A DNA stretch of 64,000 nt from Octopus bimaculoides (GCF_001194135.2 NC_068984.1:122836921-122900920), one strand, 5' to 3'; shown: positions 1-64,000, counted from the first letter of the stretch. Translations and numbers: made by a program. The notes: generated by a model from the letters alone, not told the origin.

Positions 1-423
1 TTGAGTAGTAATGTATGTGTGATAGAGATTGATAACTCAGATGCATTTAGCCTTGCTGTGGAACAGAGCTCACATGTTCTTTTTGGCATCTTTGGAATGT
101 ATTCATTTTAGTGATTTGGTGGGATAAAAAAACTACCTGGATTTGAACTGAGAGCAATGAATTAACGCATTGAATAAAATGCATCATGGTCTTTGACTCT
201 TTGTGCTATGAGTTCAGATTCTGCTTATGGCAACCAAGTTCCAACCTACTAAAAAAACAATCATCCTAATTTCAGAGTGAGACTTTGTGTATGTGTGTGT
301 GNNNNNNNNNNNNNNNNNNNNNNNNNNNNNNNNNNNNNNNNNNNNGGGGGGGGGGGGTATACTGTTTCTTTGTGGATTGGATTAGAAGGGAAAAAAAGCA
401 ACCAATTCAATAAGCGGGGAATA

Positions 424-711
424 CTATTTAATAATAGTATTTCCCGCTTATCGTTGCCAGTGCCCCTGGACTGGCTCTTGTGCGGGTGGCACATAAAAGA
501 CACCATTTCGAGCGTGGCCGTTTTCGTGCGGGTGACACGTAAAAGCACCCACTACACTCTCTGAGTGGTTGGCGTTAGGAAGGGCATCCAGCTGTAGAAA
601 CTCTGCCAAATTGGATTGGAGCCTGGTGTTGCCATCCGGTTTCACCAGTCCTCAGTCAAATCGTCCAACCCATGCTAGCATGGAAAGCGGACGTTAAACG
701 ACGATGATGAT
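424..711 (+). mobile_element. SINE/RTE-type 3' end with (GAT)n tail
   Basis: Ends ...catgctagcatggaaagcggacgttaaacgacgatgatgat; related copies at 23758-23950(-), 27451-27641(-), 40700-40870(-), 55600-55772(+). Confidence 0.8.
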
Positions 712-720
712 TATGATGAA

Positions 721-893
721 TAGTTGTAGATAAGTTATTTCAAGTTTCATACTTGAAAAGTACAATATTCAGTCACACTTATGTGATGTGTGCTGTATAC
801 GATCCAGGAATCATTCAGGCTATGGCTTTTACAAGCACAGCTGAATATCGTACTTTTCAAGTATGAAAACTTGAAGTAGCTTGCCCATAACTA
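721..893. mobile_element. MITE-like element with ~52-bp imperfect terminal inverted repeats
   Basis: 721-772 is the approximate reverse complement of 841-893 (core catacttgaaaagtac / gtacttttcaagtatg). Confidence 0.7.
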
Positions 894-921
894 CTGCATT
901 TATTAAATGATGGGGAGGAGA

Positions 922-958
<37 letters not shown>

Positions 959-1663
959 AAGGTACGGAAATAGATCAGACAGACAGATAGATCAATATGG
1001 ATTGGTATTTAAAATATATAATAAATATAAACTTTTTGTGTTGTATCATTCAACCAGTATTTACTTCAATTACTGCTTGTAATGTATTCTCTTCCTCTAC
1101 TTCTTTCTCTCTCTCTCTCTCTCTCCTTCCCTCTCTCCCCACACATTTTCATGTGTATAAACTCCTCCCTCCCCTTCTCTCTGTAACTTTCTTTTGCTCT
1201 CCTATTTCTCTTTGTGGAGGAGATGAACACTGGGAGTTGTGCCAGTTGTGTATATACCAAACCAGCAGCTCTGCTTTGTTATCACACACTGCACCATTGC
1301 TTCAATACTAGCCACCACCACCACTACTACCACTGGCCACCTGTCAGTTATGGCAATAGTCCAGTTTCTTGGTCAAAAATTTTGTCTCTTTTGTTGTTAT
1401 ATCTTTCAATGGTTGCCAAACAACTGTGAGTTCAAATCTTGATGCCTGCATTTTGTATGGTGTCTCTTATGAGCACAGTCATCATTAATTGACAGTAATT
1501 TGTTGTTGTCATTCATTAACTCTCACACAATTATGCTCAGCCTTATCAGTGGTACGTATGTGGCTGTTTGAATAATAGTAGATTGTTGTTGCCTAGTTCC
1601 AGATCAGCCCTGATCAAGCAACATTTCAGACCACCCTAGCTTTTATATAAATAAATATATATG

Positions 1664-1997
1664 TGAAGGTGCATGGCTCAGTGGTTAGTGTTGGGCTCAC
1701 AATCATAATGTAGTGAGTTCAATTCCTGAACCAGGCTGTGTGTTGCGTTCTTGACCAAAACACTTTCATGTTGCTCCATTTTACTCAGCTGTAGAAATGG
1801 GTTGTGTCATCATTGGTACCAAGCTTTTATTGGTCTTTGCCTTTCCCTTGGATAACATCAGTGGCATGGAAAGGGGACGCTGGTATGCATGGGCAACTGT
1901 TGGTCTTCCATATACAACCTTGCCCTGACTTGTGCCTTGAATGGGAACTTTCTAGGTGCAATACCATGGTCATTCATGACCAAAGGGGAGTCTTTAA
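1664..1997 (+). mobile_element. tRNA-derived SINE
   Basis: A-box-like tggctcagtgg and B-box-like gagttcaattcc, then a central gttcttgaccaaaacactt...ctcagctg domain; same head at 23071(+) and 61588(-). Confidence 0.8.
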
Positions 1998-2022
1998 TGT
2001 GTGTGTGTGTGTGTATGTATAT

Positions 2023-2072
<50 letters not shown>

Positions 2073-2608
2073 CTACATTATCCAATGTGACCATGCTTTT
2101 TTAAGGTGATAGTGTGAGAAGGGACATTTCAAACATCTTTTTACTTGAACAGTTAGCATAATTATTGTACATTACACCTTTAAATGCACTTGTTCTAAGA
2201 ATTCTTTCATAAACAATTGCATTTGAAGAACCATTTCACTCATACTTGCATGGTTAGAAGAACACAATCCTACTTCTTTGTAGTATATCAGATAATCAAG
2301 TCAGTAGGCTATGATACAACCTGTGATACAGTTAGTGGTCCATTTATTGTCAACAGCACTGTTCAGTGCCTATCACCAATACACTTAGCTCACAAAGATT
2401 AATTTTATCATTTGACTGTAGTTTCCCCAAACTCAGTCCATCATATCAGTAAAGCCCCTTCATTAATGCCTGTAACACCTACATCTAGTGTTTGGTTGGT
2501 TTAAATTCTACCCCCAAAACATCCCTCTCGCAGGATTGTTAAAACAATAGCAATCACTCATCATACACCCCACACATAATTTTACATTTGATATATCTTT
2601 TTCCACAG

Positions 2609-2707
2609 ACCGGATTCACACCATTGTACATGGCAGCACAAGAAGGCCATTCTGAAGTGGTCAAGTTTCTCTTGGACAACGGGGCTAGCCAGAGCCTTGC
2701 CACTGTG
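2609..2707 (+). CDS. ANK2: Ankyrin exon, ANK repeat 4 ([33 protein letters not shown])
   Basis: cag| acceptor, |gtaagt donor, 99 nt, phase 0-0; matches canonical ankyrin repeat 4 ([11 protein letters not shown]). The symbol denotes ANK2/unc-44-like; orthology not tested. Confidence 0.95.
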
Positions 2708-3802
2708 GTAAGTATTATTGTCCTCTTTTTTTTGTACAATTGTTATTAAATCTTTAATATTTGTAGATTAACAATAATGAAGTTCATATACATGTACATT
2801 TTACTGATGTATAATATATTAATGAAGTAATGAGATTTCATTTGAAAAAGCTACCCAATTTTGCCTGTTAGTTCAGTCGACAGTGGTTGGCAGAACCAAT
2901 TATCCACTAGTAAAGACAGTTACATAAAAAAAAGATTATCCCAAACTATGAAAGCATGAAAAAAATGGATATAATGCATTAAAAATAAATTGAGCAATCC
3001 ACTTCTTTCAATCACAGTCCACTATAACTGTGTGTCTTGGCCTTCATGAATAATACAAGTTTGTCTAAACCAGGCAGACTGTACTGTACTTTACTGCTAC
3101 TTTATGAACCTCGAAAGGATTAAAGACAAAGTTGGTCTTGGCAGGATTTGAAAGCAGAGTGTAAAAGAGCCAGAAGATATATTGCATGGTATTCTGCCAC
3201 TTCATTGCCATAATGATAATGATTTCTAACTTAATCCATTACCTCCCATAATTCTATTAACTGGAATTTTTTTTATGAAACTTTGATTTATAGCATAAAA
3301 CAGCCTTAGAAACATGCTGGAATGATCAAAATAACATTTCAAAATAACATTTTAAATAGAAATAAGCGAGATATTGGGTGAAAAATTAGCAAACCTCATT
3401 TGAATATCAGAGAAATATACCTAGTAGATATAGCAAAAAGGTTAGATATGTGTAAATATTGACAGATAATTACGAAATTTGTGATTTTTAAGTGATCTCA
3501 TATGAGATCACTGGTAGATAATGGGTTAAGCACAAGACCACAAGTTTTACTTGACCTTGTTACTTGGCTGATACTTATTTTATCAACTCCTGAAGGATGA
3601 CAGCCAAAAGTGGCTCTGACAGAATTCTGACTTAAAACATAAATACCTTTTTTTCTGATGGTCTCCTAATTCTATCATCTACTCCAGTAAGAATGATGAT
3701 GATAGTAATGATAGTAAAAACCTACCTCATCTAAAAGTGAATTTGTGTGAGATGTTCCACGGGTGAATGTAGTATAAATAAAGTATTTTGTCTCTATTTC
3801 AG

Positions 3803-3988
3803 GATGGTTTCACTCCACTTGCTGTAGCACTACAACAAGGGCATGATAAGGTTGTAGCTGTTCTCCTAGAACATGACACCAAAGGCAAAGTTCGCCTGCC
3901 AGCCTTACATATCGCTGCTAAAAAAGATGACATTGGATCAGCAAACCTTTTGCTTCAAAATGACCACAACGCTGACAGTTCTACCAAG
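3803..3988 (+). CDS. ANK2: Ankyrin exon, repeats 5-6 ([18 protein letters not shown]...[17 protein letters not shown]...DSSTK)
   Basis: ttcag|...|gtaagt, 186 nt; the short repeat 5 ending [10 protein letters not shown] is diagnostic of canonical ankyrins. Confidence 0.97.
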
Positions 3989-6966
3989 GTAAGTGTGGCA
4001 CATACTTATGTATGTATGTTTATGTATGTAAGAGAGAGAAAAGAGGTAGGTTTGTTGGCAGTGAAAAAGGNNNNNNNNNNGCGGGCGAGCGGGAGAGCGA
4101 GCGAGAGAGAAAGAAAGAAATTGGAAAGGTATGGAGAAAGAGTGTGTATATGTGCATGTGTACCTCTGTCAATGATTATGGATATGAGGCTGTGAACGTG
4201 TATGTTTGAGGTATTTGATTAGGAGGTGCTATGTATGAAATGTATGGTAAAGGTGTTGGATGTATTTATCTAGGCTCAAGGAGTTGATATGTGTGTTTAC
4301 CAACATTGAGAAAACATCATGTAATTCTGATTAAAATATGAAGAATATGATCCCTTCACCCATTTTCTTCCCACACTTCTTCAAGAGTCTTTTTAGCCCC
4401 CACCTTCCTCCAGGTCACTTGATTTAATTTGCATGTTTGATAGACTTAACCTAACCAATAAAACTAATACAATGTTTGAACTTAGACTAAAAGAGTGATG
4501 ATTTTTACCTGTTTTGATTTTTCTCTATCTACCTTGTCCAAGCTAAGGAGGAGTAGGCCCTCCTACTACATCAGTGTTAAGTTGCTTTTCTACAGGTCTC
4601 AATGTGAGAGGGGGGAGGGAGATAAGAACAACCCTGTCTCTAAAATGACAAGAGATCCCCCTTCCTCCCATAAATATGTGGAGACCACTGAAATGTAGCA
4701 GGGACTTAATGAGATTAAAACAGATGTAAAAACTAAGCGATGAAGAAGCTGATAAAGCTATTCCAGTAACTCTTCACATTTATTGCTTGAGACCCCTTCT
4801 ATGTTAAGTATGGCCATACTATTGAAAGGGATTTAAAACCCTTTCTCTCTGTTTATTATTGTAGTGTACTATTGAAGGTGGTTTCAGATTCCTTCTAGTA
4901 GATTGTTAAAGAAGTTATTAGACATCCATCTGTCTAGTAATAACTATTGTAGCTACATATACTTAACAAATTTATGCCTCTGCTTAAGAGATACGTCTCC
5001 AAGTGTTTAGCATATTATCTTTTAATAAGCAGTTACTCTCATCTAACTACATACTTGGGGTTTAGTACCAATTCCCTTATTTTTTTTTTATTTCTTTTAA
5101 TTCTTATAAGTACACATTTACACTTTGAAAGCAGTACCCTGTAAGTTCGCTTGCTTTGTGTAGATCATGAATTCAAAATCTGCTGCTTAAACAGGAAACG
5201 TATGTTACCTATTAAATCAACTGCCAGCAGAATGCAAAGTGAACATTTTTTGTTATTTGAAGGGAGCCTACTCTGTACCTTTCAGACAAGACATTGATGT
5301 CTACAGTCTATATAGTTATCTCCCTTCGCTACTAAATTGCCTCGATGATTTCGTTTTACCTTTATTATTATTATTTATTTTCGTCCAATTATAATATTGA
5401 TCCCAGCTTCACCGATGGACATACAGATCTTTGTTTCTGAAAATGGCCCTAGTTATATAGCCCTCCCTCTCATCTTAACATCTGCATGTTGTCTACTAAC
5501 AGGATTTGATATTGCCAAATACAATCTAACAAAGAAATGGCTTGCTGTGAAAATAAGCATGATATTTATGTTGATGATATCTAAAAAATATTTTATTTAG
5601 ATTTACAAGTCAGTAGATTCACAAATCAATAGATTCACAAATCATTAACATTTAATAACTGCAGGTCCTGTCTTTTCTTCAAATATAGAGTGTCTATTGA
5701 ATATATCCTTCCATTTTTAAGATAATAAAATGTGATTTCAAAGAGATTTTCCTGCTATTTCTAGCAGGTTGTTCAACTGCACAAAGGCTCCATTCATTAG
5801 CTTGTGGAGTAAATGGTTGTTCTTTGAGGTGTATAATAATTTGTGTCATAAATTCTGTATCCATAATGACAAAAGTTGTGGCTTGTTTAAAACTTTTATT
5901 AATCCCATTATCACCGTAGGAGCACAGGGCGGTTTAACTGTACTAAAGTAGAAAATAGTTTTGTAACACCCAAGGTTATCAAGATTACAACGATGTTGTC
6001 ATTTGAATAACTAAAATATCATCACCTAAATAACAAAACTGAAATAAACAAATTTCTTGATTGTTAAGCAGGTTTAGCTAACACATTAGCTTCATCAATA
6101 ACATATTGATATGTCCATTTGGGACATTGATGAATATGATGAGTGTTTTTTTGTTTTTTTTTTATCTTAACAATTATAAGGCATTTAAAGATTTTGAAAG
6201 AGATGATATTTGTTTGAATTTAGTCTAGTGTGTTATCATGTTTATAATATTAAAACTATAGTGAAAAAATTAACACAAAATTAACCCTAATGCAACATAT
6301 AAACCCAGACAAATGAGGCTGTGAACTCAGATGTGATATAACAATTCATGCAGGTTCTCTTGCCTTCGGTGCCATCAGCACTCACCTGTTACTTAACAAC
6401 AGTAGTAATAGTAATGAATTAATAAAAGTAATGATAATAATTCAGTAATAATGACAATTTAACCAAAATAATTTGATAATAATGTTGTGATTGTTCAGTA
6501 GAAATAATAATAATAATAATAGTTTCTAACTTTAGCTGAAGACAAATGAAATAATGGCAGTTTAACAGCAGCAGTGATAAGGATTTAATAATATTATTAA
6601 TTTTAATATTTATAATAATAATAATAATAATAGTAGTAAAAAAATTGTTAAAGATGACTAACAGGAAACAAACTAGTATCGTTTTCTCAACACAATGTTT
6701 AAATGTGTGCATAAGCAGCAACTGAATATGAAACAAATGATATGATTGCTAATGAAGTCACAACACTATTTACAGACATTCATGTCTGGTGTTATGAGTT
6801 CATTAACAACTATTAGTTTCACATTTAGTTGCAAAACATTTGCTCTCATCTGTTTTGTTATGATATATATTATACTATTAACATCTAAATAATACACACA
6901 CAGACACTTGTATGTAATTTACAATATAGCTTTATATATAGATATATATAATTGTCACTAAAGTTA

Positions 6967-7240
6967 ACTAGGGTGTTTGGAACATCTACATTGCTAGAAA
7001 TAAGAGCTAAAATGCACTAATGCTGTAGTCAGTGTACATAAACGTAAGCATATACACTAACAGGGGACTTTAATCGTCCAAAAAATGCCAATCAAGAATT
7101 CCTAATACTGACATCAGTTTCGGCAATTTCATCTCAGTTAGGACTGGCTTGAACTTTGGCTCTTTTTGGACTCGTTGACTATAGCATTACTGCATTTTAG
7201 CTCTTATTTCTAGCAATGTCAGTGTTTCTAACACCCTAGT
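6967..7240. mobile_element. MITE-like element with 65-bp terminal inverted repeats
   Basis: 6967-7031 is the reverse complement of 7176-7240 with few mismatches (acattgctagaaataagagctaaaatgca exact); no clear TSD. Confidence 0.75.
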
Positions 7241-8270
7241 CACATTTAGTAACAATTATAATTCTTCTTTTTGGTGAAACATTGCGACTGCTGTTTATAT
7301 AAATGTTATATATATATATATAAAAAGCTTGTTGTAAATTACATATATATAATTATTAATTATTTGTATATCTTAAGTCATTTTTACTATAAATTATATC
7401 TCTGTTATAAAGCAAAATTGTACATAAATTACAATAGTCATTTGAGACACTTGACATCTCTGTTTCAGTGTCTTTTCCATATTCTGACATTTAAAATTTT
7501 TTTTTAATATTTTCTGAAGAAGCCATAAGCACAATTAAGGGAAGAAATTAAGAGAAATAATAATGTTTTCTAACATTGGTACAAGACTACAAAAGAGTGC
7601 ATATCTCAGTTTTATCAAATATAGTCCTCTATGAGGACAGACTTTTTTAAGGCAGGGGACATTTGCATATATCCACATGCACACACATTCACACATTTAT
7701 GTGTCTATGTATACATGCTGCTGCCACAAAGAAGGATTGAGAAGTTGCATTACATTAAATTTCTCAACTTGAAATACTTGTGGCTCCACATATTTATTCA
7801 TATTCTTGTCTATTCCTCCCGTTCCATACTGTGCTGCATTCATTAGACAGTCTTTTGGGTGATTGCTGTAGCATATCAGTTTTTTTCTTTAAAAGGTTGC
7901 TAATCCCCTTTTGTAGCCCTTCATTTCTGAGGAAAAGGACACTTTCCAGTGGTCTCCCACAACTCTTCTCACACTGCACCATAGTTGAATCCACAAATGA
8001 AAGACAGGGAGCAAGAGAATTGAACCTAGTTTACTGATACTTTATCAGCTCTAGAAGGATAGAAAGCAAAATGAAACCTTGTAAGATTTGAACTCAAGAT
8101 ACAAATCCTGCCAAGGTTGACTTTGCCATTCATACTTCCCAGTTGAGTATTTGCAGATCAAAGTCCCAGTCAAGTATTTGCAGATCAATTTAACCTATTA
8201 ACCCTTCCCCCAAATTTCTAACTTTGTGCCTATAATTGTTAGAAACAATTATAATTGTAGGTTAATTAGT

Positions 8271-8493
8271 TTAACCTTTTAGTTTTCAGATAACTCTATC
8301 AAAGATAATGCTTATCTATTCACATTGTTTTGAATTAGTCATGCATTAGCTTGTAGTTTTGAGATTTTGATAATGTGGTTTCTTTTTAGAATGACATTGT
8401 AGGGTAGGTGTGAGAAACCAGATGTGGCCAGTTTGAACATAAAACAAGAAGAATATTTTGGCCAGATATGGCCGGTTTCAATGTTAAAGGGTT
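8271..8493. mobile_element. piggyBac-type (TTAA) MITE
   Basis: ttaacctttt ... aaagggtt ends, ~220 bp. Confidence 0.55.
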
Positions 8494-9013
8494 GTGGTAT
8501 AATTTGTATTTTATTGGTTTTCTTTTCAAGTCATTCCATTAATTAACTTCACACCTCAGGGAAATCAATCAAGGCAAGATAATAAATTGATTTAAGTGAA
8601 GTGAATTAACCATATCACTTCACACTTGCAAAAATATACCTCTAGATGAAAAAACACCCTAGCAGCTTTATGATTATTATTATTGATGGTGGTGGTGGTG
8701 GTGGTGGTGGTGTTGTCCGTCTTAAAAGATATAGGAATTAAGTTGACAGAATATAAGACATTTCCTGATTTACGAGTTCATACTCTGCTGCAGGCATTGT
8801 CTTCTGTACCTTGGGCGAGACTTAACTTTCTCTGCTCCAATGTACATTGTATCTAGTTAAATCATAGTAATTTTCTTGTTGTTTGCAACATGGTTATTCC
8901 TCTTGCCTTACATATTTTTTCATGTACATAATTTTTTTTAATGTTTTTTTTTTTCAATTCCATTCATATATATATCTATGTTTTTTGTCTTCTATTTCTG
9001 TGTGCTCTTACAG

Positions 9014-9043
9014 AGTGGTGGGTTGGTTAATGACACAACTAAG
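9014..9043 (+). CDS. ANK2: Ankyrin 30-nt microexon (SGGLVNDTTK) between repeats 6 and 7
   Basis: Pyrimidine tract + tgctcttacag| acceptor, |gttggt donor, frame-preserving; peptide resembles the vertebrate ANK2 insert MMVNRTTE at the same junction. Confidence 0.8.
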
Positions 9044-11299
9044 GTTGGTATCTGAGCCCTAACAACCATTTAGAGCCTCTATTCATTGTTCCTCTCTCTC
9101 CGTTGTTGTTGTTGTTGTTGTTATGCCCATGATCGCATCTCACCGCCTATCATGATCGCATCTCACTCCACCTGTTGTTTACCCTGTGCTGCATGACTTT
9201 CCCGTTATAACATTCCACTTCCCTGAATGCTTTTCCCTTTCACATTGATGTCATGTTTAATCATTTTGCTTAACACATTTTGCTGTCTTCCTTCCTTCCT
9301 TTATAACAGTCCCCTATCTTTTCCTCATATTACAGTCATTGGTTGTTTAATTAATGTTCTTTTGTAAAACAAACTCAAAGATTTATGGAAAAAAATAATA
9401 TTTTGGGTGATTTTGTTTTTCTTATTTTCTTTTTTTCTTTTTTTTTGGCCTCATGGTAGAATCATGATAGTCTTTAAAAGACACACAGGTGTAATACAGT
9501 TTTAGGTTTATTTGTAATACAGTTTTAGGCTCTAAGTTGAGTCTAAAGGCTCTAAGTTGAGCCTAGAGGCTCTAAGTTGAGCCTCTTTGTCCATCATCCT
9601 TCCAAGATTAAATAAAATACTACTCAAGTACTAAGGTTGATTTAATTAACTACCCACCTGATTAATTTCTGGCCTTGTGCCTAAATAAGAAATGATGTAT
9701 TACTAGGTAACATCAAATTTGCCATTCATCTACAACCTACCTGGCCAGTGGTACTCTATTCTTGCAGTGTGATACGGTAGAAGCCGTACCAGCATAGTAA
9801 CTGCTCTGCCGATATTGGCATTTTATTTTATAAAGATACTATTACCAAACAGAAGTACTATTACTATGTAATACTATACCTTGTATTACTATACTTTGCA
9901 ATACTGTTGCAAAATATAGATTAAAAGAGTGACTACAACAGTATATGTGTGCTGTACATGGATGTATCATGGTTCTTAATACCATGAAAATATCTTATTC
10001 AATACTCAATCTTCAATCATCCTTTACTAAAACTATTAAACTTCTCAAAAAACAATTGGCTTTTTTTTTTTGGCGGTGGGGTGGGGGTTTGTAAATTGAT
10101 TTTTCTTTCCTCCGTGTTTGCATGAGTGACCCCAATGCATTATTTGGGGGAGTCAGTTGGTGTGTTTTTTTTTTTGTTGCTTTTTTAAAAAATTAAAGTT
10201 GTATGTATGCCCTTCTTAGTATTAACCACAGAGCAGTTGAGGTTAACTCCCTTGCTGCGGGTGAGGGCTCCAACAAAGTGGCTATAAGGAGTTTCAAAAT
10301 AACTTCTCATGACTTTGTGGTCAGTAGTTCAACGTTTTATCTTCCTTATATTGTCCACCAAAACCTGTAAGGTTTAGCAATGCAGGAGGTGTACAGCTAT
10401 CATTTGCTGAACTTCAATTATTATCTCTACATTAACCCATTAACAATGGATGGTCAGAATTCTATTTTTGCTTTTTTAATCAATTATGTTTGATCAGATT
10501 TCACACTTCTTGCTCACTCTGTGTATATGTGTGTACTTAATAAATACATGTTTAGTCTCACACTCGTAGGACCTTTAACAGCTTGAAATGATTATTGAAC
10601 TAATTATTTTCATTTAAACAGTCATTAGCAACCATTGACTCTCTCTTTCTGTTTGCCAAGGCAGTTTTTGAGAAGCCAGTTGTGTCCATGAAACTTAGAA
10701 GTGAATAGTCACAATTAATATTAAATATATGTACACTGTACCTTTAATTTAATGGGCTGACCTTGTCATGCAGTGTCGTATTGATTCTGACTGAAAAATA
10801 CATTAAGTATACATGTTGCTGTAGACTAGTTGATCACTTAGATTATAAGTCAATCAATTGGTTTCTTAATTCACCAAGCAGTTTCAATATTCATTGTAGA
10901 AACTGCATGATCCACCATATATATATATATATATATATANNNNNNNNNNNNNNNNNNNNNNNNNNNNNNNNNNNNNNNNNNNNNNNNNNNNNNNNNNNNN
11001 NNNNNNNNNNNNNNNNNNNNNNNNNNNNNNNNNNNNNNNNNNNNNNNNNNNNNNNNNNNNNNNNNNNNNNNNNNNNNNNNNNNNNNNNNNNNNNNNNNNN
11101 NNNNNNNNNNNNNNNNNNNNNNNNNNNNNNNNNNNNNNNNNNNNNNNNNNNNNNNNNNNNNNNNNNNNNNNNNNNNNNNNNNNNNNNNNNNNNNNNNNNN
11201 NNNNNNNNNNNNNNNNNNNNNNNNNNNNNNNNNNNNNNNNNNNNNNNNNNNNNNNNNNNNNNNNNNNNNNNNNNNNNNNNNNNNNNNNNNNNNNNNNNN

Positions 11300-11342
<43 letters not shown>

Positions 11343-11540
11343 CACATATACATAAATGCATGTGTGTATGATGTATTGAGCTCTTCAACATTACTCAACC
11401 ATTATCAGTAAGTAAACACATTCATTATAGTTGTTTCATTTTTTAGCCCTCTATTTGCTTTCTGTAGTTGTCATGTTTTGCACATTTCAGAAGCTGCTTT
11501 TTCATCTCAAGCACACACACCTACACTCACTCACACACTC

Positions 11541-11585
<45 letters not shown>

Positions 11586-13189
11586 CATGCATGCACATGA
11601 ATGTGTACATGTAGATATGTGTTTATATTATGTATTACCTTAACAGTTGTCAGCATGTGGAACTGATCATGGAATGTTTTCTGATTATCTCCCTTCCACC
11701 ACTTACTTGACTGTATAGCTTGCACATAGAAAACCCCTCTACTGGTACCTATTCGCCAGTGCGGCCCACATCACTCTTACCATCAGAATCTTTCTCTCAC
11801 TGTCAGTTCTTATGATTCTGTTCTCACTGGTAAATGCCTGTCCCCTTTCACTATCTATGATTGTTGTATTTTGGGATTGTTGTAAGTATCATGTTGTCTT
11901 CTGAACTTTTATTCTTTTATTCACCTATATGTATTTTGTGTGTGTGTGTGTGTGTTTGTTTGTGTGTGTGTGTTGAGAGAGAAAATAATCTTTCAGATGA
12001 AAAAGATACAACTACAAATCAGCTGAACCATGAGCAAAAGATGTCAAACAACACAGAGGCAGACAAACAAAGCTTCAAAGGAACATTGATAGTCAACTTA
12101 AAACAAAGTACTCAAAGCAAGAAGTCTTAGGAGTCAAGATATTTAATCAATAACCATGAACCTGCCAAATATCTTTTGTTAAACTTATGATGGTTGATTG
12201 AATATCATGTATGTGAATGTGTGTACAGGAGTTTATTGAGATGTTTAATAAACTTATATTTAGTATCACTGTGAATAAATAGACAGAAGTGAATAAGGGA
12301 CCAGCCAGCTAGTTTCATCCTTCTTAAGATTCATCAGGGATCGTTTCCTTATTTCCTTTGAAGACCACGCTCCCAAGAATATATTCTCTTGTGCAAAATG
12401 TAAACTACAATTGCTGTGAAGTAATGGGCCACACAAGTACAAACACATGAGTAAAAATGTGTTCAAAATATTTTATGCATTTAACTGAAACAGTTCCTGT
12501 TATATTTTTACTCCCATTTAACAATTAATTCTTCATTTATATTATCAAAAAAATATAAGTGAAGAGATGATTTGTTTTGTGTTTTTTACTTTTCATTTAT
12601 ATAACATTTATATCCCCTTTGGAAAGATATATTCTTAATAACTTACATTGTTTTATGTGAACATGGAATTCCTGTTCTTTATGCACGATCTAAATAAATA
12701 TGAAACTCCATTACTCATTTGTGTGTAGTATTTGGTATAGGAACACATTTGTGAAGGGGCCATCCTTTGTTGTAGTACTATCCAATGTGATAGTACCATC
12801 CCAGTGTATAATGATACTATACACTTCAGTTGTTTCAACTCATTGTAGTGGTACCATCCCTTGTAGTGATTGTTACTGATCAATTCATAGTTCTTTTAGT
12901 GCTTCAATGAGAATAGTACTTGGTAAATGCATAGTTGTTGACTGAGGTAAATTTGATTTTAAATCATGTCTGGCTCTTTTAGCATAAAGTGTGTTACCCA
13001 ATTGTTTAGTATCAGCCTTGGGCTTTAAACCTCAGATCATAGTTGCAGAGCTGTGAATAAAGACATTTCAGCCATGACCACCCTGTCTTTGCGTGTGTGT
13101 ACACATATACCCTATGCTATGTATCCTGATGAGGTCAGCCTTGCTTGAGTAAACCTATGACCAAAAGTGTTCCAGCCATGACCAATCAA

Positions 13190-13228
<39 letters not shown>

Positions 13229-13872
13229 ACTCTATTGTTCAGTGTGTTATTTTTAATATGTCAAATGACTATGTAGTAGTTCCCTCATTATGAAGTAAAG
13301 GGGAAATGGCTGTGTGTAAGGTATTGGATTACCTATTATGTGTGAGATCAAATCTGCTGTGGATATTTCATTTTAATTCTGAGCAAAACACTTTTTTTCT
13401 ATATCACCTCAATTTACCTAACTATAATGAAATCGTAGCGGATTAAAAGATACCACATCATCTGGCAATGTTACTTATGATTGGCTGGTGTTTTTACTGT
13501 AGAAGAGATGTATCTTTCATCACTGTATCTTTGGAGGGTGAACCATATTCAGTACAATCTCCTTTCACTTAGCTGTCAGAAGGAATGGATCCAGATCATC
13601 TTGGAAGACTAGTCATGATAGACTGATGTCATATCCAGAGAGAGATTTATCTACTTTTAGCTTCTTACTAGATCACTAGTGGTAAACACTGTTACTTAAA
13701 AGTCTGAGAATTTGGAGAAATTTACATTTTTAAATTGTGTCTGTGTGACTATGAACGTCTATGATTTTGCAACAATAATTGTCTTGTGGGTACCATTTTG
13801 TGTTTATCATCCCTACACATCTTACAATCTCCTCTTTAACCATCTTGCTTACCAAGTCTTTTTATTCTACAG

Positions 13873-13971
13873 AGTGGTTTCACACCATTACACATCGCTG
13901 CACATTATGGCAATGTCAACGTTGGTACTCTACTTATTCAAAAGGGTGCAGACGTCAACTACAAAGCTAAG
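13873..13971 (+). CDS. ANK2: Ankyrin exon, repeat 7 ([33 protein letters not shown])
   Basis: ctacag|...|gtaagt, 99 nt, phase 0. Confidence 0.97.
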
Positions 13972-14092
13972 GTAAGTTAACTTACATCTCACTCTCATTT
14001 CAACTTTTATTCATTTAGATCAGTGCTTCTCAAAGTGAGCATTACTGTTCTGTGAGGGCAGTATAAAATTTAATATAGTTGCTGAAGTCCAA

Positions 14093-14260
14093 TCGTGGCT
14101 ATGTGGTTAAGAAGTTTACCTCCCAACCACATGGTTTCAGATTCAATATCACTGCATAACACTACGAGTTAATGTCTTCTTCTTCTATAGCCCCTTGCCA
14201 ACCAAAGACTTGTGAGTGAATTTAGTAGACAGTAACTGCAAGAAACACATCATATATGTG
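14093..14260 (+). mobile_element. tRNA-derived SINE, second family (ggctatgtggttaagaag...cccaaccacatgg)
   Basis: Related copies at ~22505-22640(-), ~40470-40650(+), ~51830-52200(-), 60130-60290(-). Confidence 0.7.
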
Positions 14261-14759
14261 TGTGTTTGTGTCTCCTTGTACCAATATCACACACAGCAGT
14301 GTCCTATATTTCCACCTTTCTATGAAAACATGTCTGGCCTTGGGGAAATGTTACCTTGCTTGGAAGCAGGTAAGAGTTGTTAATAGGAAGGGGATCTAGC
14401 CATAGAAAATCTACCCCAGTGAATTCCACTGGATCCATACAACCATGGAAAAGTGGACATTAAAATTATTACAAATGAGGACAAAAAAGTGGTCGGGGGG
14501 GGGGGGGCAATAGAAAAGTCATTTAATTTTCGAAAATAGTTTCCATTTTCATCTAATGTAGAAATCATCTGGTAATATTAGTGGTCAAAATGATTTGACA
14601 TGTTGTCTTTTAAGGATGATCAACCTTTCAGCAGCTGTTCAAGGTGCATTTAATTTTGTTGGCTTATAGTAAAGCGAGCTTTAAAGAAAGGGAACAATAA
14701 GTAAAAGAAAGTCTGAGAAGCACTGATTTAGATTTTATTAGCAACTATAAATATTTGCA

Positions 14760-14801
<42 letters not shown>

Positions 14802-15409
14802 CTAAAGTATTATTTGCTGTGATACTGTAAGCTCAAACTGTGCTACAAGATAGTGGCACACTGCACTACTTAACTAAGTCTCACACCCAGCTTCAGTATA
14901 GCCAAGTGGTTTGAGTAATTGAGGTTAAAAAAAAGTATCCAGTTTCAAGAATTTGTGACAATGAAAATTAATTCATTTGAAAATACATAGATTTTACAGA
15001 AAAACTAATGCTAACAAAATATTGCAAAATAATAATAGCAGAAGATAAGTCAATGATAACTAGCACTGAAACCTGTCAGAATCAGTACTCTACCGTTATC
15101 AATGTTTGATCTCCATTGGTAGACCAACCTTTCAACACTAGTTGATCTGTTCATGCTCATAGACCAGACATTGTTACAAAAGCTTTGCAACTGAAGATGT
15201 TGATAATGTAAAGTAAGAAAGCCCTGGAAGGTCCCAGATAATTGAAGCCTTCTGTAAATATAAAAGGAGTCAAGCGTACCCATTAAAGAATTTGGTGGAA
15301 AACCTAATTCTGTTCTCCTTGGCTCTTGGTCATCTTAATCAGTTATAAGTGATAATATTAAAATAGTGATTTCTAACTATTTATGTCTCTCTCTTTTTTC
15401 ATATTACAG

Positions 15410-15508
15410 AACAACATCACCCCTCTACATGTGGCATCTCGCTGGGGTAAGTCAAATATGGTCATTCTTCTCTTAGACCACGACGCCACCATTGAAGAAA
15501 GAACTCGG
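15410..15508 (+). CDS. ANK2: Ankyrin exon, repeat 8 (NNITPLHVASRWGKSNMVILLLDHDATIEERTR)
   Basis: ttacag|...|gtaaat, 99 nt. Confidence 0.95.
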
Positions 15509-15943
15509 GTAAATATCAGTCTTTGCATTGTAACTTTTATTTGTGTGTTTCTGTGAGTATATGCTTATCTTCAAGTGTATGCACACATATTTGTGTGCAT
15601 GCTTGAGTATATTATTGTAAGTGCTTAAATATATGTACCTGTGTGAGTGTATATATGTATGTATGTGTGTATGTGTATACATACATACACACAGACTACA
15701 ATTCAGATAACACACATCTTTGTCCAAACACACTCACACAATAACACTGTAATACCACATATATGCATATACATCACAAACCCATTTAGCCACACTTTTT
15801 ATTGTTCACATTCATACACACAGCCACACTTTTCTACTGATTATTTGTACATTCACATATTCACACCCGCACACACATTCCTCTTGCATAATTTATTGTT
15901 TGCTGTTAATTACATTCATGTTTCTTGTTTATCAATTCTTCAG

Positions 15944-16042
15944 GATGGATTAACACCGCTGCATTGCGCAGCCAGGAGTGGCCATGAGAATGTAGTTGAC
16001 CTGCTCTTAGAGAGAGGCGCACCGTTTTCCGCAAAAACAAAG
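15944..16042 (+). CDS. ANK2: Ankyrin exon, repeat 9 ([33 protein letters not shown])
   Basis: ttcag|...|gtcagt, 99 nt. Confidence 0.97.
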
Positions 16043-17002
16043 GTCAGTACATTAAACTTGCCATCCATTTTCCTTTATGTACTTGGGAGTTTCTCCAGTC
16101 TTAGTAGTAAATATTGATACTACATCATTGGGTGTAGGTTTAAAGTGGCTGAGTTATCAGTGTTATTGAGCCCCTAGATGGCTGTGATCCTGCAGACCTG
16201 TGATCAAAAGCATTCCAGCCATGACAAAAGGAACTACATTGACCAATGTTCCTTTTCATTTTTAAGATGGTAGAGTGTGATTTGAGAGAAATATAGCTGT
16301 TATTTCTGGTAGTTCACATGACTGCATAGATATTCTCTCATTGACTGATGGATTGTCAGCTTTTTGTGACAACTTCAGTTTTCAAATTAGCTTTGCATAG
16401 CATGTGCATTGATTCAAACCTACACAAACTACCTTGGCTTTTATCATTCTCTGAAGGTGATAATAATTCAGTTTGTTTATTCAATGTTTGCTGTGTACAC
16501 CAGGACTCGAAAGTTCTTTTGTATTTTCTCTTGTCAGTTGGCATACTGACAGTGACAACAATCAGTTGAAATACTGGGTGCAAGCTTAAGATCTTCCAAA
16601 GCCTGTAACAGATCTTATTGGATGTTTTTTTTTCTTTTTCCTGCAAGAGGGAATGAGATTTGAACTCAGAACCAAAAGAGTTGCTACAAAGCATCATGTC
16701 CAATGCTCTGACATTTCCCCACCCTGAACTGGAATTTTATTTATCAACTCTGAAAGAATGGAAAGCAAAGTTGACCTAAGCAGGATTTTAAACTCAAATT
16801 ACAAAGAGCCATAACAGACAGCACAAAGCATTTTATCTGATGCTCTACCAATTCTGCCAATTCAACACCAATACTAGTAATAAGACTGTGTACTAGTGTG
16901 TAAATACTTGTGTGTATATAATTTGTATATGTATATCTGCCTATTTGATATCTGTCTTCTTTTCTCCCTTGTTTTCCACCTATCACCACCATCTACCAAC
17001 AG

Positions 17003-17101
17003 AATGGTCTTACGCCTCTACATATGGCAGCCCAAGGAGACCACGTTGACTGTGCACGCTTACTTCTGTACCACAAAGCTCTTGTCGATGATGTAACTGT
17101 G
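17003..17101 (+). CDS. ANK2: Ankyrin exon, repeat 10 ([33 protein letters not shown])
   Basis: aacag|...|gtaagt, 99 nt. Confidence 0.97.
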
Positions 17102-17724
17102 GTAAGTAATACTTCCTGTTTATCTATATATTCTTGTTCTTTTAACTTCAGACTGTAACTTTCCAATTATGCTTTCTGATTGGGAATACATGGTAAAATG
17201 GTTGACCCAATGATCACATAGGGTCATGGTATCAAACTCTACTATCGCTGTGTCAGGCACAGTACTTATGTTTGCTTCAGTTGGTCCAACAACAGGTATT
17301 AAACCTGCTTCACAATTGAGAGATTAATGATTGAAAAGGTGTCTAGTTATGAAAAATGAAAAGAATTTCTGCAGCTAGACAATTCTAGAATAATTTCTTT
17401 TACTGTTGATGGATATTCATTCTTACCAGTAAACATTGAACTGTGACAGGGGGGTATGGAGCCTCTTTTTCATTCATTTTGGCAAACTGGAGCCAGTAAT
17501 GTGTCTTGGTCAAATGTATACTTTTAGGTATTATGCATGTGAGAGAGAGAGTGAAAGAAGGAAACACATTCTTGTTCCTCTTTTAGTGTTGGAAATGAGA
17601 CTCAGGATTGATTTTTATGATTGATTTAGTCATAAAAGGTGGTTGATGAGGTTTATCTGGGTTGGAAATTCTCTCTGTGAATTGCATGTTAGTGCATACA
17701 AACACACCAAAAAGTATTCAATAC

Positions 17725-18000
17725 AAAACATAGGCTAATGTATATATACAACCTGATGAACCAAAAGGTGAAATTCAGCATTTGTCTTAGCAAGGTTTTT
17801 GCGCTTATTAAATTTTATGGATGTATGTATGTGTGTGGGTGTATGTAATGTATATAAGTACTGTATGTATAAACATAGACATAGTAATGTATATATACTG
17901 CCTGATGAACCAAAAGGTGACATTCAGGAGTTCTAGTAATAAAATTTCAGCTTCTATTAAATTTTATGTATGTGTATATATGCTTGTAATGTGTGTGTAG
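17725..18000 (+). repeat. Tandem duplication (period 149 bp), each unit with a hammerhead-like core
   Basis: cctgatgaaccaaaaggtga(a/c)attcag with cores at 17753 and 17902; shared aatgtatatatac upstream and tattaaattttatg downstream. Confidence 0.8.
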
Positions 18001-18106
18001 ACTTATACACAATCACTCTATAGACACCATTGAATCGTTGTTTTACAAGCTTTATTTCTTTGTTCATTTTGAATATGTTTTATCTGTCTTGCTCTCCACC
18101 TTTTAG

Positions 18107-18205
18107 GATTATTTAACTCCTCTACATGTTGCTGCCCATTGTGGAAATGTCAAAACAGCCAAGCTGTTATTGGACAGGAAAAGTGACCCAAATGCAAGAG
18201 CCCTG
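18107..18205 (+). CDS. ANK2: Ankyrin exon, repeat 11 ([33 protein letters not shown])
   Basis: ttttag|...|gtgagt, 99 nt. Confidence 0.97.
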
Positions 18206-18312
18206 GTGAGTGACACATCAGTATATTGGTTTCGGTAACTGTTTGCAATGTGATCGATAATTGAGGCAGATTGTGTGGTGGCAGACATGTCAAACTAATA
18301 TTCTTTTCTACT

Positions 18313-18520
18313 CTAGGCACAAGGCCTGAAATTTGGGCAGGCGGGGGATGGGGAGGGGCAGTCGATTAGACTGACCCCAGTACACAACTGGTACTTTATT
18401 TTTCGACACTGAAAGGCAAAGCCGATCTTGGTGGAATTTGAACTCAGAATGTAAAGACAGACGAAATACCACTAAGCATTTCACCTGGCGTGCTAACTTT
18501 TCTGCCTGCTTGCCGCCTTA
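18313..18520 (-). mobile_element. SINE, third and most abundant family (core ctttgcctttcatcc...gataaaataagtaccag)
   Basis: More than 10 recognisable copies, e.g. 31755-31965(+), 35783-35990(+), 37830-37975(+), 38480-38660(+), 39990-40235(-), 61640-62060(-). Confidence 0.8.
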
Positions 18521-18652
18521 TGTCAAACTAATATTATTACCAATCATCTATACTCTTACCTTAGAATGTTGTTATAAGCCTTATACTAAATAATAATTAT
18601 TTAGATCTTCTGCATTAGGATCAAGTTGGGGTTAACATTTCCTGCTGCCACT

Positions 18653-18875
18653 TTAACCTTTTTGATACCAATCTGCCCATAACCATCCCCGGTTCTATGA
18701 TACAAACCTCTTGTTTAAAGTGATCTAAATTAAAATGTTCCATCAAAATTTCATGTTAATTTATGTTCCAAATACCAGCTTAATAATGACAGTTATTTTA
18801 CTAAATTCTTATATTTTAAAATTACTTGAAACAAGTATTGTTATTTCAACAGAAATATAGTAATAAAAGGATTAA
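18653..18875. mobile_element. piggyBac-type MITE (TTAA-CCTTT...AAAGG-A-TTAA)
   Basis: TTAA at both ends; homologous copies in the opposite orientation at 24505-24734, ~42900-43130 and 52958-53174. Confidence 0.7.
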
Positions 18876-19362
18876 CTTGAGTTTGTGGCTACATTAGAAA
18901 TATCTGCTTATTGTAAGGTTATGGCAATCGTTACAGAGTTAGCGATGAGCTCTTATCTGATTTTTGCTTTCTAGTTAAAGCCAATCCAAGTCATTTGCTG
19001 GTACTTTTTGGTAAAGGCATGAACATCACACATAGTGTTAGCAGAAAATAATTTAGTGTTTAGTTTCTTCCTTTTGTATGCTGTACTGTATAGTCAAAAA
19101 TTTGATGGTTACTCTTATTAACAACCTTCATTAGAGAACAGACAAAATCAACTGAAAACTGGACAGTTCTGCCTGGGAACCTCATAAGTAATCTTCCTTT
19201 AAAAATGTTATTGATTTGATTCATATTACTGAACATTGATTTGTTTTTATGTCGTAGTTTTCCAGTTTGTTGAGCATTTGCATATTGTGTATTTTGTGTG
19301 TGTGTGTGTGTGTTTGTATATGTATTTATATATACTCAAGCCATATATTTTCCTTTCCACAG

Positions 19363-19461
19363 AATGGTTTCACCCCATTACACATCGCATGCAAAAAAAA
19401 CCGCATAAAGGTGGTGGAACTGCTTCTCAAATATGATGCCTCTATTGAAGCTACTACTGAG
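19363..19461 (+). CDS. ANK2: Ankyrin exon, repeat 12 ([33 protein letters not shown])
   Basis: ccacag|...|gtaagg, 99 nt. Confidence 0.97.
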
Positions 19462-19765
19462 GTAAGGCTTACATACTATCTTCATTATCGTTCTCATCGT
19501 CATCATCATATAGTTATCAGTACCAGAATCATAACCACATTTATTGCCATTGTCATCATGATTGTTATGAGAACCTTTACATTTATTATCATTGACCTTC
19601 CCATTGCAGTTTGTATGTTAACTTACCATCATATCCAGTATTATGATCATCATCTTTATCATTACCATAGCAACCATCATCATCATTGCCATTATAATCA
19701 CCACCACCACCACCATCGACATGTCTGCCAGTGAATTCACTGATGTTGTTTCTTCTCTTTTACAG

Positions 19766-19963
19766 TCTGGACTCACCCCATTGCATGTTGCATCCTTCAT
19801 GGGTCACATGAATATAAGCATCTACCTGATCCAACATAATGCCAACCCAGACTACCCAACCGTTCGAGGGGAAACTGCTCTCCATCTTGCTGCCAGAGCC
19901 AACCAGACTGACATCATTCGCATACTTCTGCGAAACGGAGCCACCGTTGATGCTAAAGCCAGA
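19766..19963 (+). CDS. ANK2: Ankyrin exon, repeats 13-14 ([14 protein letters not shown]...RGETALHLAARANQ...DAKAR)
   Basis: ttacag|...|gtaagt, 198 nt. Confidence 0.97.
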
Positions 19964-21983
19964 GTAAGTAGTTAATCTTTTACTTTCTGGCATGCCAACT
20001 CTCTAATCTTATGTTTTCCACATTGTCTTGATTCTCTGGCCAGTACTAAACAAAGAATGACATGATCTCAAGAATTTCAATTCCTTTATTCCGTTATTTT
20101 TTTTTTTAATGTATACATTTTCTACTTCACTTTCTTATCCTTCTCCACTTCCTCCCTCTTCAGGCTTTCTTTTTTCTTTATTTCATTTTACTTTCTTATT
20201 AACGAAGGATTTACTTAAACTACATTTAGTTTCCTGTAATTTGGTCCAGTGGCTCTGAAGCTGATCTGTTGTTTTTTTTTTAGTTTTTTTTTTTACTTCT
20301 CATCTAATTAATCAAATAATATTCAATCTATTTCAAAGAATCTCAAAATAGATGCAGCTATAACTGTATATTACAGTTGACTTGATTGGTTGAAAGGATT
20401 TTTTTATTTTTTTATTAACATTATTAATTAATTGAAAGCTGAAGAAATTCAGAGAAGTTAAAAATAGACCCTGCTACATATAAAGACTTCACAGTTGACT
20501 GACTGAAAAAATTTTATGTGTTTGTGTACATGTGTGTGTGTGTGTGTGTGTGTNNNNNNNNNNNNNNNNNNNNNNNNNNNNNNNNNNNNNNNTATACATA
20601 CATATGCATACATACATACATATATACATACATACATATGCATACATACATATATATATACACATACACACTCACACACAGACAGAATAGATAGATATTA
20701 AAAAAAAAAAGAAAAACAAAATGCTGAAGTTCATAGCAAAGTTTATAGCTGTTGAAAATAGATGCTACAACACGTAAAACTTCAGTTGTCTGGCAAATGA
20801 GTTTAATAGAAATGCAAGATCTTTTCATGGGAAAATACTTCTAAAGTTCCTAATGGAAATTTTATGGAATCCTCTTGTTTGTACATAAATTTGAATAGTA
20901 AAGAACTGATGTCTCAAAAGGTTATTTTATATTATGTAGTCTGAAAGAAGGAGCATTACCCATGGCCTTCACAGATGCTCTGAGACCTGTGAAGGTGATA
21001 AATTAATGTTTGTTTCTTCTTGAATAACTGCAAGTTGATAATTGCAGGGAAACTATAGGCAAGAAGGGTATTCTAGAATGAAGATATTCTGTGAAGAAAG
21101 GACTAAGAATAGTGGTTTTGGTGCTGGGTCTGGACATGAAAGAGGAGAAATTAAGTGAATTAAGAGGGTCTGTGTGGTGATGACACCAGACTAGACTGCT
21201 CTAAGGAGCACCGTCACTGAAGAAGGAATAGAAAAGGCAAAGCAAGTGAAGTAAACTAGATTTGTTTTGGAGATGTTTTTTTTTAGTTTGTCACTCAATA
21301 AAGCTGTGACTTGGGACAAATCAGGTTGATTATGAGGGGTGGCAGGGTAGCAGCAGAAATGATAGACTACCAAAGAAAATATGTATCAAAGTACTTTTTT
21401 TTTAAAATGTTCTAATTTTCAAATTTTACCAGAACTGATTTTATCTTATCTTTCTGGTGTTGATAAAATAAGTGGACTGTAGTCTACAGGAAAAAGTGTG
21501 AGGGTGAGGAGGAAGACTGCAGTGGGTGCATCACTGGGAAAGGAAGAACTAGGAAAGTATTTAGTGATGCAGATAAGCAGTTCTGAAGAACAGAAGTCAT
21601 TGCGGTAATGATAGAAAAGAACCAGAGGTTATACCATGTTAGTAAGCACATTGCTGCTTGTTTTAGATATGATTTGGCATATTTGCAAGTTTATTGGAGC
21701 AGCACCATCTCAGATATGTGAGGAATACTCCAATGAAGATCATACATAAGTTATGAAGTTCAGCATTAATTTGTGACTCTGAAGAAGGATCCTACTTTTT
21801 GAGATGCAGTTTTGGTAATGGATGTAAAAAGAGTAAAATAAAAACAAAAATCTGCAAATAAAATGATATTGGTAGTTTGATTCAAGAACAGACAACAAAT
21901 AGCTTCAGACATGGGTCTGTTGTATCATCTCCACCACCACCATCACCACCATCTGTAATACATGATTTGTCTGTCTGTTTCAG

Positions 21984-22181
21984 GAACAACAAACACCACT
22001 TCACATTGCCGCACGTCTGGGTAATGTAGACAATGTCGTTCTACTTCTACAACATGGTGCCAGTCCAAATGCAACAACAAAAGATCTATACACACCACTG
22101 CACATTGCTGCTAAAGAAGGACATGAAGAAGTGGCTGCAGCTCTTCTAGATCAGGGAGCTGATCACAGCCTCACCACCAAA
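21984..22181 (+). CDS. ANK2: Ankyrin exon, repeats 15-16 ([13 protein letters not shown]...[14 protein letters not shown]...LTTK)
   Basis: ttcag|...|gtacgt, 198 nt. Confidence 0.96.
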
Positions 22182-22234
22182 GTACGTATGCCTTATCTCT
22201 TTCTCTTTCTCCCTCTCTCTATCTATCTATCTAT

Positions 22235-22273
<39 letters not shown>

Positions 22274-22353
22274 TTTTAAACTTTCTCTAACCTTGTTCTC
22301 TTACATNNNNNNNNNNNNNNNNNNNNNNNNNNNNNNNNNNNNNNNNNNNNNNN

Positions 22354-22393
<40 letters not shown>

Positions 22394-22764
22394 TTTTAAA
22401 CTTTCTCTAACCTTGTTCTCTTACATTTTATATGTCTGAATATTTCTTTCTCTGTATATATATGTGTGTGTGTGTATATACACGCACACACATGAACTTC
22501 ATATTGTTTCTGTATACTAAATTCACTTATAAAGAATTGGTCGTCATAAAGCTGAAGTTGAAGACACTTGCCCAAGGTGCCATGCAGTGTGACTGATCCT
22601 GAAACCATGTGATTGAGAAGCCAACTTCTTAGTCACTATATAATCATGCCTGCTCTTATGCATGCGTGTGTCTGCGTCACGACATTTTGTGAATTTTGTT
22701 TCAAAAATACCTCAAGTTTCACACCTTTCTTATTATTTTCCTCTCTCTCTCTCTCTATTTGCAG

Positions 22765-22962
22765 AAGGGATTCACTCCACTGCACATTGCAGCCAAATAC
22801 GGAAACATCAAAGTCGCTCGCCTGCTATTACTGAAAAATGCTGAACCTGATGTGCAGGGCAAGAATGGACTAACACCTCTTCACGTTGCCACTCACTACA
22901 ATCATGTGAACGTAGCTCTTCTCCTGCTTGACAATAAAGCTTCACCTCAAGCCATGGCTAAG
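22765..22962 (+). CDS. ANK2: Ankyrin exon, repeats 17-18 ([13 protein letters not shown]...[13 protein letters not shown]...AMAK)
   Basis: ttgcag|...|gtacct, 198 nt. Confidence 0.96.
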
Positions 22963-23070
22963 GTACCTAGTAGTTGTTTTGTTTGTAACTCTGTCCCCAT
23001 TTCTGTGACTGATATTCCTCTGAACTAGTTTTCTGATTTGCTATTTCGAATATATATATTTGTGTGTGTA

Positions 23071-23330
23071 GGCACATGACGTAGTTGCTAGGGTGTTGGA
23101 CTCATGATCATAAGATTGTGATTTCAATTCCTAGACTAGACAATGCATTGTGTTCTTGAGCAAAGCACTTCATTTCACATCACTCCAGTCCACTCCAACT
23201 GGCAAAAATGAGTAATCATGTGATGGAACTGGCATCCGTTCAGAAGAGAAGATTTATTCCATAGAATCCAGGAAACTGAACTTCTGAGCACATGGCTTGA
23301 GAAGGACCTTTGATCCTTTGTGTGTGTGTG
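23071..23330 (+). mobile_element. tRNA-derived SINE copy
   Basis: Head similar to 1664; tgtgttcttgagcaaagcactt central motif. Confidence 0.65.
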
Positions 23331-24364
23331 TGTTTGTGCGTGCGTGTGTGTAATATAATATTTTGTATGTGTTGTTCTAGCTTTACAATTAAAGAGAATG
23401 GTCACATCATATATATTATCACCATTTAATATCCACTTTCCATGCTGTCATGCTTTCATAGACTGGTACTTGTGTGTGTCATTTGCCTTTGTTTCTGTGG
23501 CTGGGTGCTCTTTTTATCATCAACCACTTTACAGTGCCCTGGGTGCATTTTTTCATGGCACCCATGCTGGAGAAGTTGATGAGTCCTTGATGAGACTGGT
23601 ATTAAAGAAACCTCACAACATTATGCTTTTTCTTCTCATTTGTCAACCACTTTACTGTGAGCACAGGATGCATTTCTTTCATGGCACCAGCACAACAGAA
23701 GGAAGTACCTTATATATAGTAATTTAAGGCCTGTAAACCAAGGATGGAAATATATCTGCATCATCATCATTTAACATGCACTTTCCATGCTGGCATAGGT
23801 TGGATGGTTTGACCACAGTTGACCACCAGGCTCCATTGTCTGTTATTTACTTGGTTTCTACAGCTGGATGCCCTTCCTAATGCCAACCACTCTACAGCAT
23901 TCTGAGTGCTTTTTATGTGGCACCAGCATCAGTGCTTTTAATGTGGCCACATACACACACACATTCTAACTGTTGGTTTAGTTTTGGAGGTCACTGTTAA
24001 CATCTGGTCAGTTGGGCTGCTACAAGTGACAGCCACCCTACCTGGTTGGCCCACGTTGGTGTTACTGGATTAATGTGGTTTGACAGTGACAAACTCCAGT
24101 TAATATATCTACCAGTGATTGCCTTAAGTCAGTATTGCTTACAATGCTAAATCTTAGATCTCTTTAGTCAGCAATAATAATCATATGTAGTTTGACAACA
24201 AATAGTAACCTCTAGTCAGTTTGATCTTCAGTAGTCACCTAGATCTAATTTGGCCTCCAGTTGTAACATCAAGTCAGTTTGGCCATCAGTAGTTTCTTTG
24301 TTAGTAATGCCCTTCTGTTAACTGTTACATTATCAGTTTGTAATTCCATAATTTCTATTTACAG

Positions 24365-24463
24365 AATGGCTATTCACCACTCCATATTGCTGCTAAGAAA
24401 AATCAAATGGACATTGCTACAACTTTACTGGAGTTTGGAGCCAACCCAGCTGCCGGGTCAAAG
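24365..24463 (+). CDS. ANK2: Ankyrin exon, repeat 19 ([33 protein letters not shown])
   Basis: ttacag|...|gtaagt, 99 nt. Confidence 0.97.
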
Positions 24464-24829
24464 GTAAGTTTGTATCCTCTTTGTAAGAAGTGAATATTGG
24501 ATCATTAACCTTTTTGCTACCATATTTCTATCAAAATATACTGCCTTTGTTTCAATAAATTTTAGAAATGTTGAAGAATTTAGTAAAATAACTTTGACGT
24601 TATTTAGCTGGAGTTTAAATCTAAATTAGCGTGAAATTTTGAGGGAAGGTTTTCATTTAGATCATTTTAAGCCAAAATGTTTGTAGTATAGAAACAGGGG
24701 TCAGTCTCAGGAGTGTTGGTATCAGAAGGGCTAAAGTGTGTTGGTTTGATAGTGGAGGACCAGTTATATGTCTACATTATATATAAATTAACCTAATCCA
24801 TTGACATAGTAATTCTAGGTTATCAATAG

Positions 24830-25110
24830 CTCTGTGTCACAATGATGCCTGGTTACCAATATTCGTGTCACAGCAGTGCCAAGAAGACAATACTAATGCT
24901 TCTGTGTCACAACACTGTCAAGACAACAACAATATCAGCATATTATTAGCTGTGTGTCACATTCAGTTGCAGGATGATTATAATAATTCTGTGTCACTGC
25001 AGTGTTAAGACAGTTCCAGTACTTCTATCACAGCAGTGTAAAGACAATACAAATAATTCTGTCGCATTGGTGCCTGTACAACATTTAATAGTTTTATGAC
25101 AGCTGTGCCA
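24830..25110. repeat. Degenerate minisatellite (~35-45 bp units, core tgtgtcac...cagtg..aagacaa)
   Basis: About 7 recurrences of (c)tgtgtcac or variants. Confidence 0.55.
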
Positions 25111-25223
25111 GGTTTTCATTCAGTAAAGTTATATCCCTCTCCCATGCATTTTAAGCTGTTATAAAATTAGTAATAGTTATTGTAGTTTCATCATTATTTA
25201 TGTTTCTTCTCTGTCTCTAACAG

Positions 25224-25322
25224 AACGGCTTCACACCTCTCCACCTTGCCTCACAAGAGGGTCACACTGATATGGTCTCCTTGTTACTGGAACACAAAGC
25301 AAATGTTAATGATAAAGCAACC
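25224..25322 (+). CDS. ANK2: Ankyrin exon, repeat 20 ([33 protein letters not shown])
   Basis: taacag|...|gtaagt, 99 nt. Confidence 0.97.
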
Positions 25323-25385
25323 GTAAGTATTGAAACTCTTGTTGATGTCTCCTCTCTTCATGCATGTGTGCATGCAGACACACAG

Positions 25386-25420
<35 letters not shown>

Positions 25421-25920
25421 ATATATATAATATTGTAGGACACTTGTATTGTTGGATTTCATCTTACATACACACACATTTATATATATAATGTATTTCA
25501 CTTACAATGTGGTATCTTTTTTGCTAACCCTTACCTGCCTTTTCAAGGAAAGACCCTCTCGTTCCACACTGTTTTGAAGGCATGAGGTAAGTAGATGATG
25601 CGTTAACAGGAGAACTGATAACATCACTGTTCATAGCTGTTTTGCACTGCAATGACAGGTGTGCAGCATCTGCAATGCCTGGCAGGAGTTTACTCTGGAG
25701 CATTTAAATGATTTCAATCATCTCCTGTATCTGCTGCTGCAGAATTGACTGGTGCTATACAGCAGTAACAAACGCATACATATTGTCAAGTAGATATATA
25801 CACTCACATGATAGAAACACACGATACAAACACACACACATACACATTTTCTTTCCCTTCTATACCCATATACTGTATCAAACCTGTATTCTGTAATATA
25901 TTTTGCATTTTCCTTTTCAG

Positions 25921-26019
25921 AATGGACTGGCACCTATTCACCTGGCTGCCCAAGAAGATAAAGTTAATGTGGCTGAAGTCTTGGTTAAATTTGGCTCGGA
26001 GATTGACCCTCAAACAAAG
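25921..26019 (+). CDS. ANK2: Ankyrin exon, repeat 21 (NGLAPIHLAAQEDKVNVAEVLVKFGSEIDPQTK)
   Basis: tttcag|...|gtatgc, 99 nt. Confidence 0.96.
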
Positions 26020-26165
26020 GTATGCAAAATGACTGATTATTTACCTGTGTAAAGATTCTGCCTTCATAATATTTGTTCTAATAATGATTGCTCTTAGTAT
26101 TCTGATATTTGAATGTTGACTTTTGAGCAATAACGATCATGATGAATTCCATATGTCTGTATGTA

Positions 26166-26369
26166 CAAGGGGGTGTTGAAAAATTCCTGGCTTTAAGAGT
26201 ATCACAAAAGGCCTGGTTGAAGGCCCAAACTTCCAAGTTCTTTTACCAAGCTTAGAAAAACTGAAGGGCCACTGTAATAAGTGTGGGAATATGTTGAATA
26301 AAATCATAATTAACTGATCTTCCTGTATTTTCTTTTACCCAAAGCCAGGAACTTTTCAACACCCCCTCA
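26166..26369. mobile_element. Mariner-derived MITE with TA target-site duplication
   Basis: TA-caagggggtgttgaaaaattcctggcttt ... aaagccaggaacttttcaacaccccctca-TA; the interior retains a mariner-like C-terminal coding remnant (..aataagtgtgggaatatgttgaataa). Confidence 0.85.
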
Positions 26370-26519
26370 TATATGTGCTCATGCATACATACATAAGCAT
26401 TTGTGAATTAGTATACTCTTAAAGGAAGGTTTATTAGAATAATATGGGGTTCGGTGAATTTTCAAAGTTATTAAAAAAAATCTTATAATACTAAAGTCGT
26501 CTGTTGTCTTCTTTCTTAG

Positions 26520-26618
26520 GCTGGTTACACTCCACTGCACACTGCCTGCCACTTTGGACAAACAAATATGGTACGATTCCTGCTTGACCACAATGCATCA
26601 GTCAGCTCTACAACTAAG
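26520..26618 (+). CDS. ANK2: Ankyrin exon, repeat 22 (AGYTPLHTACHFGQTNMVRFLLDHNASVSSTTK)
   Basis: tcttag|...|gtatgt, 99 nt. Confidence 0.96.
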
Positions 26619-27450
26619 GTATGTTTGTCTATGACATTTCTCTTTTTCATTGGTCTATTTACTTTCCTTCTCTTTGCTCTTGTTTCAGTTGTGATTTTTG
26701 AAAGACAGATATTGTGTGTGTGCACGTGCATTGTTAATTACAATATAGTCTCTACCTCAACTGGTTGGCAGTTATGCATATGTCCTTGCAATTGGATTAA
26801 TAATTTCATGCAGACATGCTCATAGGTGTGTGTGTGGAAAACTTATAAATTGCATGTATGTTTATGGGTACAAGAGCACACGAGCATATGTTTACATATG
26901 CATGCACACACATACTCTCTCTCACACACACACATACACTTTGTGTTTAAGAAGTAGATTATGCTACAGAATGTCGAGATAGACATCATAATAAACTCAT
27001 GAACTACATGCATACACTTTGGTTGTGCCAAACAACTTGAAGCTTCCTAAAAGTGTCCAGGTGTTCTAAGATGTAAGGCTCTTTCTAAATGTATTCTCCA
27101 TATCCAGCATAAGTTCCACTAGAATTGCAACCTGTGAACAGAATCTTGTCTGTACAAAGGCGCTGAAAGAGAGCATCTGCACTGGTGTGGACATATGATA
27201 GAGGTAGTCATTAATTAATGGGTAAACAAAACGTGCCGTAGGAGGTAGAAAGTAGCAACGATAGAGAATATGACAAGATTAGAACTCAGGAAGGTGGTAT
27301 CTGTTGTATAGAATGGTAGTGTAAGACATGAGTGGAAGTGGTGAGGTTAGTTCTCAGGATGTTTGGCCCCCACAGATCAGGTGATGCAGGAATATGATGA
27401 GCTGTTTCTTTTGAGCTAAATGTATGCCTATCAGTACAGTGCTCCACCCC

Positions 27451-27641
27451 TCATCATCATCATCATCGTCTAACGTCCGCTTTCCATGCTAGCATGGGTT
27501 GGACGATTTGACTGAGGACTGGTGCAACCGGATGGCTACACCAGGCTTCAATCTAATTTGGCAGAGTTTCTACAGCTGGATGCCCTTCCTAACGCCAACC
27601 ACTCAGAGAGTGTAGTGGGTGCTTTTACGTGTCACCCGCAC
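27451..27641 (-). mobile_element. SINE/RTE-type 3' end, young copy
   Basis: Reverse complement of 526-711 with about 6 differences in ~186 nt (manual count). Confidence 0.9.
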
Positions 27642-27700
27642 TTGTGACTCAAACTCCTTCTTAGTTACTGTCAATAACAACACACTGATAAATTGTTGTT

Positions 27701-27747
<47 letters not shown>

Positions 27748-29151
27748 GTGTATGTATATATCTATATATGAATATATATATATAGACGTATGACTGTATA
27801 TATAAATCAGTGTTAACTGAAGTTCTGTGAAATTTGTTCTTTTCATATTTTTGTGCAAGGAAGAAAGTATCAATTCCTTTGGCCCATGCATTTTCATGTT
27901 GGCATGGATTACACTCACACACACATGCACACTCTGAATGCATCAGAGCTTAGTCATTTCATTCTAAATTATTTTCAATTTTCTCTTTATACCTCTTGAC
28001 ACTGCCTTGTCCACAGTTCACAGCTCTCAAGCGTTTCTACAAAGATAACTTTTGTGATTTGATGCAGAGAAAATGGCATGAGTGTTGAGGTTGTCTTCAC
28101 TTATTTTTATTTACATCTTTCATAGATTTTTGTCTCTTGCACAGTTAATTTTCTTCCACCCATTATCATCATATCATTTCCATTAATAACTTTCATGTCT
28201 CTGGGTGAGGTTGAATTGGTTTGCAATGTTGCCTTGCTTCTTGGTCATTCCTCCTAAAAGCTTCACAATACTTTGTGTTTCCTTGTCCTATTTCTATTCT
28301 ACCTACTTTTTTTTTTTTAACTATATGTGGGCAACACAAAGCTTATCTCCACCTTACACATACACATTTCTCCCTTCCTCTCTTCAGCAACCATAATAGC
28401 TTTATGAATGTTTATGTTGTTCTTTAGATCTCTGGTCTACACTGACCAAGCAATCCTATGATCAAAGGTGTTGATTTCATCCTATTATTCCTGCATCTAA
28501 AGCTATATCATCCACTGTGTCCTTCCTTTTTTAAGACAGTAGGGTGTAGTTTCAGAGATTTAACTGCATTTTCTAGCTGGTCAAGTAACCTCATAGAGGC
28601 TCTCTATGATGTGATCAGCAATATATTCATACTGCCTCAGTGTTGTCCTTAGAAATAACTGCTAGTTAGTATCAAATAGAATGTCCTTACAATGCCAAGG
28701 CATTCTACTGTTAAGTTTCACATTATATGACAACGCTGTCCCTTGTTACATCATAATGTCCAACCATGTGGTAACTGAGATAAATACCTATGTTGTCAAT
28801 GTCTACAATATTATGATAAGGACCCAGAACAATATTATGTTAAAAACCCAGTAAGACAACAAAATCCATTTAATTTAGAGAAGTCCCAGTGAAACTTTAT
28901 CTGGGAAACAATATCCGCTACAGTAATATATAATCTAAGAGACTGGAGTGCATTAAAGTCATTGGAAAACTAACTGTTTGGACAGTGGTTTGCAGAAGAA
29001 TTGGTAGGGCATTTGGTATTTGTTCTGTTCCTTTGTGCTCTAAGTTCAAATTCCACTAAGGTCAGCTTTACCTTTCATCCTTCTGGAGTTGATATTATGA
29101 AATAATTAATAACCCCCATCCCCTGTGTGCCAAAATTTGAAGTCATTATTA

Positions 29152-29189
<38 letters not shown>

Positions 29190-30179
29190 GTATTGTCTCA
29201 TCACTGAAGACTGGGTATTTGGTTTTGCTTTACTCATATCTCAGACTTATCATTTATAATTAAAAATAGTTGTCTTTTCGTATGGGTGTGTCTGCTGGAA
29301 TATGACAAAGATAATGCAAGTGAGAGGTGTGAAACATCTTGGCCAACATACTTATTGTACATGAACAACTTGAGAGCTCAATCTAATATAATGTTGCTGT
29401 TGTCATTGCTGCTGCTACTGCTTCCTTGCATATGTACACACATTCTTTTATGTGTGACTCTAGATTCTAGCTCATCCACCTGCCATCACCCCTTGTGCAC
29501 TTGCTATTGCCTTGCAGCCTACAGCTCATCATCACATCCCTGACTCATCCTTTTCTCTCTCTCACTCCCCACTCTTATATAATTGATGTCCTTTTTTATC
29601 AAGACAGCAGTAGTATTGATCCTACTATATTTCATTTTTGGATTGTCCAATCCATCTCAGTACAGTAAAGGTGATTGAGAGAAGGAGAGACAGGTTGTCA
29701 GCTGGGCTTGAATGGAAGTGGTATCTAAGTATATATCTAGTTCAGACAAGCAGAGGCCATTATAGTAATGAGGAAAGAAACAGAGTAAGGAAACTACAAT
29801 TCTGTTGGAAGTCAGAGGTTGTAGTACTTTTGTGAGTGAGTTTTTGCCAGCCAGCTTCTTGGCTTTCTTTTGGATGCAGTTTGTGGTGTTAGTGTATGTA
29901 GTATCATCCCTGTGCCACATACAGGAGCACTACTCATATATGTGTAACTTGAGCTTTGTAGACAAGCTCAGTAGTTGATCAAAGGTCATGTATTTTATGG
30001 CTTTGAAAGAGGAGAAGTCAGTCTTCATGATGCAGCTTTTGCTATGTTGTGTATGTGGAATTGCCAGAAAAGATCACCAGAGAGTGGGAGAACATGATTG
30101 TATTTTAGATAAGTTATGATCCTAAAAGTGTGTGTGTGTGTGTACACATTGTAGTTAACTTAGTATTGTCCCAAAGAGG

Positions 30180-30900
30180 GCCACTACTTGGAAGATTATA
30201 TTGTTGCTTAGCTAATATGACATCCCAGATTCGTTCCTACCTGAATGAATATACTCATTGTTGCTAGATTGGTTTTTACACTTCCAAGATGGTTCTCAGA
30301 TAGATGACTAAGAAATCTATCTTGTGTAATACAAGGCCAGTGCCTAAACTCTGCCTTCCATCCATCTAAATTTAGCATATTCTTTTGATGTCCCTACTTG
30401 TATAACTGAATTGTACACGAGATTATTAGGAAACTCATTTAATCAGTTAATATTAATCTTGTACACAAATATTAATCCTGGACATGACTGAATGTTGTGT
30501 CAGACACTTGACCATCAAATGTGAAACCCTCTCACTATGACCATCAGCAAAGATGTTATCTGATGGCTATTTCTGTAATTCACAATACTCTTGAGTAAAT
30601 TTTCCCAAGTAAACATTCCCAAATTACTGCAGCTATCACTGATGCCTTCAGGTCACTTGAGCAATTATTAGTGCCCCCTGGCATGAATTTACTTCCTGGT
30701 CAGTTTGATCCTCAGTAGTATTCTCAGGTCAGTCTGACAATCAGTGATATTCTCTATGATCATCTAACAAATGTCATGAACGACACTCTCTGGACTGACC
30801 TGGGACTGAGCAACAATCAACATATATTCTGCATGTTACAGATACATTATTTTAATAACATATATTTAAGCTAGGTCCATGAGCCAGCGAAAGAGAGCCT
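30180..30900 (+). mobile_element. Possible highly decayed non-LTR retrotransposon RT remnant
   Basis: Only faint motif resemblance (RSYL..., VIQGQCL resembling VPQGSVL); no ORF. Confidence 0.25.
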
Positions 30901-31360
30901 CTACAAAGTTATGTAGTCTGCAAGAAATAGGAGGCAAACCTTCCTCCAGTTGCACTCTGCAACTTAAAAATTGGAATTTTAGATTCATTATATTCATAGC
31001 TAGCATATCCTTGACCATAGATGTGTTGGAAAAAGGCTAAACAAGAACACCAACTAAAACACTGTCCTCATGATGCCTGTTTTAATATTAAGCTTCATCT
31101 CTTTTCTCTTTATCATTAGGATTAAAAAATAGTATTGAAAATCCTGCCAAATAATTCATACATATATATATATATATGTATATNNNNNNNNNNNNNNNNN
31201 NNNNNNNNNNNNNNNNNNNNNNNNNNNNNNNNNNNNNNNNNNNNNNNNNNNNNNNNNNNNNNNNNNNNNNNNNNNNNNNNNNNNNNNNNNNNNNNNNNNN
31301 NNNNNNNNNNNNNNNNNNNNNNNNNNNNNNNNNNNNNNNNNNNNNNNNNNNNNNNNNNNN

Positions 31361-31417
<57 letters not shown>

Positions 31418-34400
31418 TACCAATTGTTATGTTACTGGCTTCGACTAATGAACAGCTCCTTGCAAAATACTCTAACAACTATTTTTTGTTGTATTTGATA
31501 AGACAAGGAATGACCTTTTCACAACCATATTATCTGATAAGTTTTGGCTAGATGTAATCCAGACTAGAACTAGCATTGTAGTAACAACACCTGTGGTGTA
31601 ATAAATATCATATAGAAGAGCCTTTTAGGAACCAATGAACAAGCTTTCAAGAGCCATAAAAGTGGCTTTCAGCAATTGTTGAGCAAGCTTTCAAGCACAA
31701 GATTTGCTGTTCCTCTTATTTTCTTTACTTTTGAATTAATACCTCAGGATAAGGCAGTGAGTTGGCAATATTGGAAGCACGCTGGACAAAATGCCTAGCA
31801 GCATTTCTTCCAACTTACATTCTGCATTCGAATGCTGTCAATATTTATTTTGTTTTTTCATCCTTTTGTGGTCAACAGAATAAGTACCAGTTGAGCACTG
31901 GTGTTGATGTAATCAACTTCCCCATCACCACAAAAAATTGCTGGCCTTGTGCCAAAATTAGAAAGAATTATACTTCAGGAGGATGAAATGATGTCTTTCT
32001 CTCTGAACACTGAAATCACATCATCGTCATCATCAACATCGTCATCATGACATCAACAAAAAAAATCTGGTTTGTAAGTTAGTTGACTAATTACATAAAC
32101 AGTCTTATATCAGACTAAGCACATTACAATATTTGGTTTCATCTCTCTGTGTTTGCTAAATTAAAATTTCACCATTGAGATCAGTTTCTTTTTATATTCT
32201 TTCAACCTCCAAGGTCGAGGAAATTATATATGTGTGTGTATGTATGTACTTTGAGTGATTCAATTTGCTATAGCCCTCTGTGCATTCAGAATCTGTCCTT
32301 GTACCTAGTCAAAAGTAACCATTACCCTTCTAGGCATACACTGCTGCTTTGTTCTTACTCCATTCATTGGAGATGTTATTTTGACTGGACCAAACCAATT
32401 CTTGTCAAAGATTCTATCTCAATATAAATTAATAGGATTATTCATTGTTCTCCATTTTAAAATAATGTTTCTGTTGTATTTATTTCTGTTTTTCTTCTCA
32501 ACTTGCCAAGGCACCATTCCTCTGCTCATTGTTTTACTGATTATTATCTCTTTATTATTGTTATTTGTTCATGATTGTATACATAGCATAGGTGTTGATT
32601 ACTTGGAGGTAAAAATGTCTCTTTCCACCAGGTCTGAAGACATCAGACAGAAAATACTTCCCTTAGAATATTTAAAACAAAAGAAAAGCTAAGAAAAATT
32701 TGTTAAGTCTGTAGAGTGATGAACAAAATGCCTTCCAGCATTTGGTTGCATCCCTCCAAGTTCAAATCCTGCTAAGGTTGATTTTGTTTTCATTCTTCTC
32801 ATGTTGATAAAGTAAGTACCAGTCAAGTATTGAAGTTGATTTCATCAACTTTAACCTCTCCCCAGAAATTATGTTAGATATCAATATTATTATTATTATT
32901 ATTATTTCAGTTGAGTACAATCTATGTTATGATTGTAATTATTCAGACTATTCATCTTTATGGATGGAAAATGTTTTGTTATTTACATCTTCATAGTCTA
33001 TCAAGTGATTTGATCTCCAGTCATTATCAGTTGCTCTCTTCCTGGATGTGTACACAGTACCAGATTGGATTTGAACAAGGAAGCTGGTGTCCCAGCATGA
33101 CCACAGCCTTAGGGCTGAAACATGTAAAAGAATAAAAGTGGTAACATTATTATTATCTTCTAGGCCTCATGCATCACTGACCTTTAAGAGTGTTACTAAC
33201 CTTAGTTTAGAAATAAACACTCCTAGTTTGAATGCATGCTGGTACTATGTACACATCCAGGAACAAGACACCTGATGCTAATTAAAGATCATACAAATGA
33301 GACTGTTTTGTATATGTAAATATTAAAGTATTTTTCATCCCTAAAGATGAAGTTAACAGTCCAATAAATTGTATTCACAATAACTCTTCTCAGACATTGA
33401 AACAAAGTATCTTCTTGTTTATGGAAGGCCAACAAAAGCTTCTGTGTGTTTCCATTGATTTGTTGATGACTGTTGTAATACATTACACATCACTGTAGTT
33501 TATTTCAATTTTTTTTTCTTAATAAAACTGCTGACAGCTATTTGTTCTGTTCATGTAGCTTCCTCATACAGTGGTAAGTTGTAGACTTTTATGGAAAAAA
33601 AAAAATGAAAAAAAAAAAATAACTGCTCCTGGTGCTGAAGCTCCATCCCCAATCCCACCCCATACCAATTCTGTTACCACCTCCACCCAGCATAGCTGAT
33701 GCTGCTGTGTCTCCATGCGGAGCAGTTTGATAGCTTCATTTATTTATTTACTCTCTTTCACATACACATTATTTTGAAGTCAGGGTTGGGTTAATCCTCA
33801 GTATCTAGGAAAGCCCTCTTGCCAGCTTTTTGCTCTGCAGCCAGTTAAACAGGAAGGGTCCCCTCACACTTGTTTAGTGCCTTTAGTAAAACAAAGAAAC
33901 TGCCTGGTTGATTCTCAGACAAAACACTGACCCTACTTCTTGTTCTTTCAGAACATGAAATACTTTTTAGGAATATTTATTTTGAAATTACAACCTTTAT
34001 AATAAGACCAGAATTTCTTCTTTGTGTAAAGCAATAGTTTGTCATGGATGAGATGTATAAGAAATCTACTGCCTGAGTGTATCCATGATCTTGTTAAGGA
34101 ATAAAGAATATTTATTCAGAGAAATTTAGAAGTAGCAGTTATCTTGTTAGATTCTGATAATCTTGGATATGAATGGTGGAGCTGATTGTTAAGTTGATTG
34201 GATACAAGAAAACTGAAACAAGAATGGGAAAATAGTTCATATGCCATCACTGTTACCATGTTGAGTCCTTCTTGTTCTTAGATGGTACTTTAGATGACAC
34301 AATAGAACTAATGACAGCGCCATGGAATTGATGAGTAAATGTTGATGTGCAATGCTGAATTCAGTTCTCTCACAAAGCCACGTAAAACACAAACCGTGAC

Positions 34401-37004
34401 ATTTGGCTCAAGAGAGGACAAGTGGTGCAGCAAGAATGAGCATTGAAGATGGTAGAAACATTTGGCCGAGTGTCACAACATCTGACTCAACAAAACTTGT
34501 GCTGTTGTGTGGGAGTTTTGTCACCTACATCGGTGTGTGGCCCCAGGCAGCCCTGGTGTTGGAGTGGAAGAGGCCAAAACACCCACAGGGCTGTTTCACT
34601 GCCTGATGAGTCATTGATACCAACATTCAGAGACTGCAGCACCCTATCAGCTAAATTCTGCAAACACCAGAGATAAGCACCAGTACTATAGATACACAAA
34701 ATGGAATGATCACTAGAAATCAAAGAATCTGAAGGTTATAGGATTTTCCTCTAAGTTGTTTATTAATTAATTGTTAATTCTTTTATTTCTCCACACCTCT
34801 GAAATATCTTTCTCGTTCTTCTCAAAAAAAAAAGCTGGGATACAAACTAACACTTCTTGTTTGTTTGTAGAAAGCATTGTTTTAAGATTCAGTAGTTTCT
34901 GACTACATCATAATAAGTTCAAACATTGCTAACTCCATTTAACTGCTTCTTATACAAAGTGAAAATATAAAAGAAGACAAATCACTTTAAAATGCATGTC
35001 AACTAAATATGAGAAACAATTTATGAGTAGCAATGGATCAGTGCTTCTAGAAACTTCCAGGCTAAATTGCCACATTTTAAACTACCTTGGGTACTGCATG
35101 CAAAAACTAGACCTTAAGATCAGTATATGACTGGCTCAGTATTGCCAGTTCTGCAACAAACTCCATTTCACTGTCCAAAATTCCATACAAGGGCCCACAA
35201 TTGGAGTTGCTTGAATTTTAGAAACTCTCAGATGTTAGTCTACCATCAGAAGATATGAATATGAGGAGTTTATCTGTTAATATGACTATTACCTGAGAAA
35301 AATTGCTGTCAGCCCTCTAGGGAAGAGCTAACAGTCTATATTCTATCTCCTGCACTCTACACTTGGACACTTAACTCTCACTGATCCAGTCTACTATTCT
35401 GCAAAGAGATACCATGATGTTGTGCAGATTATTGTCATAGGTTGTAAGAGCACTAGCTTTTTTTTTTTTAACTAACAGTATTAAGTTCAAATCCCAACCG
35501 TATTTTCTTTTCGAGACTTCTTTAATAAGACAATTGAGGTCTTTTCAGATATTTTGAGGCATTGAACATATCAAGGAAGATGAGACATTATTAATGGGGA
35601 TTCAACTGGGATCTTGTTGAGATCACTTTCTCCCCTCTCCTCCCAGTTATTTTAACTTACTCTTAAGTTTAAAATATCACACATCTCTTAGAAACTTAAG
35701 ATTTCTATTGGAAAATAAGTTTTACAAATTTTTCTGATAGCTTAGTATATTATGAGTATATTATGATAGGGACTCTTAAGAAGGCAAGTTGGCAGAATTG
35801 TTAGCATACTGGACAAAATGCTTAGCAATATTTCTTCAGGCTTTACATTCTGAGTTCAAATTCCACCAAGGTCAGCCTTTCTTCCTTTCAGGCTTGATAG
35901 AATATGGTACCGGTCAAGCACTGAGGTTGATGTAATCAACTAGGTCCCTCCCACCAAAATTTCAGGCCTTGTTCCTTTAGTAAAAAGAATTATCATAAGG
36001 ACTTTTTTTTTTTTTTTTAATTAAGTAGAACATCATTAATTTATAGAGGAATTAAACAATATTCATGTCTTTCTCAAGGACATTAGTGTTATATAAATGG
36101 TGTGAACTTGGCTATAACCAGGAACTGAAAACTGGTTTGTGAAATGGCTCTCTGATAGCTTACCTTTTGACTTCTCATCCCATCACCCTAATTATTTAAC
36201 AAAACTCATGTTAAAATTCATTAATAATTTGCAAAATATTTCATATTTTGCAATATTAAGGGTCCATTAATTAACCCTTTAAATGCATTTAAAATCTATA
36301 GTAATTTTGCTTTCAGACCATTTACTGACTCTGCCATCATTCTCTGCTGAATTTTCTGATATTTTTCTCTTTCTGCTCTCTTAAATTTCTTCTTGTTACT
36401 CTGCTCTTTTCAGAAAAAAAAAAAAAATCCCTATTTTTTTCGCTTAACTAGCTATTTTTAAAATTGCCATATGTATTCAAAGCCATAATTAAAATTTTGT
36501 TGTTATTGTTTATTTCTGAGAGAGATGTCTTTTTAGAATTAAAAGTAGTAGTGGTGGTGNNNNNNNNNNNNNNNNNNNNNNNNNNNNNNNNNNNNNNNNN
36601 NNNNNNNNNNNNNNNNNNNNNNNNNNNNNNNNNNNNNNNNNNNNNNNNNNNNNNNNNNNNNNNNNNNNNNNNNNNNNNNNNNNNNNNNNNNNNNNNNNNN
36701 NNNNNNNNNNNNNNNNNNNNNNNNNNNNNNNNNNNNNNNNNNNNNNNNNNNNNNNNNNNNNNNNNNNNNNNNNNNNNNNNNNNNNNNNNNNNNNNNNNNA
36801 ACCCCATCCATATCTACTTTTACAATCTCCTTCTAAGGTTGCTTCTTTTATGAAATTCCAGTTACAATCCAAATCACCACCATCCTTGCCCACTACTATC
36901 ATCACCACCACCACCACTATCAAATGTACCCATACCCTCTCTCCCTCTATTTTTTTTATTTAAATTACCATTTTTTAACTGAGTATGGAAACTGATTTTA
37001 CTTT

Positions 37005-37038
<34 letters not shown>

Positions 37039-39900
37039 TGTAATTTGGTCAGGGGAATAAGAACAATGCCCCCATATAAATCACTGCAGACCCTCCCTTG
37101 TTGGTGAGACCGATGCAGTCAATGATCGGTCTCAAAATCTGCAAGTTAATATCTACAGGGAAAGCACAGCTAGGTAGGGGGGCCCAAGTTCTTGTTCAGA
37201 TGCTTGTAACAGAATGGTAGCATTAAACTGGATGGTGTGTTAGGTCTCGCAATATTGTTCCCTATACAGACATACTCACACCTACACACATATGGTCATG
37301 TTGGTTTTTTTCTAAAATTAATTAGAATATATATTTTTTTAAATGTGGTAAAGAATTTGATTGTTGATAAAGGAGGGTATTTAAAATCGTTTTTTATTAC
37401 ATCATCATCATTGCTATGTTCAGATATTATATTTCATTGTTACTCTTGGCACTTTACTCCACTTATGACTGCATGTGAACAAATTTTTATTTTTAAGTAA
37501 TTGGATCAATTTATTTTAATATACACCTACCCCAAAATTCTGTCGTTTTTTTTTTTGTCTAAGTTAGAAATTACTTCTAGTATTATTATTATTATTTGTC
37601 AATATTATGCCTAGGCTGTGAGCATATCAAACAAGATTTTTAGCATTATTTCTTTCAGCTCCAAGATCAACTTTGTCATTCATCTTTACATGGTTGATAA
37701 AATAAAGTACCAGCCAAGTACTGCAACTTTCCCCCTCCCCTCAGAATTACTGGCCTTGTGCCAAAGTTTGAGCAAGCTGTCTAACTCATGCCAGCATGGA
37801 AAAAGGGACGTTAAATGATGATGATGATTAAGTGGTGAGCTGGTAGTAGTGTTAGCACACCAGACATAATGATTAGCAGCATTTCATCTGTCTCTACATT
37901 CTGAGTTCAAATTCTGCTGAGGTCAACTTTTTCTTTCATCCTTTTGGGGTTGATAAAATAAGTATCAGTCAAGAACTAGCAGAATCATTAGAGCATAACA
38001 AAAACTTAGTGGTGTTTGTTCTGGCTCTTTATATTCTGAATCCAACTCCCACCAGCATCAACTTTGCTTTCTCTCTTTACTCAATACCATAATGTACCAG
38101 TCATGTACTGGGATTGATGGTTTCAATTCAAAATGACAGACCTAAATGAAAACCATTATCATCATCACAGTTCATATCCAGCAAGTGTCAACTTTGCTTG
38201 TCACCTCTCTGGAGTGGATAAATCAATACCAATAATATGTCCAAAGTTTATAACTATTTATAACACAGTAATATAATAAGGGAGGAAAATGGACTTACAG
38301 TATTTAGTTACATCCTTTTGTTTTGAGTTCAAGTCCCATCCCATTGCCTGTTCATTTTACCTTTCATTCCCTCTGGAATCCAATCAAGTACTGGAGCCAA
38401 AACAATTGACAACTATGCCTTTCCAAATGTATGACCTTGTCCTAATATCAGAGAAAGATTATTATAATTATCATCATCATTAACAGCAGCATTTCGTCCG
38501 TCTTTATGTTCTGAGTTTGAGTTTAAATTCCACTGCGATCAACTTTGCCTTTCATTTTTTCAGGGTCAGTAAATAAGTACCAGTTGAGCACTGGGGTCGA
38601 TGTAATTGACTGGCACCTTCCAACAAAATTTCACGCCTTGTGCCTATAATAGAAAGGATTATTATTAAAGTGATAAAAATTGGCAGAAATGGCAATGTGC
38701 CAGGCTAAATGCCTTTTGCTGTTTTGATTTCCTTCTCCTCCTTGTCTTGTTAATTTTAAAACCTGCTGGGGTAAAAGCTATGCATGTTGTCCCTCCAGGG
38801 GATAAATATCAAACATAAACTCCCATTAATTCAACCAATCCTGTTCACTGTCACACTACTAATGGTGACCTTGGCCTTCAGCTTGTGTGAAAAACAATTA
38901 GTTTTATGCTTGTAGTTTTCTGTTCTCTTTTGGCTTACTTTATAGATACTTCTTTCCTGAGGGCCTCTATCCTAAAAAATAATTGATTCATATAATTCTT
39001 TCTTAAAATAATAACTTCCATCATCATAACCATACATTTCTCACTCCTTCTCAAAGGGGCCTTAACTATATATAGTCAGACCAAGAAAAGTGAGTCTACA
39101 AAGTCGTTCAACCTCTCTAGAAATAGCAGTCAAGTCTTCCCTCAAACCTAACCCTATAGTCACTCATTGGTAATGTAGGCTGGGTATAGTATGCAATGCT
39201 TGGAAAAAAAAAAGATTGGATGGGCATGGCTAGAATGCTTTTGGTCATAGATCTACTAGACTTGGCTGACATGGGGTTAAACACCAACATATATATATTT
39301 ATATGAAGTGTGAATGATTTGACCTTGTGTATCATAGGCAGTGTCCCCTAACATCTGGTCTGGGTTCAGAAATCATTTAGTTATATCCAGTTTGCCTTGT
39401 ATGGTTATTATAGGTTATTTTAAAAGAGTTGCCCATTTGTTTCATGTTTTAAAATTGCTAACTTCATCATTGACACTGCCACCACCACCATCATCATTCA
39501 TTTCACTGACACCACCACCTTATGGAAAGGGGAGAAAAGAAATTGTGGTGTTCTTGCCTTTTGGTAGGGAAGCACGGTGGAAATAAGTAGGGAGGGTTAC
39601 TTGATACCATCAACCTCAGTACTAGACTGGTACTTCAGTTCATCAACCCTCAAGGGATGAAAGGCTTAGTTGACCTTGGTGAGATTTGAACTCACAATGT
39701 AAGTAATTCTGTGTGGTCTTCTAATAATTCTGCTGACAATAAAAAATAATAATTTATAGTATGGACACAAGGGCATGAATTTGATTAGGGTTGTACTGTC
39801 AGTTCGACTGACATGAATATTTTACTGGTACTGATTGTATAAAACTTTGGAAGCATGAAAGGAATAGTTGAGCTCTAAGGTCCAAACTTAGCCTCAGCAG

Positions 39901-39942
<42 letters not shown>

Positions 39943-40617
39943 GATTTCTTTTATTAGCCATAGGAGCTATCACAAGGACAAGCTATAATGTGTGTGGTGG
40001 GGAAGGGTTAATAGTAATAATGGGTTTTAAATTTTGGCACAAGGCCAGCAATTTGGGGGAGGGGGAAATTGATTTTTTTCAACTCAAGTGCTCATCTGTT
40101 ACTTATTTTATTAACCCTGAGTAGGATGAAAGGCAAAGTTAACTGACCATGACAGGATATTAACTCAGAACGTAAAGATGGATGAAATGCCACGAAGCAT
40201 TTTACCTGGCATACTAACAATTCTGCCAGTTCACCATCTTATCCTTAAGAGTAATATTAGAAACAGCAGCTCATCATTCCAACTATAGGTCCCTAACATT
40301 TATTATATCCATCTCTTCTGTAAATACTTTTACCGCTATTATTTGTATTTCTACATCTCCATAAAAACAATTTAGTTTTTAGAAATCTTACATTCCTTGA
40401 AGTTCTTCTAATTAAACCTTTAACTCTTGGAGTGTTCCTGTTTGTAAGAGTATATTACGTATGTGTGTATGTGTTTAGTTAAGAAGTTTTCCTTAAGGCC
40501 ACATGGTTCCAGGCTCATTCCTAGTGTGTTGAAGCTGTCCACTGGTGTCTTCTACTATGACCACAGATTGACCAGATTGTGAGTGTAATTTGATGAATGG
40601 AAACTGGAAGAAGCCTA

Positions 40618-40654
<37 letters not shown>

Positions 40655-43600
40655 TGTACGTGAGTAAGTGTATATTCCCCTTGTCTTCACATGGGAATCA
40701 TCATTCATCATTTAGCATTCATCATCCATGCTGGCATGGTTTAGATGGTTTGATAGGAGCTGGCAAGCCAGAGGACTGCACCAAGCGCCACTGTTTTGGC
40801 ATGGTTTTCATGACTAGATGTCCTGCCTAACGCCAACCACTTTACAGAGTGGACTGGGTGCTTTTTTTTTTACATTGCACCAACATGTATATTGCAATCA
40901 AAGGTCACTCTTCGTTCTAAACTGATGTCATTTGTTTACAGTTCTCCACAAGAGCCTGTTTTCATAGTTCATCATTCAATAGAACAGGAAATATTACCTT
41001 GCTTTGAAACCAGTAAGAGTTGGTGATAGGAAGGACATCCATCCATAGAAAATCTACCTCAACAAACTTCATCTGACCCATGCAAGAATGGAAAAGTAGA
41101 TATTAAAACTGATGATGATGTTAATAGAGTGGTTGCTGAGATTTTAATAAAACTTTATAGTAGACACTATAAGCTCCAAATTTAGACTGAAATTGTTGCT
41201 ATGTGTATAGGGTTTCTTGTAAGGAATATATGAGACCTAAATTCGCTCACTACTCCCACCACTAGAACACTTAATATATTTAAACTAAACTGGCAAAATT
41301 TGCTACACTGAACATTTTTATGAACTCTGCAAAAATGTTATTGAAACCGTTCTTATTTTCTATTCCCAGTAACTCCTGTTTTCATAGCCTTGCTTTCATA
41401 TGAAAGTGTTTATTTGTCTTTTTTTTTTTAATTTCTACTGCAAGAGATATTAAGAGAGGTTACGATGAGTAGATGACCTGTTGAAATAAAATCCTCCTTC
41501 AAACCAGACACAAACTTGAGTTTCATATATTTTCATAAATGAAAAAGGATTTCCTAGTTGCTATGTCATCAGTCTAGAGCAGTTGTCTGCTCTTGTTTGC
41601 TTCATCATCCTTTCTGAGCCTCTATCTAGCTTCAGCTCCAGCAATGAGCTTATATTTTTTTATATCTTGTTACTTTTATTTTTATTTATTTATTTATTTT
41701 TTCCTCAGCTCTTAGCTGAGTGATATTGTTAATTATTATTGTTTATTATTATTACTATTATTATTATTGTTGTTTATTATTATTATTATTGTTGTTGTTG
41801 TTGTTGTTGCTATTTGGCAGAATTGTTAAATTGTCAGACAAAATACATTTATAATATTTAGTTACAACTCTTTATTGTTCCAAGTTGAAATCCAGCCAAG
41901 GTTAGCCACTTCAAGGTTGATAAAATAAAGTACCAGTCAAATACTGGGGTCAATGTAATTGACTAACTCCCCTTCTCTCAAAAGTCTTATTAGAAACAGT
42001 TATGTTAGAAACTATAATTTGTTAATTATTTAATTTTCATTTTTATTGTTATTTTGACAGTTTCATTATTTCATATTTTGTTTATTTTTGTTAAATAACT
42101 TTTAAAAACATGCATGTCTTTGCTTACACTCGGTGCACACACACAGACAAACACAAACAAAAAATGATGTCCTCCAAGCTGCCAAAGAGAAATATTTTTT
42201 CTCTAATTGTCATTTGGTCAGTATTAAACTAATGAAGTGACCAACATTAGACACTAGATAATATTGTATTGGATTAGTGTAGTGGTCAATGATAATAAGT
42301 TAATGAATTGGTCAAGCTGGTCAGAGCTAAATGACAGAAGAAACGGCAGCGCTTCACCAAAATACCTTCAGGTATTTCTAGCTCTTTGAGTTCAAATTGT
42401 CACAGTCAACTTTACCTTTTCATCTTTCTTTAAAATGATGTACCAGTAAAGTACCACGACCTATGTAATCAAGTAACCACCATCCCAAGGGCACTGACCT
42501 TGTGCCTAAATTGTTGTTATTGCTGAAATAACAGACTTCAGTTGATAAATTTGATTTTTAAATAAGAAACTTTTCTGTAGTATTGCAAACACCAACTTGA
42601 TATGATTATATATTATAGAAGTTCAAAGATATGCAGCTCAGCTTATTAAATTACCACTTAAATTTAAACAGTCTTTTTTTCTTTTTTCCTAGAGACTTTC
42701 AATGAATGATTTCAAATTTGAATGTGTGACTGAAATGTTTTCCTAGAGAAGAAGTACCCACCCCTATTGTAGAAAATTAATTTAAACATATTGGTAGTAT
42801 AGTATTTTGGGAGGGAAATATAAGCCATGAAAGGATTAATACATCTAATATATATTATTTGTATGCTTAATAATGTTGAAGCCGACATAGTTTAGTAAAA
42901 ATTATAGTAAATTTGTCTTCAGATAATGTGTACATGTCATTATATTTAACTTTGTTTCTATGAATTTTAAAAATAATAAAAAATTTACTCAAATAACTGT
43001 CATTATTAAACTGGTCTTTGGAACATAACCTGAAATTTTGGTGGATGATTTTAACTTAAATTACTTTGAAACCAGAGATTTGTATCATACAACCAGGGGC
43101 AGCTTGATGGATTGGTATTAAAAGAGACATAGTAGTGTTAGTAAATTTGTTTTCAGATAAATATGTATTTGTCAGTATAATATAGTAGTATTACTATAGA
43201 TATGATATATGATGTCATTTCTGTAAAAAGTAGGATAGTATCATCCTGGGTATATTACTGGTACTTATTCAATTGATTCTTTCAACATGGATCAAAAAAT
43301 CAAAAATGTAAAACACTTGATTAAGATATTGCATAACATTTGAATTGTATCCCTGAAGCACACACAACTCACCTGAATTCTCATAAATCATAGACTTAAA
43401 ATTATTCAGTAAATGGTTAACTACTTGTAAGAAACTTTTCAACATTGTTAATTTCTCATGAACTCATTACAGAATTATTTGTATCGCTTATATACCTATA
43501 TCTCTGTTTTGGATCCATACCATCTCTAAACCCCAAGTACTGTGAGACTTGGGTTGGTACACACTTTAACTCTTTTTCTACTATCCGCTTACAAAGTAAC

Positions 43601-45469
43601 TAAATAAACTACCCTGTAATCTGGATATTTCTGGAACTCATCTTGGATGGAAAGATAATTTTAATATGTTATAGCAAAAGTGGTAGATAAATTAGCCGAG
43701 GAGAGATAACAGAATAGGTTGGGATGCAGAGAGAGAACGAGAAAAGTGGGACATGCGTAAACTTCAAATAAGATAACAGAGATAATGAAATATCAAATTG
43801 TACATAATTTTTATTTCATCTTAGATATTTCTAGGAATATTCCAGAAAAGTGTATCTTCATCTTCAGATAGTGTTTCCATGTGACAACAACTCACACCTA
43901 TTTAATGCAATCTGTTTTGACTGACTTTCATGTTTTTACTAGCTTTAAATTTAGTGAAGTACTGCCAGTATATAAGCTTTATATAAATACGAAAATAATC
44001 TGCCAGGTGTAAACGATTTTAAAATTATTTTCATTTCATTGAAATTTTTTAATTATTTGTCTTTTGGTTTTATTGAAATTTTATCTAATTTTAAATTATA
44101 CATATTCTTGTTGATGTGTTTTTTTTTGTTTTGTTTTTTTTTCTTCACATTTTGTATCTCTTGATATTTCATATTTGTTTTACAAATGATTGGTTACTGA
44201 AGTCAGTTTAATCTGACCTAACCTAGCAGAGAGCAATTTGAACAACTGTTTGAGCCCTTGTTATTTTGAAACATTTCAGTTGTTAATTTACTTAACTTTT
44301 TTTTCTCTCAACTTATGTAATTCAAAATTTCTGGTTTTGTATGTGAACAATCTCTAAATACACACAAACACATATGCACACACACTTTCTCGCATCTTCC
44401 TATTTCATACTCTTATTGTATGTGATACAGAGGATGATAACTGAAGTTAAATAGTGTAATCAACTTATATATATATATATAACATACTTTCAAAAGTTAT
44501 ATATAGTGTCACAAATGCTCTATATTTTGAATGTTACAATCTATTGTCAGTATGGTTTTGTTTTTCTGTTTGTTTCTTTAATTGAAGATTAAGAAATGAA
44601 ATTGGTAAATTGTTATAATTGTTAGAAGTCTACAAATCAATAATGCCAGAGTATAAGTTTGTGTGTGTGTGTGTGTAGGAACTGCCACAATGAAGAGTAA
44701 TAGTCAGTCTAACTTTGCAGATGCACTCCAGGTATTCTGTTGATGTTTATTTCCTTAACATGCCATTGTGACACATGTTACAGGAATTGGTAAAGCTGAC
44801 TAGAAAGCCTCGTTGCAGTAGTCACTTCCTTTAAACTAGTCCCCACCATCTGAAAAATGGTCAGGCAGGGAAGACATATCTGTAGCAGAAGAGTTAATTC
44901 TGTCTGAAAAGATGAAGATAGCTGTGTGTGTGTGTAGACAGATGGAAAACTAAGACTCAATACATGAAGTAAAGGTTCTTTATTCAATTGAAGCTAATAA
45001 CCCACTTGGTTGTCACACAGAGCATGTTGCATGGGCAATCTTTCCGTTGACAAAAGAATCTTTTTTTTTCTCACCTGAAGAGTCATACATGGTGAGAATG
45101 AAGTACCACTGTAGGTATTCCATACACAGGGTCTGCTCAAGCAGTGTTGATTCTGTTTAGTAAAACAAGACTTCTCAATACGTTTTATATAGTGGGAAGA
45201 AATGAGGTTAAGAACAAAAGGTAATTCCATCACCAGCTTGCTATCACTAACTTGACACTGTATACCATTCAATGTCTATCAATAGTTTCTTCCACAAGCT
45301 GGGTTATATCTTCACCATTGCACCATTTTTCAGTCTCCAATCATCAACAGTCTAATTAGTTTATTATAGTAAGGTCAAACGGTTGACCTCCGCCCATGCA
45401 ACACTATAAAGATTTGTTTATTTAAAGTCAATGCAAAGTTATCTTACACCTTGTTTCTTGTTCTTCCAG

Positions 45470-45568
45470 TTGGGTTACACACCACTTCACCAAGCGGCTC
45501 AGCAAGGCCATGTGATGGTTATCAATTTACTTCTCAAGAACAAAGCATCTCCCAATGCTGTAACTAAT
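45470..45568 (+). CDS. ANK2: Ankyrin exon, repeat 23 ([33 protein letters not shown])
   Basis: ttccag|...|gtaagt, 99 nt; follows an 18.85-kb intron. Confidence 0.97.
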
Positions 45569-45676
45569 GTAAGTATATCTTGTTTGTTGTACCGTCTTTA
45601 CATCACTGTTGCCACACTGTTGTAGGATAGGTGTTTGAATGCTGACTTACTTGACATCAGATGTTTTAATGTTTCT

Positions 45677-45707
<31 letters not shown>

Positions 45708-45838
45708 CCCTCTCTCCTCTTGCCTCTCTTCTCCTCTCTTGCTCTCCCTCTGTGCATGTGTGTGTTTGTGAGTATATTTTTCTTAACAGGTATGTTGATG
45801 CAAACAGGAAAAATGGAACTCGAAATATGAGTATATGT

Positions 45839-45966
45839 ATGTTTTTATTAATATTTAGCAGAAATAACAGAGTGACTCAAGGTCGAAGAGTTTGGTAAGT
45901 GCCAACACACAAAACTCTTGGACCTTGAGTCACTCTGTTGCTTCTGCTAATTATTGATAAAAATAT
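45839..45966. repeat. Fold-back element: 55-bp stem, 18-nt loop
   Basis: 45839-45893 pairs with 45912-45966, 49/55 Watson-Crick plus 3 G-U. Confidence 0.9.
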
Positions 45967-46967
45967 TATTTCTCTTTATGTATATGAGGAGAGGGAAAAT
46001 ATTTGTCACTCGTGTTCAATTAATAAATCATCTCTCACACACACACACACTCTCTCTCTCTCTCTCCCTCCCCTCCCCTCCAGCACCAAAAAAATACTGT
46101 TGCCAAAATGGGTTGAATATTCAATCAGCCGTACCAAATCATCTGCATACAAACAGCTACCCCCAAGTCATTTCATTCCACCTGTTGCATGTGCCTTACA
46201 TAACAGTTGTTGTTCTCTACCTTATTGTAGCCTTTATGGCTATAATAAAATCAGTTCTCTATCTTATTGTGCCCTCCTCATGTCACTTATGCCTCCTCCT
46301 CTACCTTTTCCTCCTTATATGATAATTCCCCACTCTTGTACCCACACTCCTATCTTGGTTACCCATCCACTCTTTAATCTTGAACTCACTACTCCAATAT
46401 TGCCATCACACTCTTCTGCTGTTGGTCTCTCCCCTCTCATCCACTCAACACTTCTGTCACCCACTCCAGTCTTTTCGTGTCTACTCCACTTTTCTTGTTC
46501 ACTCAACTTGCCTTGTCTTGTCCACTCTACTCCCCTTCTCTCTCCCTCTCTGCCTTTCTCTTTTTGCCTTCCCCTCCACCCTTGTCTCATCTCCTCTGCT
46601 CTTCTTTTTTTGCCATTTGAATTTTCTTGTCCTTCTCCACCCTTGTCTTCATGTCACTCCATTTTTTTTAATTACATTGCTACATTTATAGCTCTCACTT
46701 GACTTGGTGTTATATACAGCCATAGTCTCACAGACATGCTTGCACACTCACACACAGTCTCACAAATACACATACACACACACATTCATACATTCAGTTA
46801 CACACCCATGCATACACATGCACATGATTTTTTTATTGCTGAACACATATCACCAAAGTACACCCAAAAATTGATTTAATTGATAGAAGTTTTTGTTGCA
46901 GTTTTTTTTTTTTTTTTTTGCTTTTTCACCCCTTTAATTCATTCAAAACATTAACCCATATTTTCAG

Positions 46968-47139
46968 ACTGGCCAAACAGCACTATCAATTGCACAGCGT
47001 TTGGGCTATATTTCGGTGGTTGATACGCTGAAAAATCTGACCGAGGTGACGGAAACACTACCTGCGATTGAAGACAAGTATAAAGTAGTTGCCCCAGAAA
47101 CCATGACTGAGACAATGTTATCAGACTCAGAAGATGAAG
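46968..47139 (+). CDS. ANK2: Ankyrin exon, repeat 24 plus linker start ([22 protein letters not shown]...[23 protein letters not shown])
   Basis: tttcag|...|gtatgt, 172 nt, ends phase 1; [11 protein letters not shown] and PETM...SDxEDEG are canonical. Confidence 0.96.
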
Positions 47140-48499
47140 GTATGTTAAACACAGCTTGTCTTTCCTATATATTTACATCTATAATAATAAGAGCAAAATT
47201 CTGTCTGTCTATCTGTCTATCTGGGACTCCTGTATCTCAGCCTACATTTGCTCTACATAGACATATTATACCTTTTTGGAATCAGGGTGATTCCAGGATT
47301 AAAAAAATCTGCCCTTCATCTTGTTCTTGAACATCCAGCATTAGGCTCTGATTTAAAAGCATTTGGGTTACTATTTCTAGCCAGTAAAGCTTGGTTGATT
47401 CATGCCATCTTGGTTGGTATTTTTGTCAGATGACATCAGAGATCAAGGGTGAGATAAATGACATTTACTTCATTCATTTTATGTTGAGATAAGAACTTTG
47501 GGACAAACTGGCCAACAGTTGGAATTCAACTTGGGACTGGAACAATAGAATGATTGCATTGCAGAATTAACTCTCATCTGTCCTTAACCTCTGATCACAC
47601 ACCACCAGGGCATATAGTCGTTATAGACATATATTAGTCATGTTATTTAGCTCCCTTTAGTTTTGGACAGCAGGTTGAATTCGCCCTCTGCAGGAGTTAG
47701 TGTAAAAGTCTGCACAGAGTACGGCTTTTATATATATATATATATATTCTGTTGGATGTTTATTATGCATGTATGCATAATACATATATGTATATATTTA
47801 TAATTGTTAGGTTGTTTGTGTTGTTCTTGTGAAAAGGCTTGCTAAACTGTCTTGTGGATAGTAACCTTTTTTTTTTTTTTTTTTTTTGTCACCATTATTT
47901 GAAAGATGGTAAGCCATCACTGAGCTCTTTGTGGGAGATTTAGGGCCAGTGCATAACTTCTTGAAGAGCAATTATATTGCCAAATTGAGATTTTTTCTGT
48001 GATTGGTTACTATGAATGTCTTGTGACTGTTAGCCTGTTTCTGTGAATGGTTTGTGATTTAGAATGTTCCTAAGAATAGTTTGTGACTATTCAGCTATTC
48101 CATTAAGTATTCAGTTAATCACATCATGCTCAGATTAGAATTATTGTATTTCTTTGTTTTTTCTTTATCCTCCTTAGCCTACATGATATAAATGTCCAGT
48201 ATTTAAATTAATGCTTCAGTTATTCTCAATATTTTCATTTTTTTTTTCTTTCAAGATATAAAAAAAAGGTACAGACAAAATAAAAATATGAGAATATAAA
48301 TGGAGATATCAAATTGACCATTATTTTGTATTTCTTATCTTTTTTTTTTTTTTAAATAATTTTCATGTGTATTTATTGTTGTTGTATAAACCTTCTGCAA
48401 TGTCAGAAATTTGAAAATAGATTTACAAAAAAAAAAAACTCCAAGATTAAGTATTTTGGTAACCTTCAAATTCCAAACAAATTTCTTCTTAACCAGAGC

Positions 48500-49760
48500 C
48501 CTTGGGTGATAGGTCTAATGTGGATTCAATCCATCACCCAAGGGTTTTCAGTTAAACATCACCATGTTGCTCAAGGGTACTGTTTGCTAAAGTGCATTCT
48601 GCTGCAGGTATTGATACCAGGCACCTAGTCAGAGTGTGTTGATGCTCTACTTCCTGCTGCACTTTCCCTTATGTAATGTTACAATGATAGTTAACGTGCA
48701 TGGGTGGAAGTAGTTAGTTCTTTTGTGAAAGCTTGGGCCCAATCCCCTGAGTAACTCCTTTGAAATCTGACCTATTTGCTTGAAGATTCATCTGTGACCA
48801 CTCACTTCGATTTGAGCTTTTTACAAAGATTGTAGTAGTTGATAGTAGCCCTATATTCAGTCTCCACTTCCCTTTCTATCACCAATCTATTAGTCCTGCA
48901 AAGGTCATTAGTACTGCTTTTGATTAAATTAGAAGAAAAAATTCTTCCACGTTCAGTAGTTTTCAGTTTTACCTACCCTGTTGGCTACAGGCTGGATGTT
49001 TTTTCAGTGTCATTCTCCTCTCTCTTGGTCCTGCTATCTTTTGTCCCACAGTGACAGCTACAAATTGTTTGAGAACTTTTTCTAGTCAACTGACAATGTG
49101 TTGAATGTGAAACAGAAGCAGAGCTAAGTTTAGCTTTTACTTCATTTATATGAACATAGATTTCTTTAAATGACAAATTTATATAAATCAAATGGATATA
49201 TGGACATTACTGAGTCATAAAGTAAACCTTGTTTTTAACTTCTCTTGTGTCCTGTCTAAAACTGTCCATGAAGGCAACTTTATTGAAGATCAGGACACTT
49301 TGGCTGTAAGCTGGTCAGTGGTACTAACTGATAGCTCTATTGCCTCTAAACATTCTTCCAGTATGTGCTATATCACTGAGGTCTTCAAGCCCAAAGTCCC
49401 ATATTTGGAGAGAGAAATTGAATGTAGCGAATTGAATCAACCTTTGTACTTGACTTGTACTTATTCCGTCAATCCTGGCAGGTTGAATGGGTAAGTCAGA
49501 TATGGGTGACTCTGGTAAAGTTTAAGTAGTTTAAATGGTTTCCAAGATACTTTGCTGAATCAGACTTGATTCTGCAGGAGTTCTTGGCTGTAAACTGACT
49601 GGTGGAACTAACTGGTAGCTGTATCATTTTCAAACATGTCCTATATCATTGAGATCTTGTTGTCTCTGGCCATCCCTAATAAGTTGGCCTATGAACAAGA
49701 GCATTCAAGTGTGACCATTCTGCCTTTTATTACTTCAGCCAATATATCTAGGGCCTTTTT
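48500..49760 (-). mobile_element. Probable decayed LINE-like fragment
   Basis: Higher GC, non-repetitive, coding-like composition with many stops; family not assignable by eye. Confidence 0.25.
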
Positions 49761-51040
49761 TACCTTTTTTTTTTTAAAGACAGTGGGCTGTAATTTTAAA
49801 TAGATTTAACTGCTATTTCTAGTATTTTAACTGGCTACAAATAAAGCTTCAATCACAGACCTTATGCTACAGGAAAATGGTGGTATAAAGTATACTGTTT
49901 GGAATGACATAGATAGTAACTCAGAAATAAAATATGGAAAGTTAATAATTTGATCAGTAAATATAACAACAAACTGTACATCTGATAACATAAAACTCAA
50001 CTGTTTTAATATCATGTCTATTTACAGGTGTTTTTGTTTACTTTTTTTTTGTTTTACATGTATAAAACTAATGAGAAAATGTTTGATTTTTAGGTTCAAC
50101 ATTGATGTCTTATGTTAATGCAGCCAATTCATTTGTCATTTGAAGATTTCTTTTCTTATTTTTTTAATTAAATTTTCACATGGTTAAGAGAAGACATCAA
50201 AGCTATATCTGTTCCTCAGTTTGTGACCATTGTTGGTAAATATCACAAACACATCATGGTTCATGCAGTGTATACATCCATATACACTCTCCTCTTTTAA
50301 CATACACCTCTTCCTAAATTTCTTGAACTATTTGGCTGAATGCCTATCTGGTGCTGGATCTAAATTTCTCTCTGATTGATCTTCTGTATCCATGAATAAC
50401 AAATTAGAGTTCACCAAAATACTACAGATTTAACTAATATAAAACTGAGCTACTTCCTTCTGTCTCATCCTTCTCTTAAAAATTAAAAAAATAATACAAC
50501 CATAATCGAACTAATCTCTTAAATTCTAGTAATTATTCATTTTCTTAAAATCCAAAACCCCTTTAAATGCCATTCAAACTCACTTAGTTTATTTCCTGAA
50601 GGATGTAGGAAATATTTATTACCTCATAAACCTTTTCCATTTGGGAACAAACTATCCCTTAATTTTATCGTATATGTTCCCCATGCTTATAGATTGCTAA
50701 AATAGTTTCAAAGTATCTGTAGTGCTTATGTAGAAAGAATAGCTTCTATTATATGTAGGTGTATAGTCTAGATTGCATAGAACATGCATTCTCATGATCA
50801 CCTCTGGCTAAACTGGAGCTGTATCGCTAATGGTAGCAGGGTGGAGTCTACATCCCTGTTCACTTGTTTTGCTCAGCTGGCAAGGGAAACAATTGCCTTT
50901 TTAGTCATGAGACGGTAACCCTCTCAGTTTGCAGCATATCTCTTGTCAGCCCCCTACACACAGCCCTTAACCGACGCTCGTTGCACCCCTACAATTTAGT
51001 ATTGTACCACCTCAGATGTTTCTCTTTAATGCTGCCTTAG

Positions 51041-51136
51041 GGGACGATCTCATGCCTCAATCACCTGTGTTTGGAAAGCCCTTGTCAGAGCAACATGTCT
51101 ATTTGCCTTATTACGAAGGACAAACTCTCCAAATGC
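51041..51136 (+). CDS. ANK2: Ankyrin linker exon (GDDLMPQSPVFGKPLSEQHVYLPYYEGQTLQM), probably a cassette
   Basis: ccttag|...|gtaagt, 96 nt, symmetric phase 1-1; continues ...EDEG-GDD as in the canonical ankyrin linker. Confidence 0.8.
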
Positions 51137-51165
51137 GTAAGTGCTCGTATACCTGGTCTGCCTCC

Positions 51166-51340
51166 GCATGGATCTCTACAGCTACCTGCATGAAAATGAT
51201 CACCATTTCACTTATTTTCCTTCAATCATTTATTTATTATTTATTTATTTTATTTATTTATTTATTATTATCATCATCATCATTATTTGTTTTTGTTATT
51301 TTGGCTTCAACATGCAAGTTGACCAGTTTTTATCTGCATG
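51166..51340 (+). promoter_or_regulatory. Cluster of (U)GCAUG RBFOX-type splicing motifs downstream of the linker cassette exon
   Basis: gcatg 51166, tgcatg 51187, tgcatg 51335, all within ~200 nt of the donor. Confidence 0.45.
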
Positions 51341-52303
51341 GCCCCACTCTTAAACAATTACCGTTTTCCAAAGAAATAGTATATTCTGCAACAGGCTTGT
51401 TGTGTCTATTAACTGCGGTGCGTAAGTGTGCTTATTGCCTATATAAGAAGTTAATTGCTGCCTCTACAAAAATACAGCCTATCTAACTAGCTTTGTGCAG
51501 GCAACAGCCCCTGTTATAGCTATACACTACTATAAGCTAAACATTTATCTTTTAAAGCTAACATAAAATCTTGAACCATTTTCTGCCAGCTCAGTCTCTT
51601 AATGTTATAAACTAACGTAATATATTTATGACAGTAAGTTCAATAACCAAAACTTGGGTGGATAGTATACTTTGTATTTTTTTTTTCCTTATTTTCTACA
51701 TTACTTTTTACTGATTTTTGTAACTGAAATTATTTCTTGGAGAGGGTAACCCAAATAATTCAACCATTAAACAAAATCTAGGTGAAATGTGGCATTGAAT
51801 GTGTCTCAGAGTTGTTGACTTATATCCTTTGTATCTTACTAGTTTCATTCATTGAACTGAAGCCATGCTGAGGTATTGCCTTTAAAGGGTTTTTGTTAAA
51901 AGAACTCCCTACCACCACCAGTACTAATTATTTAAAGCATGACACTTATTCTAGCAGTCCCTTTTGCCAAACTGCTAAGTTATGGGGATGTATGCAAACC
52001 AACACTGGTTGTTGAGCAGTGGTGAGGAACAAACACACAATGGGTTTCTTTCAGTTTCCCTCTGCCAAAACCACTCTCAATGCTTTAGTTGACCTGAGGT
52101 TATAAAAGAAGACAATTGCCCAAGGTCCTATGCAATGCAACTGAACCCAGAAGTATGTGGCTGGGAAGCAAACTGTTTACCACACAGCCACATCTGCACC
52201 TATAATATATATATATATACATACACACACACACACATCAGAGTAAGTACATGAATGCGAAACAACGTGGAAAAAATAGTACTCGAATACCAGAAGTAGA
52301 GTA

Positions 52304-52470
52304 ATATGCTTTATTAAAAAGCAGCAGAAATATCACAAAAACTGTTACTCAGTTTCGCGTTCCTGTTCATCGGACAGTTTTTTCTAAACAAAACTGTCCG
52401 ATGAACAAGAACATGAAACTCTGAGTAACAGTTTTTTGTGATATTTCTGCTACTTTTTGATAAAGTATAT
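52304..52470. ncRNA. Inverted pair of minimal type I hammerhead-ribozyme-like motifs (Penelope-type terminal repeat)
   Basis: + strand: AAAACTGT-CCGATGA-ACAAGAACAT-GAAA-CTCTGAG-TA-ACAGTTTT (52390-52435); mirror copy on the - strand at 52338-52381; ~80-bp arms overall. Core carries U4C and a decayed stem II. Confidence 0.6.
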
Positions 52471-53668
52471 ATATATGTGTGTGAAATGTTGCAGATGTTT
52501 GAAGTCTGAAGTCAAAGCTACCTTCAGAATCATTATACCTTGTAGGTTTTTAGATACTTTATCAATGCCAGTAACATAGATATTATTTTGATACATTCTG
52601 TGGGTCCTATGTACTATTCACTTTCGTAGTGTTATGAGAAAGATATGATCTCTAACCTACTTCACTGTTTGCTAAACTCTTTTGCTTCTCTGTTGCCATT
52701 CAGAGCATAGAAATAGCTTGAAAGCAGCGTGTGTGTGTGTGTGTGTGTGTGAAATTATTGGTGTGAGGAATTTATAGGAATTAGAAATCTCAAACTTACC
52801 TAATTGTATACAGCTTTTGTGGGAAAAAAATTAATGCTAGAATTTTTAATGGAATAGCTCACTAGTTTATAGATTTTTTTTTTTTTTTTTTTTTTTCCAA
52901 CACAGTTATCATTTTAGCAAATCTTTGGAAACTCTGGTCAGACCTGCATAAGTAGACTTAACCATTTTGTTATCATATTTCTGTTGAAATATACTGCCTT
53001 TGTTTTCAATTTACTTTGAAAATAATAAAGACTTTGGTCAAGTATCTATTGAGCTGATGTTTAGAAAATAAATTTACATGAAATTTTGAAGGAAGGTTTT
53101 AATTAACATTAAACAGAGAGTTTGTATCTTAGAACCAGGAGTAGTCTTGGGTGGGTCATTATCAAAAGGATTAACAGCACAGGGATAGCTAATCATAGAA
53201 CGTATTTTGTTAGTAACTGAAAACAGTCAGAAGAGTATGTGAGCTACTGATAGTCTTCATCAGCATATGTAAGGTTACAAATATATACATAACAGGGATA
53301 TGCCTCCCCAGAACAGTAGACTTATAGTCAAAGGGCATTCCAACTGGGACTATTCCATCTTCCTTTTTTTTAAATCAGTAGAATATGATTTGAAAGAGAT
53401 CTTGTTGCCATTTGCTGTTTAATCATGACACAAGTTTCTTCATTCATTTGAGAAGTTCCCTTCAGACTTTTATCAAGATTATGTCACAAGAAAAGGGGAT
53501 ATTTTGGGTTGAGAAGGAAATACATGCATTTGATCACTGTTTCTTTCTTTGATCATTTCTTTGCTATTGTGGAGCATGTTGTTCTAAGATATAAAGTAAA
53601 ACATAATGTCTCCATTAGAAATATTACATTTCTAAATCTCTCAGAGAAACTTATACAGCAGCAGCACG

Positions 53669-53791
53669 ATAAAGTGATGGTTTGTTGCCAACTTAATGTA
53701 GCAGTCCCAGGAAAAGGGGAAAAAAAAGGCAGTAGCATTTTTCCCTTTCCTGGGACTGCCACATTAAGTTGGCCACAAACCATCACTTTAT
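53669..53791. repeat. Fold-back/hairpin element, ~53-bp near-perfect stem
   Basis: ataaagtgatggtttgttgccaacttaatgtagcagtcccaggaaa... is mirrored by ...tttcctgggactgccacattaagttggccacaaaccatcactttat. Confidence 0.9.
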
Positions 53792-54294
53792 AGTGTCTCC
53801 AGTTGAAAAATGGTTGGGAATTAAAAGTAATTTGGCCACTTTTATTGAGTAACTACACTAGAAGCTCTCTTACTGGCTTGTAAAAGTATCTATATTTTAC
53901 AATGGTTATGCAGTTGTCAGTATCTTTATTTCAGCAGTTTATAATATTGGAATGTCCACTGTAAGTAATATTAGTGCTGTGATTATTGTTGTTGAGTACC
54001 CCCAGTGTACTTTGACTGAGTGTTAAAATAGAGTAATCAAGTAAACTCTAGATGACCTACAAGACTAAGCATAAGTCTTAGGTTACTTATATCTGGGGTC
54101 TGTCTCAAATTGTGTTATTATAACCTGGAAACTTCCTTTGAATGGATGGAGTAAAAAAAAATCATCTGCCTAGCAAGAAAGGACTAGTATGTGTGTTACA
54201 GTAATTGAAAAAAAGCGATTTCTGTTGAAATCCTTTCCTTTGATCTTCAGTCTGTTATGCTGTGACTAAATAGAGTAGCTAACTGAATAATATA

Positions 54295-54882
54295 TTAACC
54301 CTCTCAGACCTGGGCCCCTGCGTCTAACTTTACCTTCCACCTGGGCTCCTGAGTAAAAAAAAAAAATAGTTGCATATACAGCTGAAGAGTAACAATTACA
54401 GGCAAACTAATAGACAGAATCACAAAAAAAAAAAAATTCAGGAAAATAATAATGTGCCTCTCTCACAACTACTGTATTTGTTCACCCAAATCACTATTTT
54501 CCTCATCACTTTCAGCAATTTGATTGTCTGAATCACTCTCATTGCCGGCATAAGTGTAAACTCTCTGTCCCAAGAATAAATATCATAAATAATTTCCTCA
54601 ACTGCAAAGCGTCTAGGCCTTGCTCGTTTACAAGANNNNNNNNNNTTTTTTTTTTTTTTTTTTTTATTATTAAAAACAAAAGTAAACAACATCTATGGGG
54701 GACACCATTAACAAGTCATAAACACACTTAACTACAAGGCTGCAATGTGATCAGTTGTCTGTTTTTAGTATTTTGTCTTCCTTTTCTACATGTGTTGTTC
54801 ATGACTGCTTTAGTAGGAATCCAGCAGAGATGACATTTAAGCTATTCCCACTGTAGCAGGAACATGGCTTGACAGGGGTTAA
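54295..54882 (-). mobile_element. Internally deleted piggyBac-like element
   Basis: TTAA-CCCTCTCAG left end and GACAGGGG-TTAA right end; the minus strand carries an acidic N-terminal-like remnant (RARPRRFAVEEII... and, in a shifted frame, ESDEENSDLG); contains a small N gap. Confidence 0.4.
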
Positions 54883-57800
54883 CCAAATTTGTAAATTCCT
54901 TCAAATGTAACTTAAATGTTAAACGAAATAATTAAAAACTTCCAGGAATTTTGAACTGTAAATGTTAGCTGTTGTAATGAACCTATCAACTAAATACAGT
55001 ACTTATAACATTTGCTGATAGATGCTTCAATACAGTTCTAAAAGCCACTGCATTACCATAATGAATGCTACTGAAACATAGTTCATCAGTTTTAGAGAAA
55101 AAGTCTCTCCTACAAACAGCACATTTTTGCTGAAAATATGCAGAAATATGGTGCAGAAATTTCAGTACGGAGAAAAAGGGTGACCTCCTACTTCCAAATA
55201 CTTTTCATCGTATATCATGTCTTAATTCATTCGAAGCTAAAATTTATCAAAAACTACATCCACAACATGTTTTTCTTTCTTCTTTTGGCCAAACTTTGTT
55301 TTAACTGTGCAAGACTGAAACTGATGGTGGTGGCAGTGGAAGTTTATGTCCGTGTAACATCAGATGGCATATTTACCCTGTTGATATATACATGACCTAA
55401 GATTGGAATTAAACTATTATTATCGCATACATATGCATACACAGAGTAGCCACATATCTCCATGGAATAGCCATGTATTTCCTGTATAGCCTGTCCATCT
55501 CTCATAATTCAACCTCTCACTATCTGGCATTAAGTCATCTCACTCAATCAAGGGTCTTTTCTTTGTCTTGCAAGATACTTAACAATCTCATTAGTGCTAG
55601 TACCACAAAGCAAGCACTCTGTACCCTCTGTAAAGTGGTTGGCATTAGGAAGCGCATCCATCCATAAAAACCATGCCAAAACAGACACTGGGTATCAATG
55701 CAGCCCTCTGGTACATTGAATCCTGTCAGCCCATCCAGCTCATGGTAGCAAGGAAGACCTACGTTAAATGATAGGGATGCACACACATACACACACAAGC
55801 ACAACAGTTTAATATAATAGACATTATTCATTCTGGGGAGGAAGGATGTTTTTTGTTTTTTTCTTTTTTTTTTAGGGACTTTTTTTTCCAAACTGATTAT
55901 ATCTTACCAATATTGTAGATTCAATCATTTTTCACATTTCTTCCTGACTTTTATTTTGAAGACCTTCCTTGGGGATTAGAAACCATTTTTTAAGGAGTTC
56001 ACATCTATCTGCTGCTCTACATCAAAGCTGTGATATTTTCTGATTTTACAGAAATTCTCTGATCTCTAAAGTTAGGGAGTTCATTTACTTTTATTTATCT
56101 TTCTTTTGCTCATATGATGTTGGGAAGGGGGACGTGTTTGTTTTTTGTTTGTATTATTTTTTTACTCTTTTTTTTTTTTAAACCGTTTCTTTTGATAAAA
56201 CTCTGGAGGTATTCAAAACACACTCATGAAATCATGTGCAGCTCATACAAAACACACACGCACTAAATATTAACAATACATTCATACTCACACACACAAA
56301 ACACACACACGGCACATGCATAAAGTACACAAAATATTGTACATTATACATGCATCACATACATAGAGCACATGCATAACACACTCACACACATCACACA
56401 CAAATGCAGCACTCACATAAAGTACACATACACAACACACTCATAAAGCACATAAGCATACATAAAGCAAGCACAAAACACACACACACAAACACGTACA
56501 ACAAACATAGCTCTCTCTCTCTCTCGCTAACTCTCTTCCTCTCCCCTCTCTTTCTCCTCTCTCTCGCTTTCACTCACACACACACACACACACATACAAT
56601 CTGCAAAGTATCAAGTAAGCATCACTGAAGAGAGTTATTGGCATGACCCAGTCTTGCGCCTGCCATCCTGTTGCTGTTCTTTGACACCAGTTCCGTGCAC
56701 TGGTTCTGCACTGGTATTGCACAGTTGGTTGCACACCAGGAACGAAATCGTTTCAATCAAAACTTTCTTTCTTTCCTCACTCCAGCATCAAATTATTTTC
56801 TCTCATTCTCTTTCCATCATCATTCGAGAATGTTTCCATCTTTTTTTTTTCCTTTTTATTTTCTTTTAGCATTTTTCAATTCTCCATTCTCTGACCTTAC
56901 CCCTATCCTCACCCTCACCCTGATATGTTTATTTGTTGTTTTGTTTAGTTATTTAACTATTTTTTTTTTCATTTTTTTTATTTTGGTTTGTCAAGTCGAT
57001 TTTTTTTTTTTTTTTTTTTTTTTTTTTGTTGACCATGAGGAAAAAATAAAATAAAATAAAAAAGAAACAAGGGAATGATATTTTCTGGCAAAATGATCAA
57101 AATAAGTGAATCATGCTTTTTAATCTCTCTCTCTCTTCCTCTCTGTCTGTTTCTCTCTCTTTTTTTTCTTTCCTTACTTCTGTGTAATTGTGCTTGGAAA
57201 AAGCTTTTCAGCATATTTTTTCTTTCTTTTTTCTTCTTTTTTTTCACCTTTGTCATCCTTTTCATTATCATCAGACTTAAACAACCTTAAGGAGATGAAA
57301 AGATGAATGGTTATGACAAGGCCCGCATGGTAGAAGACTTGTGTGTATCCCTCCCTCTTCCACGGCAGTGGATTAGTGAGAATGTCTAACATCTTTTCCA
57401 CTGGTTTCAAATTACCCCTACACTGCTTCCTATCAGCCAGCCACGGTCTTCTGTCCAGCAAGCTTTGTGTTATTGTTGTTACTGTTGTTCAGATTGCTGA
57501 GAATGCACTAACTACTGAGTGTGTGAGACAGATATATATATATGATCTGTGAAGATGATATAGGGGGCCTTGATGAAATGCAAACCGAGGTAAGGCAGAT
57601 GTTGGATGGGTATCAAATATATGAATTTGGAAATGGTTTGGTAGTTCAATTAGAGGGGTGGATAGGTAGCTCTGTTATGATGTAGTGGTTGGCAGAAGTT
57701 GTTGTATAGTCCCAGGGTTAGCCATGATGCAGCAGACTTGGGACCAAATATTTTCCAGCTGTGACCATGTTGTCTGGCTTTCAGGAATGGTGTATCCTGT

Positions 57801-58380
57801 ATCTTCCTTCCTTGATAGGGTGTGATATTAGGAAAATTTAACTATTTTCAGCTGATCAAGTTACTGCATAGTGGTTTCAAGTGTGGGTGTATAACACACA
57901 CACACACACACACACACATAATATGATGTATAGTTGATTGTGATGTTGATTGATCCAAGGTCAGCCTTGAACCAACAGAAATATGATCAGCCATTTCAAC
58001 CATGATCACCCTGTCTTTTATCCAAGCATGGTATATCTAGGACTACATTATTCAATGTGTCCATCTTTCTTTGTATTAAAAGGGGAATTTGCAAAATAGT
58101 TGGTGGCTATTTCTAGAACGTAGAGCAACCATGTAAAGGTTTTATCAGGAGTGGTGAGAAGGGAGGCTTAAACATATGGGGAAATGGAATTAACAGAGTG
58201 TCTTGTAACATCAAGATTGGGAATCTAGAAACCATGATCATGTATTGTTATGGTAATTCTTAGACATATAGATGCCACTGGTGAGATCCAACAGACTTTC
58301 TATTCTTCGCTACAAGATTTGAACTTAGCTTTACAAATTAGCTAATCACGTATCTGTTTCACAGTACTTTTTATACTCAT

Positions 58381-58670
58381 AGCACTTATTTACAGCCAAG
58401 TAAACTAGGCTGTTGAGTGTTAAGTGTCTTGATCATGTACTCAATACAGTGAACTAACTATAACACGTTATGGTACCTAATTACAGCTAGGTAGACCGTT
58501 GGGCTGTTGAGAGTTAAGTCACGGACTAAATTCAGTAAATTATAATCACATTGTGGCACCTGCTTACAGCTATGTAGACTGAGCCATTGACAATTAAGTA
58601 TCTTGGTCATGAACTCAGTATAGTGCATTACACCATGCTGTGGTACCTACTTACAGATAGATGGACTAAG
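58381..58670. repeat. Degenerate tandem repeat, ~83-91 bp unit, ~3.3 copies
   Basis: Recurring tggtacctac/attacagcta.gtagac...ttaagt.tcttg.tcatg.actca at 58383, 58474, 58557, 58644. Confidence 0.65.
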
Positions 58671-59191
58671 CTAATATCTTTTGGTTTGGTGTTTGATTCT
58701 GTATCAAATTTGGCCATCTGTATTTCGTTATTGCTTAGCCCCAGGTCAGCTTTCATTGAGTAGGTCTATAACCAAAGGTCTGCTTCATCATTGACCAATT
58801 TGTCTTTTTGTATATATATCCAGGACAACTTATTCAAGTTGGGGAGATTTGGTTGCTATTTCTAGTAGTTCAAGTAACCACATAGAGGTTTTATTGGCTC
58901 ATAGATACAGGTATTAACCTTTTAACTGCAAAATTAAACTTTGTGGTTATTCCAGTAATGATATTAAATATTCTTTTACTTATTTCAGTCATTTTTTACT
59001 GTGGCCATGCTGGAGCACCACCTTGAATGGTTTTAGCTGAACAAACCGATCCCAGGTCTTATTTCTTAAACCTAGTACTTATTATATCAGTCTCTTTTAC
59101 TGAACCGCTAAGTTATAGGGACATAAACACACCAACACCAGTTGTCAAGCGGTGATGAGTGGACAAACACACACAAACATATACATACATA

Positions 59192-60074
59192 CAGGGTGTG
59201 ATGGGTAAATTGTGGCCATTTGATATTTTAATTTCGCGCATGCGCATTGTTTGTTTTTGATTTTGTTGACTACACAGTATAATAGGATCAACTGGACACC
59301 ATCTGTGAGAAAAACAGCACCATGACACAATTCACTCTGCCAGAAATTTTTAAATGGCATGCAGTACTACCTGGCATTTGCGCCAGAAGCTCCAATACGA
59401 ACATTTCAGAGTGTTTGGGTCTCAATCCGAGGACAGTGCAATCTGAGGACATGTACTGAGAGTGATAAAAATCAAACATCCAGTCAACATCATGGTGTTT
59501 GAAGTGATCACTAGTGATGGCAATGTTATGTCTCCATTCATCTTCCCACATGGCCTCAGACTCAACACAGAGGCCTACATCAACTGCATGGTGGAGGTAG
59601 TGCTGCCCTGGGTCAAGAAGGTGGCTGCTGGAAGACCCTATGTCTGGCAACAGGACTCTGCACCATGCCACACCAGCAGAAAGCCCAGTCATAGCTGTCA
59701 GGCAATTTGTGACCACATCATCCCTAATATCTGGCGACCTAACTCCCCAGACTGCAACCCCCTTGATTATTATGTGTAGGGTAAAGTTGAGCAAGAGACC
59801 AACAAAACTCCTTGTAACACCAAAGATGAACTGAAGGCAAGGATTATGGCCACACTAATCAACTTAAACAAGGTGACTGTCCAGAAGAGTTGCAGGAGAT
59901 TCTGAAGTCGTCTGGAAGGTGTTGTTGAAGCTAATGGCAATTTTATTGAATAAATTTACTCTTTAGTATTTCAAGATATCTTTATGTAATTTTGGTTAAA
60001 ATATCTGTTAAAATTAAATGTTAGTGTTATTTTCGTTTTTGCATAATTTAGACAACAGTTTCTTCACCGCATCC

Positions 60075-60076
<2 letters not shown>
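59192..60076 (+). mobile_element. Tc1/mariner (maT/DD37D-like) transposon, internally deleted and inactive
   Basis: TA-CAGGGTG left TIR, degenerate right TIR ending catcctg; HTH-like N-terminus from ATG 59322 fused to the catalytic part KHPVNIMVF...WQQDSAPCH...WRPNSPDCNPLDYYV, with stops downstream. Confidence 0.9.
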
Positions 60077-60138
<62 letters not shown>

Positions 60139-60947
60139 GCTTCATTCAGTTTCTATCTACTAAATGCACTTACAAGGCTTTGGTTGGCCCGAGACTATAA
60201 TAGAAGACACTTGTTCAAGGTGCCACCCAGTGGGGCTGAACTCAGAACCATGTGGTTAGGAAGCAAGCTTTTTACCACACTGCCATACCTGGTACAGGTG
60301 TGGCAGTGTAAATAGGTACTATTTACAAAAAAAAATAGAATTGGTATTTTCTGCGAGTCATGTTGCCTCAATAAATTTGACAGATCTTAACAAAAATTAG
60401 TTTCAAGCATGTCATTCCTCAACAAAAGGTAGATTGGTAAATAAAACTGCTTTTTGCAGTTAACTAATGAAATCTTAAGTGGATATATTTGATTTCTGCG
60501 GTGAAAGAGTGATGGTGGCTCAGGTAAAATGAAAAGAGTCAGTTGGTGGTAGTGATAGTAGGTAGTTTGCATCTCTAATAGACATTATTTTAATAAAGTA
60601 TAGATAGTAGTAGTTGTAGTGAGGTGACAGTATGGTAGTGGTAGCAAGTAGTGCATGCCAAAGAGTGAAAGAAAGAAAGAAAAGGAAAGAGAATGGAGTA
60701 GATATGATGACTGTCTCCGCTGTTTTATCCTCTCCTCTTCCAGCTCTTTACCATTGTTTTTCCTCAGCCCTCCTGCATTCCAATTATTTTTTTTCAGCCA
60801 AAACAGCATCGTTTCACACACGGCAACATCTAATTGTTTTTGCTTGGTTTGCTTTGCATTATCCGTTATCCATATATCATCATCATCGTCATTCATGCAG
60901 ATCCATTGCTCTCATTTCATTCAATTTCTGGTTTGTTCTTTTGGTTG

Positions 60948-60992
<45 letters not shown>

Positions 60993-61267
60993 TTTGAAAT
61001 TCTGATTTCAATTTGTTTGTTATCTTACTTTTTAATTTAATTTTAATTTCATAAACCTATTTCAGAGTTTGGCAATTTTAGAGTTAAAACCAGACAAAAA
61101 AAAAGTTGTAGGTTAGAAAGAAAACAAAAGGAAAAAAGTAACAAAATATATTGTCAAGCATGTAGGACTTTTGGAAACAGGATCAGTTACATCATTGTCA
61201 AATGTTTCAGATGTTTTATTCTGTATAAACAAGTTTCATCGATATTCATGAAACCTTTTTTTTTTTT

Positions 61268-61588
61268 TTTTTGGAGCACTCCGTCAGTTGCGATGATGAG
61301 AGTCCCAGCTGATACGATCAACGGAACAGCTTGCTCGTAAAATTAATGTGCAAGTGGCTGAGCAATCCACAGACACGTGTACCCTTTACATAGTTCTCGG
61401 GGAGATTCAGCGTGACACAGAGTGTGACAAGGCTGGCCCATTTTGAAATACAGGTACTACTCATTTTTGTCAGGAGCAACATGAAATAAAGTGTCTTGCT
61501 CAAGGACACAATGTGTCATCAGGAATTGAACTCATGACCTTACGATCATGAGCCGAATGCCACTAACCACTAAGCCAAGCGCCTTCAT
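61268..61588 (-). mobile_element. Full-length tRNA-derived SINE
   Basis: Reverse complement begins tgaaggcgcttggcttagtggttag...gagttcaattcc...tgtgtccttgagcaagacact and ends in an A-rich tail. Confidence 0.85.
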
Positions 61589-62899
61589 GAAACCTAGTGC
61601 TAATGAAAAGGTATTGGTGGTGGTGGTGCCAGTGGTAGTAGTAGTAGTTTCTAATTTGGGCTAAGAGCCATCGGTTTTCAGATGTAGCAGATTTAGTCAG
61701 TTAAATGAATCCCAGTTCTAGAACAGAACATTACTTTATCGACCCCACTGGAGGGATGAAAGGCAAAGTCAACCTCAGTGGGAACTCGACTCAGAATATA
61801 AAGAGCTGGAACAAATACTGCAAGGCATTTTCTTTGACAGTCTAACAAGTCTGCTAATCCACCACCCTGGTAGTGGCAGTGGTACTGGTGGCTGTTTCTA
61901 GCATTGGCACAAGACCCAAAATCTTTGAGATGGTGCTAAGTTGATTAAAAATGGCCCTAGTACTTGTACTTTATTTTATTGATCTCAGAGAGATGAAAGC
62001 TAAAACTGGCCTCAGCAGGATTTGAACTCAGAATGTAAAGATGATTCTGCCAACCCCTAGCACCAATAGTAGTAATAGTAGAAGTTGAAATAGTAATGGC
62101 TATTTTAGCTGGCTTGCTTTTTTTTTTTTTTTTTTTTTTTGTTAATCCCTTTATTTCATGAAGGTTATGTTATTTCTGTAACTCTGTGGTAGAATTTTGT
62201 TAAAAATCCCAGTCACTAGAATTAATAAAGCATATGAATGATATACATACATATGTTATGTGAATTTCACCGGCACATTTATTCTCATGCAACTGGATTA
62301 TCTAACAAGTTTCTCTTTCACTATTGAATATCTGCTGTATATGGTTTAAGAGATCAGAGACAGAGAGAAGTAGAATATGAATGCAACCTGTACAGTCTAG
62401 TTATCAGTCCAGATTGAAGCCACCATCACCTCTCACATAGCTAGTGTCTTGTACTCTTGTGTTTCCATAGCTACAGATATCGATCTTTATGTTTAGAATA
62501 AATATTGTTTGACAGAGTTGACCAAGCTAAGCTGAGCTTGTTTATTCTCATTTTTAAGTATATAACTGAGTATCTGCTTAGTACTCAGTGCAATGGTGCA
62601 TTTTATGAAAACTGTGTTTGTGATGCAGTTTCAACTCCCTTCATATGAGCCGTTTCACTAAATTATTCCTCATACCATTGTTTCTGGTTGAGACAGTTGA
62701 GTTTTTTGCATTAACATTCCATTAAATGTGGCATAAGTGAAACTGAAAATCCAGCCTCTCTGGCAATGTTGTGGTGTTTCTATAGTTATAGCTCAGAGAC
62801 TATTTCCATTGCGAGATGATATATATATATGTATTCCGTTTCGTTTTGTACCATTTGTGTTCCCTAGTACTTTATGGAAATGTTTCTATCCTAACATTT

Positions 62900-63400
62900 A
62901 GACACATATAAGACCAACTTATTGGCTATGGAACTTGGAAGAATTTGGTACATTTCCAATACTGCATCAACCAAACAGCAAACCTCTTGATAGATCATCC
63001 AAGACAACTAATATTGTGATTGTATATTAGATTCCTGTCCATTTATTGGCCTGTTCTTATATAATCTTAATCACTTATCCAAACCATTAGTATCATAAAT
63101 GTGGAACAGTTGAAGAGAAAGGACTGCTGATGGTGGTGCTGAAATTTGAATTGGAATGGCTGCCTGGTTGTTGAGATATTCAACAAATAATATAAGATCA
63201 TGATTTTAAAAAAATCTTGTTTGTAACTCTACTTTCCTTAATGAGCGAAGGAAAATAGTTTCTTCATCATAGTTTCTTCCTCCTACTTCTCACATATTCT
63301 TTTAATAATGTTCAAGTTCAGTGCAGCTAACCACACAGAAGCATCCTATGGTTTATTTTGGTTTAGAGAGGGCTAGAATACAACAAACAAGGCCTCCTGT
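62900..63400 (-). mobile_element. Possible very old Tc1-like transposase remnant
   Basis: Faint resemblance to KHP..VW and WP...DLNPIEN motifs on the minus strand, many stops. Confidence 0.2.
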
Positions 63401-64000
63401 AAATAAGGCTTGCTGTGATGATCTGAATAAGAAGCATGTTCTGTAAGTTTCTTGTTTGGCTTCAAAGTTGTGTGATTAGTTAAGCAGAAAGGTGATCCAA
63501 CTGTAAAAAGAACCTACACTTAAAGAATGCTCTGTGATCATTCAGCATGCTAGAAATGACAGTCAGTTCTCATTCATATCACACCCTATCATCTTAACAA
63601 AAAGTTTTAAAATATATTGAATAAGATAGTCTTAAATAAACTATGTCTGAAAAGAAAAGAGATAGGTGACCATCACTGAAATCCCCTTCAGGATAGGTCT
63701 GTTTCACCAAGATTGACCTGGGGTTAAAAAGCAACTGCAACAACCTGCATTATAAATGATTTCAAAAGTCTAAATTTGTAGACCTGTCAAATGCATATGA
63801 CAAAACATTATTTGATTTGGAAAAGCCCAAAACAAAGAAACAAATTAACATGAAAATATAAAGTGGATTAACTGACATTAGTAATTAGACATACCTTAAT
63901 TAATGAGAGAATTGTAGTTAGTTGTTCGAGATTGCTCATTTAAATTCTATATTGCAATGGCCTCTGTCTTTAGTTTATAAATGGAAATCTCAATATTCGA

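Follow-up and report, generated by a model that had tools for sequence, protein, structure and literature searches.

The window analysed here, the whole 64,000-nucleotide stretch of one strand of the Octopus bimaculoides genome (GCF_001194135.2, NC_068984.1:122836921-122900920), carries ankyrin-repeat (ANK) exons of the canonical/giant ankyrin gene LOC106871604. We retrieved the gene product by an exhaustive profile search with a spliced 204-residue fragment. The protein, XP_052823414.1 (P0130; 7,515 aa), is titled 'uncharacterized protein LOC106871604 isoform X43' in Octopus bimaculoides and matches all exons in the window exactly. Mapped back on the window, it occupies 18 ANK-repeat exons between 2609 and 47141, all of them in phase 0. 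Over residues 29-1658 it aligns collinearly, at 68% identity, with a small canonical ankyrin from the slug Arion, and the O. bimaculoides products contain Pfam Ank families together with PF00791 (ZU5), PF17809 (UPA), and PF00531 (death). The host gene has the organization of a canonical ankyrin: 24 ANK repeats, then ZU5-ZU5-UPA and a death domain.

Between two late ANK-repeat exons (AGYTPLHT...ASVSSTTK and LGYTPLHQ...ASPNAVTN) lies an 18.9-kb intron (26619-45469), by far the longest in the repeat region, with assembly gaps at 31184-31360 and 36560-36799. Further along the window, at 59288-59794, long overlapping open reading frames (ORFs) occupy both strands of intronic sequence; the plus-strand ORF at 59462-59779 (...VWQQDSAPCHTSRK...NSPDCNPLDYYV) resembles what we take to be a Tc1/mariner-type transposase remnant.

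The subject of this study is a 30-nt cassette microexon on the plus strand at 9014-9043. Its sequence, AGTGGTGGGTTGGTTAATGACACAACTAAG, translates as SGGLVNDTTK, residues 225-234 of isoform X43, and falls between ANK repeats 6 and 7 (R6 and R7). The constitutive exon upstream (3803-3988, plus strand) encodes ANK repeats 5-6, equals residues 163-224 of XP_052823414.1 exactly, and ends in ...TCTACCAAG (ACCAAG), followed by gtaagt with the donor at 3989. The constitutive exon downstream (13873-13971, plus strand) encodes ANK repeat 7, equals residues 235-267 exactly, and starts, after cag, with AGTGGTTTC. Both flanking junctions are in phase 0, so that the 30 nt preserve the frame. The microexon itself is flanked by ...ttttttgtcttctatttctgtgtgctcttacag and gttggt; it runs from AGT, preceded by the acceptor cag, to AAG at the GT donor. 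It divides the 9,884-nt host intron (3989-13872) into segments of 5,025 and 4,829 nt. Its length, a multiple of three, is at the upper edge of the 3-30-nt range that defines microexons (3-27 nt in the strictest usage).

The first-pass annotation had described this exon, with its AG/GT sites, preserved frame, and 9.9-kb intron, as the window sequence bears out. It had also called the exon invisible to the ORF track, and the six-frame ORF list holds at this position just an unrelated 59-aa ORF in another frame. The microexon is not hidden from public annotation, though: from the 2015 annotation onward, RefSeq and UniProt contain models that include it and models that skip it. With the first 1,700 residues of X43 as query, we retrieved 49 O. 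bimaculoides isoform clusters, among them the 2015 RefSeq entries XP_014773636.1, XP_014773629.1, and XP_014773640.1 and UniProt A0A0L8H* entries. SGGLVNDTTK is included in 23 of the 49 and skipped in the other 26, where ...SSTK passes directly to SGFTPLH. These counts are of gene models as deposited, and part of the models may be combinatorial predictions; at that level, inclusion and skipping products occur in one organism. The microexon is therefore a recorded cassette exon, hidden only from the ORF scan and already present in public annotation.

How far could a short open segment of this kind arise by chance? We ranked open AG...GT candidates of 9-51 nt by their similarity to the human ANK2 insert MMVNRTTE and to MVVNRATE, the human ANK3 insert. 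The microexon came first of 258 candidates in the host intron, with a score of 21 (runner-up, 16). In the whole window, on both strands, 1 of 3,764 candidates attained 21, the microexon alone. Nevertheless, 60 of 1,000 dinucleotide shuffles of the host intron (6%) also reached 21, and so the similarity score by itself is weak evidence and leaves some room for a chance pseudo-exon or an annotation artefact. Other observations count against that explanation. Across 621 kb, a search for the motif with splice sites gave 26 matches on gene strands, of which 25 fall in the expected intron and the remaining one at the end of a genuine ANK exon; the reverse strands of the same 621 kb gave zero. Twenty-three genomic copies are conserved with synonymous variation, and independent transcript-derived sequences from Aplysia and Glossoscolex contain the insert. 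On the strength of this conservation, the 25 expected-intron matches, and the empty reverse strands, we reject a chance origin, which we regard as very improbable indeed. The decisive evidence for the exon is its conservation across species together with its existing annotation.

The exon is widespread among lophotrochozoans. Annotated or transcript-derived gastropod inserts read SGGLVNDTTK in Babylonia and Nucella and GGLVNDTTK in Biomphalaria, Elysia, and Aplysia; the bivalve inserts are DGGLVNDTTK in Mytilus, TGGLVNDTTK in Saccostrea, and VGGLVNDTTK in Potamilus. In the nemertean Tubulanus, the insert is SGSLVNDTTK, present in 15 of 15 listed isoforms, and 14 of 15 listed oyster models have the insert. 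Two transcripts of the earthworm Glossoscolex read NGGLVNDTTK and TGSLANDTTK, and one spiralian-like transcript has ...MPAVNETTK. At the genomic level, we found an orthologous exon of 27-30 nt, with AG/GT sites, in phase 0, and in the expected intron, at 22-23 loci besides octopus: the invertebrate contigs L001 (ENA ERZ25767047) and L006 (GCA_022702875.1), Elysia crispata (L007), and 20 metagenome contigs. The metagenome copies form groups with the peptides NGGLVNDTTK, NV[SC]LVNDTTK, TGSLANDTTK, [GE]G[GED]FVNCTTK, and [ED][GE]NTVNSTTK. Heterobranch gastropods have a 27-nt exon, chordates one of 24 nt.

V, N, T, and T do not vary in any of the 23 genomic copies that we aligned and are written with 3, 2, 4, and 4 different codons, respectively. 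The eight closest copies (L001, L006, L007, and metagenome group A) differ from octopus by 4-7 synonymous and 0-2 non-synonymous codons; the remoter copies show 3-5 non-synonymous codon differences. Invariant residues with synonymous variation mean that selection acts on the peptide, and the microexon peptide is under purifying selection across the copies compared. The description of the microexon as deeply conserved thus stands, since molluscs, annelids, a nemertean, and other invertebrates carry an orthologous exon in the same intron. A search of the orthologous intron in other molluscs, annelids, and amphioxus had been proposed; the exon is present in the first two groups, and one amphioxus gene model has no insert. 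The mollusc insert was absent from protein matches to short junction queries, both among the 120 listed of 1,181 and in 6 of 6 in a second search, such queries matching only proteins not much longer than themselves.

Several of these loci have features of their own. In Saccostrea cucullata, the ankyrin-2-like isoform X3 (P0316) carries at the R6/R7 junction the six residues DFHSVG in place of TGGLVNDTTK, which suggests a putative second, mutually exclusive microexon in this intron; the octopus, L001, and Elysia introns yielded no DFHSVG-like second microexon. Six AT-rich contigs with small introns (L063 and L076-L080) have a [GE]G[GED]FVNCTTK exon flanked by introns of 58-82 nt and about 300 nt, and all six have GCATG about 65 nt upstream of the next exon. 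An annelid-like paralogue group (L059, L061, L062, L064, and L067; ...LLLQNAHNIDKTSGK) spans the whole intron, and no VNxTT-type microexon was found in it; here, the microexon is either lost or more divergent. Upstream of its ankyrin exons, L001 has long intron-free stretches that match ANK repeats by tblastn (357-1091, 1154-1735, 1801-2292, 2432-3166, and 3229-3810); judged by these matches, the interval 357-3810 looks like tandem copies or a distinct gene with ANK repeats.

A comparable insert exists in chordates. The AnkB crystal constructs 4RLV, 4RLY, and 5Y4D read ...QSKMMVNRTTESGFTPLH with the insert, confirming that human ANK2 has the 8-aa MMVNRTTE between repeats 6 and 7, as the first-pass annotation had stated; AnkR/ANK1 is without it. 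In the fish contig L033 and the mammalian ANK2-type contigs L036 and L038, a 24-nt exon of its own encodes MMVNRTTE, with unchanged intron position and phase. Other carriers of the insert are Ciona, Clavelina, and Botryllus (RIVNRITE), hagfish (ERINNTTE), and an ORF from a marine metagenome (NNIVNRTTE). Across tunicates, hagfish, and vertebrate ANK2/ANK3, the inserts have 8 residues, are MMVNRTTE in most, and share the N-x-T-T core with octopus. Vertebrate models with and without the insert both exist (Passer ANK2 and rat Ank3), and so the chordate exon, like that of octopus, has inclusion and skipping isoforms. In Pimephales promelas, ANK2 models (P0182 and P0290-P0298) show both MMVNRTTE and MMVNRTTENGK, that is, nine extra bases; the NGK extension comes either from use of an alternative donor or from an additional exon of 9 nt.

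The placement of the octopus exon at the same junction as the chordate insert is upheld: it lies in the R6/R7 intron, in phase 0, and has the V-N-x-T-T core in common. The chordate exon likewise follows ...SK of repeat 6, precedes SGFTPLH of repeat 7, is in phase 0 on both sides, has an invariant V-N-x-T-T, and is a separate tiny exon within a multi-kb intron (L033 and L036). The same intron and phase, between an R6 exon ending in ...K and the SGFTPLH exon, hold for octopus, Elysia, annelid-type, fish, and mammalian-type loci. The two exons differ in length (24 versus 30 nt), in their start (MM versus xGG[LF]), in their last residue (E versus K), and in their donors (gtac.. in chordates versus gtt.gt in the octopus type). 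Resemblance beyond that of an ANK loop is harder to establish: V-N-x-T-T is invariant in 23 copies, yet VNxxTK, TTK, and TTE endings also occur in constitutive repeats.

The chordate MMVNRTTE exon is either an orthologue of the octopus exon or a convergent solution. Under common ancestry, the microexon was present in the R6/R7 intron of the protostome-deuterostome ancestor and was lost in arthropods, nematodes, echinoderms, and amphioxus, often with its intron. This would account for the use of the same intron and phase out of about 20 equivalent ANK-repeat introns, for the near-identical lengths of 24-30 nt, and for a V-N-x-T-T core invariant in 23 of 23 genomic copies, the fish and mammalian ones among them. 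The sequences of hagfish (ERINNTTE) and tunicates (MMVNRTTE, NNIVNRTTE, and RIVNRITE) fit as well. A simple route of loss is visible in arthropod-type loci (L008-L013, L015, L016, L018, L043, L047, L065, and L068-L075), where the R6/R7 boundary has no intron or the intron has moved into repeat 6, to a position after ...LLLQ; such loci therefore have no host intron for the microexon.

The distribution of the insert weighs against common ancestry. Among the available gene models and single isoforms, those of echinoderms, amphioxus, a priapulid, arthropods, and nematodes gave no insert. It is absent from the RefSeq representatives of three echinoderms (Diadema, Apostichopus, and Acanthaster) and of Priapulus, from five further echinoderm sequences (two of them from transcriptomes), from one amphioxus model, and from the sequences of Lottia, arthropods, C. 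elegans, cnidarians, and Trichoplax in S2 Table of Jegla et al. 2016. Gene models often miss microexons, a point in favor of common ancestry. The animal contig L088 retains a 113-nt intron at the R6/R7 junction, and there is no microexon inside it. As it stands, the distribution requires at least three losses under common ancestry, versus two gains. We give common ancestry a little less than an even chance.

Convergence holds that lophotrochozoans and the tunicate-vertebrate lineage independently gained a short exon in the same intron, where selection favored an extra ANK finger-loop motif. It agrees with the patchy distribution and with the differing N-terminal halves (xGG[LF] versus MM) and last residues (K versus E). 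Moreover, many constitutive ANK exons in this gene themselves finish on a V-N-x-x-T-[KE] core (for example, ASIEATTE); what the two inserts have in common is the general consensus of ANK loops and could have been reached twice. Its cost is two independent gains in one and the same intron of about 20 equivalents, with identical phase and an identical spacing of V, N, T, and T from the donor. Because the conserved residues are generic ANK loop residues, two gains are about as likely as one gain and several losses, and we put convergence at even odds.

The same generic character bears on how the exon arose. A partial exon duplication had been proposed on the grounds that the microexon begins AGTGGT, as the next exon does, and ends ACTAAG, close to the ACCAAG of the previous exon; both resemblances are present in the sequence. 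In such an origin, a neighboring ANK-repeat exon would have been duplicated and its helices deleted, leaving the first two codons and the last eight, so that the peptide would be a repeat start (SG) fused to a repeat end (GxxVNxxTK). All ANK exons of this gene, however, begin with xG and end with T/K-type codons, and the resemblance is therefore generic. Across species, the microexon opens with S, N, D, T, V, E, or G or lacks this residue altogether, and a nucleotide signal cannot survive more than 500 million years. An origin by exon duplication is compatible with a loop-like peptide; it is speculative, and we think it improbable.

What might the peptide do in the protein? In the ankyrin-B structure, the groove that binds targets is built from the finger loops and inner helices, with repeats 2-6, 7-10, and 11-14 making up sites 1, 2, and 3 (PMC4358367). 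The position between R6 and R7 therefore places the insert at the border of site 1 and site 2. HMMER aligned sGGLVNDTTKSGFTPLH to the inter-repeat loops of AnkB, such as GAAVDFTARNGITPLH and EGANINAQSQNGFTPLY; the ordinary AnkB loops aligned in this way include GAAVDFTAR-NGITPLH and EGANINAQSQ-NGFTPLY. ADHSLTTK is among the endings of constitutive octopus repeats. S-G-G-L-V-N-D-T-T-K appears to imitate the canonical inter-repeat finger loop (G-A-x-V-N-x-x-T-K before x-G-x-T-P-L-H), and inclusion would thus set a second, more canonical loop motif directly before repeat 7.

We modeled the octopus R4-R9 fragment with and without the insert using AF2 and a shallow 13-row alignment. The models keep the solenoid; with the insert, mean pLDDT is 88 and the TM-score to 4RLV is 0.82. 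Values below 50 are confined to residues 88-96, the constitutive NADSSTK and the first inserted residue, where loop confidence is low; residues 101-110, which comprise NDTTK and the first residues of repeat 7, average 82. Without the insert, no residue falls below 50. From these models we infer that inclusion would give repeat 7 the canonical loop, displace the constitutive N-A-D-S-S-T-K as a flexible bulge, and lengthen the R6-R7 finger, which lines the inner groove where targets bind, at the border of site 1 (R2-6) and site 2 (R7-10). A probable consequence would be an altered fit of membrane partners or autoinhibitory segments across the site border. The solved structures are directly comparable on this point, as those of AnkB all have the insert and those of AnkR do not.

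The sequence around the microexon carries signals that may control its use. In the acceptor region (8868-9013, plus strand), no AG occurs over 144 nt (8868-9011) before the acceptor AG at 9012-9013; the region also has a pyrimidine-rich tract and, at 9003-9005, a UGC. No other of the 18 ANK exons in the window has so long an AG-free zone (the constitutive exons have a median of 41 and reach at most 118), and the 40 nt upstream of the microexon are 75% pyrimidine; a strong CUAAY branch point was not seen in the AG-free zone. The claim of a pyrimidine tract with a UGC within 11 nt of the AG is thus correct, the TGC occupying -11 to -9, and only 3 of 17 constitutive octopus exons have a TGC within 25 nt of the acceptor. 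The 5' splice site, GTTGGT (9044-9049, plus strand), is weak, with T at +3 and G at +4. It is the sole donor of this kind among the ANK exons in the window; 15 of the 16 others have a purine at +3 (the exception is gtcagt). The Elysia donor, gttggt, is identical to that of octopus, and L001 and L006 have gtctgt. A weak donor in all lineages was considered as a rule and rejected, given annelid-type and AT-rich loci with an equally odd donor on the neighboring constitutive exon; since annelid-type constitutive donors are also non-consensus, it is only in the mollusc, L001, and L006 loci that a weak donor sets the microexon apart.

The first-pass annotation had also pointed to a TGCATG at 9190. 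This Rbfox-type hexamer is present (9190-9195, plus strand, 148 nt downstream of the microexon), but it is not conserved: L001, L006, and Elysia have no GCATG within 300 nt downstream, and we rejected the hexamer as evidence.

In flies and mammals, the eMIC cis-code comprises a UGC by the 3' splice site, a long AG-exclusion zone, and a U/C-rich tract, together with a weak 5' splice site in fly (PMC8797185). The octopus exon has the UGC by its acceptor, the long AG-exclusion zone, and the pyrimidine tract; the UGC occurs in some lineages only. The UGC at -11, combined with a weak donor and an extended AG-free zone, indicates that inclusion is probably regulated, possibly in the manner of Srrm234/eMIC. 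As in eMIC microexons, the octopus exon is at most 30 nt long, preserves the frame, and belongs to a neuronal scaffold gene; eMIC microexons are neural and eMIC-dependent (PMC8797185), whereas the octopus exon is a candidate for this class by its sequence signals, with a UGC that varies across lineages.

Dependence on Srrm234/SRRM3/4 (eMIC) as a neural microexon would explain why the octopus signals, including its weak 5' splice site, match the fly and mammalian code. The UGC recurs at -11 and -8 in mammalian-type ANK2, at -10 in four of five group-A annelid-type copies, at -5 in L001 and L006, and in L086. It is absent near the acceptor, however, in Elysia, fish L033, groups B and C, and most of group D. 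In L001 and L006, the UGC is part of TGCAG, which their next constitutive exon has likewise, and 3 of 17 constitutive octopus acceptors also have a TGC within 25 nt. Furthermore, the inclusion of the exon in all 15 listed nemertean isoforms and 14 of 15 from oyster suggests near-constitutive use there. We hold eMIC dependence tentatively, as a possibility that falls somewhat short of an even chance.

Our main reading combines these lines of evidence. With a probability of roughly 0.85, 9014-9043 is a genuine, alternatively included coding exon of LOC106871604 that is conserved and selected at the peptide level, that would supply a second finger loop at R6-R7, and whose inclusion is probably regulated. 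A stronger version would make the octopus and vertebrate exons one ancestral bilaterian microexon, retained for more than 550 million years in a membrane-binding solenoid that is invariant in other respects, lost with its intron in arthropods and nematodes, and acting as a neuronal Srrm234/eMIC switch that retunes the border of site 1 and site 2; we consider this version unlikely.

Other microexon systems help to place the exon. The Ank3 microexon E35a is also an alternatively spliced, deeply conserved ankyrin microexon (PMC12713133). It is common to ANK2 and ANK3, though not ANK1, belongs to the disordered stretch that links the UPA domain to the death domain, and is reported to be conserved in vertebrates, whereas the octopus exon lies in the 24-repeat membrane-binding domain and is lophotrochozoan-wide (PMC12713133 for E35a). 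Ancestral bilaterian neural microexons are known from APBB and MADD, in a study that had Octopus bimaculoides among its species (bioRxiv 10.64898/2026.09.05.749416). Those microexons pre-date the protostome-deuterostome split, and the ankyrin exon is a candidate for the same status. The study required insects and vertebrates and does not mention ankyrin (bioRxiv 10.64898/2026.09.05.749416); because the host intron is absent or shifted in insects, the ankyrin exon could not have qualified there. One broad ankyrin phylogeny trimmed the R6/R7 insert region from its alignment. In the searchable literature on the insert peptides, on repeat-domain microexons of ANK2/ANK3, and on octopus microexons, we found no description of the exon. 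As far as that literature shows, its lophotrochozoan-wide conservation and its chordate parallel are undescribed.

The exon per se changes nothing, being already listed in RefSeq and UniProt. Its significance lies in its setting: a 10-residue insert in the most conserved part of ankyrin is itself conserved at the level of single residues in molluscs, annelids, and a nemertean, and it mirrors the 8-residue insert of tunicates and of vertebrate ANK2/ANK3. The existing AnkB structures (with the insert) and AnkR structures (without it) could already reveal what the insert does. Should the two exons have a common origin, the insert would be one of the rare microexons that pre-date the protostome-deuterostome split, and its host genes have links to autism, bipolar disorder, and arrhythmia; the R6-R7 finger would then be indicated as a tunable element of the binding groove. 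If it were in addition a single ancestral exon switched by eMIC, it would stand as a third deeply ancestral neural microexon beside those of APBB and MADD, in a major disease gene family.
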